From: an uncultured Candidatus Bathyarchaeia archaeon
GTDB lineage: Archaea; Thermoproteota; Bathyarchaeia; Bathyarchaeales; Bathyarchaeaceae
Length of the DNA stretch: 55,063 nucleotides
Assembly (NCBI GenBank): GCA_964346895.1
Contig: CAYFWY010000001.1
Location: forward strand, 1-55,063
Reading direction: 5' to 3'
In this document: positions 1 through 55,063 of the stretch, one piece after another
How positions within the stretch are numbered: the stretch's first letter is position 1
Layout: every line of letters starts with the position of its first letter
The notes under the pieces: model-generated
Database searches by the model: none
What the model saw: only the letters and a program-made list of their open reading frames with translations
What the model was told of the DNA's origin: nothing
Made by a program: the position numbers and the translations under genes

Positions 1-94
1 TTTCAAGCATTTTTTGTGCCTTTTTAAGCATCTCCATAAAAAGTTCCTCTTTTCTAACCATGCATTCTGTGGCGTTGACTTTTCGATTTTTTAC

Positions 95-1435
95 TTAGGT
101 TAATTGGAGCCCCTTTTTTCCAAAAAAAGGAAGTCTCTTCCTCCTCAAGGTCTTCATCATCTTTCTCAACATGTTGTATCGTTCCAGTAACTCCTTCACT
201 TCCTTTTCTTTGGTGCCCGATCCGCGGGCCACCCTCCGAATTCTGGATGCCGAGAGAATCTTGGGTTTTTCTCTTTCTTCCGGTGTCATGGACTGAATGA
301 TTACTCGCCATTTTTTAAGAGTGCCCTCAGCCATCTCCATCATTTCTTCAGGTATGTTATAGGTCATTCCCGGAATCATTTTCAGGACATGTCTTAGCGG
401 TCCCATGCTTTTCATGGATTCAAACTGTTCGTACATGTCCGTAAGGGTAAATCTTCCACTCAGAAAGGCGCGCATTTTTCTCTCAGGCACCTTCACTTCT
501 GCCTCGCGAACTTTCTCAATGAGGCTTTGGAGGTCTCCCATTCCTAGCAGTCTACCAACAAATCTAGAAGGAACAAACGGTTCTATGTCCCCAATTTTTT
601 CACCCATGCTGATAAATCTTATAGGAGCTCCGATGGCAGCGACTGCTGAAAGGGCGCCTCCTCCCCTTGCGGAGCCATCGAGTTTTGCTACTAGAATGGA
701 TCCTATGGGAGTGGCCTCGTGAAATGCTTGGGCTTGCAAAGCGGCTTGTTGACCGATGGTTCCATCGATGACCAAAATCACTTCGTTAGGTTTTATGGCT
801 TTTTCCAGCTTCTTCATTTCTTCGATTAAACTCTTCTCTTCTTTATGTCGACCCGCGGTGTCAATTATGACAACATCATGATCGCCAAATTGTTTCAATC
901 CGTTCAAGGCGATTTTTGCAGATTTCTTTTCTTTTGGATCTCCGTATACGGGAACGTTTGCGCGCTTTGCCAGTTGTTGCAGTTGAGCGTAGGCTCCTGG
1001 TCTGTAGGTGTCTGTGCAAACTAGGGCTGTTTTTAACCCTCTTTTTTGGAAGTATTTTGCTAATTTTGCAGCCGCGGTAGTTTTGCCCGAGCCTTGAATT
1101 CCCACGAGCATAAGAACCTTTCTTTTTCCGGGTTCTGTTCTTAAGGGAGACGGTTTTTCACCTAGAAAACGCGTTAATTCTTCGTAAACTACCTTTGTCA
1201 CGTGCTCTCTTCTGGAAATTCCCGGCGGAACCTTCTCTTTTAATGATCTATCCTCTATTCTTTTAGAGATTTCAAGAACAAGCTTTACATTAACGTCGGC
1301 CTGAAGCAGGGCTCTCTGGATATCGCGAGCCAATTCCCTAACAGTCTTCTCATCCATAACTGGAGCTTTGAAAACCTTTCTCAATGCTTCATATAGGGAA
1401 GAACCGAGACGTTCCAGAACCATAATTTTCTCCAA
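95..1435 (-). CDS. srp54: Signal recognition particle protein SRP54 (GTPase)
   Basis: 446-aa ORF. G-domain P-loop GIQGSGKTTAAAKLA and DTAGRH. Met-rich C-terminal M domain (MKMIPGM..EEMMEMAEG). Confidence 0.95.
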   Translation of the reverse strand: MEKIMVLERLGSSLYEALRKVFKAPVMDEKTVRELARDIQRALLQADVNVKLVLEISKRIEDRSLKEKVPPGISRREHVTKVVYEELTRFLGEKPSPLRTEPGKRKVLMLVGIQGSGKTTAAAKLAKYFQKRGLKTALVCTDTYRPGAYAQLQQLAKRANVPVYGDPKEKKSAKIALNGLKQFGDHDVVIIDTAGRHKEEKSLIEEMKKLEKAIKPNEVILVIDGTIGQQAALQAQAFHEATPIGSILVAKLDGSARGGGALSAVAAIGAPIRFISMGEKIGDIEPFVPSRFVGRLLGMGDLQSLIEKVREAEVKVPERKMRAFLSGRFTLTDMYEQFESMKSMGPLRHVLKMIPGMTYNIPEEMMEMAEGTLKKWRVIIQSMTPEEREKPKILSASRIRRVARGSGTKEKEVKELLERYNMLRKMMKTLRRKRLPFFGKKGLQLT

Positions 1436-1562
1436 CTTAAAACTAGGTTACCTCTTTAATAGATATTTAGTTTGTCGCCATACATGTATATGGCGATACC
1501 GTGCTCTTACCTTTTAAAGAAGAAAGTAGTTAAAGCGAATTTTTAGGAGCATGTACACATAA

Positions 1563-3272
1563 TTATCGCTTTGCTTTTTGCCTCTCCTCTTCTTGGAGCA
1601 CTCTTCTTAAAACTTTGCCCACTAAAGTCAAAGGTAATTCGCTTCTGAATTCAACTTCTCTAATTGCCTTGTAGGGTGCAACTTTAGTATTCACGAACTT
1701 CTTGATGTCTTCTTCTGTTGCTGTCATCCCTTCTTTTAAAACAACGAAGGCCTTCGGAATCTCGTTTGCAATAGCGTCTGGCTTGCCTACAACTGCGCAT
1801 AGTTTCACTGTGGGATGCTCATAAATTACGTCCTCGATCTCTCTAGGATAGACACTGTAACCTTTGTATTTGATGAGATCCTTTTTTCTGTCTGTTATGT
1901 AAAAGTACCCGTCCTCATCCATCTTTCCGATGTCACCTGTGTAAAGCCACTCGTTTCGAAGAACAGATGCTGTTTCCTCAGCCATTTTCCAATATCCCTT
2001 CATAACCTGCGGACCCTTAATAACAAGCTCTCCGTCTTCGCCAATACCAAGTTCTTTCTTTCCAGTTTCCATATCCATAATCTTCGCGTCTGTATCAGGC
2101 CAGGGCAAACCGATGGAACCAACTTTCACCGTTTTCATTGATCTGTCAAGTGGGTTGCAGTGAGTAACAGGAGAAGATTCTGTTAATCCATAGCCTTCCA
2201 CGAGGACACCTCCCGTTATGTCCATCCATTTCTTCTGAATCTCTGGCGGAAGTGGGGCTGACCCTGATATGCAGAAACGGACAGATGAAAGATCATACTT
2301 GTCCAGAGTTGGATTCGATAGTAGCATCGCATACATTGTTGGTGCTCCACAAAAGACTGTGACCTTATGTCTTTGGATTGCTTGAAAGGTGCTTGAGGCT
2401 TCAAAGCGTGGAAGCATAACCATTTTTCCAGCTAAATATATGGGGCCATTCATTCCAGTTGTCATTCCGTAAATGTGAAATAACGGTAATACTGTAAGGA
2501 AAGTTTCCTCACCTTTTTTACCTCTTAGCCATGCACCACAAGCAATAGCATTTGATACAAGATTCATGTGAGTTAACATTGCTCCCTTCGAAATTCCAGT
2601 AACTCCCCCAGTATATTGAAGAGCCGCAAAATCTTCTCTAGGATCGATGTCAACTGTTGGGGGATTAGCCGCATACTGTTTCAACAGCTCTTGGAAAAAA
2701 TGGATGTTTGGTTTATGCTCAACTTTGTAAGAGGGAATTTTCTTCAGTAAGGAGCCGAGAAATGCTGTCATCGACGGCATGTACTCCTTTAAACTCGTCA
2801 CAATTACTCGTTTTATCCTGGTTTGTGCCAAAACCTTCTCCAAGATGGGGTATAACGCATCTAAAACAACTATCGTCTCAGCTTCAGAATCGACTAATTG
2901 GTGTTCAACCTCACGCTCTTTGTACAACGGACTTATAGCTGTCTCGATAGCCCCAATTTTCATTACACCATAATACGAGATCACAAACTGAGGGATGTTT
3001 GGCAAAAAGATCGCCACCTTCTCTCCCTTTTTCACACCTAGATCGCTGAGCGCGGTTGCAAACTTGTCGGATAATAATTCTAACTCTTTGTAAGTCATTT
3101 TTTTATTAAAGTAAACTATCGCTACATGGTTAGGATAGTCTTCAGCAGTATTTTTCAAGAGTCCCGAAAGCGGAACTTCCGGGTATTCTATGTGTTTGGG
3201 AACCCCTTCAGGCCAAAATTTGAACCATGGTTTTTCTGGTTCTTTTGTTTTGATACCCTTATAAACAGGCAT
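1563..3272 (-). CDS. AMP-forming fatty-acid--CoA ligase (acyl-CoA synthetase)
   Basis: 569-aa ORF with adenylate-forming motifs YTGGVTGISKGAMLTH, EGYGLTE and YTGDIGKMDEDGYFYITDRKKDLIKYKG. Confidence 0.9.
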   Translation of the reverse strand: MPVYKGIKTKEPEKPWFKFWPEGVPKHIEYPEVPLSGLLKNTAEDYPNHVAIVYFNKKMTYKELELLSDKFATALSDLGVKKGEKVAIFLPNIPQFVISYYGVMKIGAIETAISPLYKEREVEHQLVDSEAETIVVLDALYPILEKVLAQTRIKRVIVTSLKEYMPSMTAFLGSLLKKIPSYKVEHKPNIHFFQELLKQYAANPPTVDIDPREDFAALQYTGGVTGISKGAMLTHMNLVSNAIACGAWLRGKKGEETFLTVLPLFHIYGMTTGMNGPIYLAGKMVMLPRFEASSTFQAIQRHKVTVFCGAPTMYAMLLSNPTLDKYDLSSVRFCISGSAPLPPEIQKKWMDITGGVLVEGYGLTESSPVTHCNPLDRSMKTVKVGSIGLPWPDTDAKIMDMETGKKELGIGEDGELVIKGPQVMKGYWKMAEETASVLRNEWLYTGDIGKMDEDGYFYITDRKKDLIKYKGYSVYPREIEDVIYEHPTVKLCAVVGKPDAIANEIPKAFVVLKEGMTATEEDIKKFVNTKVAPYKAIREVEFRSELPLTLVGKVLRRVLQEEERQKAKR

Positions 3273-3340
3273 AATAAGCCCTATTTTATAGTTATAGACA
3301 GGCCTTTGAAGTATTAATGTTTTCTACGGATTGATTTGCG

Positions 3341-4144
3341 GTGAAAACTGAAGATATGTTGATTGATTGCAAAGATGCAATACTTTATGGTGAGATACAC
3401 ATACCCGACGTTGTTCCAGCACCAGCCTTGCTTGTTTGTCACGGCTTGGACACGCAAGGCTTTCATTTTCTGAAGATCTACAATCAAATGGCCAAAACAG
3501 CCTGCATAAACGGCTTTGTTTCTCTTGTTTTCGATTTTCGCGGCGTTGGAAAGAGCACCGGTGAATTCGATTACGGTTTTGCAGAGCAACAAGACGTTCA
3601 ATGCGCATTAGATTACTTGTCTTCCAGACAAGAGGTTCTTTCAAACAAAATCTTCATTGTCGGACACAGCTTGGGTGGCACAGCATCACTATACGCAATT
3701 CAAAAGGAAAGGCGGATTAATGGTCTAGTTTTATGGTCTACTCCAAAAAACCATAACTACAACGTTAAAAAATTCATCAGGAGAACTAGAGGAAAACTAA
3801 GCCTTTATCTCTTTTATTTCTTCGCGTGGTTGGACAAGCTTGTTGATGTTTCAAGATTCTTTAAACTGAAAATATATGGGATAATTTTGCGCCCTAGGTG
3901 TGTTAGAGAAAAACTTATGAAGCTGAATGAGTGTGAGGCGGTTTCAAACTTAAGAAACATACCTTTGCTCATTTTAGTAGGTGATGAGGATGTTATCGTT
4001 GATGTAGCCGAGGCACGCAAAGTATTTTTATCTGCACATGAACCAAAAGACTTTGTAATAGTTAGAGGAGCAAACCACATCTATAATGGAAAAGAAGACG
4101 AAACAATTGATAAAACAATTAAATGGATGAAAAAATGGGTGTGA
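3341..4144 (+). CDS. Alpha/beta-fold hydrolase
   Basis: 267-aa ORF with nucleophile elbow GHSLGG and a late GANH motif. Substrate cannot be inferred. Confidence 0.7.
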   Translation: MKTEDMLIDCKDAILYGEIHIPDVVPAPALLVCHGLDTQGFHFLKIYNQMAKTACINGFVSLVFDFRGVGKSTGEFDYGFAEQQDVQCALDYLSSRQEVLSNKIFIVGHSLGGTASLYAIQKERRINGLVLWSTPKNHNYNVKKFIRRTRGKLSLYLFYFFAWLDKLVDVSRFFKLKIYGIILRPRCVREKLMKLNECEAVSNLRNIPLLILVGDEDVIVDVAEARKVFLSAHEPKDFVIVRGANHIYNGKEDETIDKTIKWMKKWV

Positions 4145-4158
4145 ACAGTCGAGTGTGC

Positions 4159-4605
4159 CTAAGGAGATTCAAAAGGCACAAACTCATAAGTTGGGTTCCC
4201 TTCGGGCGTAACTTTGGCCGTAAGCTTTACCTTCATGCCTACTTTGATTTCTGAAAGTTTTAGTCCCGTCACCCAAGCAAGCACTTTCACGCCTTCTTTC
4301 AACTTTCCAATAACGACAGTATATGGTTTGTATTGTTGGAAAGTTGTCGGTCTGACAACAACGTGCGTGTAAGTTTCAACTTCTGCTTCATTGCTGAGTT
4401 CAACCCACTCGAGTTTAGATGACAGACACTCGGAGCAGTCGGCACTAGGCGGAAAGTACAGTTTTCCACACCCTTCACATTTGGTCGCGTAGATTTTTCC
4501 TTGCTCTAAACCTTTCCAAAACTTCAGAGTTTTACTTATCGGTATTTGGGGCGCGATTGTTATTTCTCTAGATTTTAATGAGGGCATAAAAGACGTCCTG
4601 GTCAC
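4159..4605 (-). CDS. DUF35 OB-fold/zinc-ribbon protein (thiolase-associated)
   Basis: 148-aa ORF with zinc ribbon CEGCGKLYFPPSADCSEC followed by an OB-fold-like C-terminus. Overlaps the upstream thiolase stop by 4 nt, suggesting translational coupling. Confidence 0.85.
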   Translation of the reverse strand: MTRTSFMPSLKSREITIAPQIPISKTLKFWKGLEQGKIYATKCEGCGKLYFPPSADCSECLSSKLEWVELSNEAEVETYTHVVVRPTTFQQYKPYTVVIGKLKEGVKVLAWVTGLKLSEIKVGMKVKLTAKVTPEGNPTYEFVPFESP

Positions 4606-5801
4606 CTCCTAAGTATAGTAACGTAACAATAATGGCCTGTTCCTCCTACGTTGTGGGCAAGAGCAATGTAGTTTTTCAAGGGTACCTGCCTTGCTTTTTC
4701 ATCAACCTCTTCCCTAAGTTGCCTAGTAAGCTCATAAATCATTGAACATCCCGTTGTGCCTATTGGATGCCCCTTCGCCTTCAGGCCGCCATCCATGTTT
4801 ATAGGTATCTTTCCGCCAATTTCAGTTTGCCCTTCCCGCAACATTTTGGCACCCTCACCTTTACCGCACAGCCCAATGTCTTCGTAAGCCATGATCTCTG
4901 CAATTGTGAAGCAGTCGTGCACTTCGGCAAAGTCAATTTGATCTGGCGTAACTCCAGCAGCCTTGTAAGCTCTTCGAGAGGCTAAAACGCTTGCTTCAAG
5001 TCCAACGAAATCTGTTCTCTTACTGAGATTTGCTGTTCCCGAAGAATAGCCTATTCCAGCCACCCATACTGGTGTCTCAATCTTTAGTTCCTTGACTTTT
5101 TCTTCTGATGCAACGATTATCGATGCTGAACCATCTGTCATTGGGCAACAATCAAAAAGTTTCAGCGGCGACGCTATAACCATTGAAGACAATACATCTT
5201 CAACCGTTATCCTCTTCTGGAGGTGGGCAATTGGATTCATCGAACCATACTTGTGGTTCTTTACAGCCACCAATGCCAAGTCCTCCTCTGTTGTTCCATA
5301 CTTATCCATGTGGGCGTTAGCATAAAATGCGTAATATGCAGGAAAGGTCAATCCGAAATTGTGGAATTCCCATAAATAGTATCCAGCTCTTCCAATCCAT
5401 TCCATAGCCGTCGGAGAGTCGATTTCCCTCATCTTTTCAACACCTAATGCTACAGCAATTTCAGCTTGGCCGCTTGCCACTGTAGAGCAGGCTGTTTGAA
5501 ACGCAGCGCTTCCACTTGCACATGCGGCTTCGCATCGAACCAAACCTGCCTTTGTTAATCCACAGTATTCGCTTACAACAACGGCTGGAAGAAGTTCTTC
5601 ATACCATGCTCCAGCTCCTACTGATCCCAAAGCCACAAACTCGATTTCTTTAGCGGTTATTCCTGCATCTACTAGGGAGGGCTTAACGGCTTCAAAAGCT
5701 AACTCCGCCACATTAACATCATTTCTGTTGCCAAATTTTGAGTTACCAACGCCAACAATCGCTACCTTTCTCATAGTGACCACGCATTTATGTTTAGACA
5801 T
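4602..5801 (-). CDS. SCP-x-type thiolase (acetyl-CoA C-acyltransferase), catalytically canonical
   Basis: 399-aa ORF. Nucleophile motif CEAACASGSAAF, HDCF motif and GHPIGTTG are all present. An alternative start at 5774 (MRKVAIVG) is possible. Confidence 0.9.
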   Translation of the reverse strand: MSKHKCVVTMRKVAIVGVGNSKFGNRNDVNVAELAFEAVKPSLVDAGITAKEIEFVALGSVGAGAWYEELLPAVVVSEYCGLTKAGLVRCEAACASGSAAFQTACSTVASGQAEIAVALGVEKMREIDSPTAMEWIGRAGYYLWEFHNFGLTFPAYYAFYANAHMDKYGTTEEDLALVAVKNHKYGSMNPIAHLQKRITVEDVLSSMVIASPLKLFDCCPMTDGSASIIVASEEKVKELKIETPVWVAGIGYSSGTANLSKRTDFVGLEASVLASRRAYKAAGVTPDQIDFAEVHDCFTIAEIMAYEDIGLCGKGEGAKMLREGQTEIGGKIPINMDGGLKAKGHPIGTTGCSMIYELTRQLREEVDEKARQVPLKNYIALAHNVGGTGHYCYVTILRR

Positions 5802-5838
5802 ATCGAGAGGATGATAAATAAAGAAAGGGGGTGCGGAT

Positions 5839-6630
5839 TTATTTTCCTTTGAACTCGGCTTTCCTTCTCGACATGAAGGCTTCTACGCCTTCTTTAAGGT
5901 CTTCTGTAGAGAATACTAGTCCCAACAAACCTGCCTCCAGTCGCAGTCCCGCATCTAATGGCACCTGGGTTCCGAAGTTTAACGCATACTTTGCATACTT
6001 CAGAGCTATTGGCGGCCCGTCACTGAGTTTCTTCGCCAATTCTTTAACTTCTTCTCGGAGTTTTTCGTAGTGCACCACTTTATGCACTAAACCCATTTTT
6101 AAGGCTTCTTCAGCTTTAAGCATGTTCCCTAACATTATCATCTCTTTAGCTTTAGCTAGACCCACAATTCTGACGAGTCTTTGAGTCCCGCCCCACCCAG
6201 GAATGACACCTCGTAATATCTCGGTATTTCCAAGTTCAGCGTGTTCAGCTGCCACCCTCAAGTCGCATGCCAAGGCCAGTTCCAAGCCGCCACCAAGCGC
6301 GAAACCATTTATCGCTGCAATAACCGGCTTAGACATCTCCTCAATTTTACCGAAAAGTTTCTGTCCAGACCTTGAAAATTCTTCAGCTTTCACTGGCGTC
6401 GCCCTAGGGAACATTGTTAGATCTGCACCTGCGCTGAAGGCGCGGTCACCTTCACCGGTTACTACGACACATCTAATGCTTTGGTCTTTCTCAGCGGTGT
6501 CTATAACATCTGAGAGTTCCTCCATCAAAACCTCATTGAAAGCATTTAATCGATGAGGCCTGTTTAGCACTATCCACAATACGTTTTTTTCTCTTTCTAC
6601 TTTGACGGTTTCATATGCTGTGCTCAACAA
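5839..6630 (-). CDS. Enoyl-CoA hydratase (crotonase family)
   Basis: 263-aa ORF with crotonase oxyanion-hole motifs FSAGADL and GFALGGGLELALACD. Confidence 0.9.
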   Translation of the reverse strand: MLSTAYETVKVEREKNVLWIVLNRPHRLNAFNEVLMEELSDVIDTAEKDQSIRCVVVTGEGDRAFSAGADLTMFPRATPVKAEEFSRSGQKLFGKIEEMSKPVIAAINGFALGGGLELALACDLRVAAEHAELGNTEILRGVIPGWGGTQRLVRIVGLAKAKEMIMLGNMLKAEEALKMGLVHKVVHYEKLREEVKELAKKLSDGPPIALKYAKYALNFGTQVPLDAGLRLEAGLLGLVFSTEDLKEGVEAFMSRRKAEFKGK

Positions 6631-6685
6631 ATATCACCATCCCAAGTTTAGTTCATATTCCTATATTATTTTTCATGCTGTTCTG

Positions 6686-7840
6686 TTAAAATTTCCTTAG
6701 GAGATATTTAAGGACGGTTAGCTTTTGGATTTCAGACGTTCCTTCGTAGATTTCAGTTATTTTTGCGTCTCTGTGATATCTTTCAACACGGTAGTCGCCT
6801 AAATAGCCGTAACCACCCAAGGTTTGTATCGCAAAGTCTGTGGCTTCCATTGCAACTCTGGCTGCGTATTGTTTCGCCATTGCCGTCGCCATAGGATCCA
6901 ATTTACCAGCGTCAATTAACCAAGCAGCCCTATAGGTCAGCCACCTTGCAGCTTCAATTTTTGTCATGGCTTCAGCCAGTCCAGCGCCTATCAGTTCGTG
7001 CTGAAGTATAGGCTGCCCGAAAGCTTCTCTTTCTTTTGCGTATTTGAAGGCAATTTCCCAGGCTCCTTGAGCCATACCTATGGCTTGGGCTGCGACGCCT
7101 ACACGGGTTATGTCGAAGAACTCCATGGAATGATAAAATCCTCTGTTCAGTTCGCCGACTAGGTTCCAATCGGTCACTCTGACATTGTCAAATTTAACTT
7201 CTCCTGTCACTGAACATCGAATTCCCATCTTGTCGTGCAATTTGGTGGTTTCAAGTCCCTGAGTATCTTTGTCGACTACAAAGAGAGTTTCCCCTCTGTA
7301 TCTGGGCCTTACCTTTGCGTCTGTTTGGGTTAAGACAATGATGAAATCAGCTAGTGTTGCGTTTGAAATGAGCGTCTTTGAACCATTTATCCACCACTCT
7401 TTTCCATATTTTGTGGCGGTGGTTTCCATGCGTGTTATGTCGCTTCCGCTTACGTTTGGTTCGGTAAATGCCGCTGCTGATATATATTCGCCCTTACATA
7501 TTGAAGGTAAATACTTTTCCTTCTGTTCCTTCGTACCATAGTCTATTATAAATTCGCTACCGAAGTTTCCACTTGAAATAGCTGCACCTAGAGACGAGTC
7601 TGCTCTGCACATTTCCTCTATAACTAAACATGTTTCAAGCAGTCCATATCCTTGCCCACCATATTCCTCGGGAAATGAAATACTAGTAAACCCAAGTTTC
7701 GCTGCGTGCTCGTACAATTCTAACGGGAACTCTTCTTTCCTATCGAGGTCTAGTGCCAGTTCTGGCCTGAATTCTTTTGCGCAAAACTCTTTAACGGCAT
7801 TTACGATTCCTTTTTGTTCTTCGGTTAATTCGAATTCCAT
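6686..7840 (-). CDS. Acyl-CoA dehydrogenase
   Basis: 384-aa ORF with ACAD-type N-terminus (LTEEQ..), FTEPNVSGSD, and C-terminal IYEGTSEIQ containing the catalytic Glu context. Confidence 0.92.
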   Translation of the reverse strand: MEFELTEEQKGIVNAVKEFCAKEFRPELALDLDRKEEFPLELYEHAAKLGFTSISFPEEYGGQGYGLLETCLVIEEMCRADSSLGAAISSGNFGSEFIIDYGTKEQKEKYLPSICKGEYISAAAFTEPNVSGSDITRMETTATKYGKEWWINGSKTLISNATLADFIIVLTQTDAKVRPRYRGETLFVVDKDTQGLETTKLHDKMGIRCSVTGEVKFDNVRVTDWNLVGELNRGFYHSMEFFDITRVGVAAQAIGMAQGAWEIAFKYAKEREAFGQPILQHELIGAGLAEAMTKIEAARWLTYRAAWLIDAGKLDPMATAMAKQYAARVAMEATDFAIQTLGGYGYLGDYRVERYHRDAKITEIYEGTSEIQKLTVLKYLLRKF

Positions 7841-9036
7841 TTATAGAACCCCTGCCCCACTTTCTTTCCTATCCAGCCCTTCGTGACATAATTCTCGAGG
7901 ACTGGACACGGTTTATAAATTTCCATTTTATATTTGGCGTATAACTCCTTTAGTTTATCTAGTAAGAAATCTATGCCTATCCGATCTGCATGTTCGCATG
8001 GACCTGAAGGCCAAAAGGTGCCCAATTTCATTCCGGTGTCAATATCTTCAGGATTTGCAGCGTCGTCGTGAATTAACCATGAGGCTTCGTTCACTGCCAC
8101 TGCCCAAGTTCTTTCAACATCATACTCATCAAGCAGATTGAAGGGGATTCTAGGTCTACCTTTTGCCCAATCGTAGAATCCAAGCCCTGTTTTTTGTCCA
8201 TATCTCTTTTCTTTTATGAGTGGATCAATTAATTCTGAGCATGGTTTGAAGCGTTCTCCATAAGCTTGGTACAAGATTTCTCCAACATCGTAGCTAATGT
8301 CTATCCCGATAAAGTCGGCTAGTTCGAACCATCCCATCGGGAATCCACCTGTATATTTTATTGAGGCGTCTATGCCTTCTTTTGTTGCTTCGCCGCGGTT
8401 ATAAGCCCAAAAGGCTTCGTTGAAAACTGCCCCTAACACTCTATTTACTATGAATCCCCGTACATCTTTTCGTACGATTACTGGTGTTTTTCCCAGTTTT
8501 CTGGCAAGTTCCGCAAGAGTGGCTACTGTTTCTTGACTTGTGTTATCGCCTTTAATTACTTCGACTAGAGTCATCAGTTGTGGCGGATTGAAGAAGTGCA
8601 TTCCTGCTACTTTGTCTGGGCGTTTGGTCGCTTTGCCCATCTCTGTTATACTTAATGCAGATGTGTTGGATGCAAGTATCGCGTTTGAAGGAGCAAAAGA
8701 ATCTAATGTGGCGAAGACTTTCTTCTTCAATTCAATGTTTTCTGGGACTACTTCAATTGCTAAGTCTATATTTTTGCCAGCTTGTTCGTAGCTAGTCGTG
8801 ACGCTTACTCTTGCAAGGGCAGCATCAGCGTCTTCGCGTCTTATTCTTTTCTTTTCTACAAACTTGTCTAGGCTCCATTTCATTTTTTCCATGCCTTTTT
8901 GGAGAAATTCGTCGCTTACATCAATCAATGTGACTTCGCATCCGGCCATTGCGAGGAGCTGAGCAATACCACTTCCCATTGCTCCTGCGCCTGCAACCCC
9001 TGCTTTTTTAATTTTTTCAATTGCCAAAATGTTCAC
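7825..9036 (-). CDS. 3-hydroxyacyl-CoA dehydrogenase (NAD-binding, extended C-terminal domain)
   Basis: 403-aa ORF with Rossmann motif GVAGAGAMGSGIA, plus SNTSALSITE and HFFNPP motifs. Overlaps the downstream ACAD gene by 16 nt. Confidence 0.9.
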   Translation of the reverse strand: MNILAIEKIKKAGVAGAGAMGSGIAQLLAMAGCEVTLIDVSDEFLQKGMEKMKWSLDKFVEKKRIRREDADAALARVSVTTSYEQAGKNIDLAIEVVPENIELKKKVFATLDSFAPSNAILASNTSALSITEMGKATKRPDKVAGMHFFNPPQLMTLVEVIKGDNTSQETVATLAELARKLGKTPVIVRKDVRGFIVNRVLGAVFNEAFWAYNRGEATKEGIDASIKYTGGFPMGWFELADFIGIDISYDVGEILYQAYGERFKPCSELIDPLIKEKRYGQKTGLGFYDWAKGRPRIPFNLLDEYDVERTWAVAVNEASWLIHDDAANPEDIDTGMKLGTFWPSGPCEHADRIGIDFLLDKLKELYAKYKMEIYKPCPVLENYVTKGWIGKKVGQGFYKWNSN

Positions 9037-9223
9037 TCCCTAGATGGTTTATTGGTGAAACGAGAATGGTAATAAAAGTTTTGAATGATCTTATTAATTT
9101 TGAGGCGCAAACAGAAAAGATAGAGAATGAGATTCTTTTAGAGATTCTAGAAGAAACTGTTCAACGTGTACTTCAATTGGGCTCCTTTTAGTTTAAAATA
9201 ATCTTGTCTTCTAAAGTTGATAG

Positions 9224-10213
9224 TTACGCCTTATGCAGTTTTAGCTCATTAATTTTGTTTATCAATGAAGGGACAACCTTGAATAAATCTTCGATAATGC
9301 CATAGTCCGCGAAGTTAAATATCGGAGCTTTTTGATCTCTGTTTAAAGCGATGATTAGGTCTGAGCCTTTCATCCCTAGAACGTGTTGAAAGGCTCCGCT
9401 TATTCCAACCGCAAAATAGAGATTAGGCTTCACTGTTTTTCCTGAACTGCCAACTTGACGGTCGCTGGGAAGCCAGCCTTTGTCTACGATCGGGCGGGAA
9501 CAGGCCAGAACTGCGCCCAACTCATTTGCCAGTTCTTCCATCATGGGCATGCTATTTTGGTCTTTTATTCCTCGACCTATGCCCACGAGTTTTTCTGCGC
9601 CTGTAATGTCGACTCCACCTGAAGGAGGAACAACATATTTAATGAAGTGTTTTTCGACAATTTCTTCTGTTAGGGGGGATAAGATTTCGGTGATTTGCCC
9701 GTTTGCTGGTTCTGTTGGTTTTTGTCCGGTGAATGTTGCTTGGCGTACCGTTACTATGTAGGTTTCGGCTTTACGGGCCGTTGCCTTAACGTTTACTTTT
9801 CCTCCATAAATTTGGCGTGTTACGGTTAAGATGGCGCCTTCAAAGTCTAGGTCTATACAGTCCGTTGCGAGGGGTCTGTTTAAAGCTGTAGCAAGTCTCG
9901 GAGCTAGTTCGACACCGTAGGAAGTGTGTCCTATCATGACCAGCAATGGTTTGTGCTCTGTGATTAATCTTGAGAGAATTTTTCTGTAGGGTTCCGAATT
10001 GAAGTTATCCAGTTTTTCGTCTTGGACTAGCAGAACTGTTTTTGCGTATTCAGTTAAGATTTTCGCGTGTTGCTTAACATCTTTGCCCAATATGATTGAG
10101 GTCAATTCTGAGTCTGTTTTTTCAGCTATTTCTCTAGCTTTTGAGAGCATTTCGTAGGTTATATCTCGGATTCGTCCTTGCCTATGTTCGGTAAGAACGA
10201 AAATTTTAGCCAT
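9224..10213 (-). CDS. etfA: Electron transfer flavoprotein, alpha subunit
   Basis: 329-aa ORF. C-terminal FAD domain motifs RPIVDKGWLPSDRQVGSSGKTVKP and YFAVGISGAFQH. Confidence 0.9.
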   Translation of the reverse strand: MAKIFVLTEHRQGRIRDITYEMLSKAREIAEKTDSELTSIILGKDVKQHAKILTEYAKTVLLVQDEKLDNFNSEPYRKILSRLITEHKPLLVMIGHTSYGVELAPRLATALNRPLATDCIDLDFEGAILTVTRQIYGGKVNVKATARKAETYIVTVRQATFTGQKPTEPANGQITEILSPLTEEIVEKHFIKYVVPPSGGVDITGAEKLVGIGRGIKDQNSMPMMEELANELGAVLACSRPIVDKGWLPSDRQVGSSGKTVKPNLYFAVGISGAFQHVLGMKGSDLIIALNRDQKAPIFNFADYGIIEDLFKVVPSLINKINELKLHKA

Positions 10214-10214
10214 T

Positions 10215-11003
10215 CTAGATTAACCCCCTTGATTTGAGGATTTCGGTGATTTTTATTGCGATTTGGTCGGGTGTGCCTTTCAGGAATTCACATTTCTTTT
10301 CGACTGGCGGCGCGTATAACTTTTTTATGCTTGTCCATGAACCTGCTGGACCTACATCGTTTTCTGCCAAGCCTGTGTCTGCGAGATTCATGACTTTGAC
10401 TTCTTTTTGCATGGCTTTGCGTATGCCCATTATTGAAACATATCTTGGCTCGTTTATTCCTGTTTGAATGGAGAACAGTGCTGGTAGCTTGACTTCGATT
10501 TGTTCTTCTAGACCGCCTTCTAGTTCACGGTTGACTTTGGCTGTACCTGAGGCTAGTTCAATTTTTTTAACAATTGTTGCATGCGGTATGCCTAGCATTT
10601 CAGCTAGGATTGGCCCGACCATAGCATTGCCATCGTCGGCCGATTGCATTCCCGTAAGAATTAGGTCGTAGTGTAGGGTTTTGATTATACTGTGAAGGAT
10701 TTTTGCGATTGCGTAAGCATCTGAGGCCTCGAATTTTTTATCTGTTAAGCGCATGGCTTTGTCCGCTCCTCTGGCTAGACATTTTCTTAACGTGCGTTCT
10801 GAGTCTTGGGGGCCTATTGTTATAGCTGTGATTGTTCCACCTTGCTTCTCTTTTATGCGCACCGCCTCTTCTAATGCGTAGTCGTCCCACTCGTTAATAT
10901 CATAAACTAAGCCCGCTTTTTCTATGGATTTGGCAGATGAATCGATTCTCAGCTCAGCTTCGGCTGTTTCTGGAACATGCTTAACACAAAGAATCGTGTC
11001 CAC
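10215..11003 (-). CDS. etfB: Electron transfer flavoprotein, beta subunit
   Basis: 262-aa ORF with a GTG start. N-terminus ILCVKHVPE..., INEWDDYALEEA, LILTGMQSADDGN. Separated from etfA by 1 nt. Confidence 0.9.
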   Translation of the reverse strand: MDTILCVKHVPETAEAELRIDSSAKSIEKAGLVYDINEWDDYALEEAVRIKEKQGGTITAITIGPQDSERTLRKCLARGADKAMRLTDKKFEASDAYAIAKILHSIIKTLHYDLILTGMQSADDGNAMVGPILAEMLGIPHATIVKKIELASGTAKVNRELEGGLEEQIEVKLPALFSIQTGINEPRYVSIMGIRKAMQKEVKVMNLADTGLAENDVGPAGSWTSIKKLYAPPVEKKCEFLKGTPDQIAIKITEILKSRGLI

Positions 11004-11153
11004 CTAACGTTAGCCTCCATAACGCTAATCTTTTGACTAAGTAACCTATTTCATATAGTTTTTGCGCGAATTAATGCGCGCATTTCAATCCTGAACAAAT
11101 AAAAATGAAAATGTAACTACCCAAGCAGCGATGCGCTAAGAGGCTGCAAGTAA

Positions 11154-11316
11154 ATGAAATTGAAGGAGAGAACAGTAGACAACCTAGATACCGCCTTTTT
11201 CGGAGAAGTGAAATCTCACAAAGATTTCTGGTGTACGCCAAAAGGCGGAACGTGAAACGCCGGAACTGTGCGCCGTTTGCAGAGCCGCTAAAACGAAATT
11301 CGAAAACGTACCTTAG
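11154..11316 (+). pseudogene. Collapsed rubrerythrin-like relic (N-terminal helix joined to a C-terminal rubredoxin-like tail, with frameshift)
   Basis: The ATG at 11154 gives MKLKERTVDNLDTAFFGEVKSHKDFWCTPKGGT*. The +1 frame continues ..ETPELCAVCRAAKTKFENVP*. This resembles a rubrerythrin start (..NL..AF.GE..) and its CPxC..KxxFE end, with about 130 aa of the diiron core missing. Confidence 0.4.
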
Positions 11317-11329
11317 CTCAAATTGCCAG

Positions 11330-13693
11330 TCACGCTTTTAATTCTTGCTTGATCTTGTTTCTTTTTTCCTTTGGTAAAGGGCCGAACTTTTTAATCCTAT
11401 CCGTGAAAAGTGTGAACAGTTCGGCTGCTTTTTTGTAAACAGGCAAGGGCACGTAGCTGTAACGAACTCGCATGCTTTCAATTCCAAATTTAGCTAGCTT
11501 TTGCCTCATTTCAATAATTCTTTTCTTCGTAAACTTTTCATCAATCTCTTGCGAACCCTCAATCACCAAAACTCCATCAGCACCAAACGCAAAAGCGTAG
11601 AGCAAATGTTTCAAGCCCAAAATAGCAGTCGACGGAACAGACACTATCCGAATATTTTCAGGATAATTCACGCGATCCAAACCCAAAAAGTCAATGCCCG
11701 TATAACCCACATTCTTATCAACGAAAGCAACAACAATAACTTCTTCAGCATCCTTTTCAGCCAACACTCCCCTTAAAGTTGCGATTATCTGCTTCGCCAT
11801 CGAATTCCTAAAGTCAATAGCCTCTTTCGGACAGATGGGTATGCATGCGCCACAACCGATGCACTGAAAAGGATCAATTTTGGCTTTCTCCTCCTGCAGA
11901 GTTATGGCGTTTACGGGACACACCAGAACACAGTTGCCACAGCCATTGCATAAATCTGTAATCACAAATGCTTTCTCAGGACTTGTAGTAACATAGTCGC
12001 TCTTAAGAAACAACGAAGCCCTAGCCGCAGCCCCCAAAGAATCAGAAACCGTGTCGCGAACATCTTTCGGGCTCAAGGCGCAACCACTAACAAAAATTCC
12101 GGTGACAAGTGAATCGACTGGGTCAAGTTTTGGGTGCTTTTCTGTTACGAAGCCATGCTCACCAATTGGCACCTTCATTTTGTCTGCTAATTCCTTCAAC
12201 CCTGTTGGCGGAATCATTGGCGTGGCCAAAGCAACCATGTCATACTCATCTTCCCTAATCTCGCCAGACAATGTATCTTCAGTTAAAACAACAAGCTTGC
12301 CAGTATTATTCCTGTAGACTTCAGCTACTTTTCCCTTCACAAATTGTACTCCGGCTTCCTCATTCCGCCAATAGAGGTCCTCATAACCCTTACCAGCAGC
12401 CCTAATGTCAATATAATAAATTGTCACTTCAATATCGAGTATCTTCTTGAGAATCAGAGCCTGCTTCAAAGAGTACATGCAACAAATGCGGCTGCAATAA
12501 GGAATGTTGTTCTTATCTCTGGAACCGGCACAAAGCACAATCGCCATTCTCCTAACGTCACTGCCATCCGCCCTTTTAATATACCCGCCAGTCGGCCCAG
12601 TAGCTGAGGTCAACCTCTCCAAATCCATCATTGTGATAACATCTTCGTAATTGCCATACCCGTAAATCTCTAGATTCCGGGCGTCGTAAAGCTTGAATCC
12701 TGTAGCTAGAATTATAGAGCCCACATTTAGGTTAACAATGCTGCCCTTATCCTCTAAGGTTATAGCTTTAGCAGGACACAACTTCTCACACTTTCCACAC
12801 TTAGTGCAAGCGTCGAAATCTATCGTATAAGCAGAGGGAACCGCTTGAGGAAACTCTATGTAAGCTGCTTTTCTCTGCGACAGACCCTGGTTAAACTCAT
12901 CCGGAACCGTCACCGGGCAAACTTTTTCACATACGCCACAACTCCTGCATTTCTCAACGATTACACCTCTCGGTTTGAAAAAGATTTCAACATCATAATT
13001 TCCAGGTCTTCCACCAAAATCTTGAACTTCAGCGTAAGTAAGCAAATTCACGTTTGCATTTCTCCCAACCTCAGCCATCCTAGGAGTAAGTATGCATTGG
13101 GCACAGTCTAAAGTCGGAAAAACCTTCGTCAATTTTGCCATGCTGCCGCCTATGCTGGGTCTTCTCTCTACAAGGTATACCTTAAAACCCAAATAGCCAA
13201 GTTCAAGAGCCGCAGTGATTCCGGCAATGCCCCCTCCTACGATTAGAATTTCCCTGGAACCCCTTTCGCTTATCGTTTCTAATGGTTCAAGCTCCAAGCT
13301 TCGCTCATAACCACCTCTAATTAAGCTTAAAGCCTTCCTTGTGGCTTCTGCTGACTTATGCGGCCCATGAACCCACGAGGTTTGTTCTCTAATATTAACA
13401 AATTCAAGCATGTAAGGGTTCAAGCCAGCTCTTTCCAAAAGGCTCTGGAAAGTCATGAGGTGCATCCTCGGCGTGCAACTTGCAACCACAACTCTGTCCA
13501 AGCCATCCTTCTTAATGGCCTCAAGGATCAATTCCTGAGCTGGCTTCGAACACAAGTAGTTGTGATATTTGGCTACAACAACCCCTTTCCAGCTCTTAAC
13601 AGCATCAATAACCAAGTTAACGTCTATAACATCACCTATGTTTCCACCACACTCACAGACAAAAATGCCGATTCTAGGAATCTTCTTTTCCAT
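11330..13693 (-). CDS. hdrA: HdrA-like FAD/FeS flavoprotein with fused C-terminal MvhD/FlpD-like domain
   Basis: N-terminal IGIFVCECGGNIG, FAD motif ILIVGGGIAGITAALELG and four CxxCxxCxxxCP ferredoxin motifs. The C-terminal ~138 aa resemble MvhD (GADGVLVIEG). The ORF track starts at 13732. The ATG at 13693 (MEKKIPRIG) is preferred because a TATA-like ATATATATTA lies about 27 nt upstream. Confidence 0.85.
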   Translation of the reverse strand: MEKKIPRIGIFVCECGGNIGDVIDVNLVIDAVKSWKGVVVAKYHNYLCSKPAQELILEAIKKDGLDRVVVASCTPRMHLMTFQSLLERAGLNPYMLEFVNIREQTSWVHGPHKSAEATRKALSLIRGGYERSLELEPLETISERGSREILIVGGGIAGITAALELGYLGFKVYLVERRPSIGGSMAKLTKVFPTLDCAQCILTPRMAEVGRNANVNLLTYAEVQDFGGRPGNYDVEIFFKPRGVIVEKCRSCGVCEKVCPVTVPDEFNQGLSQRKAAYIEFPQAVPSAYTIDFDACTKCGKCEKLCPAKAITLEDKGSIVNLNVGSIILATGFKLYDARNLEIYGYGNYEDVITMMDLERLTSATGPTGGYIKRADGSDVRRMAIVLCAGSRDKNNIPYCSRICCMYSLKQALILKKILDIEVTIYYIDIRAAGKGYEDLYWRNEEAGVQFVKGKVAEVYRNNTGKLVVLTEDTLSGEIREDEYDMVALATPMIPPTGLKELADKMKVPIGEHGFVTEKHPKLDPVDSLVTGIFVSGCALSPKDVRDTVSDSLGAAARASLFLKSDYVTTSPEKAFVITDLCNGCGNCVLVCPVNAITLQEEKAKIDPFQCIGCGACIPICPKEAIDFRNSMAKQIIATLRGVLAEKDAEEVIVVAFVDKNVGYTGIDFLGLDRVNYPENIRIVSVPSTAILGLKHLLYAFAFGADGVLVIEGSQEIDEKFTKKRIIEMRQKLAKFGIESMRVRYSYVPLPVYKKAAELFTLFTDRIKKFGPLPKEKRNKIKQELKA

Positions 13694-13793
13694 ATGGTGC
13701 GTCTCCATTTTCCATAATATATATTGATTCATAGAAAGAAAAAAACTTATTAAAAATCTTAGCTCCTCATTTCACTTGAAAGTGATCTAGAGA
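13694..13793. promoter_or_regulatory. Divergent promoter region between the hdrA-like and CCG-protein genes
   Basis: AT-rich, with a TATA-like element for each direction (13715-13725 on the minus strand; CTTATTAAAAATC at 13746-13758 on the plus strand). Inverted repeat TCACTT-GA-AAGTGA at 13772-13785. Confidence 0.4.
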
Positions 13794-14903
13794 ATGAACG
13801 CCCAGGAGCTTGTCCAGAAACATAAACTTCTCGAGTGCATCCAGTGTGGAATGTGCACCGGATGTTGCCCGGTTGCAAAAAAGGCTAGTTTGAATGTAAG
13901 AAGATACATGCAGGAAGTTTCAGCCATAGGCAAACTAATCATACACCCGCAAAACGAGTTATGGAGTTGTACAACGTGCTCCACTTGCAGCATTCTCTGC
14001 CCAAAAGACCTAAACCCATACGAATTTTTGATTGACATACGCAGCATGGCGGTTGAAGAGGGCAAAATCGCCCCAACTATCCGAGATGCCTTAGAAAGCA
14101 TGTTCAAAAATGGCAACCCATGGTCAAGAATACGTAGCAAACGCTCTGAGTGGCTTGAAAGTTTAAACGCCAAACACATTTCACAAGGTGCAGAAATACT
14201 ATATTATGTCGGTTGCACATCAGCCTATGACCCTAGGGTTCAAAACGTAGCTAAAAGCCTCGTAAAATGCTTTAAAAAGGCGGGATTAAGCTTTGGCGTT
14301 CTAGGCGATGAAGAAAGCTGCTGCGGAAGCGAAGCTTACGGTATGGGAGAAAAAGGCTTGTTCGAGTTTCTCGTTGAAGAGAATATGAAAATTTTCAACA
14401 AATACAAAATAAAACGAATGGTGACAAGCTGTCCACATGCTTTTCAGACCTTTAAAAAAAGATACCCACAAACCAGCATCGAAGTTCAACACCACACTCA
14501 ATCACTTGCTAAACTCATCGAAAACCATGACCTAACCTTTTCAAAAGTAGTGAATAGAAAGGTAATTTATCATGATCCCTGCTTTCTGGGAAAGCAAAAT
14601 GGAATCTATGAAGAGCCACGAAAAGTTATTGAAAGTGTGCCAGGAGTTAAGTTGTTTGAATTTGACCGTTCAAGAACTAGAAGCGTTTGCTGCGAAGGCG
14701 GCGGCGGAAGAACATGGATTGACATTCCAGGCCCGCGCTTGGCTGAAAAGCGAGTCAAAGATGCTGCTGAATCAGGTGCAGATATCTTAGCTGTAAGCTG
14801 TCCTTACTGCCTAGTAACATTTGAAGATGCCATAAAAACAACTGGACTAGAGGAAAAAATCCAAACAATGGATATCGCAGAACTACTTGTTCTTGCCCTA
14901 TGA
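13794..14903 (+). CDS. HdrD/GlcF-like iron-sulfur oxidoreductase (2x[4Fe-4S] ferredoxin domain plus two CCG domains), soluble
   Basis: 369-aa ORF. CIQCGMCTGCCP and CTTCSTCSILCP, then CCG-type cysteine motifs (ESCCGSEAY, SCPHAF, HDPCFLG, VCCEGGGG, SCPYCLV). No obvious transmembrane segment. Confidence 0.85.
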   Translation: MNAQELVQKHKLLECIQCGMCTGCCPVAKKASLNVRRYMQEVSAIGKLIIHPQNELWSCTTCSTCSILCPKDLNPYEFLIDIRSMAVEEGKIAPTIRDALESMFKNGNPWSRIRSKRSEWLESLNAKHISQGAEILYYVGCTSAYDPRVQNVAKSLVKCFKKAGLSFGVLGDEESCCGSEAYGMGEKGLFEFLVEENMKIFNKYKIKRMVTSCPHAFQTFKKRYPQTSIEVQHHTQSLAKLIENHDLTFSKVVNRKVIYHDPCFLGKQNGIYEEPRKVIESVPGVKLFEFDRSRTRSVCCEGGGGRTWIDIPGPRLAEKRVKDAAESGADILAVSCPYCLVTFEDAIKTTGLEEKIQTMDIAELLVLAL

Positions 14904-15114
14904 TATCAAACACTGCGACAGAAACTTCGTAATCCAAGACTTAAACGAATAACCGCTTGATTATCATAGGATGAACTTGGCATGGCATGATACATTGTTT
15001 AAAACCAAAGATATCCTTTGAATGCACGAAAGAGGAGGTCATAGAAGAGTTGTAAGCCCGTTGAATTAAACTCACGAAGGCGTGCGCGTAAGCATTTAAG
15101 TTTGTTTCTTCAAA

Positions 15115-15696
15115 ATGTTTAATGATCTAAAAATGAAAGGAATAAGGTTTCACGGTCGAGGAGGAGAAGGCGTGGTCATAGCTGCTGAGCTTGTGGCTAA
15201 CGCTGCCTTCAAGGAAGGCAAGTGGGTTCAGGCCTTCCCATATTTTGGTGGAGAACGTCGAGGTGCTCCTGTAACAGCTTTTGTGAGAATATCTGATAAG
15301 CCAATTCGGCTTAGAGGTCCACTCTACAAACCAGATTATGTCATTGTCCTCAGCCCATTTCTAAGTGAAAAAGTGAATGTGACAGAAGGAATGAAGAACC
15401 GAGGATTATTGATAATTAATAGCGCAGGCAAGCGTAGACAGAGTGAATTCGAAGGATATAGAGTAGTTATGGTTGACGCCACCAAAATAGCTGTAAAATT
15501 AGGTCTTGTTGTCTCTGGAACCGCTGTTGTTAATACCGTGATGCTGGGAGCTTTTGCCAGAGTTACCAAGATTTTCGCTCTTGAATCACTGCAAGAAGCA
15601 ATCAGGGAAAGATGGCGTAATCAACTTGGAGAAATGAATGTTAAAGCCGCTTCTCTGGGATACATGCTTCTCAGGGAGGGTGATGAGGCTGAATAG
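15115..15696 (+). CDS. 2-oxoacid:ferredoxin oxidoreductase, gamma subunit (POR/VOR type)
   Basis: 193-aa ORF with IRFHGRGGEGVVIAAEL and FPYFGGERRGAP. First gene of a gamma-delta-alpha-beta set. Confidence 0.85.
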   Translation: MFNDLKMKGIRFHGRGGEGVVIAAELVANAAFKEGKWVQAFPYFGGERRGAPVTAFVRISDKPIRLRGPLYKPDYVIVLSPFLSEKVNVTEGMKNRGLLIINSAGKRRQSEFEGYRVVMVDATKIAVKLGLVVSGTAVVNTVMLGAFARVTKIFALESLQEAIRERWRNQLGEMNVKAASLGYMLLREGDEAE

Positions 15697-16006
15697 GAAA
15701 CGCGGCCGACGATCACCTCTTCCAAGGACTCCCCTGTCAACTCCGTCTGACAGCGGTTTTGGCGATAGTGGAACATGGCGAATATATCGCCCTATGATCG
15801 ACAAAGACAAATGTACGAAATGTGCCATATGTTGGCTTTTTTGTCCTGAGAACTGCATTAAACTAGATTCAGATAATACCCCTGAGGTCAATCTAGCGCA
15901 TTGTAAGGGTTGTGGGATCTGCGCTAAGGAATGTCCCATCAAAGGGATAGTTATGAAATATGAGGGAGAGATGAAAGATGTCGCAAAAGATAATAGCGAC
16001 TGGTAA
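15683..16006 (+). CDS. 2-oxoacid:ferredoxin oxidoreductase, delta (2x[4Fe-4S] ferredoxin) subunit
   Basis: CTKCAICWLFCP and CKGCGICAKECP. The ORF track begins at 15638. The ATG at 15683 (MRLN) overlaps the gamma-subunit stop, which suggests coupling. Confidence 0.8.
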   Translation: MRLNRKRGRRSPLPRTPLSTPSDSGFGDSGTWRIYRPMIDKDKCTKCAICWLFCPENCIKLDSDNTPEVNLAHCKGCGICAKECPIKGIVMKYEGEMKDVAKDNSDW

Positions 16007-17159
16007 TTATGCTGCTGCGTACGCAGTCAAATTGGCTAAAGTCAAAGTAGTTGCTGCCTACCCTATTACGCCTCAAACCAGTGTTATTGAGAAGATTGCT
16101 GAACTCATAGATAATGGCGAAATGAGTGCTGAATACATCAAGGTAGAATCTGAGCATAGTGCCATGTCAGCATGTATCGGAGCGTCGGCTGCCGGAGTCA
16201 GAACCTTTACAGCTACATCCTCTCAAGGTTTATTGTATATGCATGAGATGCTTCACTGGGCATCAGGAAGTAGATTGCCAATAGTGATGGCGCAAGTAAA
16301 TCGGTCTATAGCTCCCCCTTGGTCTATTTGGACTGATCAAAACGATTCCATCTCTCAAAGGGATACAGGGTGGATCCAATTCTACTGTGAAAACAATCAG
16401 GATATTCTAGATTCTTTGATACAGGCATATAAAGTAGTTGAAGACAAGAAGGTTTTATTGCCTGCGATGGTATGTTATGACGGTTTTGAACTATCCCATA
16501 CAGCGATGCCACTAGAGTTGCCTGATCAAAGAGAGATTGATAATTTCCTAGGACCCTACAATTTGAAGCACGCCCTCATAGATTTTGATAGACCTTCAAC
16601 TCATGGTAACTTGGTAAGTCCAGAATTTTACATGGAGTTTCGGCTTCTAATACAGAAAGCTATGGAGAATGCTAAACATGTTATTGATAAGACTGCATCA
16701 GATTTCTCAAGACGGTTCGGTCGAGACCATGGATCTCAGATTCAATGTTACAAGTGTAGAAGTGCGGATGTGGCAATTGTATCTATGGGTGCTTTAAGTA
16801 GCGAAGCGAAGGAGGCGGTCGACAGACTAAGAAAGAAGAAAGTGCCTGTTGGCGCTATCAAGGTACGAGTCTTCAGACCTTTTCCTACAGAGGTTTTCCA
16901 AGAGATTGGAAAAAGCGTGAAAGCCTTCGTAATCATAGACCGTAATATATCCTTTGGCATTGAAGGTGTCCTCTTCACTGAGGTAAAAAGCTCTTTATAT
17001 CCATTGGACAAGAAGCCCTTGGTTCTCGGCTTTATTGCTGGTCTCGGTGGACGAGACATAAGAGTACGACACATTATCAAGGCAGCCAGAAAAGCATTAA
17101 ACGCTCTTCGAACTGGTGTAAAGTACCCCATGGAGGAATGGGTTAACGTTAAGAGGTGA
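15978..17159 (+). CDS. 2-oxoacid:ferredoxin oxidoreductase, alpha subunit
   Basis: 393-aa ORF with GNYAAAYAVKLAKVKVVAAYPITPQT and SEHSAMSACIGASAAGVRTFTATSSQGL. Confidence 0.88.
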   Translation: MSQKIIATGNYAAAYAVKLAKVKVVAAYPITPQTSVIEKIAELIDNGEMSAEYIKVESEHSAMSACIGASAAGVRTFTATSSQGLLYMHEMLHWASGSRLPIVMAQVNRSIAPPWSIWTDQNDSISQRDTGWIQFYCENNQDILDSLIQAYKVVEDKKVLLPAMVCYDGFELSHTAMPLELPDQREIDNFLGPYNLKHALIDFDRPSTHGNLVSPEFYMEFRLLIQKAMENAKHVIDKTASDFSRRFGRDHGSQIQCYKCRSADVAIVSMGALSSEAKEAVDRLRKKKVPVGAIKVRVFRPFPTEVFQEIGKSVKAFVIIDRNISFGIEGVLFTEVKSSLYPLDKKPLVLGFIAGLGGRDIRVRHIIKAARKALNALRTGVKYPMEEWVNVKR

Positions 17160-18076
17160 CAAAAATGAGTTGGATAAAACAATTACCTAAAGAAGAATGC
17201 ATTCTTCCTGGTATATCTTCCTGTGTGGGCTGTGGTGCTGCCTTGAGTCTGAGATTCGTTTTGAGAATTTTAGGAAGACGAACAATTCTAATCATTCCTG
17301 CTTGTTGCTCCTCGATTATCCAAGGTTCTTATCCTAATACCGCCTTCAAGATTCCTGTTCTGAATGTAGCCTTCGCTTCGAGTGCTGCTATTGCGTCAGG
17401 AGTAGCAGCGGCCCTTAGAACTCGAGATATCGAAGGAGCCAATGTGATGGTCTGGGCTGGAGATGGAGGTACTGCTGACATAGGAATCCAAGCAATCTCG
17501 GGCGCAGCTCAACGTCAGGAAGACATTCTCTACGTCTGTTACGATAATGAAGGTTACATGAATACTGGAATCCAAGAAAGCGGTGCAACACCTTTCGGTG
17601 CATGGACCTCCAACTCACCAAGAGGTAAGCGGCTATTCAAGAAGAACATGCCTTTCATAATGATGGGACATAGAATACCGTATATAGCCACCGCAAATAT
17701 TTCGTATCCTCAAGACTTAATCCTGAAGATTAAAAAAGCTTTGAACCATTCTGGATTCAAGTATATCCATCTTTATACCGCTTGTCCTCCAGGCTGGCGA
17801 ATACCCGCAGATGAAACAATAAGTATAGGAAAACTTGCGGTCAAGACTGGAGTTTGGGCTCTCTTCGAGATAGAAAATGGAAAATTTCGTCTAACAGGTC
17901 CAAGCGTCAGAATTCTCAACAAAAACAGAAGGGAACCCTTGGAAGAATATTTGGGAATCCAAGGGCGTTACAAAACAATAACAGATGAAGACATTGAAAT
18001 CTTAAAAGAAAGAATAGACAAAACATGGAAGATATATTCTGAACTACAGAAATTGGAAGAGGCCGTTCCTCTTTAG
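17156..18076 (+). CDS. 2-oxoacid:ferredoxin oxidoreductase, beta (TPP-binding) subunit
   Basis: 306-aa ORF with CVGCGAALSLR and TPP motif GDGGTADIGIQAISGA...YDNEGYMNTG. GTG start overlaps the alpha-subunit stop. Confidence 0.88.
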   Translation: MTKMSWIKQLPKEECILPGISSCVGCGAALSLRFVLRILGRRTILIIPACCSSIIQGSYPNTAFKIPVLNVAFASSAAIASGVAAALRTRDIEGANVMVWAGDGGTADIGIQAISGAAQRQEDILYVCYDNEGYMNTGIQESGATPFGAWTSNSPRGKRLFKKNMPFIMMGHRIPYIATANISYPQDLILKIKKALNHSGFKYIHLYTACPPGWRIPADETISIGKLAVKTGVWALFEIENGKFRLTGPSVRILNKNRREPLEEYLGIQGRYKTITDEDIEILKERIDKTWKIYSELQKLEEAVPL

Positions 18077-18164
18077 TTGCAATTCTCTTAAGAGGAAAAG
18101 TTGCCTCTATCAGTTTGTTGCACAACACTAAAGTTGGGTAATCGAAGTTTGCATTACCGCTCTA

Positions 18165-18299
18165 TTGGTATCCACCTTCTTTGATTGCTCTATTAAGTTC
18201 CGCTATTGCAGTTGGATCTTCCAGAGTAGATACGTCACCAAGATATGTATGTCTGGCGCTCTTTGTATATGACTTCTTTTCTGCGATTACAATGAGAAG
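18165..18299 (-). pseudogene. Relic of an acetyl-CoA synthetase C-terminus
   Basis: 45 stop-free codons with no start, in frame immediately after the AACS stop: ..SARHTYLGDVSTLEDPTAIAELNRAIKEGGYQ*. This matches the conserved ACS tail (LGD-T/V-STL-x-DP..). Confidence 0.4.
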
Positions 18300-20270
18300 T
18301 TAGTCTGTTTGAAGCTTGGGAAGAATTTCTTTAAAGTGATCTAGCGATTTTGGATTGATTAGAGAGTCGATATTTAGAACAGGCTTGCCATGTATTATGT
18401 TTGTAATTGCGATTTCAACCTTTTTCATGCTGAAGGTGTATGGAACGTCTGGCACTTCCACTATTAACGCTGGAACATGGCGAGGAGAAGCATTTTCGCC
18501 TAGGGCTCTTTTTATCTTTTTCTTTAAATTGTCTGTTAAGCTTTGTCCCGGAACAAGTTTGACAAAGAGGATTATGCGCTGATCTCCTTTCCAAGACTGG
18601 CCCGCGGCTACGCTGTCAGCAATTTCTTCCAGTTCCTCTACTACATTGTATATTTCAGCTGTACCTATGCGCACCCCTGATGGCTTCAAAACAGCGTCGG
18701 AACGACCTAGGAAAGTTATTCCACCTGTATCGGTGTGAACTATAATGTAATCGCCGTGTCTCCACACGTTCTTGTTAGAATAAAACCTAAAGTAAGCACT
18801 TTCGTACCTTTCGTTTGTTGGGTCTTTCCAGAAAAAAAGGGGCATAGATGGAGAAGGAGCTTCACAAACGAGTTCTCCTTGTTGATCAGCTAGGGGGTTT
18901 CCCTTCTCGTCATAAGCCTTCACTTTCATTCCCAAAGCCGGAGCCTGTAATTCACCGGCATAAACAGGGAGTGTAGGGCTTCCAGCGACAAAACAACCAT
19001 TGATATCTGTGCCGCCTGAAATAGAGTTGAAATGCAAATCTTTTTTGATCTCTTGGTAGACATATTCAAATCCTTCAGCTGAGAGAGATGAACCCGTTTG
19101 AGATATTTCTCGTAATGATGATAAATCGTAGGCTTTTCCGGGCTTAACTCCTTGACTTCGCAGATAATTGATATATGTTGCACTACAACCGAAAATGGTG
19201 ATTTTCTCGTCCTGAATTAATTTCCACATGGCGTTTGGATCAGGATAGTTGGGGTTGCCATCGTATAGCACAATCGAGGCTCCAACCGCTAGAGAGCTCA
19301 GCATCCAATTCCACATCATCCAACTACAACTTGTCAGGTACATGATCGTATCTTCTCGTTTTAAATCTGTATGGAGCATTAGCTCCTTTAGGTGATTGAT
19401 AAGGACTCCACCAGCTCCCTGTACAATGCACTTTGGTTTACCGGTTGTTCCTGAGGAAAACATGATAAACAGAGGATAACTGAAAGGTAACTGTTCAAAT
19501 TGAATTTCCAGTTCTGTTTCCGGAGCTAAAAAATCATCATAATGCACAGAATTGGCGATATTGCTGACATCAGGTTTTGCTTCCACATATGAAGAAACGA
19601 TCACCTTTTCCAGCGAGGGAATTCCTTTGGTAACTTTCTCAGCTTTAACTAAAATGTTATGAGTCTTACCTTTGTAGAAATATCCATCAGCTGTAAACAT
19701 AACTTTAGGTTCAATTTGACCGAGACGATCCAGTACTGCTTTTGCCCCGAGCTCAGCACCACAAGAAGCCCATGTAGCGCCAACACTAGTGGCGGCAAGC
19801 ATGGCAATGGCTCCTTCTGTCAAATTGGGCATAAAGGAACATACACGATCTCCCGAGACAACCCCTATCTTGCGTAGCGATTTAGCCAGACGCGCCACAG
19901 AGTTGTACAATTCTCTATAGTTTATCTTGGCAGATTTTCCGGTTTCACCTTTGAATATAAAGGCTGTTTGGTCGTCTCTATGTCTCAATAGGTTCTCGGC
20001 GAAATTCAATCTTGTGCCTTCAAACCACCTTGCACCAGGAAACTTGCTTAAGTCATCAACCACCTTGTCATATCGACGGGAGGCTATGATTCCACCAAAT
20101 TCCCAGATGGCCGCCCAAAAATCCGGTATATTCTCTGTCGACCAGTTGTGCATTTGGGAATAAGAGTCGATATTAAGACGATGTTTTTTATTGACAAAGT
20201 CGATAAACATGGTCATATTAGCCTGTTTTATGCGTTCTTTGGAAGGTTGCCAGAGTGCTTTTTTCATCAT
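18300..20270 (-). CDS. Acetoacetyl-CoA synthetase (acetoacetate--CoA ligase)
   Basis: AACS-type N-terminus LWQPSKERIKQANMTMFIDFV..DSYSQMHNWSTENIPDFWAAIWEF, plus SSGTTGKPKCIVQ and RHGDYI..TDTGGITFLGRSDAVLKPSGVRIGTAEIY. The track ORF extends to a TTG at 20486. The ATG-ATG at 20270 gives a typical length of about 656 aa. Confidence 0.88.
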   Translation of the reverse strand: MMKKALWQPSKERIKQANMTMFIDFVNKKHRLNIDSYSQMHNWSTENIPDFWAAIWEFGGIIASRRYDKVVDDLSKFPGARWFEGTRLNFAENLLRHRDDQTAFIFKGETGKSAKINYRELYNSVARLAKSLRKIGVVSGDRVCSFMPNLTEGAIAMLAATSVGATWASCGAELGAKAVLDRLGQIEPKVMFTADGYFYKGKTHNILVKAEKVTKGIPSLEKVIVSSYVEAKPDVSNIANSVHYDDFLAPETELEIQFEQLPFSYPLFIMFSSGTTGKPKCIVQGAGGVLINHLKELMLHTDLKREDTIMYLTSCSWMMWNWMLSSLAVGASIVLYDGNPNYPDPNAMWKLIQDEKITIFGCSATYINYLRSQGVKPGKAYDLSSLREISQTGSSLSAEGFEYVYQEIKKDLHFNSISGGTDINGCFVAGSPTLPVYAGELQAPALGMKVKAYDEKGNPLADQQGELVCEAPSPSMPLFFWKDPTNERYESAYFRFYSNKNVWRHGDYIIVHTDTGGITFLGRSDAVLKPSGVRIGTAEIYNVVEELEEIADSVAAGQSWKGDQRIILFVKLVPGQSLTDNLKKKIKRALGENASPRHVPALIVEVPDVPYTFSMKKVEIAITNIIHGKPVLNIDSLINPKSLDHFKEILPKLQTD

Positions 20271-20486
20271 TTCGCTTCCTTTAGTTTTTCGCGCGCATAC
20301 TTTGATGTCCTTTTGTCTATTGATTAACTCTGGATCCGGAACGTGAAAATATGTGATTATGCCTTTTTCTTCGCCGACACCTTGGGGGAAGATTTGATTA
20401 TCTTTTATGGTATCATCACTGATTACGAGCGCTAGGCTTGAAGTAACGCCTTGCAGATGATAAGTAGTCAAATTAGTGGCATCCAA

Positions 20487-20960
20487 CTATTTTGTCGGTT
20501 TAAAATATCTTATGTCCATCATGGAACCTACGCGTTCTTTCTTCTTCTTGAAGACTGCCTCCACACAGATTCCGATTCTTAAATCTTTTGGATCCACTTC
20601 ACCCAGCCTGTGAACGAATCCGCCTTCAACGTTATCGATTTTGACCATTGCCCAGATAACTGGCTTCTTTAGTTTGAATCCATCAACATCTATGTAAGCA
20701 ATTGTGTAGGTGTAAACTTTACCCCTTTTGCCAACCTTCACCCACTCCTTCAATCTCTCAAAACATCGTTCGCAGAAAAGCCTCGGAGGCACGTAGATGA
20801 TACCGCAATTTTTGCAGTTGGTACCGAAGATCTTTGCGTTTTCCTTAATCTCCCTGAAGAATTTCTCTCCCGTAATGCCGTAGGTGTATGAGTAGTCACA
20901 TTCCATGTGGCCCATCCAATGCTTAATCTCACGGGGGTCGCCTATTTTTTCTAAGGACAT
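20487..20960 (-). CDS. DUF35 OB-fold/zinc-ribbon protein
   Basis: 157-aa ORF with zinc ribbon CKNCGIIYVPPRLFCERC followed by an OB-fold-like region. Confidence 0.85.
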   Translation of the reverse strand: MSLEKIGDPREIKHWMGHMECDYSYTYGITGEKFFREIKENAKIFGTNCKNCGIIYVPPRLFCERCFERLKEWVKVGKRGKVYTYTIAYIDVDGFKLKKPVIWAMVKIDNVEGGFVHRLGEVDPKDLRIGICVEAVFKKKKERVGSMMDIRYFKPTK

Positions 20961-20964
20961 AGTT

Positions 20965-21477
20965 CTACACTTCCATTGGCTTGAAATATCTTATGTCCGT
21001 TATGGCTCCTATCCGCTCTCTCCGAGGTTTCCAAACAGCTTTTACTCTCATGCCAAAATTGATGTTCTTTTTCTTTGCTTCGCCTATAAGATGAAATATT
21101 CCCATGCCCTTTGAGGCTCCGTCAAGTTCGATTATGGCAATTAAAATCGGTTCTTTCAGTCTTTTTGCATCTGCGGCCAGATAGGAAATTGAGTAGGTGT
21201 TAATTATGCCTGTATCCTTGACGTAAACCCACTCATCTGTAGGTCTGAAACATAACTCGCAGTACATTCGCGGCGGAACCATTATGCGCCCACATATGTT
21301 ACATTTTCTGGCAATAATTCTCCCCTGTTTGAGCTCTTTCAGAAATCTACTCATAGCTGTTCCAGTATTCCATGCATATCTTATCTTCGGTTTCCAACGT
21401 TCAACTGGAACTCGTCCTTTCCTCAGATCCTCTGTTTTGATCCTTTCACCAGCATACTTTTCAGTTTTCGCGCTCAT
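20965..21477 (-). CDS. DUF35 OB-fold/zinc-ribbon protein (paralog)
   Basis: 170-aa ORF with zinc ribbon CNICGRIMVPPRMYCELC followed by an OB-fold-like region. Confidence 0.85.
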   Translation of the reverse strand: MSAKTEKYAGERIKTEDLRKGRVPVERWKPKIRYAWNTGTAMSRFLKELKQGRIIARKCNICGRIMVPPRMYCELCFRPTDEWVYVKDTGIINTYSISYLAADAKRLKEPILIAIIELDGASKGMGIFHLIGEAKKKNINFGMRVKAVWKPRRERIGAITDIRYFKPMEV

Positions 21478-21487
21478 TCTTAAAATC

Positions 21488-22666
21488 TCAGCTCCTCATA
21501 ACTATAACAGACCCGTATTGCATGAGATCACCCCAAGCTTGAGCTACACCAGTTCTTGGATCGTTTGGCACCTGTCGCTTTCCAGCCTCGCCTCTCAACT
21601 GCCAGAAGATTTCACAGACTTTCATTAGCCCAGCCGCCGCAATTGGATTGCCTACCCCTAAAAGACCACCAGAAGGATTTATGGGCAAGTCACCGTCTCT
21701 CTGTGTGACCCCCTCCTCTGTGAGTTTCGGAGCCTCGCCTTTCTTACACAAGAGGAGGCCTTCCATGTGATGAAGTTCCTTGTAGTCAAAGGGATCATAT
21801 GGTTCCGCGACATCTATCTCTTTACGAGGGTTTTTTATTCCCGCCATCTTGTAAGCCATTCTTGCGGCACATTCCACATATTTGGGAAAGTAGAGGTCTC
21901 GGTTGGTCCAGTAGGTTGAGTCTATGCACCAACCAACGCCGTCAATCCAAACAGGGGCATCCGTGATTTTTTTGGCTATATCCTCTGAAGCTAGGACTAA
22001 TGCTGCAGCGCCGTCACTCGTTGGACTAATATCTAGACGCTGGACAGGCCAAACCATGACCTCAGAGTTGAGAACGTCCTCGACCGTGATTTTTGCTGGG
22101 AGTTGTGCACAGGGATGATTCATTGCGTTTCCTTTGTTCTTAACAGAAACCAGTGCAATCTGTTCCTTCTTAACATCGTGGACGTGCATGTACCGGTGCA
22201 TCTCGAGAGCGAAGATCCAGACTAGGTTCATTCCAAGGGGTCTGCTCATTATTGGATCAAAGATGGTTGTGAAGGCGTATTGGGGATGGGGAAAACACGA
22301 CGACATTTTCTCTTCAGCTACCACTAAGCAAGTGTCAAAGTGACCTGAGGCCACGTGCCACCAACCCGCGTTCGCCGTAAAGACGCCTGTCCCTCCGCCG
22401 ACGTAGACTCTGCAGTATGGTTTACGCCATGCACCAGCCCCATTTGACAAGTTTTCTCCTTTCATATGGATTCCATCAAAAGCGTCGGGGCCTGTCCCAA
22501 GAGTAACACACTCGATGTCCTTTCGAGTTAGTCCAGCCGAATCGAGAGCCATTTTGGAGGCTTCATAAGCTAATTCTCTACCGGTTTCTTTCAAGTTTCG
22601 TCTGAAAAGGGTTAACCCCGCTCCAATAACTGCAACTCTTCGTTTAACAGACATTTTAAATCTCAT
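21488..22666 (-). CDS. Thiolase-fold (SCP-x-like) protein lacking the canonical catalytic residues
   Basis: 392-aa ORF colinear with the canonical thiolase at 4602-5801. It has GGTG in place of CASG, YDPF in place of HDCF, and GVGNPIAAAG in place of KGHPIGTTG. Confidence 0.85.
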   Translation of the reverse strand: MRFKMSVKRRVAVIGAGLTLFRRNLKETGRELAYEASKMALDSAGLTRKDIECVTLGTGPDAFDGIHMKGENLSNGAGAWRKPYCRVYVGGGTGVFTANAGWWHVASGHFDTCLVVAEEKMSSCFPHPQYAFTTIFDPIMSRPLGMNLVWIFALEMHRYMHVHDVKKEQIALVSVKNKGNAMNHPCAQLPAKITVEDVLNSEVMVWPVQRLDISPTSDGAAALVLASEDIAKKITDAPVWIDGVGWCIDSTYWTNRDLYFPKYVECAARMAYKMAGIKNPRKEIDVAEPYDPFDYKELHHMEGLLLCKKGEAPKLTEEGVTQRDGDLPINPSGGLLGVGNPIAAAGLMKVCEIFWQLRGEAGKRQVPNDPRTGVAQAWGDLMQYGSVIVMRS

Positions 22667-23829
22667 CCCAAGTCAGTGCTCAGAACAGCTACGGCCCCAC
22701 TATCGGTTGGAATTCCACGCCACACCTGGGCTAGTCCTGTTTCGGCGTTTGCTACTTGACGTCTGCCAGCTTCGCCTCGCAGTTGCAAAGTGATTTCCAG
22801 AAGTTTCTGAAGGCCTGATGCTTCAAGTGAGTATCCAACTCCTAGCAGACCACCGGATGAATTGACCGGTAGGTTGCCATCTCTTTCTGTAACCCCATCC
22901 TCCGTTAGCTTTCCAGCCTCCCCCCTTTCACAGAACCCTAGGGCTTCAAGGTTTTGAAGTTCTTTGTAGGAGAACATATCATCGATTTCTGCCAGGGATA
23001 TCTCTTTTCTCGGATTTTTTATCCCAGCAGTCTTGTAAGCCATTTTTGCTGCAAGTTCGGTGTATATTGCCCTCCCCCATTTGCGGGTCTCCAGCCAGGG
23101 AGTACCAGAATTCCATCCTACTCCCCTTATCCACACTGGAGTATCGGTAAGTTTTCTTACAACATTGTCTGAAGCCAAAACCATTACGACACACCCGTCA
23201 ACGAGGGGGCTGATTTCCAAACGTTTCAGCGGATAAAACAATGACTCTGATGCAAGCACATCGTCTACGGTTAGGTTTGCTCCAAAGGCTGCGTAAGGAT
23301 TGGCTAGAGCGTTTTTTTTGTTCTTTACAACGACTTGGGCGCACATTCTTTTTGTGGTTTTTGTGTCATGTAGGTAGCGATTCATTTCCAGTCCAGCAAT
23401 GTAAAATGGATGACCATCCATGGGTCTGTTAAAGAGTGGATCCATAGCAAAGGCAACGATGTCCGCAAAGGTGAGTATGTCAGAAGCTTTACTGTGCGCT
23501 TCAAGGGCAATTATGTTGAAGGCACCGGTGTGTATCAGCATATAGGCGGTTGCCAACCCATATAATCCGTCAGCTGCAATCGTGAACAAGGGTCTCAAAA
23601 CGGCTCCAAGCTGATCTGGAACAAACTCGTCAGAGATACTGACTCCTTCCCAGTAGTCTTCGGAACAGCAGATGAAAGTGTCTACGTCTCTTCGAGGATC
23701 AACTCCGGCATCTTCATAAGCTTTGGTTGCTGCCTCAAACATTAGTTCTTTATAAGATACTTCGGGGGTAATAGGTCTGAAGCCTGTGCATCCAACGCCA
23801 ACAATAGCTATTTTGTTCAGGGTTGTCAC
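22663..23829 (-). CDS. Thiolase-fold (SCP-x-like) protein lacking the canonical catalytic residues (paralog)
   Basis: 388-aa ORF with a GTG start. It has AADG in place of CASG, DDMF in place of HDCF, and GVGYSLEASG in place of KGHPIGTTG. Overlaps the next gene by 4 nt. Confidence 0.85.
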   Translation of the reverse strand: MTTLNKIAIVGVGCTGFRPITPEVSYKELMFEAATKAYEDAGVDPRRDVDTFICCSEDYWEGVSISDEFVPDQLGAVLRPLFTIAADGLYGLATAYMLIHTGAFNIIALEAHSKASDILTFADIVAFAMDPLFNRPMDGHPFYIAGLEMNRYLHDTKTTKRMCAQVVVKNKKNALANPYAAFGANLTVDDVLASESLFYPLKRLEISPLVDGCVVMVLASDNVVRKLTDTPVWIRGVGWNSGTPWLETRKWGRAIYTELAAKMAYKTAGIKNPRKEISLAEIDDMFSYKELQNLEALGFCERGEAGKLTEDGVTERDGNLPVNSSGGLLGVGYSLEASGLQKLLEITLQLRGEAGRRQVANAETGLAQVWRGIPTDSGAVAVLSTDLG

Positions 23830-24076
23830 CTTTTAACTTTAAAAAAGGTTTGCGTTATTTATTTAAAAAATTTTACATGCGCGCGCCAAAATGATAGACG
23901 TTTAATCATGCAGTAAATAGGAGTCAGGGTTGTCAAAACTGGTGAACTGTGTTGCATAGCCATAGCTTTCAGAATATGCCCAAAATTGCATGGATATGTG
24001 CGTTTGTCTTTACAAAAGAACTTATTTCTAAGCCCGAAGATATTCTTGCCACAGAAGCATTGGTGGGGGGAAATCT

Positions 24077-25243
24077 TTGGATTTTGAGTTGAGTGTTGAA
24101 CAAAAAATGATAGTTGAAACCGCTTCTGAAATAGCTCACGGTTTTGGTCCAGAATATTGGAGGGAAAAAGATAAGAAGCATGAATTTCCTGAGGATTTCT
24201 GGAAAGTTTTGGTTGAGAATGGGTTTTCGGGTATAGTTATTCCTGAAAAATACGGCGGAAGCGAGATGGGAATGTTTGAGATGATTTTAGCCATGGAAGC
24301 TTTAGCCTCTGAAGGTTGCGGATTGGCTGGAACATGGTTTCTATGTTTGACTTCTGTTTTTGGGAGCCTATCCATAGTAAAACATGGAAATAATAGTCAA
24401 AAAGAAGAATACCTGCCAAAAATTGCTAAAGGTACGGAGTTCTGTTTGGGTTTAACTGAACCTGAAGCTGGAACAAACACTTTAGCCACTAGGACAATGG
24501 CTGTGCCGAAAGGAGGCGAGTATGCAATCAACGGAGAAAAAATCTTTATTTCAGGTGCTGATAGGGCTGAAGGAATGATTCTCGTAACCAGAACAACTCC
24601 TTCAGAAAAAGCTCCAAAAAGAACTTTGGGTTTGAGCCTTTTCCTTGTAGATCTACCTAACCCGGCAATCGAAGTTGTTCCCATAGAAAAACATGGAATT
24701 AACTACTCAAAAACCTGTGAAGTTTTCATCAACGATCTTAGAATTCCTGAGGAAAAGATGCTGGGTGAAAAGAACAAGGGATGGTATCTCATATTGGACA
24801 TTTTGAACCCTGAAAGAATGTCTTTCTCAGCGGCTTCAGTTGGAATCGGGCTTTTAGCCATCAAAAAAGCTGTTGAATATGCTAAGGAAAGAAAGGTTTT
24901 CAGAAATCCCATAGGTTCTCATCAAGCTATCCAGTTTCCGCTCGCAGATGCTAAAGCAAAAATTGAGGCTGCCAAGCTGCTTAATTATATGGCTGCTTGG
25001 CTTTATGATAAGGGGCAACCTTGTGGTGCTGAGGCTAACATGGCTAAGATTTCTGCTGTTGAAGCAGGTTTCCAAGCCGTTTACCATGCTATGCAAACTT
25101 TCGGCGGCTACGGTTATGCTCTCGAATATGATGTAGAACGTTGGTGGCGAGAGATAAATCTCATCAGACTTGCACCCGTAACCCATCAAATGGCCTTGGC
25201 TTTTGTCGGTGAGCATGTTTTGGGTTTGCCAAAATCCTACTAA
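24077..25243 (+). CDS. Acyl-CoA dehydrogenase
   Basis: 388-aa ORF with a TTG start. LSVEQKMIVE, GLTEPEAGTN, and QTFGGYGY plus the ACAD C-terminal helical domain. Confidence 0.9.
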   Translation: MDFELSVEQKMIVETASEIAHGFGPEYWREKDKKHEFPEDFWKVLVENGFSGIVIPEKYGGSEMGMFEMILAMEALASEGCGLAGTWFLCLTSVFGSLSIVKHGNNSQKEEYLPKIAKGTEFCLGLTEPEAGTNTLATRTMAVPKGGEYAINGEKIFISGADRAEGMILVTRTTPSEKAPKRTLGLSLFLVDLPNPAIEVVPIEKHGINYSKTCEVFINDLRIPEEKMLGEKNKGWYLILDILNPERMSFSAASVGIGLLAIKKAVEYAKERKVFRNPIGSHQAIQFPLADAKAKIEAAKLLNYMAAWLYDKGQPCGAEANMAKISAVEAGFQAVYHAMQTFGGYGYALEYDVERWWREINLIRLAPVTHQMALAFVGEHVLGLPKSY

Positions 25244-25413
25244 ATCCGCGCACGCATAACGTATTTTGCAAAACCTCAGGCATTTCAGTTCACGAATATC
25301 TCCAATCCTTTGTTTTTGTATACAATGGCGGTGCTCCATGATGTTTGTTGCTGATCGAGTTGGACAAAAAATTTTAGGAAGCGTTGTTGTAGATCTTTTT
25401 CGAGGAACTTTTC

Positions 25414-27138
25414 TTGGGGGATGTTGATAACTTTCTTAAAGCAAGAGACTTGTTATTGAATGCAGACAATTATGAGTATACAAAAAGCAATTTTGAATGG
25501 CCGAAGATTGAAGAATTCAACTGGGCTACGGATTTTTTTGATAAAATAGCTGAAGAAAGTACTAACCCTGCAATAGTTTTAGTTGATGACAAGGGTCTAG
25601 AGGAAAAGATAAATTTCAAGAGTTTGAAGCAGAGATCCAACCAAGTTGCCAACTTCTTAAGAAGTCTTGATTTAACCAAAGGCGACAGGATATTACTCTT
25701 ATTACCGAATCGAGTTGAACTCTTCGAGATTTTTCTTGGAGCCATGAAAGTCGGATGTTCGATTGTACCAGCTTCAACATTACTTACCCCAGAAGATGTA
25801 AAAGACAGAATAGTTAGGGGAAATATCAAGTGCGCTATATCGGACCGAGTATTTTCTAATAGAATTGAACTGGCAGGCAAGGCAAAAGAAGCTTTGAAAT
25901 GCAAAATATTAGTTGACGGAGAGGCTAAAGATTGGCAATCCTATAGTGAAATAAACACCTTTTCATCAGAGTTTTCTACTAAACAGAAATTCTTACACAG
26001 CGACGAGCTATTGATTTATTTTACTTCTGGAACTACAGCAAAACCAAAACTTGTGTTACATACGTACACTAGTTATCCTGTAGGTCATTTGACAACGATG
26101 TATTGGATTGGTGTAAAGCCAGGAGATCTTCATTATAATATCAGTGCCCCAGGATGGGCAAAACACGCATGGAGTACAGTTTTTGCAGCATGGAATGCTG
26201 GAGCCACGTCCTTTGTTTATGCCTACTCAGGAAGGTTTAATCCGAAAAAGACTCTTGAAAACATAGAAAAATATGAAGTCAAAACTTTGTGCGCACCGCC
26301 TACTGTGTGGCGACTTTTCATGCTTGAGAAGTTGAAGAAGTACAGTTTCTCCTTGAAAGAAGTTGTTAGCGCTGGAGAGCCACTAAATCCTGAAATAATA
26401 AAGAGGGTTAAGGAAAGCACCGACTTAGAAATTAGGGAAGGATACGGACAGACTGAGACAACCTTGCAAATCGGCGTCTTTCCCGGCATGAAAATCAAAC
26501 CAGGGTCAATGGGGGTGGAAGCTCCAGGTTTTCATGTTGACATAGTTGACGTTTATAATCAGAAATGTTTAACAAACAACAGAGAAGGAGCGATTGCAGT
26601 AGAAATCACGCCGCGGAGACCTACTGGCCTCATGGAGCGCTACATCGATCCCGTAGAGAAGAACTTAGAGGTTTTTCTTGGAGGGTGGTATCTCACAGGA
26701 GACTTGGCCAAAAAAGATGATGATGGATATTTTTGGTTCATAGGGAGAATCGATGATGTTTTCAAAAGCTCAGACTATAGAATAAGCCCCTTTGAAATTG
26801 AAAGCGAACTGCTTACACATAGATTAGTAACAGAATCTGCGGTAATCGCCAGTCCTGATGAATTAAGAGGATATGTACCTAAAGCCTTCATAATCCTTAG
26901 AGCCGGCATAAAACCTTCTAGGGAAAACGCAATTGAGTTGTTCAGATTCACAAGAAACAAAATAGCACCGTATAAAAGACCCCGAATCATACAGTTTGTG
27001 ACAGAGCTCCCGAAGACCATTAGTGGCAAGATAAGAAGAAAGCAACTTAGACATCAAGAAGCACAATTAGGAAGCAGAAGAGCCAAAGCACAATATGAGT
27101 TTTATGAAGAAGAGTTCGCACAAGAACTTGAAATGTGA
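25414..27138 (+). CDS. AMP-forming acyl-CoA synthetase (medium-chain/ACSM-like)
   Basis: 574-aa ORF with YFTSGTTAKPKLVLH, EGYGQTET, YLTGDLAKKDDDGYFWFIGRIDDVFKSSDYRISPFEIE and PKTISGKIRR. The TTG start is uncertain. Confidence 0.88.
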   Translation: MGDVDNFLKARDLLLNADNYEYTKSNFEWPKIEEFNWATDFFDKIAEESTNPAIVLVDDKGLEEKINFKSLKQRSNQVANFLRSLDLTKGDRILLLLPNRVELFEIFLGAMKVGCSIVPASTLLTPEDVKDRIVRGNIKCAISDRVFSNRIELAGKAKEALKCKILVDGEAKDWQSYSEINTFSSEFSTKQKFLHSDELLIYFTSGTTAKPKLVLHTYTSYPVGHLTTMYWIGVKPGDLHYNISAPGWAKHAWSTVFAAWNAGATSFVYAYSGRFNPKKTLENIEKYEVKTLCAPPTVWRLFMLEKLKKYSFSLKEVVSAGEPLNPEIIKRVKESTDLEIREGYGQTETTLQIGVFPGMKIKPGSMGVEAPGFHVDIVDVYNQKCLTNNREGAIAVEITPRRPTGLMERYIDPVEKNLEVFLGGWYLTGDLAKKDDDGYFWFIGRIDDVFKSSDYRISPFEIESELLTHRLVTESAVIASPDELRGYVPKAFIILRAGIKPSRENAIELFRFTRNKIAPYKRPRIIQFVTELPKTISGKIRRKQLRHQEAQLGSRRAKAQYEFYEEEFAQELEM

Positions 27139-27260
27139 TTCACAATAAATTTCGAGTAATTCTCAGTGTATGTACGTATGGATTTGTGCAAAGTGGTTTG
27201 GCACAACTACGCCGCTGCACAATGTTGCTTCCCTTGTTCATAGATCAAGCCTGCTAAAAG

Positions 27261-27818
27261 CTACTCTTTTTGTCCATACTTTTCGTAGTAACAAAATTCT
27301 TGAAGCGGTTTTCTTCGATGGATTTCCCCCTTTTCTTTAGCTGGATAGCCTACAGGAGTGAAGGCTACAACTCGAACGTTTGCTGGAATGTCAAGGATTT
27401 CTTTCACCATTTTCTCGTCGAATTCTCCCACCCAACAGGTTCCTAATCCCCTATCACTAGCTGCAAGAATTAGATGCTCAAAAGATATGCCGATGTCTGT
27501 CATATAGTAATCCTTATCTCCCATGTGACCTGAATTCTGGGGTTGTGCACAAGCCACGATTATAACAGGTGCTTGACTAATCCAATCCTTTGACTCGGGT
27601 CTCGACTCTGCAATCTTGATTCTTCTCTTTTCGTTCTTGACAATTATGTACTCCCAACACTGTTGGTTCTTCCAAGAAGGTGCGAGACGAGCTGCTTCCA
27701 ACAAGAATTTTAGATCTTCATTAGATATAGGATCTGGCTTATACCCCCTTATGCTTCTTCTCTTCATAATTACATCAACAAACTCCATACCGCTCACCAA
27801 GTAGACATTAGCTAACAT
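27261..27818 (-). CDS. Nitroreductase-family flavoprotein
   Basis: 185-aa ORF with MKRRSIRGY, ARLAPSWKNQQCW and a nitroreductase-like length. The start could be 27788 (MEFVDV). Confidence 0.8.
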   Translation of the reverse strand: MLANVYLVSGMEFVDVIMKRRSIRGYKPDPISNEDLKFLLEAARLAPSWKNQQCWEYIIVKNEKRRIKIAESRPESKDWISQAPVIIVACAQPQNSGHMGDKDYYMTDIGISFEHLILAASDRGLGTCWVGEFDEKMVKEILDIPANVRVVAFTPVGYPAKEKGEIHRRKPLQEFCYYEKYGQKE

Positions 27819-28110
27819 AGTTATTTACAGTTAATGAATGCACATGCACATATTGTACGCAAGCTAGATTTGGGGATTAAAGTTCAACTCTTGTGTGCGC
27901 ACGTCTTAGAAGTGAGAAATAGCGACAATATATATATCGGTGTTAAATTGCCTTGAGGCGCTTTCTGTCATAATGCTCAATCCAATGCACAGATTGCTAC
28001 CGACAAGATTATTAAAACTTGAATTCATACCATTTCCCTTTGAACCCAGGAGAAAGTAGCAAAATTCTTGTTTTTGGATAGCATTATTATAGTATTGCAT
28101 TATCAGTTGC

Positions 28111-29313
28111 GTGAGAAATTTGCATGAAAACCAGCATGCGTACGAAGGCGATATAAATTCTTTGTCAAACAAAAATACAACCCAAATCCATTTCTGGCAA
28201 GGAAACCAAGCATGCGCAGAGGCAGCTATAACAGTTGGATGTAGATTCTTCGCAGGATACCCCATAACACCCTCTAGTGAAATCGCCGAAAACCTAGCGC
28301 TGAGGTTACCCCAAGTAGGCGGCATAGCCATCCAGATGGAAGACGAACTAGCTTCCCTAGGTGCAGTCATAGGAGCAAGCTGGGCAGGAGCAAAAGCCAT
28401 GACCGCTACTTCAGGCCCCGGCTTTAGTCTCATGCAGGAAAACATAGGGTACGCTTTCATGACCGAAACTCCGTGCGTAATCGTAAACGTCCAGAGAGTT
28501 GGCCCAAGCACAGGTCAAGCCACTAAATGTAGTCAAGGAGACGTAATGCAGGCTCGCTGGGGAACCCATGGAGACTATTCTCCTATTGTACTCTCGCCCA
28601 ACTCGGTGCAAGAAATGTTCGACCTAACAATTAAAGCTTTCAACTTAGCCGAAAAATATCGGACACCAGTCATACTCTTAGCCGATGAAATCGTCGCCCA
28701 CATGAGAGAACCAATAACCGTGCCACCCTTCCATAACATAAGGATAGTCAACCGCAGAAAACCGAAACAAACAGATAAAGCCTTCTTTGGCCTAAAAGAA
28801 GTCCCACCGATGCCATCCGTCGGCCAAGGCTTCAACGTTTCCGTAACCGGATCAACACACGACGAATACGGAATTCGCTACACAGCCAACCCAGCTGTAC
28901 ATCGACGGCTGGTCGAGCGGTTAGTGAGGAAAATACGAAGAAACGCAAGCCAAATCCTAGACTTCGAGGACTATAAAAGTAAGAACTGCGAAGTCGCTAT
29001 CGTTTCCTATGGATGCACCTCGCGGGCAGTTTATGAAACAGTTGACTCCGCGAAAAAGAAAGGAATCAAACTTGGCTTCCTTCGACTGAAAACACTGTGG
29101 CCCTTCCCCGAAGATGCAATTCAGACGATGGTTAAAAACGCCAAAATACTTTTCGTACCGGAAATGAATCTGAAACAGATTTTCTACGAAGTGGAAAGAG
29201 CAGTTCACGGCACGGTTCCAGTTGTTCCCATAAACAAGATCGGAGGCGGAGAAATGATAACGCCGGAAGAACTACTCGTAAAAATCGTGAGAGATGTGAA
29301 AAATGTTGACTGA
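28111..29313 (+). CDS. korA: 2-oxoglutarate/2-oxoacid:ferredoxin oxidoreductase, alpha subunit (KOR type)
   Basis: GNQACAEAAITVGCRFFAGYPITPSSEI and GAKAMTATSGPGFSLM. The GTG start at 28111 is uncertain; TTG alternatives lie up to 28162. Confidence 0.85.
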   Translation: MRNLHENQHAYEGDINSLSNKNTTQIHFWQGNQACAEAAITVGCRFFAGYPITPSSEIAENLALRLPQVGGIAIQMEDELASLGAVIGASWAGAKAMTATSGPGFSLMQENIGYAFMTETPCVIVNVQRVGPSTGQATKCSQGDVMQARWGTHGDYSPIVLSPNSVQEMFDLTIKAFNLAEKYRTPVILLADEIVAHMREPITVPPFHNIRIVNRRKPKQTDKAFFGLKEVPPMPSVGQGFNVSVTGSTHDEYGIRYTANPAVHRRLVERLVRKIRRNASQILDFEDYKSKNCEVAIVSYGCTSRAVYETVDSAKKKGIKLGFLRLKTLWPFPEDAIQTMVKNAKILFVPEMNLKQIFYEVERAVHGTVPVVPINKIGGGEMITPEELLVKIVRDVKNVD

Positions 29314-30139
29314 AAAAAGTTTCACTCGAAAATATCTAAGAAACATACGGCTTCCATTTTGCCCAGGTTGCGGCAACCTAACAATCATGAACTCTTTCCT
29401 CAGAGGTATTCATGAACTGGGATACGAAGACCCTAGCAAATTCGTTTTCTGCAGCGGCATTGGATGCGCAGCATGGATCGCGTCCCCCTACTTCAAAGCA
29501 GACTCAATCCACGTTACCCATGGAAGAAGCATACCTGTAGCCACAGGAGTGAAGGCAATACGTCCAGACTTGAACGTCGTAGTCTTCGGCGGAGACGGAG
29601 ACCTAGCAGGAATCGGTTTGAGCCACCTGATTCATGCTGCTCGAAGAAATCTCGACATCATTGTTATTATGTCAAACAACATGATCTATGGAATGACAGG
29701 TGGCCAAGTCGCCCCCACGACTCCCCTCCAAACCAAAACAACGACAACCCCCTACGGAAACGTTGAACGCCCGTTCGACACGACTTACCTAATGGTTGCA
29801 GCTGGAGCTAGCTACGCAGTCCGCTGGACAACCTTTCACATAGAACAACTCAAAGAATCCATTAAGAAAGCCATCACAACCAAGGGCTTCTCCTTCATCG
29901 AAGTATTAAGCCAGTGTCCCACAGCCTTTGGAAGAAGAGTTGGACTCAAAACAGCGCCGGAGATGCTCCGATGGTTCAAGCAAAACTCTGTGACGCTTCA
30001 AGACGCCGAGAAAATGGCTGAAAAAGACTTGAAAGGAAAGATTGTAGTGGGAGAATTCGCTCATCGAGAATTTCCAACAGTCCCCGAAACTCTTTACGAA
30101 GTTATGAAGGAGGCAAGGAGGAGTGCACAAAAAGATTGA
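29303..30139 (+). CDS. korB: 2-oxoglutarate/2-oxoacid:ferredoxin oxidoreductase, beta (TPP) subunit
   Basis: 278-aa ORF with FCPGCGN and GGDGDLAGIGLSHLIHAARRNLDIIVIMSNNMIYGMTGGQ. Overlaps the alpha-subunit stop. Confidence 0.88.
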   Translation: MLTEKSFTRKYLRNIRLPFCPGCGNLTIMNSFLRGIHELGYEDPSKFVFCSGIGCAAWIASPYFKADSIHVTHGRSIPVATGVKAIRPDLNVVVFGGDGDLAGIGLSHLIHAARRNLDIIVIMSNNMIYGMTGGQVAPTTPLQTKTTTTPYGNVERPFDTTYLMVAAGASYAVRWTTFHIEQLKESIKKAITTKGFSFIEVLSQCPTAFGRRVGLKTAPEMLRWFKQNSVTLQDAEKMAEKDLKGKIVVGEFAHREFPTVPETLYEVMKEARRSAQKD

Positions 30140-30659
30140 GGTAAGAATAAGCGGTTTTGGAGGACAAGGTGTAGTCTTGGCCGGAGAAATTCTTGGAAGA
30201 GCTGCTGCTTACGAAGGAAGATACGTGGTTCAAACCCAAAGCTACGGTGCCGAGGCTAGAGGAAGTACTGCAATGAGCGAAGTCATCATCTCGGATAGCA
30301 AGATCGGTTTCCCAAAGGTTAGGAAATGCGACATCTTGGTAACTATGAGTCAAAATGCCCTTGAAGCAAATTTGAAACACTTGAAGGAAAAAGGCGTGTT
30401 GATAGTTGACAAAGATAAGGTAGCACCCCTACCCGAAACAAAGGCAAGAGTTTTCAAAATTCCCGCGACAAAAACTGCTGCGAAGCTATTTAAATCCAGG
30501 CTTTACGCCAACGTCATCATGTTGGGAGCCTTGTCCAAAGTAACGGGAATTGTGAAAGAAAAGACTATTGAGAAAGCTATAGCTGACACTGTGCATGAAG
30601 CTTCAAGAGAAGCGAACATCAGAAGTTTCAGAAAAGGGCTCAAACTTGTTGCGCTATGA
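30123..30659 (+). CDS. korG: 2-oxoacid:ferredoxin oxidoreductase, gamma subunit
   Basis: 178-aa ORF with RISGFGGQGVVLAGEILGRAA and QTQSYGAEARGS. No delta/ferredoxin subunit lies in this set. Confidence 0.85.
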   Translation: MHKKIEVRISGFGGQGVVLAGEILGRAAAYEGRYVVQTQSYGAEARGSTAMSEVIISDSKIGFPKVRKCDILVTMSQNALEANLKHLKEKGVLIVDKDKVAPLPETKARVFKIPATKTAAKLFKSRLYANVIMLGALSKVTGIVKEKTIEKAIADTVHEASREANIRSFRKGLKLVAL

Positions 30660-30835
30660 TGTTTCGCGTGCAAAGAGTCTTAAGACACGATAGACAGCGC
30701 ACCTTGAGATAATAATCCAAACTTGTTTTTGCATTAGAGCGGATATAGCCTTTCAAGAACGATGCAGTAAGTGGCGGAAATACTGGGATGGAAAATATTT
30801 GGAAAAGATTTAAGGAACCGTAGTTTCTCGGAAGT

Positions 30836-32056
30836 TTAGCGATAGGGTATGTACTTTCTTCCCAATAGTTCCCTCGCTATTATTGTTCTTTGTATGTTAA
30901 GTGTTCCTTCTGCGCCTATCATGTAGGACATTATGCCTCTCAATCCCATTTCCAAGGGGCACTCTTTCGTGTAGCCGTAGGCTCCGAACCATAACATAAC
31001 CCGTTTGAAAACGTCGAAGGCAAAGGGTGGAATCTTCAATTTGCAGGCTGAAATATAACTGCTGACTCTTCTGGCTGAAAACTTTTCTTCCGAATATTTC
31101 TTGTCCATCATCCACGCCGTACGGTAAACAAGGGACCGCAAAGCTTCAAGTTCAGCCCAGTCATCAGCCAACTCGAATTGTATTCCTTCAAACTTTGCTA
31201 TGGGACGACCGAAGGCTTCGCGCTCCTTGATGTGGGCCATTCCAATTTCTAAGGCTCTTTTCGCTGCGCCCAAACATGTTGCCCCTATCAAAAGTCTGGC
31301 CGCATCAAAACCTTCCATTGTCAGATAGAATCCATTTCCTTCCTCACCTATTCTGTGGTAGTCCGGTAACCGAACGCCATTCATCAGGAAACCCCCTGTT
31401 GAAATCCCAAGTCTTCCCATATCTTCAAACCGCTTCACACTTTCTACTTCTGGCATATTTATCGGTACAAAGAATGCCGTCATCCCTAAATGATGCTTAT
31501 CAAGAGATGGCGGAGGCGAAGTCCTGACTAAGACGAAGTAGCCACCGCCCCATTTTTTTGCTTCTTCCGTTCCGGTTGTGTAAAGTTTTTCTCCATTCAA
31601 AACCCATCTGTCACCTTCTTTCATAGCCGTCGATTTGACATTCGCCACGTCGCTTCCACCGCCAGCTTCGGTGACAGCTACTCCTATGAAGGTTTCCCCT
31701 CTAACGGCCTTCCTGACGAATTCCTCTCTAACTTGTTCCGAGCAGTATCGGTCGACAACAAATCCCCAAGAAGCTTCTACTAGAAACAAGACGGGTATGG
31801 CTATGCTTATGTCCGCATAACCTAGTTCTTCGGCTACAATACATGTCGTAACCCAGTCTGCCCCTAATCCGCCATGATCTTCAGGTATAGTCATCATAAG
31901 AAAGCCCAAATCAGTCATTCCCTTAATAATCTCCTTTGGAACTTCATGTTTCTCGTCGATTTCTCTGATTTTCTCCAACGAAAGGTTCTTTTCACACCAA
32001 TTGTGGAGCCCCTCCTTAATGAGTTCCTGCTCCACAGAGAAGCTGAAATCAACCAT
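30836..32056 (-). CDS. Acyl-CoA dehydrogenase (divergent paralog)
   Basis: 406-aa ORF with an ACAD N-terminal helical domain, VTEAGGGSDV, and a C-terminal GAYGYT motif. Confidence 0.85.
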   Translation of the reverse strand: MVDFSFSVEQELIKEGLHNWCEKNLSLEKIREIDEKHEVPKEIIKGMTDLGFLMMTIPEDHGGLGADWVTTCIVAEELGYADISIAIPVLFLVEASWGFVVDRYCSEQVREEFVRKAVRGETFIGVAVTEAGGGSDVANVKSTAMKEGDRWVLNGEKLYTTGTEEAKKWGGGYFVLVRTSPPPSLDKHHLGMTAFFVPINMPEVESVKRFEDMGRLGISTGGFLMNGVRLPDYHRIGEEGNGFYLTMEGFDAARLLIGATCLGAAKRALEIGMAHIKEREAFGRPIAKFEGIQFELADDWAELEALRSLVYRTAWMMDKKYSEEKFSARRVSSYISACKLKIPPFAFDVFKRVMLWFGAYGYTKECPLEMGLRGIMSYMIGAEGTLNIQRTIIARELLGRKYIPYR

Positions 32057-32441
32057 TTAAGATCCCCACAATACTTATTATGCATACAAGTTGAAAGTAG
32101 ATTAAGAGTGTTTGGTGAAACACTTAGAAAAACCTATATTTTAACGACGTTTCCGGTGTGCATATATTCAGATCAGCGGTTCCTCCAAAGCTCCTGCTCT
32201 GCGCGCGCTTGAGTTTGATTTAGGGTGAGATTTCAAGTACCAAAGTATTTCAATAGAAAGGTTTGTGCCTGAACTTCATAAGATTGTAACCTCATTAGTG
32301 TTGATTAGGGATGAATGTAACCATAGAGTAATGTTTTACAAGTTATAGAATAGGTGAAACTTTGATCCTAATCAAAGGTCTTCCTGAGGCTGATGTCTCT
32401 TCTCTTATCATGCGACTTCACAAAATTCTTTCTCTTCGACT

Positions 32442-33392
32442 TCAAACAGTCTTTCCAATGTTCTCCAACGCTGTGGCAACTATCAAGGGGAAGGCTATTG
32501 TCGCGTCGCATATGACCGTCACCGCGTTTCCCTCAGGCTTCACCTTTCCCCAACTAATCGCCTCTTCTAAGGTAGCTCCACTCAAGCCTCCGGGCTCTGG
32601 CCTATCCATGGTAATTTGAATTGCACAGTCGAGGCCCTCTCGAAACGTGTTTGCGAACAAGGCAAAATGTTTAGGCCAGCCTCCTCCCAAGATAATAATT
32701 CCGGCTTTCTTAGCTTCATAGACTTTTTTCATCAGTTTGTCTACGTCGATAAGTGGGTCTACTCCCATCTTGTTGTCTTGTCCAAACATCCAGAGGTGAA
32801 ATCCAGCTATTGAATCTACAAAGCCTGGACTTATCACGGGAACTCCTTTCTTTGCTGCTGTAGCTAGTATTGACTCTGGATCCCGGATTTGTTTACCTAC
32901 CTCAAACAAAAGCTCTGCCGTGGATATGCGTTCCCTTTTCTCTTCAGGTATATTTTCTAGTATTTTGTACATCCATTTTTCCAAGCTCTTAAACACCTTC
33001 TGCTCGATGTAAATGTCACCTATTCTTCCAACGTCCTTAGCCCTGAGTTTCTTGTCTTCAGCAAGAAAGGTACCTACTAGATGTTTGTAGCCAAGGGCTT
33101 CTATCATGTCGTGCACCATGTTAGCCCCGGTAGTAACTACCAATTTTACGTATTCTTGATCGATTAAATCTCTGATTATTTGTCTCATTCCTCCCGGAAC
33201 CATCGGTCCGGCTAAGGTCAAGAACACCGTGTAGTCCTTGTCATTAAACATTTCAGTAGCCAGTTCGGCTGCCTTACCAATTTTTCCAGCGCCGAGCACG
33301 CCACATTCTCTCATCTCATAGATCAGTTCGCCCACGGTTAATACATGTCCCAGACGTATCTGTTTGACGTGTTTCAATTCTTCACCCCGCAA
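32442..33392 (-). CDS. dys: Deoxyhypusine synthase
   Basis: 316-aa ORF with LTLAGPMVPGGMRQ, VVTTGANMVHD and ISWGKV. Lies immediately downstream of aIF5A on the same strand. Confidence 0.9.
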   Translation of the reverse strand: MRGEELKHVKQIRLGHVLTVGELIYEMRECGVLGAGKIGKAAELATEMFNDKDYTVFLTLAGPMVPGGMRQIIRDLIDQEYVKLVVTTGANMVHDMIEALGYKHLVGTFLAEDKKLRAKDVGRIGDIYIEQKVFKSLEKWMYKILENIPEEKRERISTAELLFEVGKQIRDPESILATAAKKGVPVISPGFVDSIAGFHLWMFGQDNKMGVDPLIDVDKLMKKVYEAKKAGIIILGGGWPKHFALFANTFREGLDCAIQITMDRPEPGGLSGATLEEAISWGKVKPEGNAVTVICDATIAFPLIVATALENIGKTV

Positions 33393-33477
33393 ATATATGC
33401 AAGATTAACAATTCAAGAGTGGAGATTAACGTTTTAAAAGGTAGTTGTGGAAACTGGAAATTTTAGCTCTAAGAGGG

Positions 33478-33870
33478 TTAGCCTTTCGTTCGCATTATTC
33501 TTGTTCTGCCCAAAATTCGCCAGTACTCAATCTCGATACCGGAAGCGAGTCTAGAGCTTATTTCCTCTTCGGGTAAGGGCGCCTCAAATATTTCGTACGT
33601 TTCCAGATCCATCACCTGAACAGCCGCTGGCAACAGCGCTATGACTTGGCCACCCCTTTTCTCGATGATAGGTACTTCAACCTGTGCACTAACCGGTTTC
33701 ACAAGGGTTCTTTTCGCCTCATCAAAAACGCCTATGGCAACAATTCGAGCCTTTGCGGAACCGTGTTTTCCCGGCTTTGATTTAGTGTAATTCATGATGC
33801 GACATGGTTCACCGTCGATAATTATGTAGCTTCCAACTCGTAGGGCTCCTAGTTCCATGGGTTTGCTCAT
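33478..33870 (-). CDS. eif5a: Translation initiation factor 5A (aIF5A)
   Basis: Hypusine loop [15 protein letters not shown]. The track ORF starts at 33903. The ATG at 33870 (MSKPMELG) gives a typical length of about 130 aa. Confidence 0.9.
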
Positions 33871-34015
33871 TCCTTCTTGCCTCTCCGCACAGAATTCTTT
33901 CACACAATTCGTTATTAATAACCTATCGCCTAAATATATCTAACAGTCACAGAACAGCTAGTTAATGTAAAATATTCAGGTTCTACATTTCTCTTATATC
34001 GGGCTTAAGCAGTAA

Positions 34016-34888
34016 ATGTTATTGTTGTTGGAGGAAATAGAACTGTTCAACGCTGTGGGTGTAATTGCACGGGTTGATCGTAGAGAGGCATTGAGGTTCG
34101 TAGCCAAACTGATAGCTTATTTAGAAGAGAGGAGCCTTTCCGTGTTTCTTGAGCCAAAGTTAGCGGAACGCGTTAAAAAAATTGAGGCTGCTTTACCTCT
34201 GGAAAAGATGAAGACAGATTTGATTATCACGGTGGGAGGAGATGGCACTATTTTAAGAACGTGCCTCTCTATTCCTAAGCCGGAACCCCCGATTCTCGCG
34301 ATCAATATGGGTGTGCGTGGCTTTCTGGCGGAAGTGACACCGAAGGAAGGATTAAACGCTGTTGAACAATGCCTAGAAGGAAGATTCACCCTTGAAAGAT
34401 GCATGAAGCTGACGGCATTTGTAGGAGAAGCAAGACTGCCCGATGCTTTAAATGAAGTTTTCATCACTTCCCATGCTCCAGCTAAGCTTTTGTATACAAG
34501 GATCTGGAAGAACGGTGCGGCTGTAGCTGAATGTCGAGCTGACGGCATGGTTATTGCGTCCCAAGTTGGATCTACAGGATATTCCCTGTCTGCAGGAGGA
34601 CCCGTTCTTGATCCCGAAGTTGATGCCTTCGTCTTAACACCTATCTGTCCGCTTCGCTTGTTTCACCCCATAGTTTTTCCTGCAAAATCTACCATAAGCA
34701 TCGAACTTCTCAAACCGAAAAAGGCTGTTGTTGTAATAGACGGTCAGTATAAGACCAGAATTAGACCTGGCCATCCACGTGTAATGATCACCAAGTCTGA
34801 ATATGAATCTGCCTTTGTTCGGTTCAGAGACAACTTTTACCATCGCCTGAAGGGTAGACTTCTCTTTTCCAGAGGTGAAATTCTCTGA
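34016..34888 (+). CDS. nadK: NAD kinase
   Basis: 290-aa ORF with GGDGTILR, ADGMVIASQVGSTGYSLSAGGP. Confidence 0.9.
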   Translation: MLLLLEEIELFNAVGVIARVDRREALRFVAKLIAYLEERSLSVFLEPKLAERVKKIEAALPLEKMKTDLIITVGGDGTILRTCLSIPKPEPPILAINMGVRGFLAEVTPKEGLNAVEQCLEGRFTLERCMKLTAFVGEARLPDALNEVFITSHAPAKLLYTRIWKNGAAVAECRADGMVIASQVGSTGYSLSAGGPVLDPEVDAFVLTPICPLRLFHPIVFPAKSTISIELLKPKKAVVVIDGQYKTRIRPGHPRVMITKSEYESAFVRFRDNFYHRLKGRLLFSRGEIL

Positions 34889-35406
34889 CAAAGAAGACCC
34901 TCGTTCTGGATACATCCGCCTTCATCGCTGGATTCGACCCCTTTTCGGTCAGTGAAGCACAATACTCTGTTCCTGCTGTTAAGAAGGAGCTTGCCTCAAA
35001 CTCTATGCCTTGGACACGATTCAACACCGCAGTGGAGAACAGAAGATTAAGTGTTAGGAACCCGAGAAATTCTTTTCTCCAAGAGGTTCATGAAGCATCT
35101 AGAAAGGTTGGAGACGTTCGTTACCTTTCTGAAGCGGACATGGAGGTCTTGGCGCTGGCTTTAGAGTTGAAGAAGGCAGGTTTGAACCCATTTATTGTGA
35201 CAGATGACTATTCGATCCAAAATGTAGCCAACCAAATTGGCGTAAACTTCACTTCGCTTATTACTTATGGGATAAAATTTCGCTTCACCTGGATTATATA
35301 TTGCCCCGCATGTTACCGGAAATACCGTTCGAATTACAAGCTTAATTCCTGCGAAGTCTGCGGCACCAAACTCAAGAGGAAACCAATGGTGAAAACTCCG
35401 CTATGA
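34885..35406 (+). CDS. nob1: Nob1-like PIN-domain endonuclease with C-terminal zinc ribbon
   Basis: The ATG-limited track ORF is 35005-35406. The same frame is open from 34879 and encodes the PIN N-terminus KKTLVLDTSAFIAGFDP, including the first acidic residue. There is no ATG/GTG/TTG in that stretch. A CTG at 34885 lies 6 nt after GAGGTGA. C-terminal CPACYRKY..CEVCG. Confidence 0.7.
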   Translation: MTKKTLVLDTSAFIAGFDPFSVSEAQYSVPAVKKELASNSMPWTRFNTAVENRRLSVRNPRNSFLQEVHEASRKVGDVRYLSEADMEVLALALELKKAGLNPFIVTDDYSIQNVANQIGVNFTSLITYGIKFRFTWIIYCPACYRKYRSNYKLNSCEVCGTKLKRKPMVKTPL

Positions 35407-35529
35407 ATGGACGCCTTTAGATGATATTTAATGACGATAAGGTCGGCTGATTTTAGCCGCCTAGATTTGCACTCATTCCTTGATATCTAAGTTTGATAGA
35501 GCCCGAATGTATTCTTTTTACCCATAAAT

Positions 35530-35796
35530 CTGACACCACTTATAGCATCGTTTAAAATAATCACAATTGTTGAATTGGGCGACAATGCTCAGTTTGCCGT
35601 CATAGTTCTTTCTGCGGAGCATGAATTTCCTTTGCTGATCTTTATCGAAGCGAGTATGGCGTTCGCTCTCGTTAGTGGGCTCGGTGCATTGGTTGACACA
35701 GAACTAATGAGAGTTGTACCACTGAAATACATTCAACTTGGAAGCGGACTTGTCTTCATAGTTTTGGGTATCGCGTTTTTAATCAACCCTGCTTAG
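35530..35796 (+). CDS. Single-domain UPF0016 (GDT1/TMEM165-like) membrane protein
   Basis: The track ORF (TTG at 35575) starts inside the signature motif. The frame is open from 35500 and encodes TM1 with the motif (LTPLIASFKIITIVELGDNAQ) and two further TM helices. The start is unresolved; CTG at 35530 would give 88 aa. Confidence 0.5.
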   Translation: MTPLIASFKIITIVELGDNAQFAVIVLSAEHEFPLLIFIEASMAFALVSGLGALVDTELMRVVPLKYIQLGSGLVFIVLGIAFLINPA

Positions 35797-35827
35797 AATA
35801 GGCCTTGCGCGTATAACGTACTAAATT

Positions 35828-35939
35828 TGGCGCCGGGGAAGGGATTTGAACCCTTGAGGCGCAAAGCGCCACCGGCTATCTTCTGGACCCCATAATTATA
35901 CATCTCGAGGCCGGCACATTACCGCTCTGTCACCCCGGC
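35828..35939 (-). tRNA. tRNA-Ser(CGA) with a 26-nt intron, long variable arm and encoded CCA
   Basis: Hand fold: acceptor GCCGGGG/CCCCGGC, U8, D-arm ACA/TGT with GG loop, anticodon stem CCGGC/GCCGG, loop CU-CGA-G[intron]A. The intron lies at 35878-35903, after position 37. Variable arm GGCGC-TTT-GCGCC, T-arm AAGGG-TTCAAAT-CCCTT, discriminator G, then CCA. Confidence 0.8.
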
Positions 35940-36089
35940 GCCTATTTTTGTTAGAGTTGCTACTGTTTAATAAAAGTGCCTTCATAAATTTCAAAAAATG
36001 ATAGAGATATACAGTGATAGTTTTCCACTTTGTCTAAAAAACGTAACCTAAATAAGCGAGCAAAGTTATGCACCCAGAAGGGTGAAAAC

Positions 36090-36653
36090 ATGCCAAATAA
36101 GGTAGTTATAATCATTGATTTGTTGAACGATTTCGTTACTGGCGATTTAAAAACCGAGCGCGCGGTAAGGATAGTACCAAAACTAAAGAAACTAATTGAA
36201 GCAGCTAAAAAACATGGTGTGCCAGTGATATACTCCAATGATGCCCACTATAAACATGATTTTGAAGTGGTTCGCAAGTGGGGAGGTCATGCAATAAAGG
36301 GAACCCCTGGCGCTCAGGTAATCCCAGAACTTGCCCCAAGAGAAGGAGATTTTATCGTTGAAAAGAGAGCATATAGTGGCTTTTACGAAACTGGGCTTGA
36401 GCCGCTTCTCCGAAGTCTTTACGGAGGCCAGGGGGTGGATAATGTTATTTTGGGCGGATTGCATACCCACATATGTGTCAGGCACACGTCTGCTGACGCC
36501 TTTTTCAGAGGCTACAAAATAACAATAGCAAGTGATGGCGTGGAAGCCTTCAGCCAAAAAGAACACGAAGAAGGTTTGAAGTATTTAAAAGAAGTCTACA
36601 ATGCAGAAATAAAAACTGTTGACGAAATAATAGAAGAATTAGAGAAAGTGTGA
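36090..36653 (+). CDS. Isochorismatase-family hydrolase (probable nicotinamidase)
   Basis: VVIIIDLLNDFV (Asp) and GGLHTHICVRHT (Cys) are typical of the family. The track ORF starts at TTG 36030. The ATG at 36090 is preceded by GGGTGA. Confidence 0.8.
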   Translation: MPNKVVIIIDLLNDFVTGDLKTERAVRIVPKLKKLIEAAKKHGVPVIYSNDAHYKHDFEVVRKWGGHAIKGTPGAQVIPELAPREGDFIVEKRAYSGFYETGLEPLLRSLYGGQGVDNVILGGLHTHICVRHTSADAFFRGYKITIASDGVEAFSQKEHEEGLKYLKEVYNAEIKTVDEIIEELEKV

Positions 36654-36862
36654 TTTCTGCGCGCGCGCATGAATTCAAACAATAACCATACATAAGGGTT
36701 CGAAAAAGGTCGTATAAACAGCAGCTTTGACGCCTCATGAGATTGCCGTTATAACAATGGGGTTAACAGGATGTTTTTAGCTGTAGGAATGAACAGAATT
36801 AATAGGAGAGGAAGAAGGCTATATTGCTGTTCAAGCGAAAAAAGACGAGAGAGGGTTGAAGC

Positions 36863-38404
36863 ATGAGTGAAGGCGAGCAACTTCAACGCGCCGTTTCCTT
36901 CACGATAGCAGCGGGCTATCAATTGAACAAAGAAGCCTTCGATTTTTTAAATGAAATATCTAAAACAGAAGATCCCCTCAGGGTAATGGAAGGCGCCATC
37001 AGAAAAATCGAGGGGTTACCAGAAAAACCGTTATTTATAAATCGAAGTTTCTTGGAGGAAACAGTGAAAGAAACGCCCGCCCTGGAGGAAACGCTGTCTT
37101 CACATGTTTCTCTTCAACCTATCTTTGAAGGAAGGAAAGTTTTTAGAGCGTATGCAAAAGACGTGGATTCTAACATAAAAATCATTGAAGATCCAACGGA
37201 CAAAATATGTACAACAGGGTCTGTTGAGGAATACTTAGAATACTTTCAAGATCGCTTCAAAAGAATCAAAAAAATTCTAAGACGGAGGGTAGACACCAAG
37301 AACGCAATACCCGTTTCTGAGGCTCTAAAGTCGAAAGTTAACTCAAAAATCAAAATCATCGGGATGGTCACAGAAAAGAGAGAAGTTAAAGGAAAAGCCT
37401 TCTTGAGATTCGAGGATCTAGAAGCTAGCGTCACTGTGCTTGTACCCCAAAACATAAGCAAAGAGGCAATGACAAAAGCCCGGTCTTTGTTACTAGACCA
37501 AGTTGTTTGCGTAAGCGCCATAAAAGGAAAGAACGCCCTTCTTATCGCAAAAGATTTCATCTGGCCAGACGTACCTCAGAAAACGCCCAATAAGGCTTCA
37601 ATACCAGCCTATGCCGCCCTAATATCGGATTTACACGTAGGAAGCAAAATGTTTATGGAAAAAGAATTCGAACGTTTTATGCTTTGGTTAAACGGAAAAT
37701 ATGGCAATAGTAACATGAGGAACGTGGCGAGTCATATTAAATACTTAGTTATCGCCGGTGATTTAGTGGATGGCATAGGCATTTACCCAGGACAGATGAG
37801 CGAACTGGCGATAAAAGACCTTTACAAACAGTATCAAGAAGTTACAAAATTCATCGAACAAGTTCCGGATTACATTGATCTTATAATTATACCGGGAAAT
37901 CACGATGCATCACGCCGGGCGTTGCCCCAACCAGCAATACCACGGAGCTATGCAGAACCGTTATACGAAGCACGAAAGATCTACTCCTTAGGAAACCCTT
38001 GCAGCGTTAGCCTTCATGAAGTGGAATTGCTTCTATATCATGGGCGCAGCTTAGATGATGTCGCCGCTGTTGCTCCAAACGTAAGTTTCCAAACTCCAGA
38101 CAAATCCATGAAGCTCTTGTTGCAGAGTAGACATCTTGCGCCGATCTATGGAGAAAGGACTCCCATTGCCCCGGAAAAGCGAGACTTCACAGTAATAGAA
38201 AGAGTGCCAGACATTTTTCACGCTGGCCACGTACATGTAATGAAATGCGACACATACAGAGGAACACTTATGGTAAACTCAGGTGCTTGGCAGGAACAAA
38301 CAGAATATCAAAAGAACATGGGGCTTGTTCCGACGCCTGGAATTGCCCCAATCGTGAACCTCCAAACAATGCAGGTTTCCGCCTTCAATTTTGCCACGTC
38401 CTAG
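36863..38404 (+). CDS. DNA polymerase II (PolD) small subunit DP1
   Basis: 513-aa ORF with calcineurin-like phosphoesterase motifs ISDLHVGS, AGDLVDG, PGNHD and HAGHVH, after an OB-fold region. Confidence 0.92.
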   Translation: MSEGEQLQRAVSFTIAAGYQLNKEAFDFLNEISKTEDPLRVMEGAIRKIEGLPEKPLFINRSFLEETVKETPALEETLSSHVSLQPIFEGRKVFRAYAKDVDSNIKIIEDPTDKICTTGSVEEYLEYFQDRFKRIKKILRRRVDTKNAIPVSEALKSKVNSKIKIIGMVTEKREVKGKAFLRFEDLEASVTVLVPQNISKEAMTKARSLLLDQVVCVSAIKGKNALLIAKDFIWPDVPQKTPNKASIPAYAALISDLHVGSKMFMEKEFERFMLWLNGKYGNSNMRNVASHIKYLVIAGDLVDGIGIYPGQMSELAIKDLYKQYQEVTKFIEQVPDYIDLIIIPGNHDASRRALPQPAIPRSYAEPLYEARKIYSLGNPCSVSLHEVELLLYHGRSLDDVAAVAPNVSFQTPDKSMKLLLQSRHLAPIYGERTPIAPEKRDFTVIERVPDIFHAGHVHVMKCDTYRGTLMVNSGAWQEQTEYQKNMGLVPTPGIAPIVNLQTMQVSAFNFATS

Positions 38405-38926
38405 TGAGCCTACAAGCAATAAGTTTAACCACTCTTATGGGCGGAGGACCCCGGCAACAAACGGATGCCGCACGGATCACCTTGCTTACCCATTCCAGTT
38501 CGGCGCCAACGCCCTCTACATAAACGCAAGGCTCAGCGGCATCGAACCCCTTTCATAAATGGAACTACCTCTCTCAAACAGCTCCTAGCGAATCCACCAG
38601 TCCTTAAAATGCCGACGAAAGACGTTTTTACCACGCCCTTGTTTGGTTTTGTTCTTGAAATTACAATCACCGGCTTCCTGAATGCATAGAAAATAATCGT
38701 TGGATCCACCAAAGTCACGACCGCAAAAAGGTACGTCCGTCAAGATAATAGAGTTAAAAGATCGTCGACGCAATGTTGCGGTTAGTTTCTCTGTAGCGTC
38801 CAAACTATCGAGAATTGTCATACCCGCTTGAAAGGCGCTTAACCGGTTTCTCTCAGTAAAACACAAACAAAAGGGGGTTTCTGAATAGCGTGGCCTTATC
38901 GTTTTGCCGTCTCCCTTCCCCGATCT
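38385..38926 (-). pseudogene. Decayed UPF0215/DUF99 (EndoV-like) gene
   Basis: Colinear family-like segments are split over three frames. They are ..LDSLDATEKL..SIILTDVPF / FAVVTLVDPTIIFYAFRKPVIVISRTKPNKG / FRRHFKDWWIR*ELFERGSSIYE / VYVEGVGAELEWVSKVIRAASVCCRGPPPIRVVKLIAC. No start codon, at least 3 frameshifts and one in-frame TAG. Confidence 0.45.
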
Positions 38927-40177
38927 TCAACGCCTACTACCCGCAACTCCTGCAAAACATTTGGGCACATAGTCAATTAAACGCCCGAGCCGATCATCGT
39001 TTGTGAATACTTCTCTAACAAGACTGCGGCCGATTCCTAAACGAATTTTTTTTGTACGCCCATATCTTCCCATACTTACAACCCGTGCATTCAACAAGCC
39101 GACCATATCTAATTCGTTAATCAGACCACTAACCCGCCTCTGAGTCAGAGGGGAAAGGCCAAACTGATCGCACAATTCACAATAAATTTCATAAATGTCA
39201 CCAGTAATGGCGCAGCTAACTTTTGCCTTACCCAATAGATAAACACTGCCTAAAACCAATTTTGAGTATAAAGGAAGATTGACCAAAACTTCTACAATTC
39301 GATCATGTTCAACCCTCTTCTCAGCTTCTCTTACGTGCTCTTCAGTAACATAAGAAGCCCCCTCCCGCTCTGCCAACTCCCCTGCAACGCGAAGGAGATC
39401 TAATGCTCGTCTAGCGTCACCGTGTTCAGCGGCAGCTAAAGCCGCACACAAACTTACGGCACCGTCAAGAAGTACACCTTCAAAAAAGGCTAATTGCGCA
39501 CGTTCCCAGAGAATATCCTGAAGTTCAGCCGCATCGTAAGGTCTGAAAACGATTTCCTCCTCGCTTAGGGAACTCAAAACTCTAGGATCCAGAAACTCTT
39601 TGAATCGAAGGTCGTTTGATATCCCCACTATAGAGGTTTTACCATGACGAAGTGTTTCATTTACCCTCGTTAATTCATATAACAAGACGTCTCCTCGAAC
39701 CTTAATCAGCGCGTCGATTTCGTCAAGTACAACGATGAAAATATTTTTCCGTAAATCCAATCCTTTTTTAAATCTATCAAAAACTTCTCCCACAGCTAAA
39801 CCCGTGAAAGGAACATTCACGCCTAAGACGGTACATAAGCTTGAAAGGACCCTATACTCTGTGCCAGCTAAGCGACAGTTTACATAACAAACCTCAACAG
39901 GAGCGCCCAACGCCCTTGCCTTAATAGAAAGTCTGTTCAACATGTATTTCGTAGCTGCCGTTTTCCCTGTACCCGTTTTACCGTAGATAAAGACGTTGGA
40001 GCATCGCGAACTTTTTAAAACGGGAACAACGATTTCGCCCAAACAATGCAATTGCCTCTCACGATGTGGAAGCTTTTCGGGAACATAATCATGTCTCAAA
40101 ACTTCTCGGTCTTTAAAAATGTGAGTGCCCTTCAGAAATCGTTCAAAAACATCGTCAAGCACGTCGAGTTCATCCAT
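38927..40177 (-). CDS. cdc6: Orc1/Cdc6 replication initiator
   Basis: 416-aa ORF with Walker A IYGKTGTGKTA, Walker B VVLDEID, sensor region and a C-terminal winged helix. Confidence 0.95.
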   Translation of the reverse strand: MDELDVLDDVFERFLKGTHIFKDREVLRHDYVPEKLPHRERQLHCLGEIVVPVLKSSRCSNVFIYGKTGTGKTAATKYMLNRLSIKARALGAPVEVCYVNCRLAGTEYRVLSSLCTVLGVNVPFTGLAVGEVFDRFKKGLDLRKNIFIVVLDEIDALIKVRGDVLLYELTRVNETLRHGKTSIVGISNDLRFKEFLDPRVLSSLSEEEIVFRPYDAAELQDILWERAQLAFFEGVLLDGAVSLCAALAAAEHGDARRALDLLRVAGELAEREGASYVTEEHVREAEKRVEHDRIVEVLVNLPLYSKLVLGSVYLLGKAKVSCAITGDIYEIYCELCDQFGLSPLTQRRVSGLINELDMVGLLNARVVSMGRYGRTKKIRLGIGRSLVREVFTNDDRLGRLIDYVPKCFAGVAGSRR

Positions 40178-40199
40178 GTAATAGTCACCAACAGGTACG

Positions 40200-40820
40200 C
40201 GCAGAAGTAATGCCTCCTTTTCAAATCCAATAGATAAAAACTCCCGTCCAAAAAACTAGATATACCACACAAAAAAACCTAAAGAAAAAGGACGATCTAT
40301 CAGCAAAGAGAAATTGAAGCTTTTTTGTCGATGCAGCAGGCGTCTCTACTCCCTCACACCCCTGTGTTTCTTCTGGAAGTGAGTCTCGGAAAAAAGTTCT
40401 GTGATTATTATTTTGTAAAAATAGTCTCCGCTTGGTTTTCGGTTTTTATGTACTTAATGATTGTCATAAAAGACTTTAGAGTATATCCTAAAAATTTTTA
40501 CCTAAAACGTTGGCATAGGCATTAGCCACTAGTTCATGAGTCCAATGGAAATAAAGGGGTAGGAGTGTAAACTTTAACGGAGAAGCAAGGGTAAAAGACA
40601 GAAGTATCAACAATATTACGCTGGATGCCTATGGTCGAGAGTCGCTTATACACCGTATTAATGGTTGAGGGTTAAACAGTTAACTTGTTGTAGGACCCTG
40701 TGAAGTTGACTCTTAGATGCCTCCTTTTTACCTTCATTCCTCTGAAAATTTACTCTATTATGTGTCTTTGTGAGTTGAGAGACGACCCCTAGGCTTCTAC
40801 TGGAAAAAGGGGGCTATTCC
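40200..40820. other. Probable replication origin (ORB-like boxes flanking an AT-rich unwinding region)
   Basis: ORB-like elements: 40541-40559 TCCAATGGAAATAAAGGGG; 40797-40813 CTACTGGAAAAAGGGGG; inverted copy at 40213-40233 (reverse complement CTATTGGATTTGAAAAGGAGG). Strongly AT-rich tract at about 40400-40500. Lies directly upstream of orc1/cdc6 in an 820-bp stretch with no convincing gene. Confidence 0.5.
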
Positions 40821-40997
40821 TTGTCTATTCTTTGTTTTGAAAAATCAGGCTTGAGTGAACTTTGTGAACCTAATAAACTGCAGTTCTTTGTTGATTTCCG
40901 TTTTGCGTCGATTTTTCGGGTTTTTCATCGGCCCTTTCTCTACCGTAATTTCTATAACTTGTGAAGTGTTAACTTGCGAAGGGTCATGGTATAATAG

Positions 40998-41429
40998 GTG
41001 CGTGGAATGCCGGCCAGAAAAATGCGAGTGGAGCTTTTCAATAGCAAAGGGGAGCGCTATACCATAACGTTCGAGGGCCAAGTGACGAGAGAAAAGGTTC
41101 TTCACTTATTAGATCTCGTTGAACTCCTGGGCGGGGTGCCAACTGGTAATCCTGAATGGAATTCCCCTACATCCAAGTTGTCAAAAATTGACAAGCTTCG
41201 CTTAGTCATTGAGAAACGCTTTCCATTCGGCTGGTTTTCTTCTAGGGATGTTCAATCTACGTATGAAGGGGAGTTTAAGGAACCCATCAGCCTGAGCACA
41301 GTTTCCACCTACTTGTCTCGGATGGCAGATCGTGGGAGCCTTAGTAAAAACGGAGCGTTCAACCGTCGACGTTATAGGCTTGTGACCGACGTATCCAAAG
41401 CATCGAGTTTTATAAGAGACAATAAATAA
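40998..41429 (+). CDS. Small winged-helix DNA-binding protein (function unknown)
   Basis: 143-aa ORF. The start is uncertain (GTG 40998, ATG 41007 or ATG 41022). C-terminal wHTH-like LSTVSTYLSRMADRGSLSKNG..RRRYRL. Lies 70 nt upstream of nurA. Confidence 0.6.
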   Translation: MRGMPARKMRVELFNSKGERYTITFEGQVTREKVLHLLDLVELLGGVPTGNPEWNSPTSKLSKIDKLRLVIEKRFPFGWFSSRDVQSTYEGEFKEPISLSTVSTYLSRMADRGSLSKNGAFNRRRYRLVTDVSKASSFIRDNK

Positions 41430-41498
41430 CTGACAATTTTAAAAGATAAACGGGTGTCTTATCAACGAATGATATATAGCCTTTACTATTATTGAGGA

Positions 41499-42497
41499 GT
41501 GAACATAATGAGCGAAATAAGTAAAGATTTAGCTGAAATGTCAAAGAAATTGAAGGAATACGTCGATAACGGGCGTGAAGTGGGCTATCGTGAGGTTGGA
41601 CGGGAGTTAGAGATAACCATTAAGCCTGATAGAGCCAAGATACAACCTTTAGAAACGATGAAAGGATGTAATGCACGGTTTCTAGCCGTAGACTGCTCAA
41701 CTAGAACCTTGAAAAGAGCCAATAATTGGGGGGTGTACCTCCTTCGCACAGCGTATGCTTCCGTTAAGGCTCGTAATATCGACTGGGGTTATGAGGAACG
41801 AATACGTTCCGTGGTTGGAGATATGAAGACCCGTTATCGGTTTCTAGAGGACGCACGAGTTGAACTTGAGAGCGCTACTGCTTTAGACCTCCTTCGCGAA
41901 GGAGGTAAAGTTGATTATCTTTTGTTGGATGGAGCCAGCCATTTTGGCGGAGAGAGGAAATTCCGCACTTTTCTATATGAAAAATGCGAAAGAGAGGGAA
42001 TAACCCTTCTTGCTATCAGCAAGCAATCGCAGACACTACACGATGAGAAGGGACGGGACTTTATGGCAATGATGTATGGATTGTCCCCTTATGATGTGTG
42101 GGTCTACCACCCGGTGAAAGAGGCAAACGTGCACGAACATCTATACGGGGATATCGCAATCATTAAACTATGTGAAGACAGCCCTCGCGTTTTTCGTTGC
42201 GACATAATGGGATACCTCCTTCGCGAAGGAGGCGAAGTCCCTGGGATACTTTCCCCACTAACTTCCGTCTGTGAAGATCCAAGATGCCTTGGATACCCCG
42301 TTACCCTTTGGCTTGCTCACGATTTCTCTACTCCATCTAACTCAAAACTTCTACACTACAAATACCAGATTGAAGAAACGTGGGCTGACGCTGGTTTGTT
42401 GGACATTCTTCACTTGGAAGAGCTTGTATGCAATTTCCCAGACGAACTTCATGGCGCAAGAAACCCATTTGAATGGGAGTGGATCTCACATGTCTAA
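41499..42497 (+). CDS. nurA: NurA-like 5'-3' nuclease
   Basis: 332-aa ORF with NurA-type motifs FLAVDCST, YLLLDGAS and LLAISKQSQT. Its stop overlaps the herA start (ATGTCTAA). Confidence 0.75.
   Translation: MNIMSEISKDLAEMSKKLKEYVDNGREVGYREVGRELEITIKPDRAKIQPLETMKGCNARFLAVDCSTRTLKRANNWGVYLLRTAYASVKARNIDWGYEERIRSVVGDMKTRYRFLEDARVELESATALDLLREGGKVDYLLLDGASHFGGERKFRTFLYEKCEREGITLLAISKQSQTLHDEKGRDFMAMMYGLSPYDVWVYHPVKEANVHEHLYGDIAIIKLCEDSPRVFRCDIMGYLLREGGEVPGILSPLTSVCEDPRCLGYPVTLWLAHDFSTPSNSKLLHYKYQIEETWADAGLLDILHLEELVCNFPDELHGARNPFEWEWISHV
41887..41906. repeat. Perfect 20-bp palindrome ACCTCCTTCGCGAAGGAGGT (copy 1) inside nurA
   Basis: Read directly. 19 of its nt recur at 42214-42232, and the 11-mer ACCTCCTTCGC also occurs at 41737-41747. 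Confidence 0.9.
42214..42232. repeat. Second copy (ACCTCCTTCGCGAAGGAGG; the 18-bp palindrome is 42215-42232) inside nurA
   Basis: Read directly. Identical to 41887-41905. Confidence 0.9.
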
Positions 42498-44043
42498 ATC
42501 GGTAGGGTTCGTCCGTGAAGTAAAAGGAGACAAAGTTTTCTTTTTCCTAGATAAGGAAACTAGCCTTTCTTTTGGTCAGATAGTTAGGATAGCCTCTGGT
42601 AAACGAAGCTTTTACGCCAGAGTTGTGAACGCTGAGAGCAAGTCTACCCTTGAAATCGGCGAGCAACTTCGTGAAGCAGAAGGAAAAGAAGCTTTCGGTC
42701 CCTACTCTCGATATAGAAGTGTTGAGGGCATCCTTTTTCTAGAGAGAAGCCTTGGCAAGATACATGCTCCCACCTTTAACCCCGATTATAGAGACAAGGT
42801 ATTTACGGTCAGTGCAGAAGACTGTTCGGCCTTGAAGCTTGTAGGTGAGTTAGAGATCGGACGTTTGCGCTCTGGAGAAAAGGTGCTTGGTCCCGTAGGC
42901 ATAAATGTCGAAGCTATACCTCTGATGATGGGCATGTTTGGAATGACGGGATCAGGAAAGACCAACACAGAACTTATCCTAAATGCTCGCATCATCGATT
43001 ATAGCCCCAGAACGGTCGGTCTTATTTTTGACTTTGCTGGTCAGTTGTTGACAGGAAAGAGCATAGAACCTCAGAGGGGTCTAAGGGATCACCCGCTTTT
43101 CCATACTAAAGTCCGCTATTATTCAGCCAGAGAAGGTAAGGTATGCATAGGGTTGTATACACTTCATCCTGGGAGATTACGAACGCTTTTCCCTGAAATA
43201 GGCAAACCCCAAATTAGAGTTGCCAGAAGATTGTATGAAAAACTAGGAAGTAGCTGGATAGAGGAATCACTTGCTGAGTATGGGACAGAAGGATACATAG
43301 GAGTTGGCAAAATCATCAACTATAAAGTAAAAACCGTGATTGAGGCGTTGATGAGTAAGCTTTCTGATCTTTCACCAACCCTTTTTCCGCCTTCCAACTA
43401 TAACTTCATTGATGATGTAATCCGAAACATTAGCAAAGGGATCACATGCCTTATTGATATATCGGGCCTAAGTTCTGAAGAACAGCAAAACATCACTTGC
43501 CTCACAGCATCTAATGTCGCATATCAATATAAGCGGAAGTGGGAAGAGAATTTTGAAGAGTGGAAAAAGCTTCCAACCCTCCTGATAACGCTTGAAGAGG
43601 CGCATGAATTCCTTGATCCTGAAATACGTAAAACCATATTTTCTGACATTGCCCTAACATACCGAAAGTATCGAGTCGGACTGAATGCTGTGACTCCCCG
43701 GCCTTCGAGAATAAACCTTAATGTCTTTGCAGAGCTTTGGACCAAGGTTATTATGAAAACCGAATTGCGCCGCGACAGGGACTACCTTACTCAAAACACG
43801 CCCTACCTTGAATACAGCGACACCGAGATAAAAATGCTAGATGTCGGAGAAGCATTAATTATCTCAGAACCGCAAATCCGATTTGCTGTTCCGATAAAGG
43901 TTATTCACTATCCTGACTACTTGGACGAGCGGGGAAAGGTCGAGTATGATTTGCCATCGTCGAAACCACTTTCTGAGATGAACGAAAAAATGAAGCGAAT
44001 TAAACAGGCTGGGGAGTCTCTAGTTGCGAAGGGTGAAGGCTAA
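42490..44043 (+). CDS. herA: HerA-like hexameric ATPase/helicase (DUF87)
   Basis: N-terminal HAS-barrel-like GFVREVKGDKVFFF..GQIVRI, Walker A GMFGMTGSGKTN and Walker B LLITLEEAHEF. The track ORF starts at 42271, but the ATG at 42490 is coupled to the nurA stop. Confidence 0.85.
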   Translation: MSKSVGFVREVKGDKVFFFLDKETSLSFGQIVRIASGKRSFYARVVNAESKSTLEIGEQLREAEGKEAFGPYSRYRSVEGILFLERSLGKIHAPTFNPDYRDKVFTVSAEDCSALKLVGELEIGRLRSGEKVLGPVGINVEAIPLMMGMFGMTGSGKTNTELILNARIIDYSPRTVGLIFDFAGQLLTGKSIEPQRGLRDHPLFHTKVRYYSAREGKVCIGLYTLHPGRLRTLFPEIGKPQIRVARRLYEKLGSSWIEESLAEYGTEGYIGVGKIINYKVKTVIEALMSKLSDLSPTLFPPSNYNFIDDVIRNISKGITCLIDISGLSSEEQQNITCLTASNVAYQYKRKWEENFEEWKKLPTLLITLEEAHEFLDPEIRKTIFSDIALTYRKYRVGLNAVTPRPSRINLNVFAELWTKVIMKTELRRDRDYLTQNTPYLEYSDTEIKMLDVGEALIISEPQIRFAVPIKVIHYPDYLDERGKVEYDLPSSKPLSEMNEKMKRIKQAGESLVAKGEG

Positions 44044-44750
44044 GCCTTAGCTTCCCTCTTTTTCAGGATTTTCTGCATTTCTTCCTTCAGGCGGTAAGTA
44101 TAGGGCATTTTATGGGTGTCTCTTTCCAAATAACCGTCTTCATAAAGTTTTTTCATTAGCCGAGCAGTGTGCTCCCTTGTAAGCCTTATTTTTTCTCTAA
44201 TTTCAGGCGCCGTTTTTTCACCCTCTTTGGCGATGGTTTCAAGCGCGGTCAGTTCGGTTTCTGTTAGCGGAGCCAAAACTTTTTCCTTTTTTATGGGAAT
44301 AGCCGCCTCTATTTTGGCTTCAGGCACTTGAACTTTATATTTTAGTTTTTCAACTTCCCCAATTCTTTGAATTAGCTTATTCTGTGTCGCTCTTATGTCA
44401 TCGGCTTTCTTGTTCATCTCCTCGATTTGCGTAGACAGTTTTTGTTCAATTGCGGGGGCATCTTCAAGTATTTTTGTAAAAGTTGCTAATCGCTTGTCGT
44501 ATTTTTCTAAATTCCTCACGACTTTTTCGTTTTCGGAAGAAAGTATCCCAATCTTATGGATGACTGCATGGAGGTCCGCCTCTTGTCTTTGAAATTCTCT
44601 GTTGATGCTCATGGTGATGTCGCTCACGGTGTTCTTTGCCTCCTCGTATTCTTCGTGAACTCTTCTTATTCGTTTATAGTATAGAACAGACGCACCAATT
44701 GTAAAAAGCAATAGGGCTACTGCAACTACTAGAGGAAGATAAGTGAACAC
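44040..44750 (-). CDS. Membrane-anchored coiled-coil protein with C-terminal MarR-like winged helix
   Basis: 236-aa ORF with a GTG start preceded by GGAGGGGG. N-terminal TM helix LPLVVAVALLLFTIGASVLYY, a long heptad-rich middle, and C-terminal LTETELTALETIAKEGEKTAPEIREKIRLTREHTARLMKKLYEDGYLER. Confidence 0.65.
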   Translation of the reverse strand: MFTYLPLVVAVALLLFTIGASVLYYKRIRRVHEEYEEAKNTVSDITMSINREFQRQEADLHAVIHKIGILSSENEKVVRNLEKYDKRLATFTKILEDAPAIEQKLSTQIEEMNKKADDIRATQNKLIQRIGEVEKLKYKVQVPEAKIEAAIPIKKEKVLAPLTETELTALETIAKEGEKTAPEIREKIRLTREHTARLMKKLYEDGYLERDTHKMPYTYRLKEEMQKILKKREAKA

Positions 44751-44823
44751 TAAGCCCCCTCCGCTAGCTGGCTAGAAAAACCGAAAAGAGCGTTGTGACG
44801 TATAGAATACGGCTTTGGCAAAA

Positions 44824-44876
44824 CTGTGATTCGAGTGTGATCCCTTGTGATCTGCATAGTGTGATCACAGATCACA
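44824..44876. promoter_or_regulatory. Array of five TGTGAT(T/C) boxes including the palindrome TGTGATCACA
   Basis: CTGTGATTCGAGTGTGATCCCTTGTGATCTGCATAGTGTGATCACAGATCACA, about 75-125 nt upstream of the 44750 start. Confidence 0.55.
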
Positions 44877-45183
44877 ATATTATATAGTCAAACTTAAATT
44901 TTACGTTGGAATATGGGAGAAAACACGTTAGTCGAAATCGTGACATCACACGTCACAGCACTGGTCGTTAGAACTATGCGGCTACAAAGGACAACTAGGC
45001 ACAACTTCTCTTTGACGTTGTTCACATTTCCCCCAAGTACCGAACTTAATCGGTGCCAAAGATCCTTTATTTGTTTAAAAGGGGCTCAAATTTGAGCTTA
45101 AATTACTGTGGTGTTTGTTCATCATGTGAAGTTTCCCATTCTGATGCGGGGAAATTAATGCGTTAAATCTCACCGTTGCAAGG

Positions 45184-45206
45184 CTGTGATTTGTGTGATA
45201 TCACAG
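45184..45206. promoter_or_regulatory. TGTGAT box plus the 12-bp palindrome TGTGATATCACA
   Basis: CTGTGATTTGTGTGATATCACAG, abutting the 3' end of the 45201 gene. Confidence 0.5.
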
Positions 45207-45725
45207 ATTTTTTGACATATTTCTTGGTCTAGATAATTGTTCTAGACTCGTTTTTAATTCTTCATGAAGTACACTTATAATTCTCAAATGTTCATCTGTG
45301 GCTTTTTTCCTAAGGCCTCTATGCGCTTTCATGTAGGCTTGCAACTTGTTTGCTACCTCTAGATAGAGATCTAGACGAGTGTCCTCAAAAACTCCCAAAT
45401 ATCCTAAAAGGAGAATCGTGTAGATAGATTGAATAACGTTCCATCTGGCTTGCCTCAAAGTTCGGTTGAAAGCGCCGCGACTTACGGCTGAAAGTCTTAA
45501 TCTGGCTTTTTCGTCGTATTTTAATAATTTTCCTGATATATTTTCAGCTAAAACATCAATTAAGAGCGTTTCTAACTGCGTTTTAGTCAAATTACTGTTT
45601 TTCACTAGTGTTTTTACAATCGGGTCATCCATAGAACGTATTAACCATTTTTGCGCCTCCTGCTTCAAGCGCAGTATTCCCACCTCAGAGCAGTGTCTAA
45701 GGGATACAATTTTGTATACAAACAT
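45201..45725 (-). CDS. Hypothetical protein (possible HTH)
   Basis: The track ORF runs to 45887, but its first ~54 codons lie in AT-rich, promoter-like sequence. ATG 45725 or ATG 45632 are more plausible starts. Contains LSAVSRGAFNRTLRQARWNV, a helix-turn-helix-like segment. Confidence 0.5.
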   Translation of the reverse strand: MFVYKIVSLRHCSEVGILRLKQEAQKWLIRSMDDPIVKTLVKNSNLTKTQLETLLIDVLAENISGKLLKYDEKARLRLSAVSRGAFNRTLRQARWNVIQSIYTILLLGYLGVFEDTRLDLYLEVANKLQAYMKAHRGLRKKATDEHLRIISVLHEELKTSLEQLSRPRNMSKNL

Positions 45726-46090
45726 AGAAAAGGTTTGTGGTTTCTTACTCAAAGGGCTATGTGCATTTGTATAAGTCAATATTATGAAAAGATACAAATC
45801 CGAAACTTTTTTACATAAAAAATCGGAAAGAAAAAATGGTCTTATTTTTAAAACATTCTCAAAAACAATCATGGGCATCATGACCATTAATATTTATTAT
45901 TCTTTCTTCATATACAATCTATTTTGATTTTTTCGGTTGGGTTGGAATTGTAAGATTCGCAGGGAATTTTTGGTCCCTATCGCCACGGGGAGGAAAGGCG
46001 GTCACTTTTTGTCCTGTGACTCGAACCAGTGTGGAAATGTTGTAGGGATTATGTCGCACTTAGAAAAATAACGTTGGGGTATGCTGATGA

Positions 46091-46153
46091 TGTGATTTCT
46101 TCTGATCACAGAAAGATCACGTGTGATTGTCACAAACCAAAGCTGTGATATCA
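46091..46153. promoter_or_regulatory. Array of TGTGAT / ATCACA boxes
   Basis: TGTGATTTCTTCTGATCACAGAAAGATCACGTGTGATTGTCACAAACCAAAGCTGTGATATCA, between the 46155 gene end and the 45201 gene promoter. Confidence 0.5.
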
Positions 46154-46154
46154 T

Positions 46155-46487
46155 TCAGTTAGAGAGCTCCCCCATTTCAAGAAGTTCTTTAAGTTCTCTC
46201 TCCACCTCCTCGTTCTTTTTAGGCGTTTCAAGTAATTGATGCACTGCGTACCCATCTTTTCTTAGGTCAGCCATTAATTTCCTCTTTTCAAGCTCTTGGG
46301 CGCGAATACTCGCATGCCTCTTCACGGTTGTGTAGACTCGTAAGATGTTTGCTACAGTAGCCTCTTGAAAAATTAGAACTAGTTCATTCTTTAGTTTAAT
46401 AGAGATTCGCAAATGCTTGTGACCTTTCTGTACTCCTACCAATATCTTATTCACATCTTCGTTGCGAATTGTACAAATTTTATTCAT
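46155..46487 (-). CDS. Hypothetical protein
   Basis: 110-aa ORF, charged and helical at the C-terminus. No motif recognised. Follows the CN-hydrolase gene on the same strand after 9 nt. Confidence 0.5.
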   Translation of the reverse strand: MNKICTIRNEDVNKILVGVQKGHKHLRISIKLKNELVLIFQEATVANILRVYTTVKRHASIRAQELEKRKLMADLRKDGYAVHQLLETPKKNEEVERELKELLEMGELSN

Positions 46488-46496
46488 GAAAACGCC

Positions 46497-47330
46497 TCAC
46501 AGTTTTTCAGCTTGTTCCCGTAAGGAATTGAACAGTTCGGGTCTTAAGTCTCGAAGAGTAGGCACAAAGGCTTCTGCACGTTCCAAATCTGCGTAGTCTA
46601 TGATTCCTGTAATTAGATCTTCTTCGTCGTACTTGGCTTTTGCAAGTATACTTCCATCGGGGGCTATTATTCTGCTTCCTCCCCAAAATTGTAATCCATC
46701 TTCAACTCCAACAAGGTTCACGTAAGCTAGAAAAACAGTGTTTTCAAGAGCCCTCGCGGCAGTAAATACCTCAAAGAACCTACTTCTCACAGCTGGCGAG
46801 GCTGATATGCAGATTATAAATTGTGCGCCTTTCAATCTTAGCAGACGGCATATTTCCGGGAAAAACATATCATAACAAATCGTCAACCCCATTTTTCCGA
46901 GTTCTGTCTCGAAAACTGGAGCCTCATACCCTAATCGAAAATACCGTTTCTCTTCAAAAACGCTGTGAGTTGGCAGGTGCATCTTTCGGTACTCACCGAC
47001 GAATCCATCAGGACCCAACAAAACCGCTGTATTGTATAGGACGGCGTGTGCTCTCTCGCTTTGTTCCAGCATTCCAAAAACCATGTGTATGTTATCTTCC
47101 TTTGCTACCTCCTCTAAGGAATGAATGGAAGGGCCTGGAATTGGCTCCGCCAACTCATATGCGAGGTCTCGGGTCAAGTAGCCGGTTAATGAGAGTTCTG
47201 GGAAAACGACGAGGTTTGCACCTTTTTCCTTTGCTCGTTTGATATTCTTCTTCATGACGTTAATGTTGTGTTTCTTATCTCCAACTTTACAACTTATTTG
47301 TGCGAGAGCCACGTTAACCTTTTCTGCCAT
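46497..47330 (-). CDS. Carbon-nitrogen hydrolase (nitrilase superfamily)
   Basis: 277-aa ORF with Glu-Lys-Cys triad contexts VVFPELSLTGY, YRKMHLP and LTICYDMFFPE. Confidence 0.88.
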   Translation of the reverse strand: MAEKVNVALAQISCKVGDKKHNINVMKKNIKRAKEKGANLVVFPELSLTGYLTRDLAYELAEPIPGPSIHSLEEVAKEDNIHMVFGMLEQSERAHAVLYNTAVLLGPDGFVGEYRKMHLPTHSVFEEKRYFRLGYEAPVFETELGKMGLTICYDMFFPEICRLLRLKGAQFIICISASPAVRSRFFEVFTAARALENTVFLAYVNLVGVEDGLQFWGGSRIIAPDGSILAKAKYDEEDLITGIIDYADLERAEAFVPTLRDLRPELFNSLREQAEKL

Positions 47331-47374
47331 ACAGTCACGCTCCTAGTTCTAATTTGCGGGGGTTTAGAAAAAGC

Positions 47375-48229
47375 TTAGTATGGTTTATGGGGAAGTCTGA
47401 AGTCTTTTCCAACGGTTCTGTATCCAAGTTTCGCCGTTAAGGGCAGTCGCCGCTTGTGTTCTGTGGCTAACCACCGCCTCTTAACGTCCTCAATGAGTTT
47501 TATAGTTAAGTCTAGTTGCTCGGCGATTTCTTTTGGTTTCATAAAATGTTCAAGGCCGAACAGAATTAAATCTAGAGTCTCGTACTTGATCCCTAACTCC
47601 TCTTCTGCTAGTTGGTTTGGCCAAAGTTTTGGAGATGGGGGTTTCATAACGATTTCAGTGGGAACACCCAAATGTAGGGCCAGTTGCCTAACTTGAGTTT
47701 TGTAAAGATCCATGATTGGTGAGATGTCTGCGGCTCCGTCTCCCCACTTTGTGAAGTATCCCATCATTGTTTCAGATTTATCTGAAGTGCCGCACACTAG
47801 TCTGCCAAGTTTGTTGGCGTAATAGTAAAGGTAAACCATTCGAATTCTCGCTTTTACGTTTCCCTTGCTAAGTTTGTCTGCGGGTTCATAAATTGGAAGA
47901 GATTGGAAGCACGCTTTTAATGTAGGGGAAATGTCAACTATCTGCAGATTGAAACCGAATTTCTTTGCAAGAAGTTTTGCATGTTGAATCTCTGTGGCAT
48001 CGTACGTTTCTTCTTCAGGCATTGCGATGCCTAGTACCTTACGGCCTCCCAAAGAAAGGGCGGCGAGAGCAGCCGTTGTAGAACTGTCAAGTCCACCGGA
48101 TGCACCTAAAACTACCCCCGCCGCTCCGCATTTCTCTACGTAATCTTTGACAAACCGCGTGATACTATTTTCAACTGATGGCGAGTCCAGTTTTAAGATG
48201 CCGCTCGTCAATTTCAACGTGGTCACCAT
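47375..48229 (-). CDS. nadE: NAD+ synthetase, single-domain (NadE)
   Basis: 284-aa ORF with PP-loop GASGGLDSSTTAALA and TSDKSETMMGYFTKWGDGAADISPI. Confidence 0.9.
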   Translation of the reverse strand: MVTTLKLTSGILKLDSPSVENSITRFVKDYVEKCGAAGVVLGASGGLDSSTTAALAALSLGGRKVLGIAMPEEETYDATEIQHAKLLAKKFGFNLQIVDISPTLKACFQSLPIYEPADKLSKGNVKARIRMVYLYYYANKLGRLVCGTSDKSETMMGYFTKWGDGAADISPIMDLYKTQVRQLALHLGVPTEIVMKPPSPKLWPNQLAEEELGIKYETLDLILFGLEHFMKPKEIAEQLDLTIKLIEDVKRRWLATEHKRRLPLTAKLGYRTVGKDFRLPHKPY

Positions 48230-48395
48230 GCATCTCTACTATCGAGTCCCCTTTTTAATAACTCGCATTTTTCCTTCATCCCTAATTTCGTCAGAAACCA
48301 CGTTTCGGACAAATATTTAAGCAATTACGATGTACTTGGAGACGTGCGATTAAAGTAGTAGCTCTAAATATTATATTCGTAACAGAGGACTTGAC

Positions 48396-48638
48396 ATGGG
48401 TAGAAGGCGAAGAAAAGTAGTTCGAATCCCTAAAACGCGGTTGCCCAAGGTTTACCTATGCCCCAAATGTGGAAAAGAAGCAATTAGGGTTGAGATATTA
48501 CCAAATCGAGAACGCGCAATAGTGCGGTGTGGAAGTTGCGACTTAACAGATGAACTATCCACTAGACCCGCTTTTCGAGAGATCGACATATACTGTCAAT
48601 TCACCGACAAATTTTACTCAAGAACAACTAGTACCTAG
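48396..48638 (+). CDS. elf1: Elf1-like zinc-ribbon transcription elongation factor homolog
   Basis: 80-aa ORF with basic N-terminus MGRRRRK, CPKCGKE...CGSCD, then [12 protein letters not shown]. Confidence 0.75.
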
Positions 48639-49396
48639 TGGTATCGTATATGGTTGGACAAGTGGAAAAATACCTGCTAGAAAAGATTGGGAAAGAAGGG
48701 GCTATACACATTACACTCATCGATCCCGAAAAGGTAAATCCCTCCGCCGCGTCCAACATAGTTCATGAGGCGGAATCTTGCCAAACAGCAGCTATAATGA
48801 TTGGAGGATCAACCATTGTTTCAACTTCCCATCTGGACAGTGTTGTAAAAGCCGTAAAAAAGACAGTGAATATTCCTGTAATTCTTTTTCCCAACAACGT
48901 AACCGGCATTAGCAAGTACGCTGACGCAATATGGTTCATGTCACTCCTCAATTCTTCAGATCCCTACTTTATCATAGGTGCCCATGTTTTGGGTGCGCCC
49001 GTCATCAAAAAATTCGGTTTGGAACCTATTCCCCTTGGCTACATAATTGTGGGAGAGGGAAGTGCGGCCAGCGTCGTAGGAAAGGCTGTACCAATTCCAT
49101 ACAACAAACCTGAACTTGCCGTTGCCCATGCCTTAGTAGCACAGTATTTTGGCATGCGCTTCGTTTACCTAGAAGCAGGATCCGGTGCCAAACAACCTGT
49201 GCCCAGCGAAATGATAAGAATGGTTAAGAACATAGTCGATCTTCCCTTAATTGTAGGCGGCGGTATAAAAACTAGTGAACAAGCGAAAGCGGTTGTTGAG
49301 GCTGGAGCAAACATAGTTGTAACAGGCAATGTTTTAGAAGAGTATGGAACGAAAGACAAAATCAGAGAACTGGTGAAAAGTATTAAACGTCCATGA
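48638..49396 (+). CDS. Geranylgeranylglyceryl phosphate synthase (PcrB/GGGPS family)
   Basis: 252-aa ORF with a GTG start. HITLIDPEK, FVYLEAGSGA and LIVGGGIKTSEQAKAVVEAGANIVVTGN. Confidence 0.88.
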   Translation: MVSYMVGQVEKYLLEKIGKEGAIHITLIDPEKVNPSAASNIVHEAESCQTAAIMIGGSTIVSTSHLDSVVKAVKKTVNIPVILFPNNVTGISKYADAIWFMSLLNSSDPYFIIGAHVLGAPVIKKFGLEPIPLGYIIVGEGSAASVVGKAVPIPYNKPELAVAHALVAQYFGMRFVYLEAGSGAKQPVPSEMIRMVKNIVDLPLIVGGGIKTSEQAKAVVEAGANIVVTGNVLEEYGTKDKIRELVKSIKRP

Positions 49397-49542
49397 GATG
49401 ATACGCGAGAAGATCTGAAACAGGAACTCTGTTAACTTCCATTGTACTTGTAATTTACGAAGAGCTTTCTTCTGTTTTTATCTATTTTGTGTCAGAAAGA
49501 CTCAATATCCGCTTCCGAGACTCGTGGTGAAGGAGGACGATT

Positions 49543-52500
49543 TTGGATATCGAAATGAGCAAAGAGTATCAGCAATACGCAGCTAGTTTAGAAGAAAACC
49601 TCGAAAGCGTATATGCTATTGCAAGAAAGGCGAGAGAGAAGGGGCTAGATCCTACCCTCAATCCTGAGCCTGAAGTAGCGAAGGATTTAGCCGAACTCGT
49701 CGAAGGACTTGTTGGTCCTCCCGGAGTTGCTGAAAGTATACGAGATTTGAGCAAAAAGTTACCTCGAGAAGAACTTGCTTTCAAAATTGCTGAGCAAATC
49801 GTCTATGGAAAGTTCGGACACATGGATGCAAGCGAAGCCGCCGAGCAAGCGATAAGAACTGCCCTCGCTATATTAACCGAAGGAATTACTGCCGCCCCCC
49901 TGCAGGGTGTGGCGCGAGTAGCCATCAAGTCCAACCCTGATCGAACGAAATATCTCGCAATTTACTACGCTGGCCCAATACGCTCTGCAGGCGGCACTGA
50001 GCAAGCCTTAACCTTAGTAATTGGAGATTTTATTCGCCGCCTGCTCGGGTTGGACCGTTATAAACCAATCGAAGAGGAAGTTAGGCGTTTCATAGAAGAA
50101 GTGCGATTATTTGAGCGGGCGGTAGCTAGATTTCAGTATCATGTTTCAGACGAGGAATTGAGAAGGGCTGTTCAATTTATTCCCGTGGAAGTTACCGGCA
50201 CAGAATCTGACCCAATCGAGGTTTCATCCTTCCGTAACTTAGCTCGAATTGAAACAAACCGAATTCGAGGCGGGGCTCTTCGAGTTGTCAACGATGGGAT
50301 CGTGGGACGATCCGCGAAAGTGTGGACAATCGTTGAAAAACTGGGAATCGATGGATGGGATTGGTTAAGAAGAATAAGGGAAATCGAGGAAAAAAGGAAC
50401 GCTGGGTTTATGGAAGACGTTATAGCCGGCCGTCCAATTTTTTCATTTCCGTCTACATCCGGAGGCTTCCGGCTTCGCTACGGGAGAGCAAGGAACACAG
50501 GTCTTGCAGCAGTGGGTATACACCCCGCAACCATGATGGTTTTACAAAGCTTTCTTGCCGCAGGAACGCAATTGCGAATAGAAGGGCCTGGAAAAGCTGG
50601 AGTTGTAGTTCCTGTGGATACGATAGAGCCTCCGATTGTTTGTTTAAACAATGGCTCTGTTATTCGTGTTTCGGTTCAAAATTTTAAAGAGATCAAAAAC
50701 ATGATTGCAAAAATTCTATTTCTTGGAGATATTCTAATAGGGTTTGGCGACTTTTTATACACTAACAAACCTCTGCTTCCTTCTGGTTTCACTGAGGAAT
50801 GGTGGCGTGAAGAGCTTCACGCAGTCATCCAACAAAATTTTAACGACAGTCTGGAAAAGGCTGCTGAAGCCGTCGAGATTTCCGCCTTCCGTCTCGAACG
50901 CATATTAAACGACCCTTTCAAAAACAAACCAAACGCCAAGGAAGCGATAGCGTTGTCTTCCACGTTCAAGGTACCTCTTCATCCTTTTTTCACCTTTTTT
51001 TGGTCCAACATTTCCTCGGAAGAGTTTCAAACATTACGGAAATGGCTCTTTAATTCCGAAAGACAAATTGAAGACAGTGTTGTCACAGAAATAACTGGCA
51101 CGAAGAACAAAGCCATAAAAACTTTGCTAGAAAGAATTTGCGTTCCCCATCAAATCGTCCAAAACAAAATCAAGATAGAAAACAATGAAGCGCAAATCTT
51201 CGCTTTTTGCCTTGGGTTGCACGCTCCCAAAAGAATGTCAACTCGCCCAAAAACCGTTTTTGAAATAATGCAGCATCTCACTGGCATCTCTTTTAGAAAA
51301 AAGGCCCCTACATTTCTCGGTGCAAGAATGGGACGTCCAGAAAAAGCTAAGAGACGAGAAATGCGGCCCCTCGTTCACGTTCTATTTCCTGTAGGATTGG
51401 CTGGTGGCTCTCGACGAAACCTTGGAATGGCATTAAACAAAGTTTCGATAGAAGTTGACCTCGTTAGGCGTCGTTGTTGTGAGTGTAACGAGTTAACTAC
51501 AAAGATAAAATGTCCACGGTGTGGCGCCGAAACCGTTTTAGAGAAATTCTGTTCCAAATGCGGAAGGATCCTAAAGGAGAGTTTCTGTCCGATTTGCAGA
51601 GTTCCAACGAGAAGTTACGAGAAACAATTGGTGAATCTTAAAGAGTTAATGAATGAGGCCTGTAGAAAGCTGAATCTACCTATCCCTGAACTTGTAAAGG
51701 GTGTGAAGGGTTTAACGAATGAAACAAAGACGGTAGAAATCCTTGAAAAGGGGATACTGCGAGCGAAGCATGATCTGTCTGTATTCAAGGATGGAACAAT
51801 ACGGTTCGACGTCACAAACGCTCCACTGACACATTTTAAGGCTACAGAGATTGGCGTGCCTGTAAAAAAGCTTCGGCAACTTGACTATTACTGTGACTGC
51901 GATGGAAACAACTTGACCAATTCTAGTCAAGTATGCGAGCTTAAAGTGCAGGACGTGATTATTCCGCTGAAGAGCGCAGCATACTTTGTTCGCGTTGCCA
52001 ACTTTCTGGACGAGCTTCTGGAAAAAGTGTATGAGCTTCCTCCTTACTACAAGGTTAAGCGAGTTATTGATCTAGTTGGGCATCTCGTTGTGGGTTTGGC
52101 ACCCCACACTTCAGTGGGCATCCTCGGGAGAATTGTCGGCTTTACTCGTCTAAACGTTTGCTATGCTCATCCTCTATGGCATTCAGCGAAACGCAGAGAC
52201 TGCGACGGCGATGAAGACACATTAATGCTGGCTTTAGACACGATCTTGAACTTCTCTAAAGTTTATCTGCCCGCTCAGATAGGGGGAATAATGGATGCTC
52301 CTCTTTTCATCATCCCCGTCGTGAATCCAGTGGAAGTGCAGCGGCAAGCCCATGAAGTCGATGTGGCAGCAAAATACCCATCCCTTTTTTATGAAAAAAC
52401 TTGGCAAAAGGCAGCTCCTCAGAAAATGTGCGACCTTATAGACCTCATTGAACATCGATTAAACACAACCGCGCAGTTTGAGGGCTTCAGGTACACGATT

Positions 52501-52956
52501 CCTGTTTCAGACATCAACATGGGCAACGATGAGAGCGTTTACAAGAAATTAGGACGGATGATTGACAAGTTACGCAGTCAGCTTACATTGGCCGAAAAGA
52601 TCGAAGCTGTCGACGTTGAGAAGGTTGCAAAGAAAGTTCTGACTACCCACTTCATTCGAGATATAGCTGGTAACCTAAGAGCGTTCACTACCCAAAACTT
52701 TCGATGCAAATCCTGCAACAAACGGTTCAGGAGGCTGCCTCTACGTGGCAAGTGTCCAGACTGTGGAGGCACTGTAATCCTAACCGTTTACCGTGGAGGG
52801 ATTGAAAAATACTTAAAAGCGGCACATCAACTCATTCAGAAGTATGGTCTCTCTGATTATTACGCGCAACGGCTTTTCTTGGTTGAAGAAGAAATTAGAT
52901 CCTTATTCGAAGGTAATAAACCTAGACAAATCAGCCTCGCAGATTTCGTCACATGA
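49543..52956 (+). CDS. DNA polymerase II (PolD) large catalytic subunit DP2
   Basis: 1137-aa ORF with several cysteine clusters (CCECNELTTKIKCPRCG, CSKCG..CPICR, CKSCNKRF..CPDCGG) and the conserved DCDGDED motif. No intein-sized insertion. The TTG start lies 6 nt after GGAGG. Confidence 0.95.
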   Translation: MDIEMSKEYQQYAASLEENLESVYAIARKAREKGLDPTLNPEPEVAKDLAELVEGLVGPPGVAESIRDLSKKLPREELAFKIAEQIVYGKFGHMDASEAAEQAIRTALAILTEGITAAPLQGVARVAIKSNPDRTKYLAIYYAGPIRSAGGTEQALTLVIGDFIRRLLGLDRYKPIEEEVRRFIEEVRLFERAVARFQYHVSDEELRRAVQFIPVEVTGTESDPIEVSSFRNLARIETNRIRGGALRVVNDGIVGRSAKVWTIVEKLGIDGWDWLRRIREIEEKRNAGFMEDVIAGRPIFSFPSTSGGFRLRYGRARNTGLAAVGIHPATMMVLQSFLAAGTQLRIEGPGKAGVVVPVDTIEPPIVCLNNGSVIRVSVQNFKEIKNMIAKILFLGDILIGFGDFLYTNKPLLPSGFTEEWWREELHAVIQQNFNDSLEKAAEAVEISAFRLERILNDPFKNKPNAKEAIALSSTFKVPLHPFFTFFWSNISSEEFQTLRKWLFNSERQIEDSVVTEITGTKNKAIKTLLERICVPHQIVQNKIKIENNEAQIFAFCLGLHAPKRMSTRPKTVFEIMQHLTGISFRKKAPTFLGARMGRPEKAKRREMRPLVHVLFPVGLAGGSRRNLGMALNKVSIEVDLVRRRCCECNELTTKIKCPRCGAETVLEKFCSKCGRILKESFCPICRVPTRSYEKQLVNLKELMNEACRKLNLPIPELVKGVKGLTNETKTVEILEKGILRAKHDLSVFKDGTIRFDVTNAPLTHFKATEIGVPVKKLRQLDYYCDCDGNNLTNSSQVCELKVQDVIIPLKSAAYFVRVANFLDELLEKVYELPPYYKVKRVIDLVGHLVVGLAPHTSVGILGRIVGFTRLNVCYAHPLWHSAKRRDCDGDEDTLMLALDTILNFSKVYLPAQIGGIMDAPLFIIPVVNPVEVQRQAHEVDVAAKYPSLFYEKTWQKAAPQKMCDLIDLIEHRLNTTAQFEGFRYTIPVSDINMGNDESVYKKLGRMIDKLRSQLTLAEKIEAVDVEKVAKKVLTTHFIRDIAGNLRAFTTQNFRCKSCNKRFRRLPLRGKCPDCGGTVILTVYRGGIEKYLKAAHQLIQKYGLSDYYAQRLFLVEEEIRSLFEGNKPRQISLADFVT

Positions 52957-53009
52957 TTAAACTACTGGAAACCTTTTTTGTGGCAAAGACTAATTTGTTT
53001 TGAAGGATT

Positions 53010-53291
53010 ATGTTTAAAATAGCCTACCATCCTAAGGCTTTCTTATCTCGGAAGAGAAATGTTCAACGGGGCTTGTTGTCTAGGACGCAGATAATCTTGA
53101 CACTTGAGAAGGATACGAGTAATGCCAAAAAACTTGCGCAAGAAACAGGTTTGAGCTACGCTTCGGTTCTTTATCACCTTCATCTTCTCGAAGATGAAAA
53201 CATCCTGACTCGTAAGGGCAAAAGGTCTTGCATTTGGAAGTTAACTGGTGCTGGACAAAAGAGACTAACGGACACAGGCAGCAAGAAATGA
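53010..53291 (+). CDS. ArsR-type winged-helix transcriptional regulator
   Basis: 93-aa ORF with AKKLAQETGLSYASVLYHLHLLEDENILTRKGKR. Confidence 0.7.
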   Translation: MFKIAYHPKAFLSRKRNVQRGLLSRTQIILTLEKDTSNAKKLAQETGLSYASVLYHLHLLEDENILTRKGKRSCIWKLTGAGQKRLTDTGSKK

Positions 53292-53327
53292 ATTGCCTAT
53301 ATGCTTTGAGGTTGTTAATTCTCGATT

Positions 53328-53810
53328 TCACAATTTTCGGAGTCCAACTTTGACCAGCAACACCAAAAGGCTCCTAACAACAAGTGAGAGCCCTCCAAAC
53401 ACAATTAACCAACCAAGAAAACCGAACCACTCTATGGCGTCGGCAGCCAACAGGTTCGAAAAGAAACCAGCACCCAACCAAAAAACTATACCCGAAAATG
53501 TCCCAGCCACCCGACCTAGAGGGTCTCTAAAAAGGAACCTCAAAACCAAAATAACTATCTGAAACAGACCAAATACAAAACAAAATCGCGCAAAACTTGA
53601 ATAAACTACTGGATGATAGTGTACCGGAGCAGGCAAAAAAATGTTTTGTGAGATCTCCGCTATCTCGAAGTCACTGAAAAAGTCAATAACCTTTTGGAAG
53701 AGATTTGGCGTAATTATCAAAATCACGCCGACAAGCAAGATACAGAATCCAAGGGAAGCAAAGCTAAGTTTGTCCTGTTCCTCACGTCGCCTTTCATATC
53801 GAGACATCAA
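53328..53810 (-). CDS. Integral membrane protein (about 4 TM helices), function unknown
   Basis: 160-aa ORF with four hydrophobic stretches. Convergent with the ArsR gene. Confidence 0.6.
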   Translation of the reverse strand: MMSRYERRREEQDKLSFASLGFCILLVGVILIITPNLFQKVIDFFSDFEIAEISQNIFLPAPVHYHPVVYSSFARFCFVFGLFQIVILVLRFLFRDPLGRVAGTFSGIVFWLGAGFFSNLLAADAIEWFGFLGWLIVFGGLSLVVRSLLVLLVKVGLRKL

Positions 53811-53975
53811 TTACCTTTCTCCAGAGTAATCAAGAGGTATTTGGTAATTGTCTTATTAAATATTGGTGATTTCCACGTTAATTCTTAACTTTTATATCTA
53901 TACCGATGAACGAATTTATAACCAGTAAAGCAATCGATTTAAGATAATGACTCATAACTTATCGAGTTGGCTCAA

Positions 53976-55063
53976 GTGAAAGTGCTATTCGTAGAACCTC
54001 CGAAGGATTATTGGTTTGTCATGGGAGAGTATCTTCCACCTCCATTTGGAATTCTTCAACTTGCGGCTTTCCTCGAAAGAAAATGCAAGGACGTAGATAT
54101 CGATGTGTTAGATTGCAATGCTAGCCGTTTAGATTGGGAAGGACTAGAAAGGCATATTGAAAATTTTGACCCCGATATTGTCGCTTCGAGCGCCCTAGCC
54201 ACATGTAATACTTACGTTGCCGTCCGAACTTTGGAAACAGCGAAAAAAGTAAAACCAGATGTTCTAACTATTGCTGGTGGGCAACACTTTACAGTTATGG
54301 CTAATGAGAGTCTAGAGGATTATCCCGAGATCGATGTTATTGTGCGTGGGGAAGGGGAGCAAACTTTTGTGGATTTGGTCCAAGCTTTCACTGGAAACAA
54401 GTCATTTGCACAAATAAACGGGATTTCCTTCAGGCACCACGGAAAGATTTTGCACAACCAACCACGACCGTTGATCCTGGATCTGGATGAACTGCCCTAC
54501 CCTGGGTATCATTTTGTTGAGGATGTAATTCACGAATACCATTTCACCGCAATGGCAGGACCCAAAACGAGATATGCCTTGATTGAGGGATCGAGGGGTT
54601 GTCCACACCGTTGCACCTTCTGCACTCAATGGAGGCACTGGGGAGGAAAATGTCGGGCAAAGTCGCCAAATCGGATCGCTGACGAATTTGAGTTTTGCTA
54701 TGAAAATTATGGGAGCAGATTTCTATGGCTAACTGACGATAATTTCGGTTTGGGCGAACGTGCGAGGACTCTAAGTGATGAGCTTATTCGGCGAGGCTTT
54801 TCAGATGACATGATGTGGTTTATGCAGGTCAGATGTGACGATGTTGTAAAGCATCGTAACCTTTTGCCGAAGCTGAGAAAATCTGGCCTCCGCTGGGTTC
54901 TCTTAGGAGTAGAAAGCCACAGACCATCCACTCTCAAGACTTTTAACAAAAAAACGAATCCAGAACAGGCTAGGGAGACAGTTGAATTGTTAAGAAAAAA
55001 CGACATATTTGCGCAAGGAATGTTCATTATTGGGGAACGGAAAGATTCGGCTGAGTCTATAGA
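53976..55063 (+). CDS. B12-binding-domain radical SAM protein (3'-partial, runs off the window)
   Basis: Frame open from 53958 to the window end, so it is absent from the ORF track. VKVLFVEPP.., B12-like domain, EGSRGCPHRCTFCTQW (CxxxCxxC). Start candidates are TTG 53967, GTG 53976 and GTG 53982. Confidence 0.85.
   Translation, partial: MKVLFVEPPKDYWFVMGEYLPPPFGILQLAAFLERKCKDVDIDVLDCNASRLDWEGLERHIENFDPDIVASSALATCNTYVAVRTLETAKKVKPDVLTIAGGQHFTVMANESLEDYPEIDVIVRGEGEQTFVDLVQAFTGNKSFAQINGISFRHHGKILHNQPRPLILDLDELPYPGYHFVEDVIHEYHFTAMAGPKTRYALIEGSRGCPHRCTFCTQWRHWGGKCRAKSPNRIADEFEFCYENYGSRFLWLTDDNFGLGERARTLSDELIRRGFSDDMMWFMQVRCDDVVKHRNLLPKLRKSGLRWVLLGVESHRPSTLKTFNKKTNPEQARETVELLRKNDIFAQGMFIIGERKDSAESI

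Follow-up and report, generated by a model that had tools for sequence, protein, structure and literature searches.

The window analyzed here, a stretch of 55,063 nucleotides, is the whole of contig C1 of an uncultured Bathyarchaeia genome. It carries genes for an ETF, an HdrA-like flavoprotein and a soluble CCG-domain protein, together with a beta-oxidation set and a 2-oxoacid:ferredoxin oxidoreductase (OFOR):

1563..3272, minus strand: acyl-CoA ligase/synthetase, AMP-binding (Pfam AMP-binding and AMP-binding_C)
4159..4605, minus strand: DUF35/OB-fold partner of the thiolase (Pfam OB_ChsH2_C and zf-ChsH2)
4602..5801, minus strand: archaeal thiolase (Pfam Thiolase_N/C)
5839..6630, minus strand: crotonase, a short-chain enoyl-CoA hydratase (Pfam ECH_1; NCBIfam NF004475, 293 bits)
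6686..7840, minus strand: ACAD, a Bcd/AcrC-like acyl-CoA dehydrogenase (Pfam Acyl-CoA_dh N/M/C; NCBIfam AcrC, 388 bits)
7825..9036, minus strand: HADH, 3-hydroxyacyl-(butyryl-)CoA dehydrogenase (Pfam 3HCDH_N and 3HCDH)
9224..10213, minus strand: etfA, large (alpha) ETF subunit, 329 aa (Pfam ETF and ETF_alpha)
10215..11003, minus strand: etfB, small (beta) ETF subunit, 262 aa (Pfam ETF)
11004..11329: hdrA–etfB spacer, 326 bp
11330..13732, minus strand: hdrA-mvhD fusion (HdrA2-like), 800 aa
11381..11734, minus strand: C-terminal FlpD/MvhD-like domain of HdrA, cysteine-free
13694..13793: promoter region between the divergent, back-to-back hdrA and CCG genes
13794..14903, plus strand: soluble HdrD-type CCG protein with 2x[4Fe-4S] and two CCG domains, 369 aa (Pfam)
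15115..18076, plus strand: four-subunit OFOR (Pfam, NCBIfam), with gamma at 15115-15696, delta within 15638-16006, alpha at 15978-17159 and beta at 17156-18076

Open reading frames, Pfam and NCBIfam all confirmed where the first-pass annotation had placed etfA, etfB, the HdrA-like gene, the CCG gene and the beta-oxidation set. The genes for HADH, ACAD, crotonase, thiolase/DUF35 and acyl-CoA ligase lie downstream of etfA on the same strand, and the ACAD is the presumed ETF partner. OFOR beta scores 423 against the VorB cut-off of 405 (NCBIfam). The OFOR may act as a local ferredoxin source or sink, in a position beside the other genes that is specific to this genome. The window contains no second CCG/HdrB gene, no [NiFe] hydrogenase and no second FlpD domain. 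The earlier statement that it lacks hdrB/hdrC and hydrogenase holds for this contig, but other contigs (C16, C55, C99 and C64) carry HdrB-like genes, more hdrA paralogues and a hydrogenase fragment, the last directly upstream of an hdrA-hdrB pair. A canonical MvhAGD-HdrABC-type set appears to lie on C55. Searches of the whole genome found no ETF-QO, no membrane-anchored CCG protein and no McrA. F420 ligase (CofE) is encoded, so the genome probably makes F420. Genes for TfrAB and TrxB are unlinked or absent in this genome.

Both spacers carry promoter-like signals. Between hdrA and etfB, a TATA-like element lies ~50 nt upstream of etfB, which has a GTG start with GGAGG ahead of it, and a palindrome, ATGCGCGCAT, occupies 11074-11083. 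The same spacer holds a relic of a rubrerythrin C-terminus on the plus strand (~11248-11310), identical at 14/21 residues (tblastn, E 3e-6) to an intact rubrerythrin found in this spacer at a related locus (L026). Relatives have hdrA–etfB gaps as short as 23 bp and as long as 5.8 kb. The spacer between the divergent hdrA and CCG genes measures 61 bp from the longest hdrA ORF or 100 bp from the start conserved in relatives (13693, MEKKIPRIG...), within the limit of 100 bp originally given. It contains a conserved TATA-like element, CTTATTAAAAATCTTA, visibly kept in most of 40 upstream regions inspected from the 68 compared, and AAGTGAT, resembling a Shine–Dalgarno element, precedes the ATG of the CCG gene. 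A 6+6 inverted repeat at 13772-13785 occurs in only 1/68 upstream regions.

Whether the ETF is of the bifurcating type had been posed as a check, and the answer points to a canonical, non-bifurcating protein. EtfA lacks an N-terminal ferredoxin domain; against PDB entries it scores 184-207 bits with bifurcating ETFs, 176 with W3A1 ETF and ~141-143 with the canonical ETFs of human and Paracoccus. EtfB matches W3A1 ETF beta best (194 bits, versus 117-139 bits for bifurcating EtfB), and this nearest solved structure contains AMP. At the position of Gly123, invariant in bifurcating Etfs, EtfB has Asp, and of the 36 EtfB sequences compared (window plus 35 orthologues) at least 90% keep the DDG motif. 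This substitution indicates that EtfAB is canonical (AMP-type), in which case any bifurcation must sit on HdrA.

The CCG protein has no hydrophobic segment (maximum Kyte–Doolittle score 1.23). Its cubane [4Fe-4S] motifs comprise C15/18/21/25 and C59/62/65/69. The first CCG domain has four cysteines (C141, C176, C177 and C213), with G, A or S at position 216; the second has five (C263, C299, C300, C336 and C339), plus the invariant H215. All 121 CCG sequences compared have H215 and W308, and none has Cys at position 216. Compared with EtfD, TfrB and HdrB, the ligands follow the '4 Cys / 5 Cys + His' pattern of EtfD. EtfD is also the best PDB match (9OJN, 192 bits; HdrC 59, HdrB 25) and the top Foldseek match (9OJN, E 3e-18). 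In its AF2 model the ferredoxin half is of poor quality. Among paralogues, the C-terminal half of TfrB comes nearest, at 40% identity, and TfrB is part of a thiol-using enzyme in methanogens. The CCG proteins with an experimental link to ETF are EtfD and BamD (PMC13083937; bioRxiv 10.64898/2026.04.10.717634). The sequence suggests that the window protein is an EtfD/BamD-type electron wire that docks with ETF, rather than a reductase of disulfides or quinones, which refines the first-pass annotation.

The HdrA-like protein combines FAD/TrxR-type domains, three ferredoxin-type regions and the C-terminal FlpD/MvhD domain. Its top NCBIfam match is HdrA2 (836 bits, under the cut-off of 1100), and it aligns with the solved HdrA 8RVU at 625 bits. 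The FAD-binding motifs are retained (Pfam and alignment to the solved HdrA). Among 65 aligned sequences (window plus 64 orthologues), all 27 core cysteines are conserved, one position being Ser in two sequences. The window protein has no Cys past residue 634. The MvhD domain is devoid of Cys in 61/65 sequences and has one stray Cys in the other four; without cysteines it cannot bind a [2Fe-2S] cluster, and the canonical entry route of the mid-potential donor is thus missing. This FlpD domain is the weakest of the genome's eight FlpD matches (76 bits versus 87-191). HdrAs of a similar kind, with a Cys-less MvhD, may serve other partners as well.

In 59/61 species-level loci the hdrA and CCG genes are divergent neighbors, separated by a median of 81 bp. 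In 30/55 loci etfBA is no more than 10 kb away; in 14 it follows hdrA at a distance of up to 200 bp, often 23-35 bp. Of the 30 related loci carrying etfBA, 26 have an ACAD gene immediately after etfA. Many loci have the operon order hdrA-etfB-etfA, and seven deeper-branching Bathyarchaeia have CCG-etfB-etfA(-ACAD). In Nezhaarchaeales, hdrA is beside the CCG gene in 8/8 genomes and etfBA is kept in 6/8, in three gene orders that include hdrA-CCG and etfB-etfA-hdrA-CCG. Each pairwise link among hdrA, CCG and etfBA is operonic somewhere, and linkage persists through at least five gene orders in two archaeal classes. Loci L002-L004 form part of the neighborhood evidence.

Phyletic profiles of 201 Bathyarchaeia genomes gave a similar picture. 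A CCG orthologue is present in 38/38 genomes with this Etf type and occurs without it in only four, of which two are incomplete MAGs and one has a divergent adjacent Etf. Inside families f1, f2, f18, f21 and f25, Etf and CCG vary together in presence and absence. In ~15/38 genomes the best HdrA is merely 45-51% identical or unlinked, and in two genomes etfBA adjoins the CCG gene with no hdrA nearby; the CCG-Etf pair does not strictly depend on HdrA. Other Bathyarchaeia families have a classical membrane EtfD/EMO-type gene directly upstream of a different etfBA, which makes the soluble CCG protein an alternative solution within the class. The cytoplasmic Etf:HdrA/HdrD module proposed earlier thus withstands a test of conservation, on the strength of the 59/61 loci, the 38/38 genomes and the linkage in Nezhaarchaeales.

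Because the Etf, CCG and HdrA genes travel together across two archaeal classes, they probably form a membrane-free link between acyl-CoA redox chemistry and ferredoxin. We favor, at a probability of roughly 0.6, a single functional module in which EtfAB, the CCG protein and HdrA-MvhD connect the acyl-CoA/enoyl-CoA couple with ferredoxin and HdrA bifurcates or confurcates. The support obtained here consists of gene content, cluster-ligand patterns, and neighborhood and phyletic coupling; from these we infer a physical complex, an electron path, bifurcation, a third partner and a direction. The module would be cytoplasmic and operate without quinone or membrane. Electrons would pass, in either direction, between ACAD, the canonical one-FAD ETF, the distal non-cubane clusters of the CCG protein, its two cubane clusters, the FAD of HdrA, the inserted ferredoxin domain of HdrA and ferredoxin. 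The CCG protein would not be a heterodisulfide reductase in the methanogen sense but a soluble counterpart of mycobacterial EtfD and BamD, with HdrA in the place of EtfD's haem-b membrane domain. The HdrA flavin would most likely bifurcate or confurcate, coupling a mid-potential two-electron partner to ferredoxin on the low-potential side and ETF/enoyl-CoA on the high-potential side. This partner could be F420H2, which HdrA2B2C2 uses, or NAD(P)H. Run forward, the module would be an enoyl-CoA reductase yielding reduced ferredoxin, much like Bcd-EtfAB with the bifurcating flavin shifted from Etf to HdrA. Run backward, it would drive acyl-CoA oxidation by spending reduced ferredoxin. The sequence fits either direction, disposal of ACAD electrons or enoyl-CoA reduction.

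The loss of the MvhD cluster ligands in 61/65 HdrAs removes the usual third input, and the hdrA–etfB gaps of the relatives examined hold no conserved third-partner gene. Both observations would fit a non-bifurcating, two-partner ferredoxin:ETF oxidoreductase, in which electrons flow from reduced ferredoxin (e.g. from the adjacent OFOR) through HdrA, CCG and ETF to ACAD, and enoyl-CoA reduction is a plain electron sink with no third substrate. Such a short-circuit, from reduced ferredoxin to ETF, has been measured in BCRII (bioRxiv 10.64898/2026.04.10.717634), and some genomes keep CCG and Etf without a close HdrA. Yet a plain wire needs no full HdrA, and here the FAD motifs, CxxC and six clusters are strictly conserved. 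It would also dissipate ~450 mV, unusual for energy-limited sediment archaea. Moreover, HdrA2 of M. acetivorans takes F420H2 without an additional subunit (PMC5296606), and CofE is encoded here. We consider this alternative rather unlikely.

An improbable reading is that HdrA and CCG constitute a true disulfide reductase, acting on a low-molecular-weight or protein disulfide, with ETF, TfrAB and thioredoxin reductase as alternative partners. The first CCG domain does have an Hdr-like CC pair (C176-C177) where EtfD has C-T, TfrB is the closest paralogue, tfrAB follows the CCG gene in ~10 loci, and genes for thioredoxin reductase are often found after the CCG gene or after an HdrA of this type. 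However, neither CCG domain has the full HdrB ligand set, as CPH[G/A/S] replaces CxxC, and the invariant His215 corresponds to the cluster-saturating His of EtfD/BamD, read as non-catalytic (PMC13083937; bioRxiv 10.64898/2026.04.10.717634). McrA is absent, and phyletic coupling is with Etf (38/38), not with TfrAB or TrxB.

The porG-D-A-B genes begin 211 bp 3' of the CCG gene on the same strand, as would suit a module hard-wired to the OFOR, with OFOR on the low-potential arm of HdrA in place of free ferredoxin. But this adjacency is not conserved, since 0/79 related loci have an orthologous OFOR within 10 kb, and we regard such wiring as quite improbable. Least probable is that hdrA/CCG and etfBA/beta-oxidation genes merely share a redox gene island: etfBA is >10 kb off or on another contig in 25/55 loci and the 326-bp spacer, with its own possible promoter, parts hdrA from etfB, but the 38/38 co-occurrence with repeated joint loss, the survival of linkage through at least five gene orders in two classes, and the homology of the CCG protein to both known ETF-interacting CCG proteins all argue against it.

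A literature search found no paper describing an Etf-HdrD-HdrA module, yet parts of the favored bifurcating module resemble several known systems. Bcd-EtfAB and CarCDE of clostridia and acetogens take electrons from NADH and bifurcate them at the second FAD of EtfB. The window has the same complement of thiolase, crotonase, 3-hydroxybutyryl-CoA dehydrogenase, ACAD and etfBA, and a similar coupling of enoyl-CoA reduction to ferredoxin reduction is proposed; but its EtfB, with Asp at Gly123, groups with AMP-type ETF, and bifurcation, if any, would be on HdrA.

HdrA2B2C2 of Methanosarcina acetivorans, which runs without hydrogenase on F420H2 and ferredoxin, also has an HdrA-MvhD fusion, and HdrA2 is the window's best NCBIfam model (PMC5296606). 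There, however, MvhD has a [2Fe-2S] motif, HdrB2C2 is separate and the substrate is CoM-S-S-CoB (PMC5296606), whereas the window's MvhD carries no Cys, its HdrA is paired with a fused, HdrD-type protein whose ligands are altered, and the host lacks McrA. Relative to MvhAGD-HdrABC of hydrogenotrophic methanogens (5ODC, 8RVU), the module has no hydrogenase, redox-active MvhD or catalytic HdrB, but it shares the HdrA core (~640 aligned residues at visibly high identity, with all ligands) and the wiring from flavin through an HdrC-like cubane pair to CCG clusters.

EtfD (9OJN; PMC13083937) shows the same order of two cubane motifs and two CCG domains and a CPH motif with a His ligand, and it is likewise genetically coupled with etfBA and beta-oxidation. 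Related systems are the syntroph EMO and Desulfobacterium HdrF3-etfBA (PMC2702500). EtfD, EMO and HdrF reduce menaquinone through a haem-b membrane domain at the N-terminus, whereas the window CCG protein is soluble and paired with HdrA. In the first CCG domain, the window protein keeps the CC pair and lacks the last Cys, whereas in EtfD C-T and CPHC lead to a linear [3Fe-4S] cluster.

The BamD-BamE-ETF branch of class II benzoyl-CoA reductase, Bam[(BC)2DEFGHI]2, from Geobacter metallireducens carries the high-potential electron of an HdrA-type flavoprotein to BamD, a soluble, HdrD-like HdrBC fusion, and on to a canonical ETF (bioRxiv 10.64898/2026.04.10.717634). Missing from the window are tungsten BamBC, a confurcating BamGHI input and an MvhD-like adaptor with selenocysteine, all of them part of Bam; the window's HdrA is single with a cluster-less MvhD, whereas that of Bam is a fused double; and its ETF is clustered with ACAD, with no EMO/menaquinone onward acceptor, in an archaeal host. 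BamD has one 5 Cys + His non-cubane site and a modified 4-Cys distal site, and its heterodisulfide pocket is occupied by His/Trp/Tyr (bioRxiv 10.64898/2026.04.10.717634). Compared by ligand counts and residue spacing, not by sequence alignment, the window protein resembles BamD in H215, W308 and F/Y338, with a spacing of 93/30 residues versus 95/31 in BamD.

ORF listing combined with Pfam/NCBIfam scans gave the following gene content for the window, which is the entire contig C1 of a 1.92-Mb genome (209 contigs, 89% complete). The names attached to close homologues assign it to Bathyarchaeia.

Features of the window around the CCG protein gene
1563–3272 (−), acyl-CoA ligase
4159–4605 (−), DUF35 protein
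4602–5801 (−), thiolase
5839–6630 (−), crotonase
6686–7840 (−), acyl-CoA dehydrogenase (ACAD)
7825–9036 (−), 3-hydroxyacyl-CoA dehydrogenase (HADH)
9224–10213 (−), etfA
10215–11003 (−), etfB
11004–11329, 326-bp spacer between etfB and hdrA
11330–13732 (−), HdrA with a fused FlpD/MvhD domain, 800 aa
13794–14903 (+), CCG protein, 369 aa, with two ferredoxin-type [4Fe-4S] motifs and two CCG domains; divergent to hdrA
15115–18076 (+), four-subunit 2-oxoacid:ferredoxin oxidoreductase (OFOR), downstream of the CCG gene on the same strand

All genes described in the first-pass annotation were confirmed. Profile scans found no further CCG gene, hydrogenase or FlpD domain elsewhere in the window. The earlier statement that the window lacks hdrB/hdrC and hydrogenase genes holds, with a qualification for the genome: its other contigs encode three HdrB-like proteins, at least five additional HdrA paralogues and [NiFe] hydrogenases. 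Contig C55 (165–4412) begins with a C-terminal fragment of a [NiFe]-hydrogenase large subunit, followed by a second hdrA-mvhD fusion and hdrB; together these genes look like a canonical Mvh-Hdr set, here in an McrA-less organism.

To survey the neighbourhood, one genome per species was scanned for relatives of the CCG protein, and the loci were annotated with a tblastn panel. The etfAB-hdrA-CCG arrangement singled out by the first-pass annotation proved to be real and strongly conserved. Of the 79 loci with a relative, 77 carry a Bathyarchaeia/Bathyarchaeota label; one of the remaining two lies on a contig that resembles Bathyarchaeia but bears a bacterial label. hdrA lies divergently beside the CCG gene in 59 of the 61 loci with sufficient upstream sequence, across a gap of 48–274 bp (median 81), and etfB-etfA lie within 10 kb in 30/55 loci. 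In 14 loci etfB follows hdrA by less than 200 bp, often by 23–35 bp (13 bp in loci L002–L004), and hdrA-etfB-etfA(-ACAD) is there a predicted operon. In four loci etfBA is on the opposite side of the CCG gene. Seven genomes that branch more deeply, among them the genus sister to that of the window, encode CCG proteins 52–58% identical to the window's; here CCG-etfB-etfA(-ACAD) run on one strand and hdrA is located elsewhere. A phylum-wide scan found CCG orthologues beyond Bathyarchaeia in Candidatus Nezhaarchaeales. There hdrA adjoins the CCG gene in 8/8 genomes, with etfBA also adjacent in 6/8, and three gene orders occur, one of them a co-directional etfB-etfA-hdrA-CCG. Given the gene orders of Bathyarchaeia and Nezhaarchaeales, each of the pairs hdrA-CCG, hdrA-etfB and CCG-etfB would be an operon somewhere. 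Linkage of the module genes thus outlasts rearrangement across two classes.

Two cases stood out in this survey. L051 (DATKLC010000084.1), labelled Candidatus Krumholzibacteriaceae bacterium, has a full locus of ACAD-etfAB-hdrA, divergent CCG gene and tfrAB, with 68–75% protein identity to Bathyarchaeia, and is most likely a mis-binned archaeal contig. In a single-contig Bathyarchaeia genome (G123, contig C1), hdrA is split between 233786–234565 and 160167–161873 (L103, L104). The part encoding the N-terminal 260 residues (71% identity) is still divergent beside the CCG gene, and that encoding the C-terminal 565 residues (58% identity) is directly upstream of etfBA, 73 kb off. This could reflect an inversion through the gene or a misassembly.

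Presence and absence of the genes tell a similar story. Orthologous EtfB (≥52% identity) was found in 38 of 201 Bathyarchaeia genomes, and all 38 have a CCG orthologue, two of these as contig-end fragments. Only four of the 201 have a CCG orthologue without orthologous EtfB: one has a divergent adjacent Etf and two are incomplete MAGs. The co-occurrence is strong (Fisher p ∼7e-37, 2 × 2 table, 201 genomes), a figure that overstates independence. Etf and CCG presence switch together within at least five families, indicating repeated joint gain or loss. Another Etf type (30–41% identity), found in many Bathyarchaeia genomes, does not track the CCG protein. Of the 38 genomes, 22 have a close HdrA orthologue (≥59% identity) and one more has the split hdrA; the remainder have only 45–51% identical HdrA-MvhD proteins, or none close. 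In two genomes etfBA and the CCG gene are divergent with no hdrA nearby. The Etf-CCG pair is therefore the invariable core, which HdrA regularly joins as a third member in Nezhaarchaeales and the lineage of the window.

Whether EtfAB is bifurcating, a point raised by the first-pass annotation, was assessed from EtfB. The proteins have the α/β heterodimer architecture with ETF and ETF_alpha FAD domains (Pfam). EtfA has no N-terminal ferredoxin domain, and its comparison fails to discriminate Etf types. The highest EtfB score (194 bits) was to the ETF of Methylophilus W3A1, which contains AMP; five bifurcating EtfBs (CarD, Afe, Cdi, LctB and T. maritima) reached 117–139 bits. EtfB also shares the motifs NEWDD and LRKCLA(K/R)GAD with W3A1. 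In bifurcating Etfs, Gly123 of the DGDTAQVG motif is invariant, since any bulkier residue would collide with the second FAD (PMC12630350). The window's motif reads D-D-G-N-A-M-V-G, so that the residue equivalent to Gly123 is Asp, as it is in human ETF β, and at least 90% of 36 EtfB sequences (the window's and 35 orthologues) keep DDG. The Asp and the closer match to W3A1 speak against a two-FAD, group 2 Etf and indicate a canonical one; a small doubt persists because the N-terminal CVKHVPET resembles the bifurcating type. By the Gly123 criterion alone, the β subunit is predicted to hold AMP.

The identity of the CCG protein turned on its cluster ligands. HdrB and HdrD carry two CCG motifs of five cysteines each (C...CCG...CxxC), which hold two substrate-accessible non-cubane [4Fe-4S] clusters. 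The best match of the CCG protein among solved structures was EtfD, the mycobacterial membrane ETF oxidoreductase, from Mycobacterium smegmatis (9OJN; 192 bits, residues 52–367), compared with 59 bits for HdrC and 25 bits for HdrB. In a Foldseek search 9OJN again came top (E 3e-18), with LutA and HdrB next; the AF2 model behind it is partly reliable (pLDDT 69, ferredoxin half <50) and served for the fold search only. EtfD passes β-oxidation electrons from ETF to menaquinone, and its structure shows two cubane clusters, a four-Cys site with a linear [3Fe-4S] cluster and a non-cubane cluster, bound by five Cys and His583, that is read as non-catalytic (PMC13083937). We transferred the EtfD ligands onto 121 CCG family members. 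Both cubane motifs are essentially invariant, two positions having no residue in one truncated sequence. C263, C299, C300, C336, C339 and H215, the equivalent of EtfD His583, are invariant, whereas the other CCG domain has four cysteines only (C141, C176, C177 and C213). At position 216, where HdrB has its fifth ligand, Gly, Ala or Ser occurs but Cys never does, so this first domain reads CPH[G/A/S] and never CxxC. Nezhaarchaeales proteins keep the alternative Cys (SPHC), again giving four. The protein is thus a soluble 2x[4Fe-4S]+2xCCG protein with the 4-Cys and 5-Cys+His sites of EtfD/EMO.

This pattern, four Cys in the first domain and five Cys plus His in the second, does not fit a catalytic HdrB/HdrD; in EtfD and BamD the His fills the free coordination site. 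In the HdrB paralogues of the window's genome the motif is CxGC, the His is absent and ∼25 additional aa are inserted. No McrA, and hence no CoM-S-S-CoB system, was found in this 89%-complete genome. TfrB, in which an N-terminal SdhB-like [2Fe-2S] domain is fused to an HdrD-like part and which is encoded with TfrA, was also rejected: only its C-terminal half aligns (NF004898 positions 125–486, 177 bits versus a cut-off of 385), the CCG protein has no Fer2_3 domain, and the window's genome has no tfrA.

A second candidate relative is BamD, the ETF-docking subunit of class II benzoyl-CoA reductase (BCRII). It has the five Cys + His/four Cys pattern, canonical ETF docks on it according to cryo-ET and enzyme assays, and ETF is the high-potential acceptor of BamE, the HdrA-like bifurcating subunit (bioRxiv 10.64898/2026.04.10.717634). 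Judged against the published description of BamD only, the CCG protein fits in ligand counts, His/Trp/Tyr spacing, hdrA adjacency and Etf coupling; the remaining Bam subunits are missing.

The CCG protein has no hydrophobic segment in its 369 aa, so the N-terminal haem-b transmembrane/quinone domain of EtfD/EMO is missing. Neither ETF-QO nor a membrane EtfD/EMO-type protein is encoded in the window's genome, and the soluble CCG protein with HdrA therefore looks like an alternative to a membrane anchor. Other Bathyarchaeia families do have a membrane EtfD/EMO-type protein of 671–783 aa, with a NarI-like haem-b domain joined to the same 2x[4Fe-4S]+2xCCG part and a CPHC motif. Its gene is directly upstream of a second-type etfBA at two loci, L129 (G111:C12) and L131 (G200:C4), with a cytochrome b gene alongside in the former. 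These loci imply a quinone-type or similar membrane route in a class usually described without respiration.

HdrA itself is intact in its core. Residues 17–659 (∼640 residues) aligned with the solved, bifurcating HdrA 8RVU at 625 bits, including every cluster motif and the flavin-adjacent CxxC, and comprise a TrxR-like FAD domain, an N-terminal cluster, and inserted and C-terminal ferredoxin domains (six [4Fe-4S] clusters). Twenty-seven cysteines are conserved in 65 aligned sequences (the window's and 64 orthologues), one position being Ser in two. NCBIfam HdrA models scored 836, 712 and 650 bits, below their cut-offs of 1100 (HdrA2), 1300 and 1400 (HdrA); this HdrA represents a diverged subfamily and is no equivalog of those models. 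The fused MvhD/FlpD domain has zero cysteines in the window's protein, as in 61 of the 65 sequences overall; the other four have one stray Cys. The window protein's FlpD match is also the weakest of eight in the genome. The usual entry point of a mid-potential donor is thus missing. In genomes with the CCG-etfBA operon, HdrAs of 45–65% identity likewise have a Cys-less MvhD, which is thus no exclusive trait of the arrangement with adjacent hdrA. As a specific marker of the Etf system it is weakened, every HdrA of 45–51% identity inspected, all from genomes with a CCG orthologue, being Cys-less; HdrAs at this level of identity also occur in genomes without one.

We looked for further partners in the neighbourhood. 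Among the 32 loci whose 10-kb flanks are complete, 20 (L006, L010, L021, L027, L031 and L046 among them) have a block of trxB, the gene for an FlpD-polyferredoxin, nfnA and nfnB downstream of the CCG gene. It encodes a thioredoxin reductase (above the TIGR01292 cut-off), a 402-aa polyferredoxin with two FlpD domains that is missing in some loci, and NfnA/SudB-like and NfnB/GltA-like proteins. In the window's genome the block is on another contig (C23:11948–15256), beside HycI/HypF hydrogenase maturation genes and without the FlpD protein, which is why we left it out of the module. The block may represent the system's NADPH side or simply reflect synteny. In two genomes (L115, L116), trxB directly follows an hdrA with Cys-less MvhD. 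At another set of loci (L002–L004, L044, L051, L052, L057, L062–L065 and L067), tfrA-tfrB, encoding thiol-type fumarate reductase, follow the CCG gene, and this HdrA may alternatively work with fumarate as its high-potential partner. The CCG protein also has its nearest paralogue in TfrB, whose C-terminal half is 40% identical to it and reads SPHC in place of CPH[G/A/S].

Other candidates failed. The window's OFOR genes (15115–18076) adjoin the CCG gene only in the window's genome; OFOR was adjacent in none of the 79 related loci and was rejected as a conserved partner for the lineage. Genes inserted in the hdrA-etfB gaps of relatives are unrelated housekeeping genes, with no third partner among them, and a 494-aa FAD protein encoded there is not conserved. 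The window's own hdrA-etfB spacer contains a palindrome, ATGCGCGCAT, at 11074–11083 and, at 11248–11310 (+), a relic of the rubredoxin-like C-terminal end of rubrerythrin (ERETPELCAVCRAAKTKFENV). The relic shares 14/21 identity with an intact 176-aa rubrerythrin in the same spacer of locus L026, and an intact copy (73% identity) is on contig C48 of the window's genome.

On the other side of hdrA, the longest ORF begins at 13732, and the ATG at 13693 (MEKKIPRIG) is the start conserved among relatives. An AT-rich TATA-like element lies ∼20–30 nt upstream of this ATG, which suggests a leaderless or short-leader hdrA transcript and a divergent promoter region of 100 bp. A 6+6 inverted repeat before the CCG start was rejected as an operator, since it occurs in just one of the 68 upstream regions compared. 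Its right arm coincides with the SD-like AAGTGAT, which is conserved, as is the TATA-like element before the CCG gene; the repeat as a whole is not.

The proposal that these genes encode a cytoplasmic Etf:HdrA/HdrD module is supported by this survey. The best-supported wiring would run from ACAD through canonical ETF, the distal CCG clusters, the cubane pair, the HdrA flavin and the inserted ferredoxin domain to ferredoxin. The acyl-CoA/enoyl-CoA couple and ETF lie at ∼0 mV, which restricts ETF to the high-potential arm of the HdrA flavin, as in BCRII. If ferredoxin takes the low-potential arm, true bifurcation or confurcation needs a mid-potential two-electron partner. One candidate is F420H2, since the window's genome encodes an F420 ligase and HdrA2 uses F420H2 without extra subunits (PMC5296606); another is NAD(P)H. 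Canonical ETF would pass ACAD electrons to a soluble EtfD/BamD-like wire on HdrA, whose flavin would merge them with ferredoxin electrons into the mid-potential carrier. In reverse, HdrA would split the carrier's electrons between ferredoxin and enoyl-CoA. The donor would enter HdrA without a redox-active MvhD. The clostridial butyryl-CoA operon has the same gene set (thiolase, crotonase, 3-hydroxybutyryl-CoA dehydrogenase, Bcd-like ACAD and etfBA); because the pathway is reversible, its direction is not given by sequence.

Our tentative reading, to which we give a probability of roughly one in three, is that Bathyarchaeia and Nezhaarchaeales carry out membrane- and quinone-free acyl-CoA oxidation via a new class of HdrA-based bifurcating enzyme, a functional equivalent of Bcd-EtfAB with bifurcation moved from Etf to HdrA. 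For the mechanism as a whole, the main rival is a plain ferredoxin:ETF oxidoreductase with no third partner, and it is favoured by the cluster-less MvhD domain. A genuine disulfide reductase, to which the kinship with TfrB and the tfrAB or trxB genes after the CCG gene in some relatives would point, is less likely in view of the ligand pattern, the lack of McrA and the coupling to Etf.

If the HdrA-based bifurcating enzyme exists, it bears on a general problem. Electrons from ACAD, at ∼0 mV, are too positive to reduce protons to H2 or to make formate, NAD(P)H or reduced CO2. Known solutions in anaerobes are a membrane ETF:menaquinone oxidoreductase with reverse electron transport, and a bifurcating two-FAD Etf. 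An HdrA flavoprotein with an EtfD/BamD-like wire would be a third, fully soluble route, and it would widen the list of partners for HdrA-type bifurcation. The energy metabolism of Bathyarchaeia has been deduced almost wholly from gene lists; a conserved unit of four to five proteins offers a directly testable hypothesis for the fermentation or oxidation of fatty or amino acids. These archaea are reportedly often highly abundant in anoxic marine sediments, and etfAB, hdrABC and hdrD have been listed separately for them (PMC8407382). A survey of HdrA diversity makes no mention of Etf (PMC12054007), and we found no description of an etfAB-CCG-hdrA cluster in the searchable literature.

Among known systems, the membrane EtfD/EMO enzymes differ in having a haem-b domain, where the CCG protein is soluble and 369 aa long. 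To our knowledge, ETF on an HdrA arm has a single experimental precedent, a 2026 preprint on benzoyl-CoA reductase. In BamD, His230, Trp325 and Tyr356 occupy the heterodisulfide pocket (bioRxiv 10.64898/2026.04.10.717634); the window's CCG protein has invariant H215 and W308, together with F/Y338, at near-identical spacing. HdrA2 of Methanosarcina acetivorans, the best-matching curated family for the window's HdrA, shares the MvhD fusion but has a [2Fe-2S] motif in that domain (PMC5296606), for which the window's MvhD lacks the ligands. An HdrA arm that ends in ETF via an EtfD/BamD-like wire is thus of a known kind; the arm predicted here would be new in being standalone, archaeal and ACAD-coupled, with a cluster-less MvhD.

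Follow-up and report, generated by a model that had tools for sequence, protein, structure and literature searches.

We found that two paralogous thiolase-fold proteins (A and B), both lacking the thiolase catalytic residues, and two paralogous DUF35 proteins (D1 and D2) are encoded by a conserved four-gene module, A-B-D1-D2, in the genome of an uncultured Candidatus Bathyarchaeia archaeon. For this module we infer, tentatively and at somewhat less than even confidence, a stoichiometry, a catalytic subunit, a reaction type and a substrate: a D1·B–A·D2 complex whose B subunit would perform Cys-independent enolate chemistry of the aldol/retro-aldol type on a short-chain acyl-CoA.

Gene organization

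The stretch of DNA analysed (the window) is 55 063 nucleotides long. Its minus strand carries the genes for A (22663–23829; a Cys-less thiolase-fold protein of the PRK06066 family with 388 aa, the proposed auxiliary subunit), B (21488–22666; Cys-less, PRK06065 family, 392 aa, the proposed catalytic subunit), D1 (20965–21477), D2 (20487–20960) and an acetoacetyl-CoA synthetase (acetoacetate-CoA ligase, AACS; 18300–20270, listed open reading frame up to 20486). This agrees with the same-strand arrangement described in an earlier sequence-only reading. The 4-nt overlap of A and B given there exists if B starts at 22666, but disappears if the ATG at 22654 is used; B orthologues are mostly 388 aa long, matching the latter, and B may start there. 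The tight packing claimed for all five genes does not hold for AACS. The match to the AACS family profile opens at residue 74–76 of the listed frame and we therefore placed the start at about 20270, where an ATG ATG is found with GGAAG just 5′ of it; the part of the frame abutting D2 is judged to be a spurious TTG-initiated extension. This leaves a spacer of about 216 nt between D2 and AACS.

An AT-rich stretch read from the sequence upstream of A (TTTTTTAAATAAATA; 23830–23885, minus strand) is a possible archaeal promoter for the module. Divergent from the module, on the plus strand, lies a gene for an acyl-CoA dehydrogenase (24077–25243), which matches NCBIfam ACAD families with scores below the cut-offs. 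A canonical SCP-x-type thiolase from the same window (5801–4602, minus strand), in which Cys/His/Cys/His are present, was used as comparator; the open reading frame listing shows its own DUF35 partner at 4605–4159 on the same strand.

Family assignment and fold

A and B score above the cut-offs of the NCBIfam models PRK06066 (NF004722; 526 bits, cut-off 516) and PRK06065 (NF004721; 700 bits, cut-off 455), respectively, and their Sulfolobus orthologues reach 701 and 846 bits. Both models are ‘thiolase domain-containing protein’ equivalogs seeded on Sulfolobales. The proteins are thus not new to databases, and the orthologue of D2, SSO2064, has been solved since 2010. A literature search found no paper characterizing PRK06066/PRK06065 proteins, in line with the sequence-only reading, which knew of no characterized archaeal example.

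In Pfam, the sole match of A is Thiolase_C_1. Neither A nor B matched HMG-CoA synthase families; they matched Thiolase_C_1 and SCP-x-type models instead. The AF2 models of B and A (pLDDT 88 and 84) have the thiolase alpha-beta-alpha-beta-alpha fold, which was also found with Foldseek. The latter gave TM values of about 0.85–0.9 against DUF35-dependent thiolases (0.8–0.9 for 7YVY, 6ET9 and 6HSP), the nearest structures being true archaeal acetoacetyl-CoA thiolases. A and B share 42% identity with each other and 30–32% with the canonical thiolase, and the figure for D1 versus D2 is 39%; both pairs are indeed paralogous. Judged by its profile scores (TIGR01217, 833 bits, cut-off 521; NF002937, 874 bits), the last gene encodes a true acetoacetate-CoA ligase.

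Loss of the catalytic residues

The comparator thiolase contains C94 in EAACASG, H295 and C297 in HDCF, and H345 in GHPIG. The replacements in A and B were read from four independent alignments (MAFFT with 3 and with 111 sequences, phmmer against the solved thiolases 7YVY and 6ESQ, and hmmalign with a profile of 21 Cys-containing relatives). All four place G91, Y290, P292 and N340 of B at these positions and D283, M285 and Y333 of A at the HDCF and GHP positions. The HDCF box thus reads YDPF in B and DDMF in A, and the GHP His is replaced by Asn in B and by Tyr in A, exactly as first described. Of the Gly and Ala originally assigned to the nucleophile position, the Gly of B stands, whereas the residue of A is Ala, Asp or Gly depending on the alignment, because its nucleophile loop is shortened by 2–3 residues. 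Neither Cys nor Ser occupies this position in the A protein of the window. By models, Foldseek and alignments, A and B are full thiolase-fold proteins in which all three thiolase catalytic residues are replaced.

The alignments recovered no Cys/His/Cys triad in the active site. Further, no Cys is conserved at 97% or more in 69 orthologues of A or 78 orthologues of B, which excludes a relocated Cys triad. A and B are not pseudogenes.

B is invariant where A varies

Among the 78 orthologues of B, 35% of the positions are at least 97% conserved, residues G90, G91, Y290, D291, P292, F293, Y295 and N340 are 100% invariant, and even between archaeal and bacterial phyla identity does not fall below 69%. 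The 69 orthologues of A have 10% invariant positions. Asp-87, at the shortened nucleophile loop, is 100% conserved, and the other former catalytic sites vary (M285 to R, T, L or K; Y333 to N, Y, H or W). Since A varies at positions that are invariant in B, it looks like an auxiliary pseudo-enzyme. A and B are not equivalent, and a pair of one catalytic and one auxiliary subunit is a better fit than two active sites. Some clusters of the wider B-like clade have Gln or Phe in place of the Tyr; the residue kept most widely, across B-like and many A-like clusters, is the Asn at the position of the GHP His.

The loss of all canonical catalytic residues in both proteins could also indicate that the module is non-catalytic, being an acyl-CoA-binding scaffold or regulator which recruits or channels enzymes of beta-oxidation or synthesis, a role that DUF35 plays in the archaeal assemblies of thiolase with HMG-CoA synthase and of fatty-acid synthase. 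The scaffolding function of DUF35 proteins is established (10.1101/2024.07.05.601840, PMC6996347), and in many Bathyarchaeia loci a Cys-containing thiolase/DUF35 pair lies divergently beside the module. We consider this unlikely, as the replacements in the pocket of B are absolutely kept, with seven positions invariant in all 78 sequences from two domains of life and an overall identity of at least 69%, which is the pattern of an active or very specific ligand site and not of a relaxed scaffold.

The DUF35 partners

D1 and D2 contain both the zinc ribbon (PF12172, zf-ChsH2) and the OB-fold domain (PF01796, OB_ChsH2_C) with scores above the Pfam cut-offs, and are free proteins without a MaoC domain. 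Their zinc cysteines (CxxC...CxxC) are invariant: C59, C62, C73 and C76 in 67 orthologues of D1, and C49, C52, C63 and C66 in 56 orthologues of D2, the latter carrying the residue numbers of the zinc ligands of SSO2064. D2 matches SSO2064 (PDB 3IRB) over residues 1–116 (phmmer E = 2e-25, about 42% identity), and the Sulfolobus counterpart of D2 is the fourth gene of the equivalent module (SSO2061–2064); by sequence and position, D2 is assigned as the orthologue of SSO2064. This protein, the first DUF35 crystal structure (2010), shares the module slot and the zinc-ligand numbering with D2. Its structure was determined on the isolated protein in a structural-genomics programme, which assigned it neither partners nor a function. 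For D1 too, 3IRB is the best match among solved structures. Fusions of B, D1 and D2 into one protein occur naturally, D1 being joined to B in P0123 and P0137.

Comparison with known systems

Two retro-aldolases, Ltp2 with ChsH2(DUF35) (6OK1) and Sal with Shy(DUF35) (9MYR), have an SCP2-thiolase fold and a DUF35 partner per protomer, and B is alike. B shares their Gly/Tyr combination through its invariant G91 and Y290; A does not. The Gly takes the place of the nucleophile in Sal, and the Tyr that acts as base in Sal and Ltp2 opens the YDxF/Y motif, which aligns with HDCF of SCP2 thiolases (PMC12329534). The non-thiolytic, aldol-type chemistry suggested in the sequence-only reading is therefore reasonable for B, but the link with AACS is not general.

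The second catalytic residue differs: where Sal uses Cys304 of YDCY and Ltp2 uses Tyr344, B has Pro292 and Asn340, and no general acid was identified in B, which counts against an aldolase. By sequence identity (21–24%) and Foldseek rank (39–43, below true thiolases), B does not belong to the Ltp2 or Sal clade, and its Gly/Tyr match could be convergent or coincidental. Ltp2 and Sal are homodimers, their DUF35 part is a domain of a MaoC hydratase and they act in steroid side-chain cleavage, whereas this module has two paralogues, two free DUF35 proteins and no steroid context.

Closest to A and B in sequence and fold (29–32% identity, TM 0.86–0.94) are the archaeal DUF35-dependent thiolases of M. 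thermolithotrophicus (6ESQ/6ET9), P. furiosus (7YVY) and S. acidocaldarius (Saci_1121/1120), which likewise have free DUF35 partners and archaeal hosts and handle short-chain acyl-CoAs. Unlike A and B, they keep the nucleophilic Cys and the His. The archaeal complexes are built from one thiolase type and one DUF35 protein plus HMGCS or reductase/dehydratase partners, while the module has two Cys-less paralogues, two DUF35 paralogues and no HMGCS. The C-acyltransferases PhlABC and MucABC, in which active and inactive thiolase-fold subunits are stapled by DUF35, are similar to the proposed module. However, PhlA/MucA are HMGS-like and PhlC/MucB keep the catalytic Cys, whereas A and B are both SCP-x-like and neither has the Cys.

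Ltp3 and Ltp4 are reportedly both required genetically for the degradation of C24-branched sterol side-chains, and Wilbrink and colleagues are said to have proposed them as aldol-lyases in 2012. Like A and B, they are a paired set of thiolase-like proteins (cited in PMC10398937), encoded by two adjacent paralogous genes. The context of the pair is actinobacterial sterol catabolism. A and B match the NCBIfam ‘lipid-transfer protein’ models weakly, far below the cut-offs.

Distribution and gene neighbourhood

The order A-B-D1-D2 is kept, with two exceptions, in nearly all of about 80 loci, which establishes the 2+2 gene set as a conserved unit. Its hosts belong to many archaeal and several bacterial phyla, so that it is not restricted to archaea. 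AACS, at first counted with the unit, is missing in the closest Bathyarchaeia relatives (L005, L085 and L086) and in most phyla; here and in certain lineages it accompanies the module as an accessory. In five Nitrososphaerales loci AACS lies inside the module, and ligases of the ACS family adjoin the module in Conexivisphaerales, Thermoplasmatota, Anaerolineales and, twice, in Sulfolobus. These independent recurrences of AACS/ACS-type ligases suggest a looser functional link. The commonest neighbour is a Cys-containing thiolase (29 of 84 loci); others are acyl-CoA dehydrogenases (within 8 kb in about 20 related loci, directly before A in Sulfolobus), enoyl-CoA hydratases, ETF, short-chain ligases and an acyl-CoA mutase. 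Two results count against an aldolase: the DUF35 proteins carry no fused hydratase, with a hydratase gene adjacent in only a minority of loci, and genes for handling the product, aldehyde dehydrogenase for example, do not recur around the module.

On a narrower version of the lyase reading, the module would cleave HMG-CoA or a related 3-hydroxy-3-alkyl(glutaryl)-CoA to acetyl-CoA and acetoacetate (or acetate and a 3-oxoacyl-CoA), the AACS/ACS-type ligase re-activating the acid and the neighbouring thiolase splitting the product. That two unrelated lineages have a true AACS within the module or beside it speaks for this, as do the ACS-family ligases in the further groups and the thiolases and acyl-CoA dehydrogenases as commonest neighbours. 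Tertiary 3-hydroxyacyl-CoAs are not oxidisable, so that a lyase is needed, which is the logic of Ltp2 and of HMG-CoA lyase. However, this argument is entirely one of gene context, most loci are without a short-chain ligase and neither methylcrotonyl-CoA carboxylase nor methylglutaconyl-CoA hydratase recurs near the module, making so specific a role improbable.

B might also be an acyl-CoA decarboxylase, with an oxyanion hole of Tyr290 and Asn340 stabilizing the enolate that results from the loss of CO2 by a CoA ester of the malonyl, methylmalonyl or glutaconyl type. There are precedents in the Cys-less relatives of ketosynthases (KSQ, CLF) and in TbSLP, a weak malonyl-CoA decarboxylase. In favour are the invariance and wide retention of the Asn described above, since an Asn at the equivalent place in the structure belongs to the decarboxylation machinery of KAS III and CHS enzymes, and a Thermoplasmata locus with a Tyr/Arg-type methylmalonyl-CoA mutase and an epimerase-like gene near the module. 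The mutase beside the module in Bathyarchaeia and in locus L034, however, carries the Phe/Gln signature, indicative of substrates that lack a carboxylate, and genes for carboxylases or other CO2-related functions do not recur around the module. TbSLP of Trypanosoma brucei (5AB4–5AB7) resembles B in its SCP2-type fold without a Cys nucleophile and has a YDCF motif, but it is a homodimer without a DUF35 partner, retains the Cys of YDCF and is 22% identical to B. It binds acetoacetyl-CoA and malonyl-CoA and decarboxylates the latter, but at a very low rate, and Sal is without such activity (PMC12329534). On balance, we see only a slim chance that B is a decarboxylase.

It is very unlikely that the module is still an acetoacetyl-CoA thiolase or condensing enzyme working without an acyl-enzyme, with free CoA attacking directly in the space at Gly91 or with Asp87 of A as nucleophile. 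The positions of AACS, which makes acetoacetyl-CoA, the conservation of Asp87, the thiolases as nearest structures and the L034 operon, which has a 3-hydroxybutyryl-CoA dehydrogenase (also a source of acetoacetyl-CoA) and no other thiolase, would fit, but the pocket of A is otherwise variable, B also lacks the acid/base Cys and both His, a Cys-containing thiolase is so commonly adjacent that a replacement seems unneeded, and we know of no precedent for non-covalent thiolysis.

Proposed complex and chemistry

In solved complexes, each thiolase-like protomer binds a DUF35 protein (PMC12329534, PMC6996347). By analogy, A, B, D1 and D2 would form one hetero-oligomer whose core pairs the thiolase folds of A and B in a heterodimer, each protomer being stapled to a DUF35 protein of its own (D1·B–A·D2, perhaps in two copies). 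B would be the enzyme, its pocket consisting of Gly at the nucleophile site, Tyr-Asp-Pro-Phe for His-Asp-Cys-Phe and Asn for the GHP His. Because the acyl-enzyme cysteine is lost, B should be incapable of covalent thiolysis; it may instead bind a short-chain acyl-CoA, stabilize the thioester enolate and make or cut a C–C bond without a covalent intermediate. The likeliest reaction would be of the retro-aldol or aldol type with a 3-hydroxyacyl-CoA, Tyr290 acting as the base in the manner of Ltp2 and Sal. The diverged paralogue A would complete the obligate dimer and hold the second DUF35 protein, and is probably not catalytic. The pathway would be the catabolism of short or branched-chain acyl-CoAs, for which AACS in this organism may recycle or feed acetoacetate.

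If this is true, the build of an obligate catalytic subunit, a pseudo-enzyme and two staples would be an architecture without a characterized counterpart. More speculatively, the module may represent an ancient, widespread enzyme that acts in the central metabolism of short-chain acyl-CoAs in archaea and some anaerobic bacteria, performs Cys-free C–C chemistry on a thiolase fold and possibly replaces, without homology, HMG-CoA lyase or a different lyase for 3-hydroxyacyl-CoAs.

Loss of the thiolase catalytic residues in A and B

The window encodes two adjacent paralogous thiolase-fold proteins, A and B, and an SCP-x-type thiolase (5801–4602, minus strand) that served as comparator, with C94, H295 and C297 (both in HDCF) and H345 (in GHP). 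Residue equivalences were taken from four independent alignments: MAFFT with three sequences, MAFFT with 111 sequences, phmmer against the solved thiolases 7YVY and 6ESQ, and hmmalign with a profile built from 21 Cys-containing relatives. The four agree in placing Gly91, Tyr290, Pro292 and Asn340 of B at the canonical catalytic positions. A has Asp283, Met285 and Tyr333 at the canonical positions, and its nucleophile loop is two to three residues shorter, with Ala and Asp there. AlphaFold2 modelled both proteins with confidence (pLDDT 87.8 for B, 84.2 for A), and the models superpose on DUF35-dependent thiolases with a TM score of about 0.85–0.9. The fold is thus intact and the alignment is not forced. 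Among 69 A orthologues and 78 B orthologues, no Cys is conserved at ≥97%, which excludes a relocated catalytic Cys. The sequence-only reading had stated that the thiolase residues are replaced in both proteins and that thiolase chemistry is lost. Both statements stand: all triad positions are replaced on an intact thiolase fold, and the profile of Cys-containing relatives upholds the substitutions. The pair cannot act as an ordinary thiolase.

Position 85 of A, two before the invariant Asp87, is Ala in the window and Ser, Cys or Thr in 48 of the 69 A orthologues; in one of these (locus L001), Cys-85 falls in the nucleophile column of the profile alignment. An acidic motif common to A and B (residues ~55–75) was considered as a metal site and set aside. 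The DUF35 cleft that docks on the thiolase is positively charged (PMC6996347), and the motif is therefore more simply read as a putative DUF35 docking surface.

Gene organization

Five minus-strand genes follow one another head to tail: A (23829–22663, 388 aa), B (22666–21488, 392 aa), the DUF35 proteins D1 (21477–20965, 170 aa) and D2 (20960–20487, 157 aa), both with a ChsH2-type zinc ribbon and an OB fold, and an ORF listed at 20486–18300 which encodes a true acetoacetate-CoA ligase (AACS; TIGR01217, 833 bits, cut-off 521). A matches the NCBIfam model PRK06066 (526 bits, cut-off 516) and B matches PRK06065 (700 bits, cut-off 455), both titled just ‘thiolase domain-containing protein’. An AT-rich stretch lies directly ahead of A.

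The five genes had been described as tightly packed, with a 4-nt overlap of A and B. Close packing applies to B/D1 (gap of 10 nt) and D1/D2 (4 nt), but not to AACS. The listed AACS ORF opens with TTG immediately past the D2 stop codon and its first ~72 codons match nothing. As the family profile match begins only at ORF residue 74–76, the true start is the ATG ATG near 20270, which sets AACS off from D2 by ~216 nt; this spacer could contain a promoter of its own. The A/B overlap exists with the B start at 22666 and disappears with the alternative ATG at 22654, which is favoured by the length of the B orthologues (mostly 388 aa).

Around the module A-B-D1-D2 lies an acyl-CoA catabolism island (1563–18076 and 24077–32056) with three acyl-CoA dehydrogenases, three AMP-forming ligases, a crotonase, a hydroxyacyl-CoA dehydrogenase, ETF alpha and beta beside HdrA-like proteins and proteins with a CCG domain, and two distinct sets of 2-oxoacid:ferredoxin oxidoreductase genes. 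A search for replication-origin repeats near the cdc6 gene gave weak two-copy matches only, and no tRNA genes were found in the window.

Distribution of the module

A pattern scan covering one genome per GTDB species matched at least 600 stretches, of which at least 554 encode a relative of B. Identity to B is ≥69% in all of the best 80 of these relatives. Archaeal sources among the best 80 are Bathyarchaeia, other Thermoproteota, Nitrososphaeria, Asgard lineages, Thermoplasmatota and Methanobacteriota; bacterial sources are Anaerolineae, Dehalococcoidia, Actinomycetota, Symbiobacterium and one deltaproteobacterial MAG. The top-ranked loci take in Bathyarchaeia, Asgard archaea and soil ammonia oxidisers, and the module was found in Sulfolobales by a separate look-up. 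Among the matches listed, the nearest relatives of A and B are from Bathyarchaeia, the closest locus being CP070679 (B 92% identical). No entry in the contig index matched B exactly.

According to a tblastn survey of the best 80 loci, the order A-B-D1-D2 is kept almost everywhere the contig is long enough. Exceptions are a Thermoproteota MAG with B alone (L024, 3614–4768) and Ca. Pelearchaeum with A and B and no DUF35 gene within 8 kb (L057, 6598–9167). The DUF35 partnership proposed from the sequence is borne out by this conserved order and by natural single-chain B-D1-D2 proteins (P0123, 731 aa; P0137, 562 aa, partial). Both join B to D1 and a D2-like domain, and the second zinc ribbon of P0123 is short of some cysteines. 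P0098 (679 aa) was rejected as an A-B fusion: it is a single-source A(6–325)-B(57–392) chimera missing parts of both proteins, and probably an assembly or frameshift artefact.

At 50% clustering, the B orthogroup forms a few clusters, and many other Cys-less clusters lie below ~46% identity. A neighbour-joining tree of the clusters has three groups: Cys-containing, ‘A-like’, marked by Asp-Gly at the shortened loop, and ‘B-like’, whose signature is Gly/Tyr/(Pro or Ala)/Asn. Among the 50%-identity representatives, other degenerate thiolase signatures occur often (CHAH, GHAH, SHAH/SHPH, DHCH); CHAH has Ala for the acid/base Cys, as does HDAF in the Pyrococcus furiosus thiolase 7YVY, and in GHAH the nucleophile is gone and both His are retained. 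Paralogous A-like/B-like modules, ~35–40% identical to A and B, occur in Syntrophales (L087, 7001–10360) and as second copies in two Asgard loci (L070, 13747–17013; L072, 14944–17147). Two DUF35 genes follow the pair in L087 and L070; the L072 stretch shows the thiolase-like pair only. The Syntrophales copy is part of a beta-oxidation operon with a gene for a BKACE beta-keto-acid cleavage enzyme. These paralogous modules indicate that the 2 + 2 architecture holds in general for a large and uncharacterised superfamily branch.

SSO2064 is a counterpart of D2

The best solved relative of D1 and of D2 alike is 3IRB (SSO2064 from Sulfolobus solfataricus), the founding DUF35 structure. Its zinc ligands Cys-49, Cys-52, Cys-63 and Cys-66 are exactly the invariant cysteines of D2. 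The aligned SSO2064 fragment led to a 94%-identical Sulfolobus protein and to its gene context in Sulfolobus sp. E5-1-F (CP045687; L088). There, an ACS-family ligase gene on the opposite strand and an acyl-CoA dehydrogenase gene are followed by A, B, D1 and D2 (5171–8435), the latter being the SSO2064 orthologue, then by an indolepyruvate-type 2-oxoacid:ferredoxin oxidoreductase and a second ACS-family ligase. The Sulfolobus A is 48% identical to window A (PRK06066, 701 bits); its B is 67% identical to window B (PRK06065, 846 bits) and retains every B signature motif. These Sulfolobales proteins evidently served as seeds for the two NCBIfam models.

Judged by sequence, SSO2064 is the D2-type subunit of the same four-gene module, and the order of the genes in the related strain leads us to infer that SSO2061–2064 correspond to A, B, D1 and D2. 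In S. solfataricus, SSO2061 has been observed at the protein level, under the label ‘acetyl-CoA acetyltransferase’ (PMC3518317). The 2010 DUF35 structure paper noted a general thiolase neighbourhood for the family and nothing more specific.

In the literature on DUF35-thiolases, Ltp3/Ltp4, PRK06065/PRK06066 and SSO2061–2064, we found no published characterisation of the A/B family, in agreement with the initial statement that no characterised example is known. A limonene paper and a MucABC paper were checked as candidate descriptions and concern other enzymes. At the database level the proteins are not new, as PRK06066 and PRK06065 already model A and B.

Unequal subunits and a proposed complex

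Mean identity to the window protein is 75% for B, with 35% of positions conserved at ≥97% (78 orthologues), and 57% for A, with 10% of such positions (69 orthologues). The values are 55% and 9% for D1, and 47% and 8% for D2. In all 78 B sequences, G90, G91, T93, Y290, D291, P292, F293, Y295, N340, P341, W378, G379 and D380 are invariant. A has only Asp87 and Asp284 fixed in the former catalytic region; the residues seen are R, T, L, K, M or S at position 285 and N, Y, H or W at position 333. A and B are thus not equivalent as had been supposed, B being invariant at the former catalytic positions and A variable. They are 42% identical to each other and 30–32% to the canonical thiolase; D1 and D2 share 39% identity.

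In solved complexes, DUF35 always sits on a thiolase-fold protomer and never on another DUF35 (PMC6996347; PMC12329534). Together with the unequal conservation, the kinship of A and B and the fusions, this rule fits an A-B heterodimer core with one DUF35 staple per protomer (D1·B–A·D2), in which B would be the catalytic subunit and A a structural pseudo-enzyme. The same logic applies to PhlA with PhlC. Pairing of B with D1 and of A with D2 is only suggested, by parallel conservation levels.

Genomic context

Within 8 kb of the module, related loci encode Cys-containing thiolases (29 of 84 loci), acyl-CoA dehydrogenases (~20 loci), FadD-type ligases (~15) and enoyl-CoA hydratases (nine), and likewise ETF. 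In many Bathyarchaeia loci the neighbouring thiolase is an SCP-x thiolase/DUF35 pair, divergent, beside the module; in L086 a crotonase gene immediately precedes A. A 2-oxoacid:ferredoxin oxidoreductase adjoins the module in both the window and Sulfolobus.

The sequence-only reading had counted AACS as part of the unit. The locus survey showed AACS to be absent from the loci of the window's nearest relatives, and it was dropped as a defining component; it is accessory and lineage-specific. In five Nitrososphaerales loci a true AACS (TIGR01217, >800 bits) separates B from D1, and the module borders on genes for ACS-type ligases in Conexivisphaerales, Thermoplasmatota, Anaerolineales and Sulfolobus.

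Genes for a B12-dependent acyl-CoA mutase, MeaB and an adenosyltransferase (ATR) follow the module in eight Bathyarchaeia loci. The mutase-adjoining loci are L034 (1355–11117), L006 (4744–8374), L007, L009, L019–L021 and L023; the L034 operon reads Hbd–regulator–acyl-CoA dehydrogenase–ATR–mutase large–mutase small–A–B–D1–D2–MeaB. NCBIfam models did not discriminate the mutase type, and residue signatures were used. Phe/Gln is the signature of isobutyryl-CoA mutase, as opposed to Tyr/Arg of methylmalonyl-CoA mutase. The Bathyarchaeia mutases and that of L034 have Phe and Gln at the positions of methylmalonyl-CoA mutase Tyr89 and Arg207, and the mutase neighbouring the module in Thermoplasmata has Tyr and Arg.

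A Peptidase_M29 (AmpS-type aminopeptidase) gene is located 1.2–3.6 kb upstream of B in L003, L004, L028, L033, L037 and L038 and ~3.1 kb upstream in L001 and L002; the linked loci belong to Baldrarchaeia, Promethearchaeota, other uncultured archaea and Thermoplasmata.

The common theme is catabolism of C4–C6 acyl-CoAs, often branched or amino-acid-derived, with acetoacetate or acetate as side product or input. This fits the cleavage of a 3-hydroxyacyl-CoA beyond the ordinary dehydrogenase/thiolase route.

Possible reactions

Ltp2 and Sal are steroid side-chain retro-aldolases with DUF35 partners. Compared with HDCF of SCP2 thiolases, the motif is YDCF in TbSLP (the Trypanosoma brucei SCP2-thiolase-like protein), YDCY in Sal and YDHF in Ltp2; in the retro-aldol reaction the Tyr of YDxF/Y acts as catalytic base, and Sal has Gly in place of the nucleophilic Cys (PMC12329534). 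Both features are matched in B, by Tyr290 and Gly91. However, the second catalytic residue is Pro in B but Cys in Sal and His in Ltp2, and the Asn of B at the GHP position contrasts with Tyr344 in Ltp2 and Gln in Sal. Identity of Ltp2 and Sal to B is 21–24%, and Foldseek ranks them 39–43, after true archaeal thiolases. Neither sequence nor fold places B in the Ltp2/Sal clades. It may nevertheless work like an aldolase of this type, and the likeness may be convergent.

Our leading, still tentative reading is that B, within a D1·B–A·D2 complex, could act as a lyase of enolate or aldol type that needs no Cys. A narrower form, an HMG-CoA-type lyase, is unlikely, and what probability it has is included in that of the broader reading. 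HMG-CoA-type substrates would account for the AACS and ACS ligases, but the neighbourhood of the module shows no recurrent carboxylase or methylglutaconyl-CoA hydratase; for the same reason leucine degradation was rejected as a reading of the context. Outside the lyase readings, KAS III-type enzymes decarboxylate with a His/Asn machinery, which the invariant Asn of B at the GHP position recalls, and decarboxylation by B is improbable to a similar degree. Equally little weight is given to the module being a non-catalytic scaffold, and Cys-free thiolysis of acetoacetyl-CoA appears very doubtful.

The many archaeal ‘acetyl-CoA acetyltransferase’ genes are counted as thiolases in metabolic reconstructions. 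A-B-D1-D2 is a widespread, predicted thiolase-fold/DUF35 complex mis-annotated under this name, and B, despite the lost thiolase residues, ranks with the best-conserved proteins of the superfamily. The question of its reaction is directly testable, because the module is present in the genetically tractable Sulfolobales and the structure of one subunit is in hand. Assigning the reaction would correct a systematic mis-annotation and probably close a gap in the archaeal catabolism of amino acids or short-chain acids. The thiolase fold would also gain a fourth solution for C–C chemistry, in addition to those of Cys thiolases, the Ser-type thiolases that exist in haloarchaea, and steroid aldolases.
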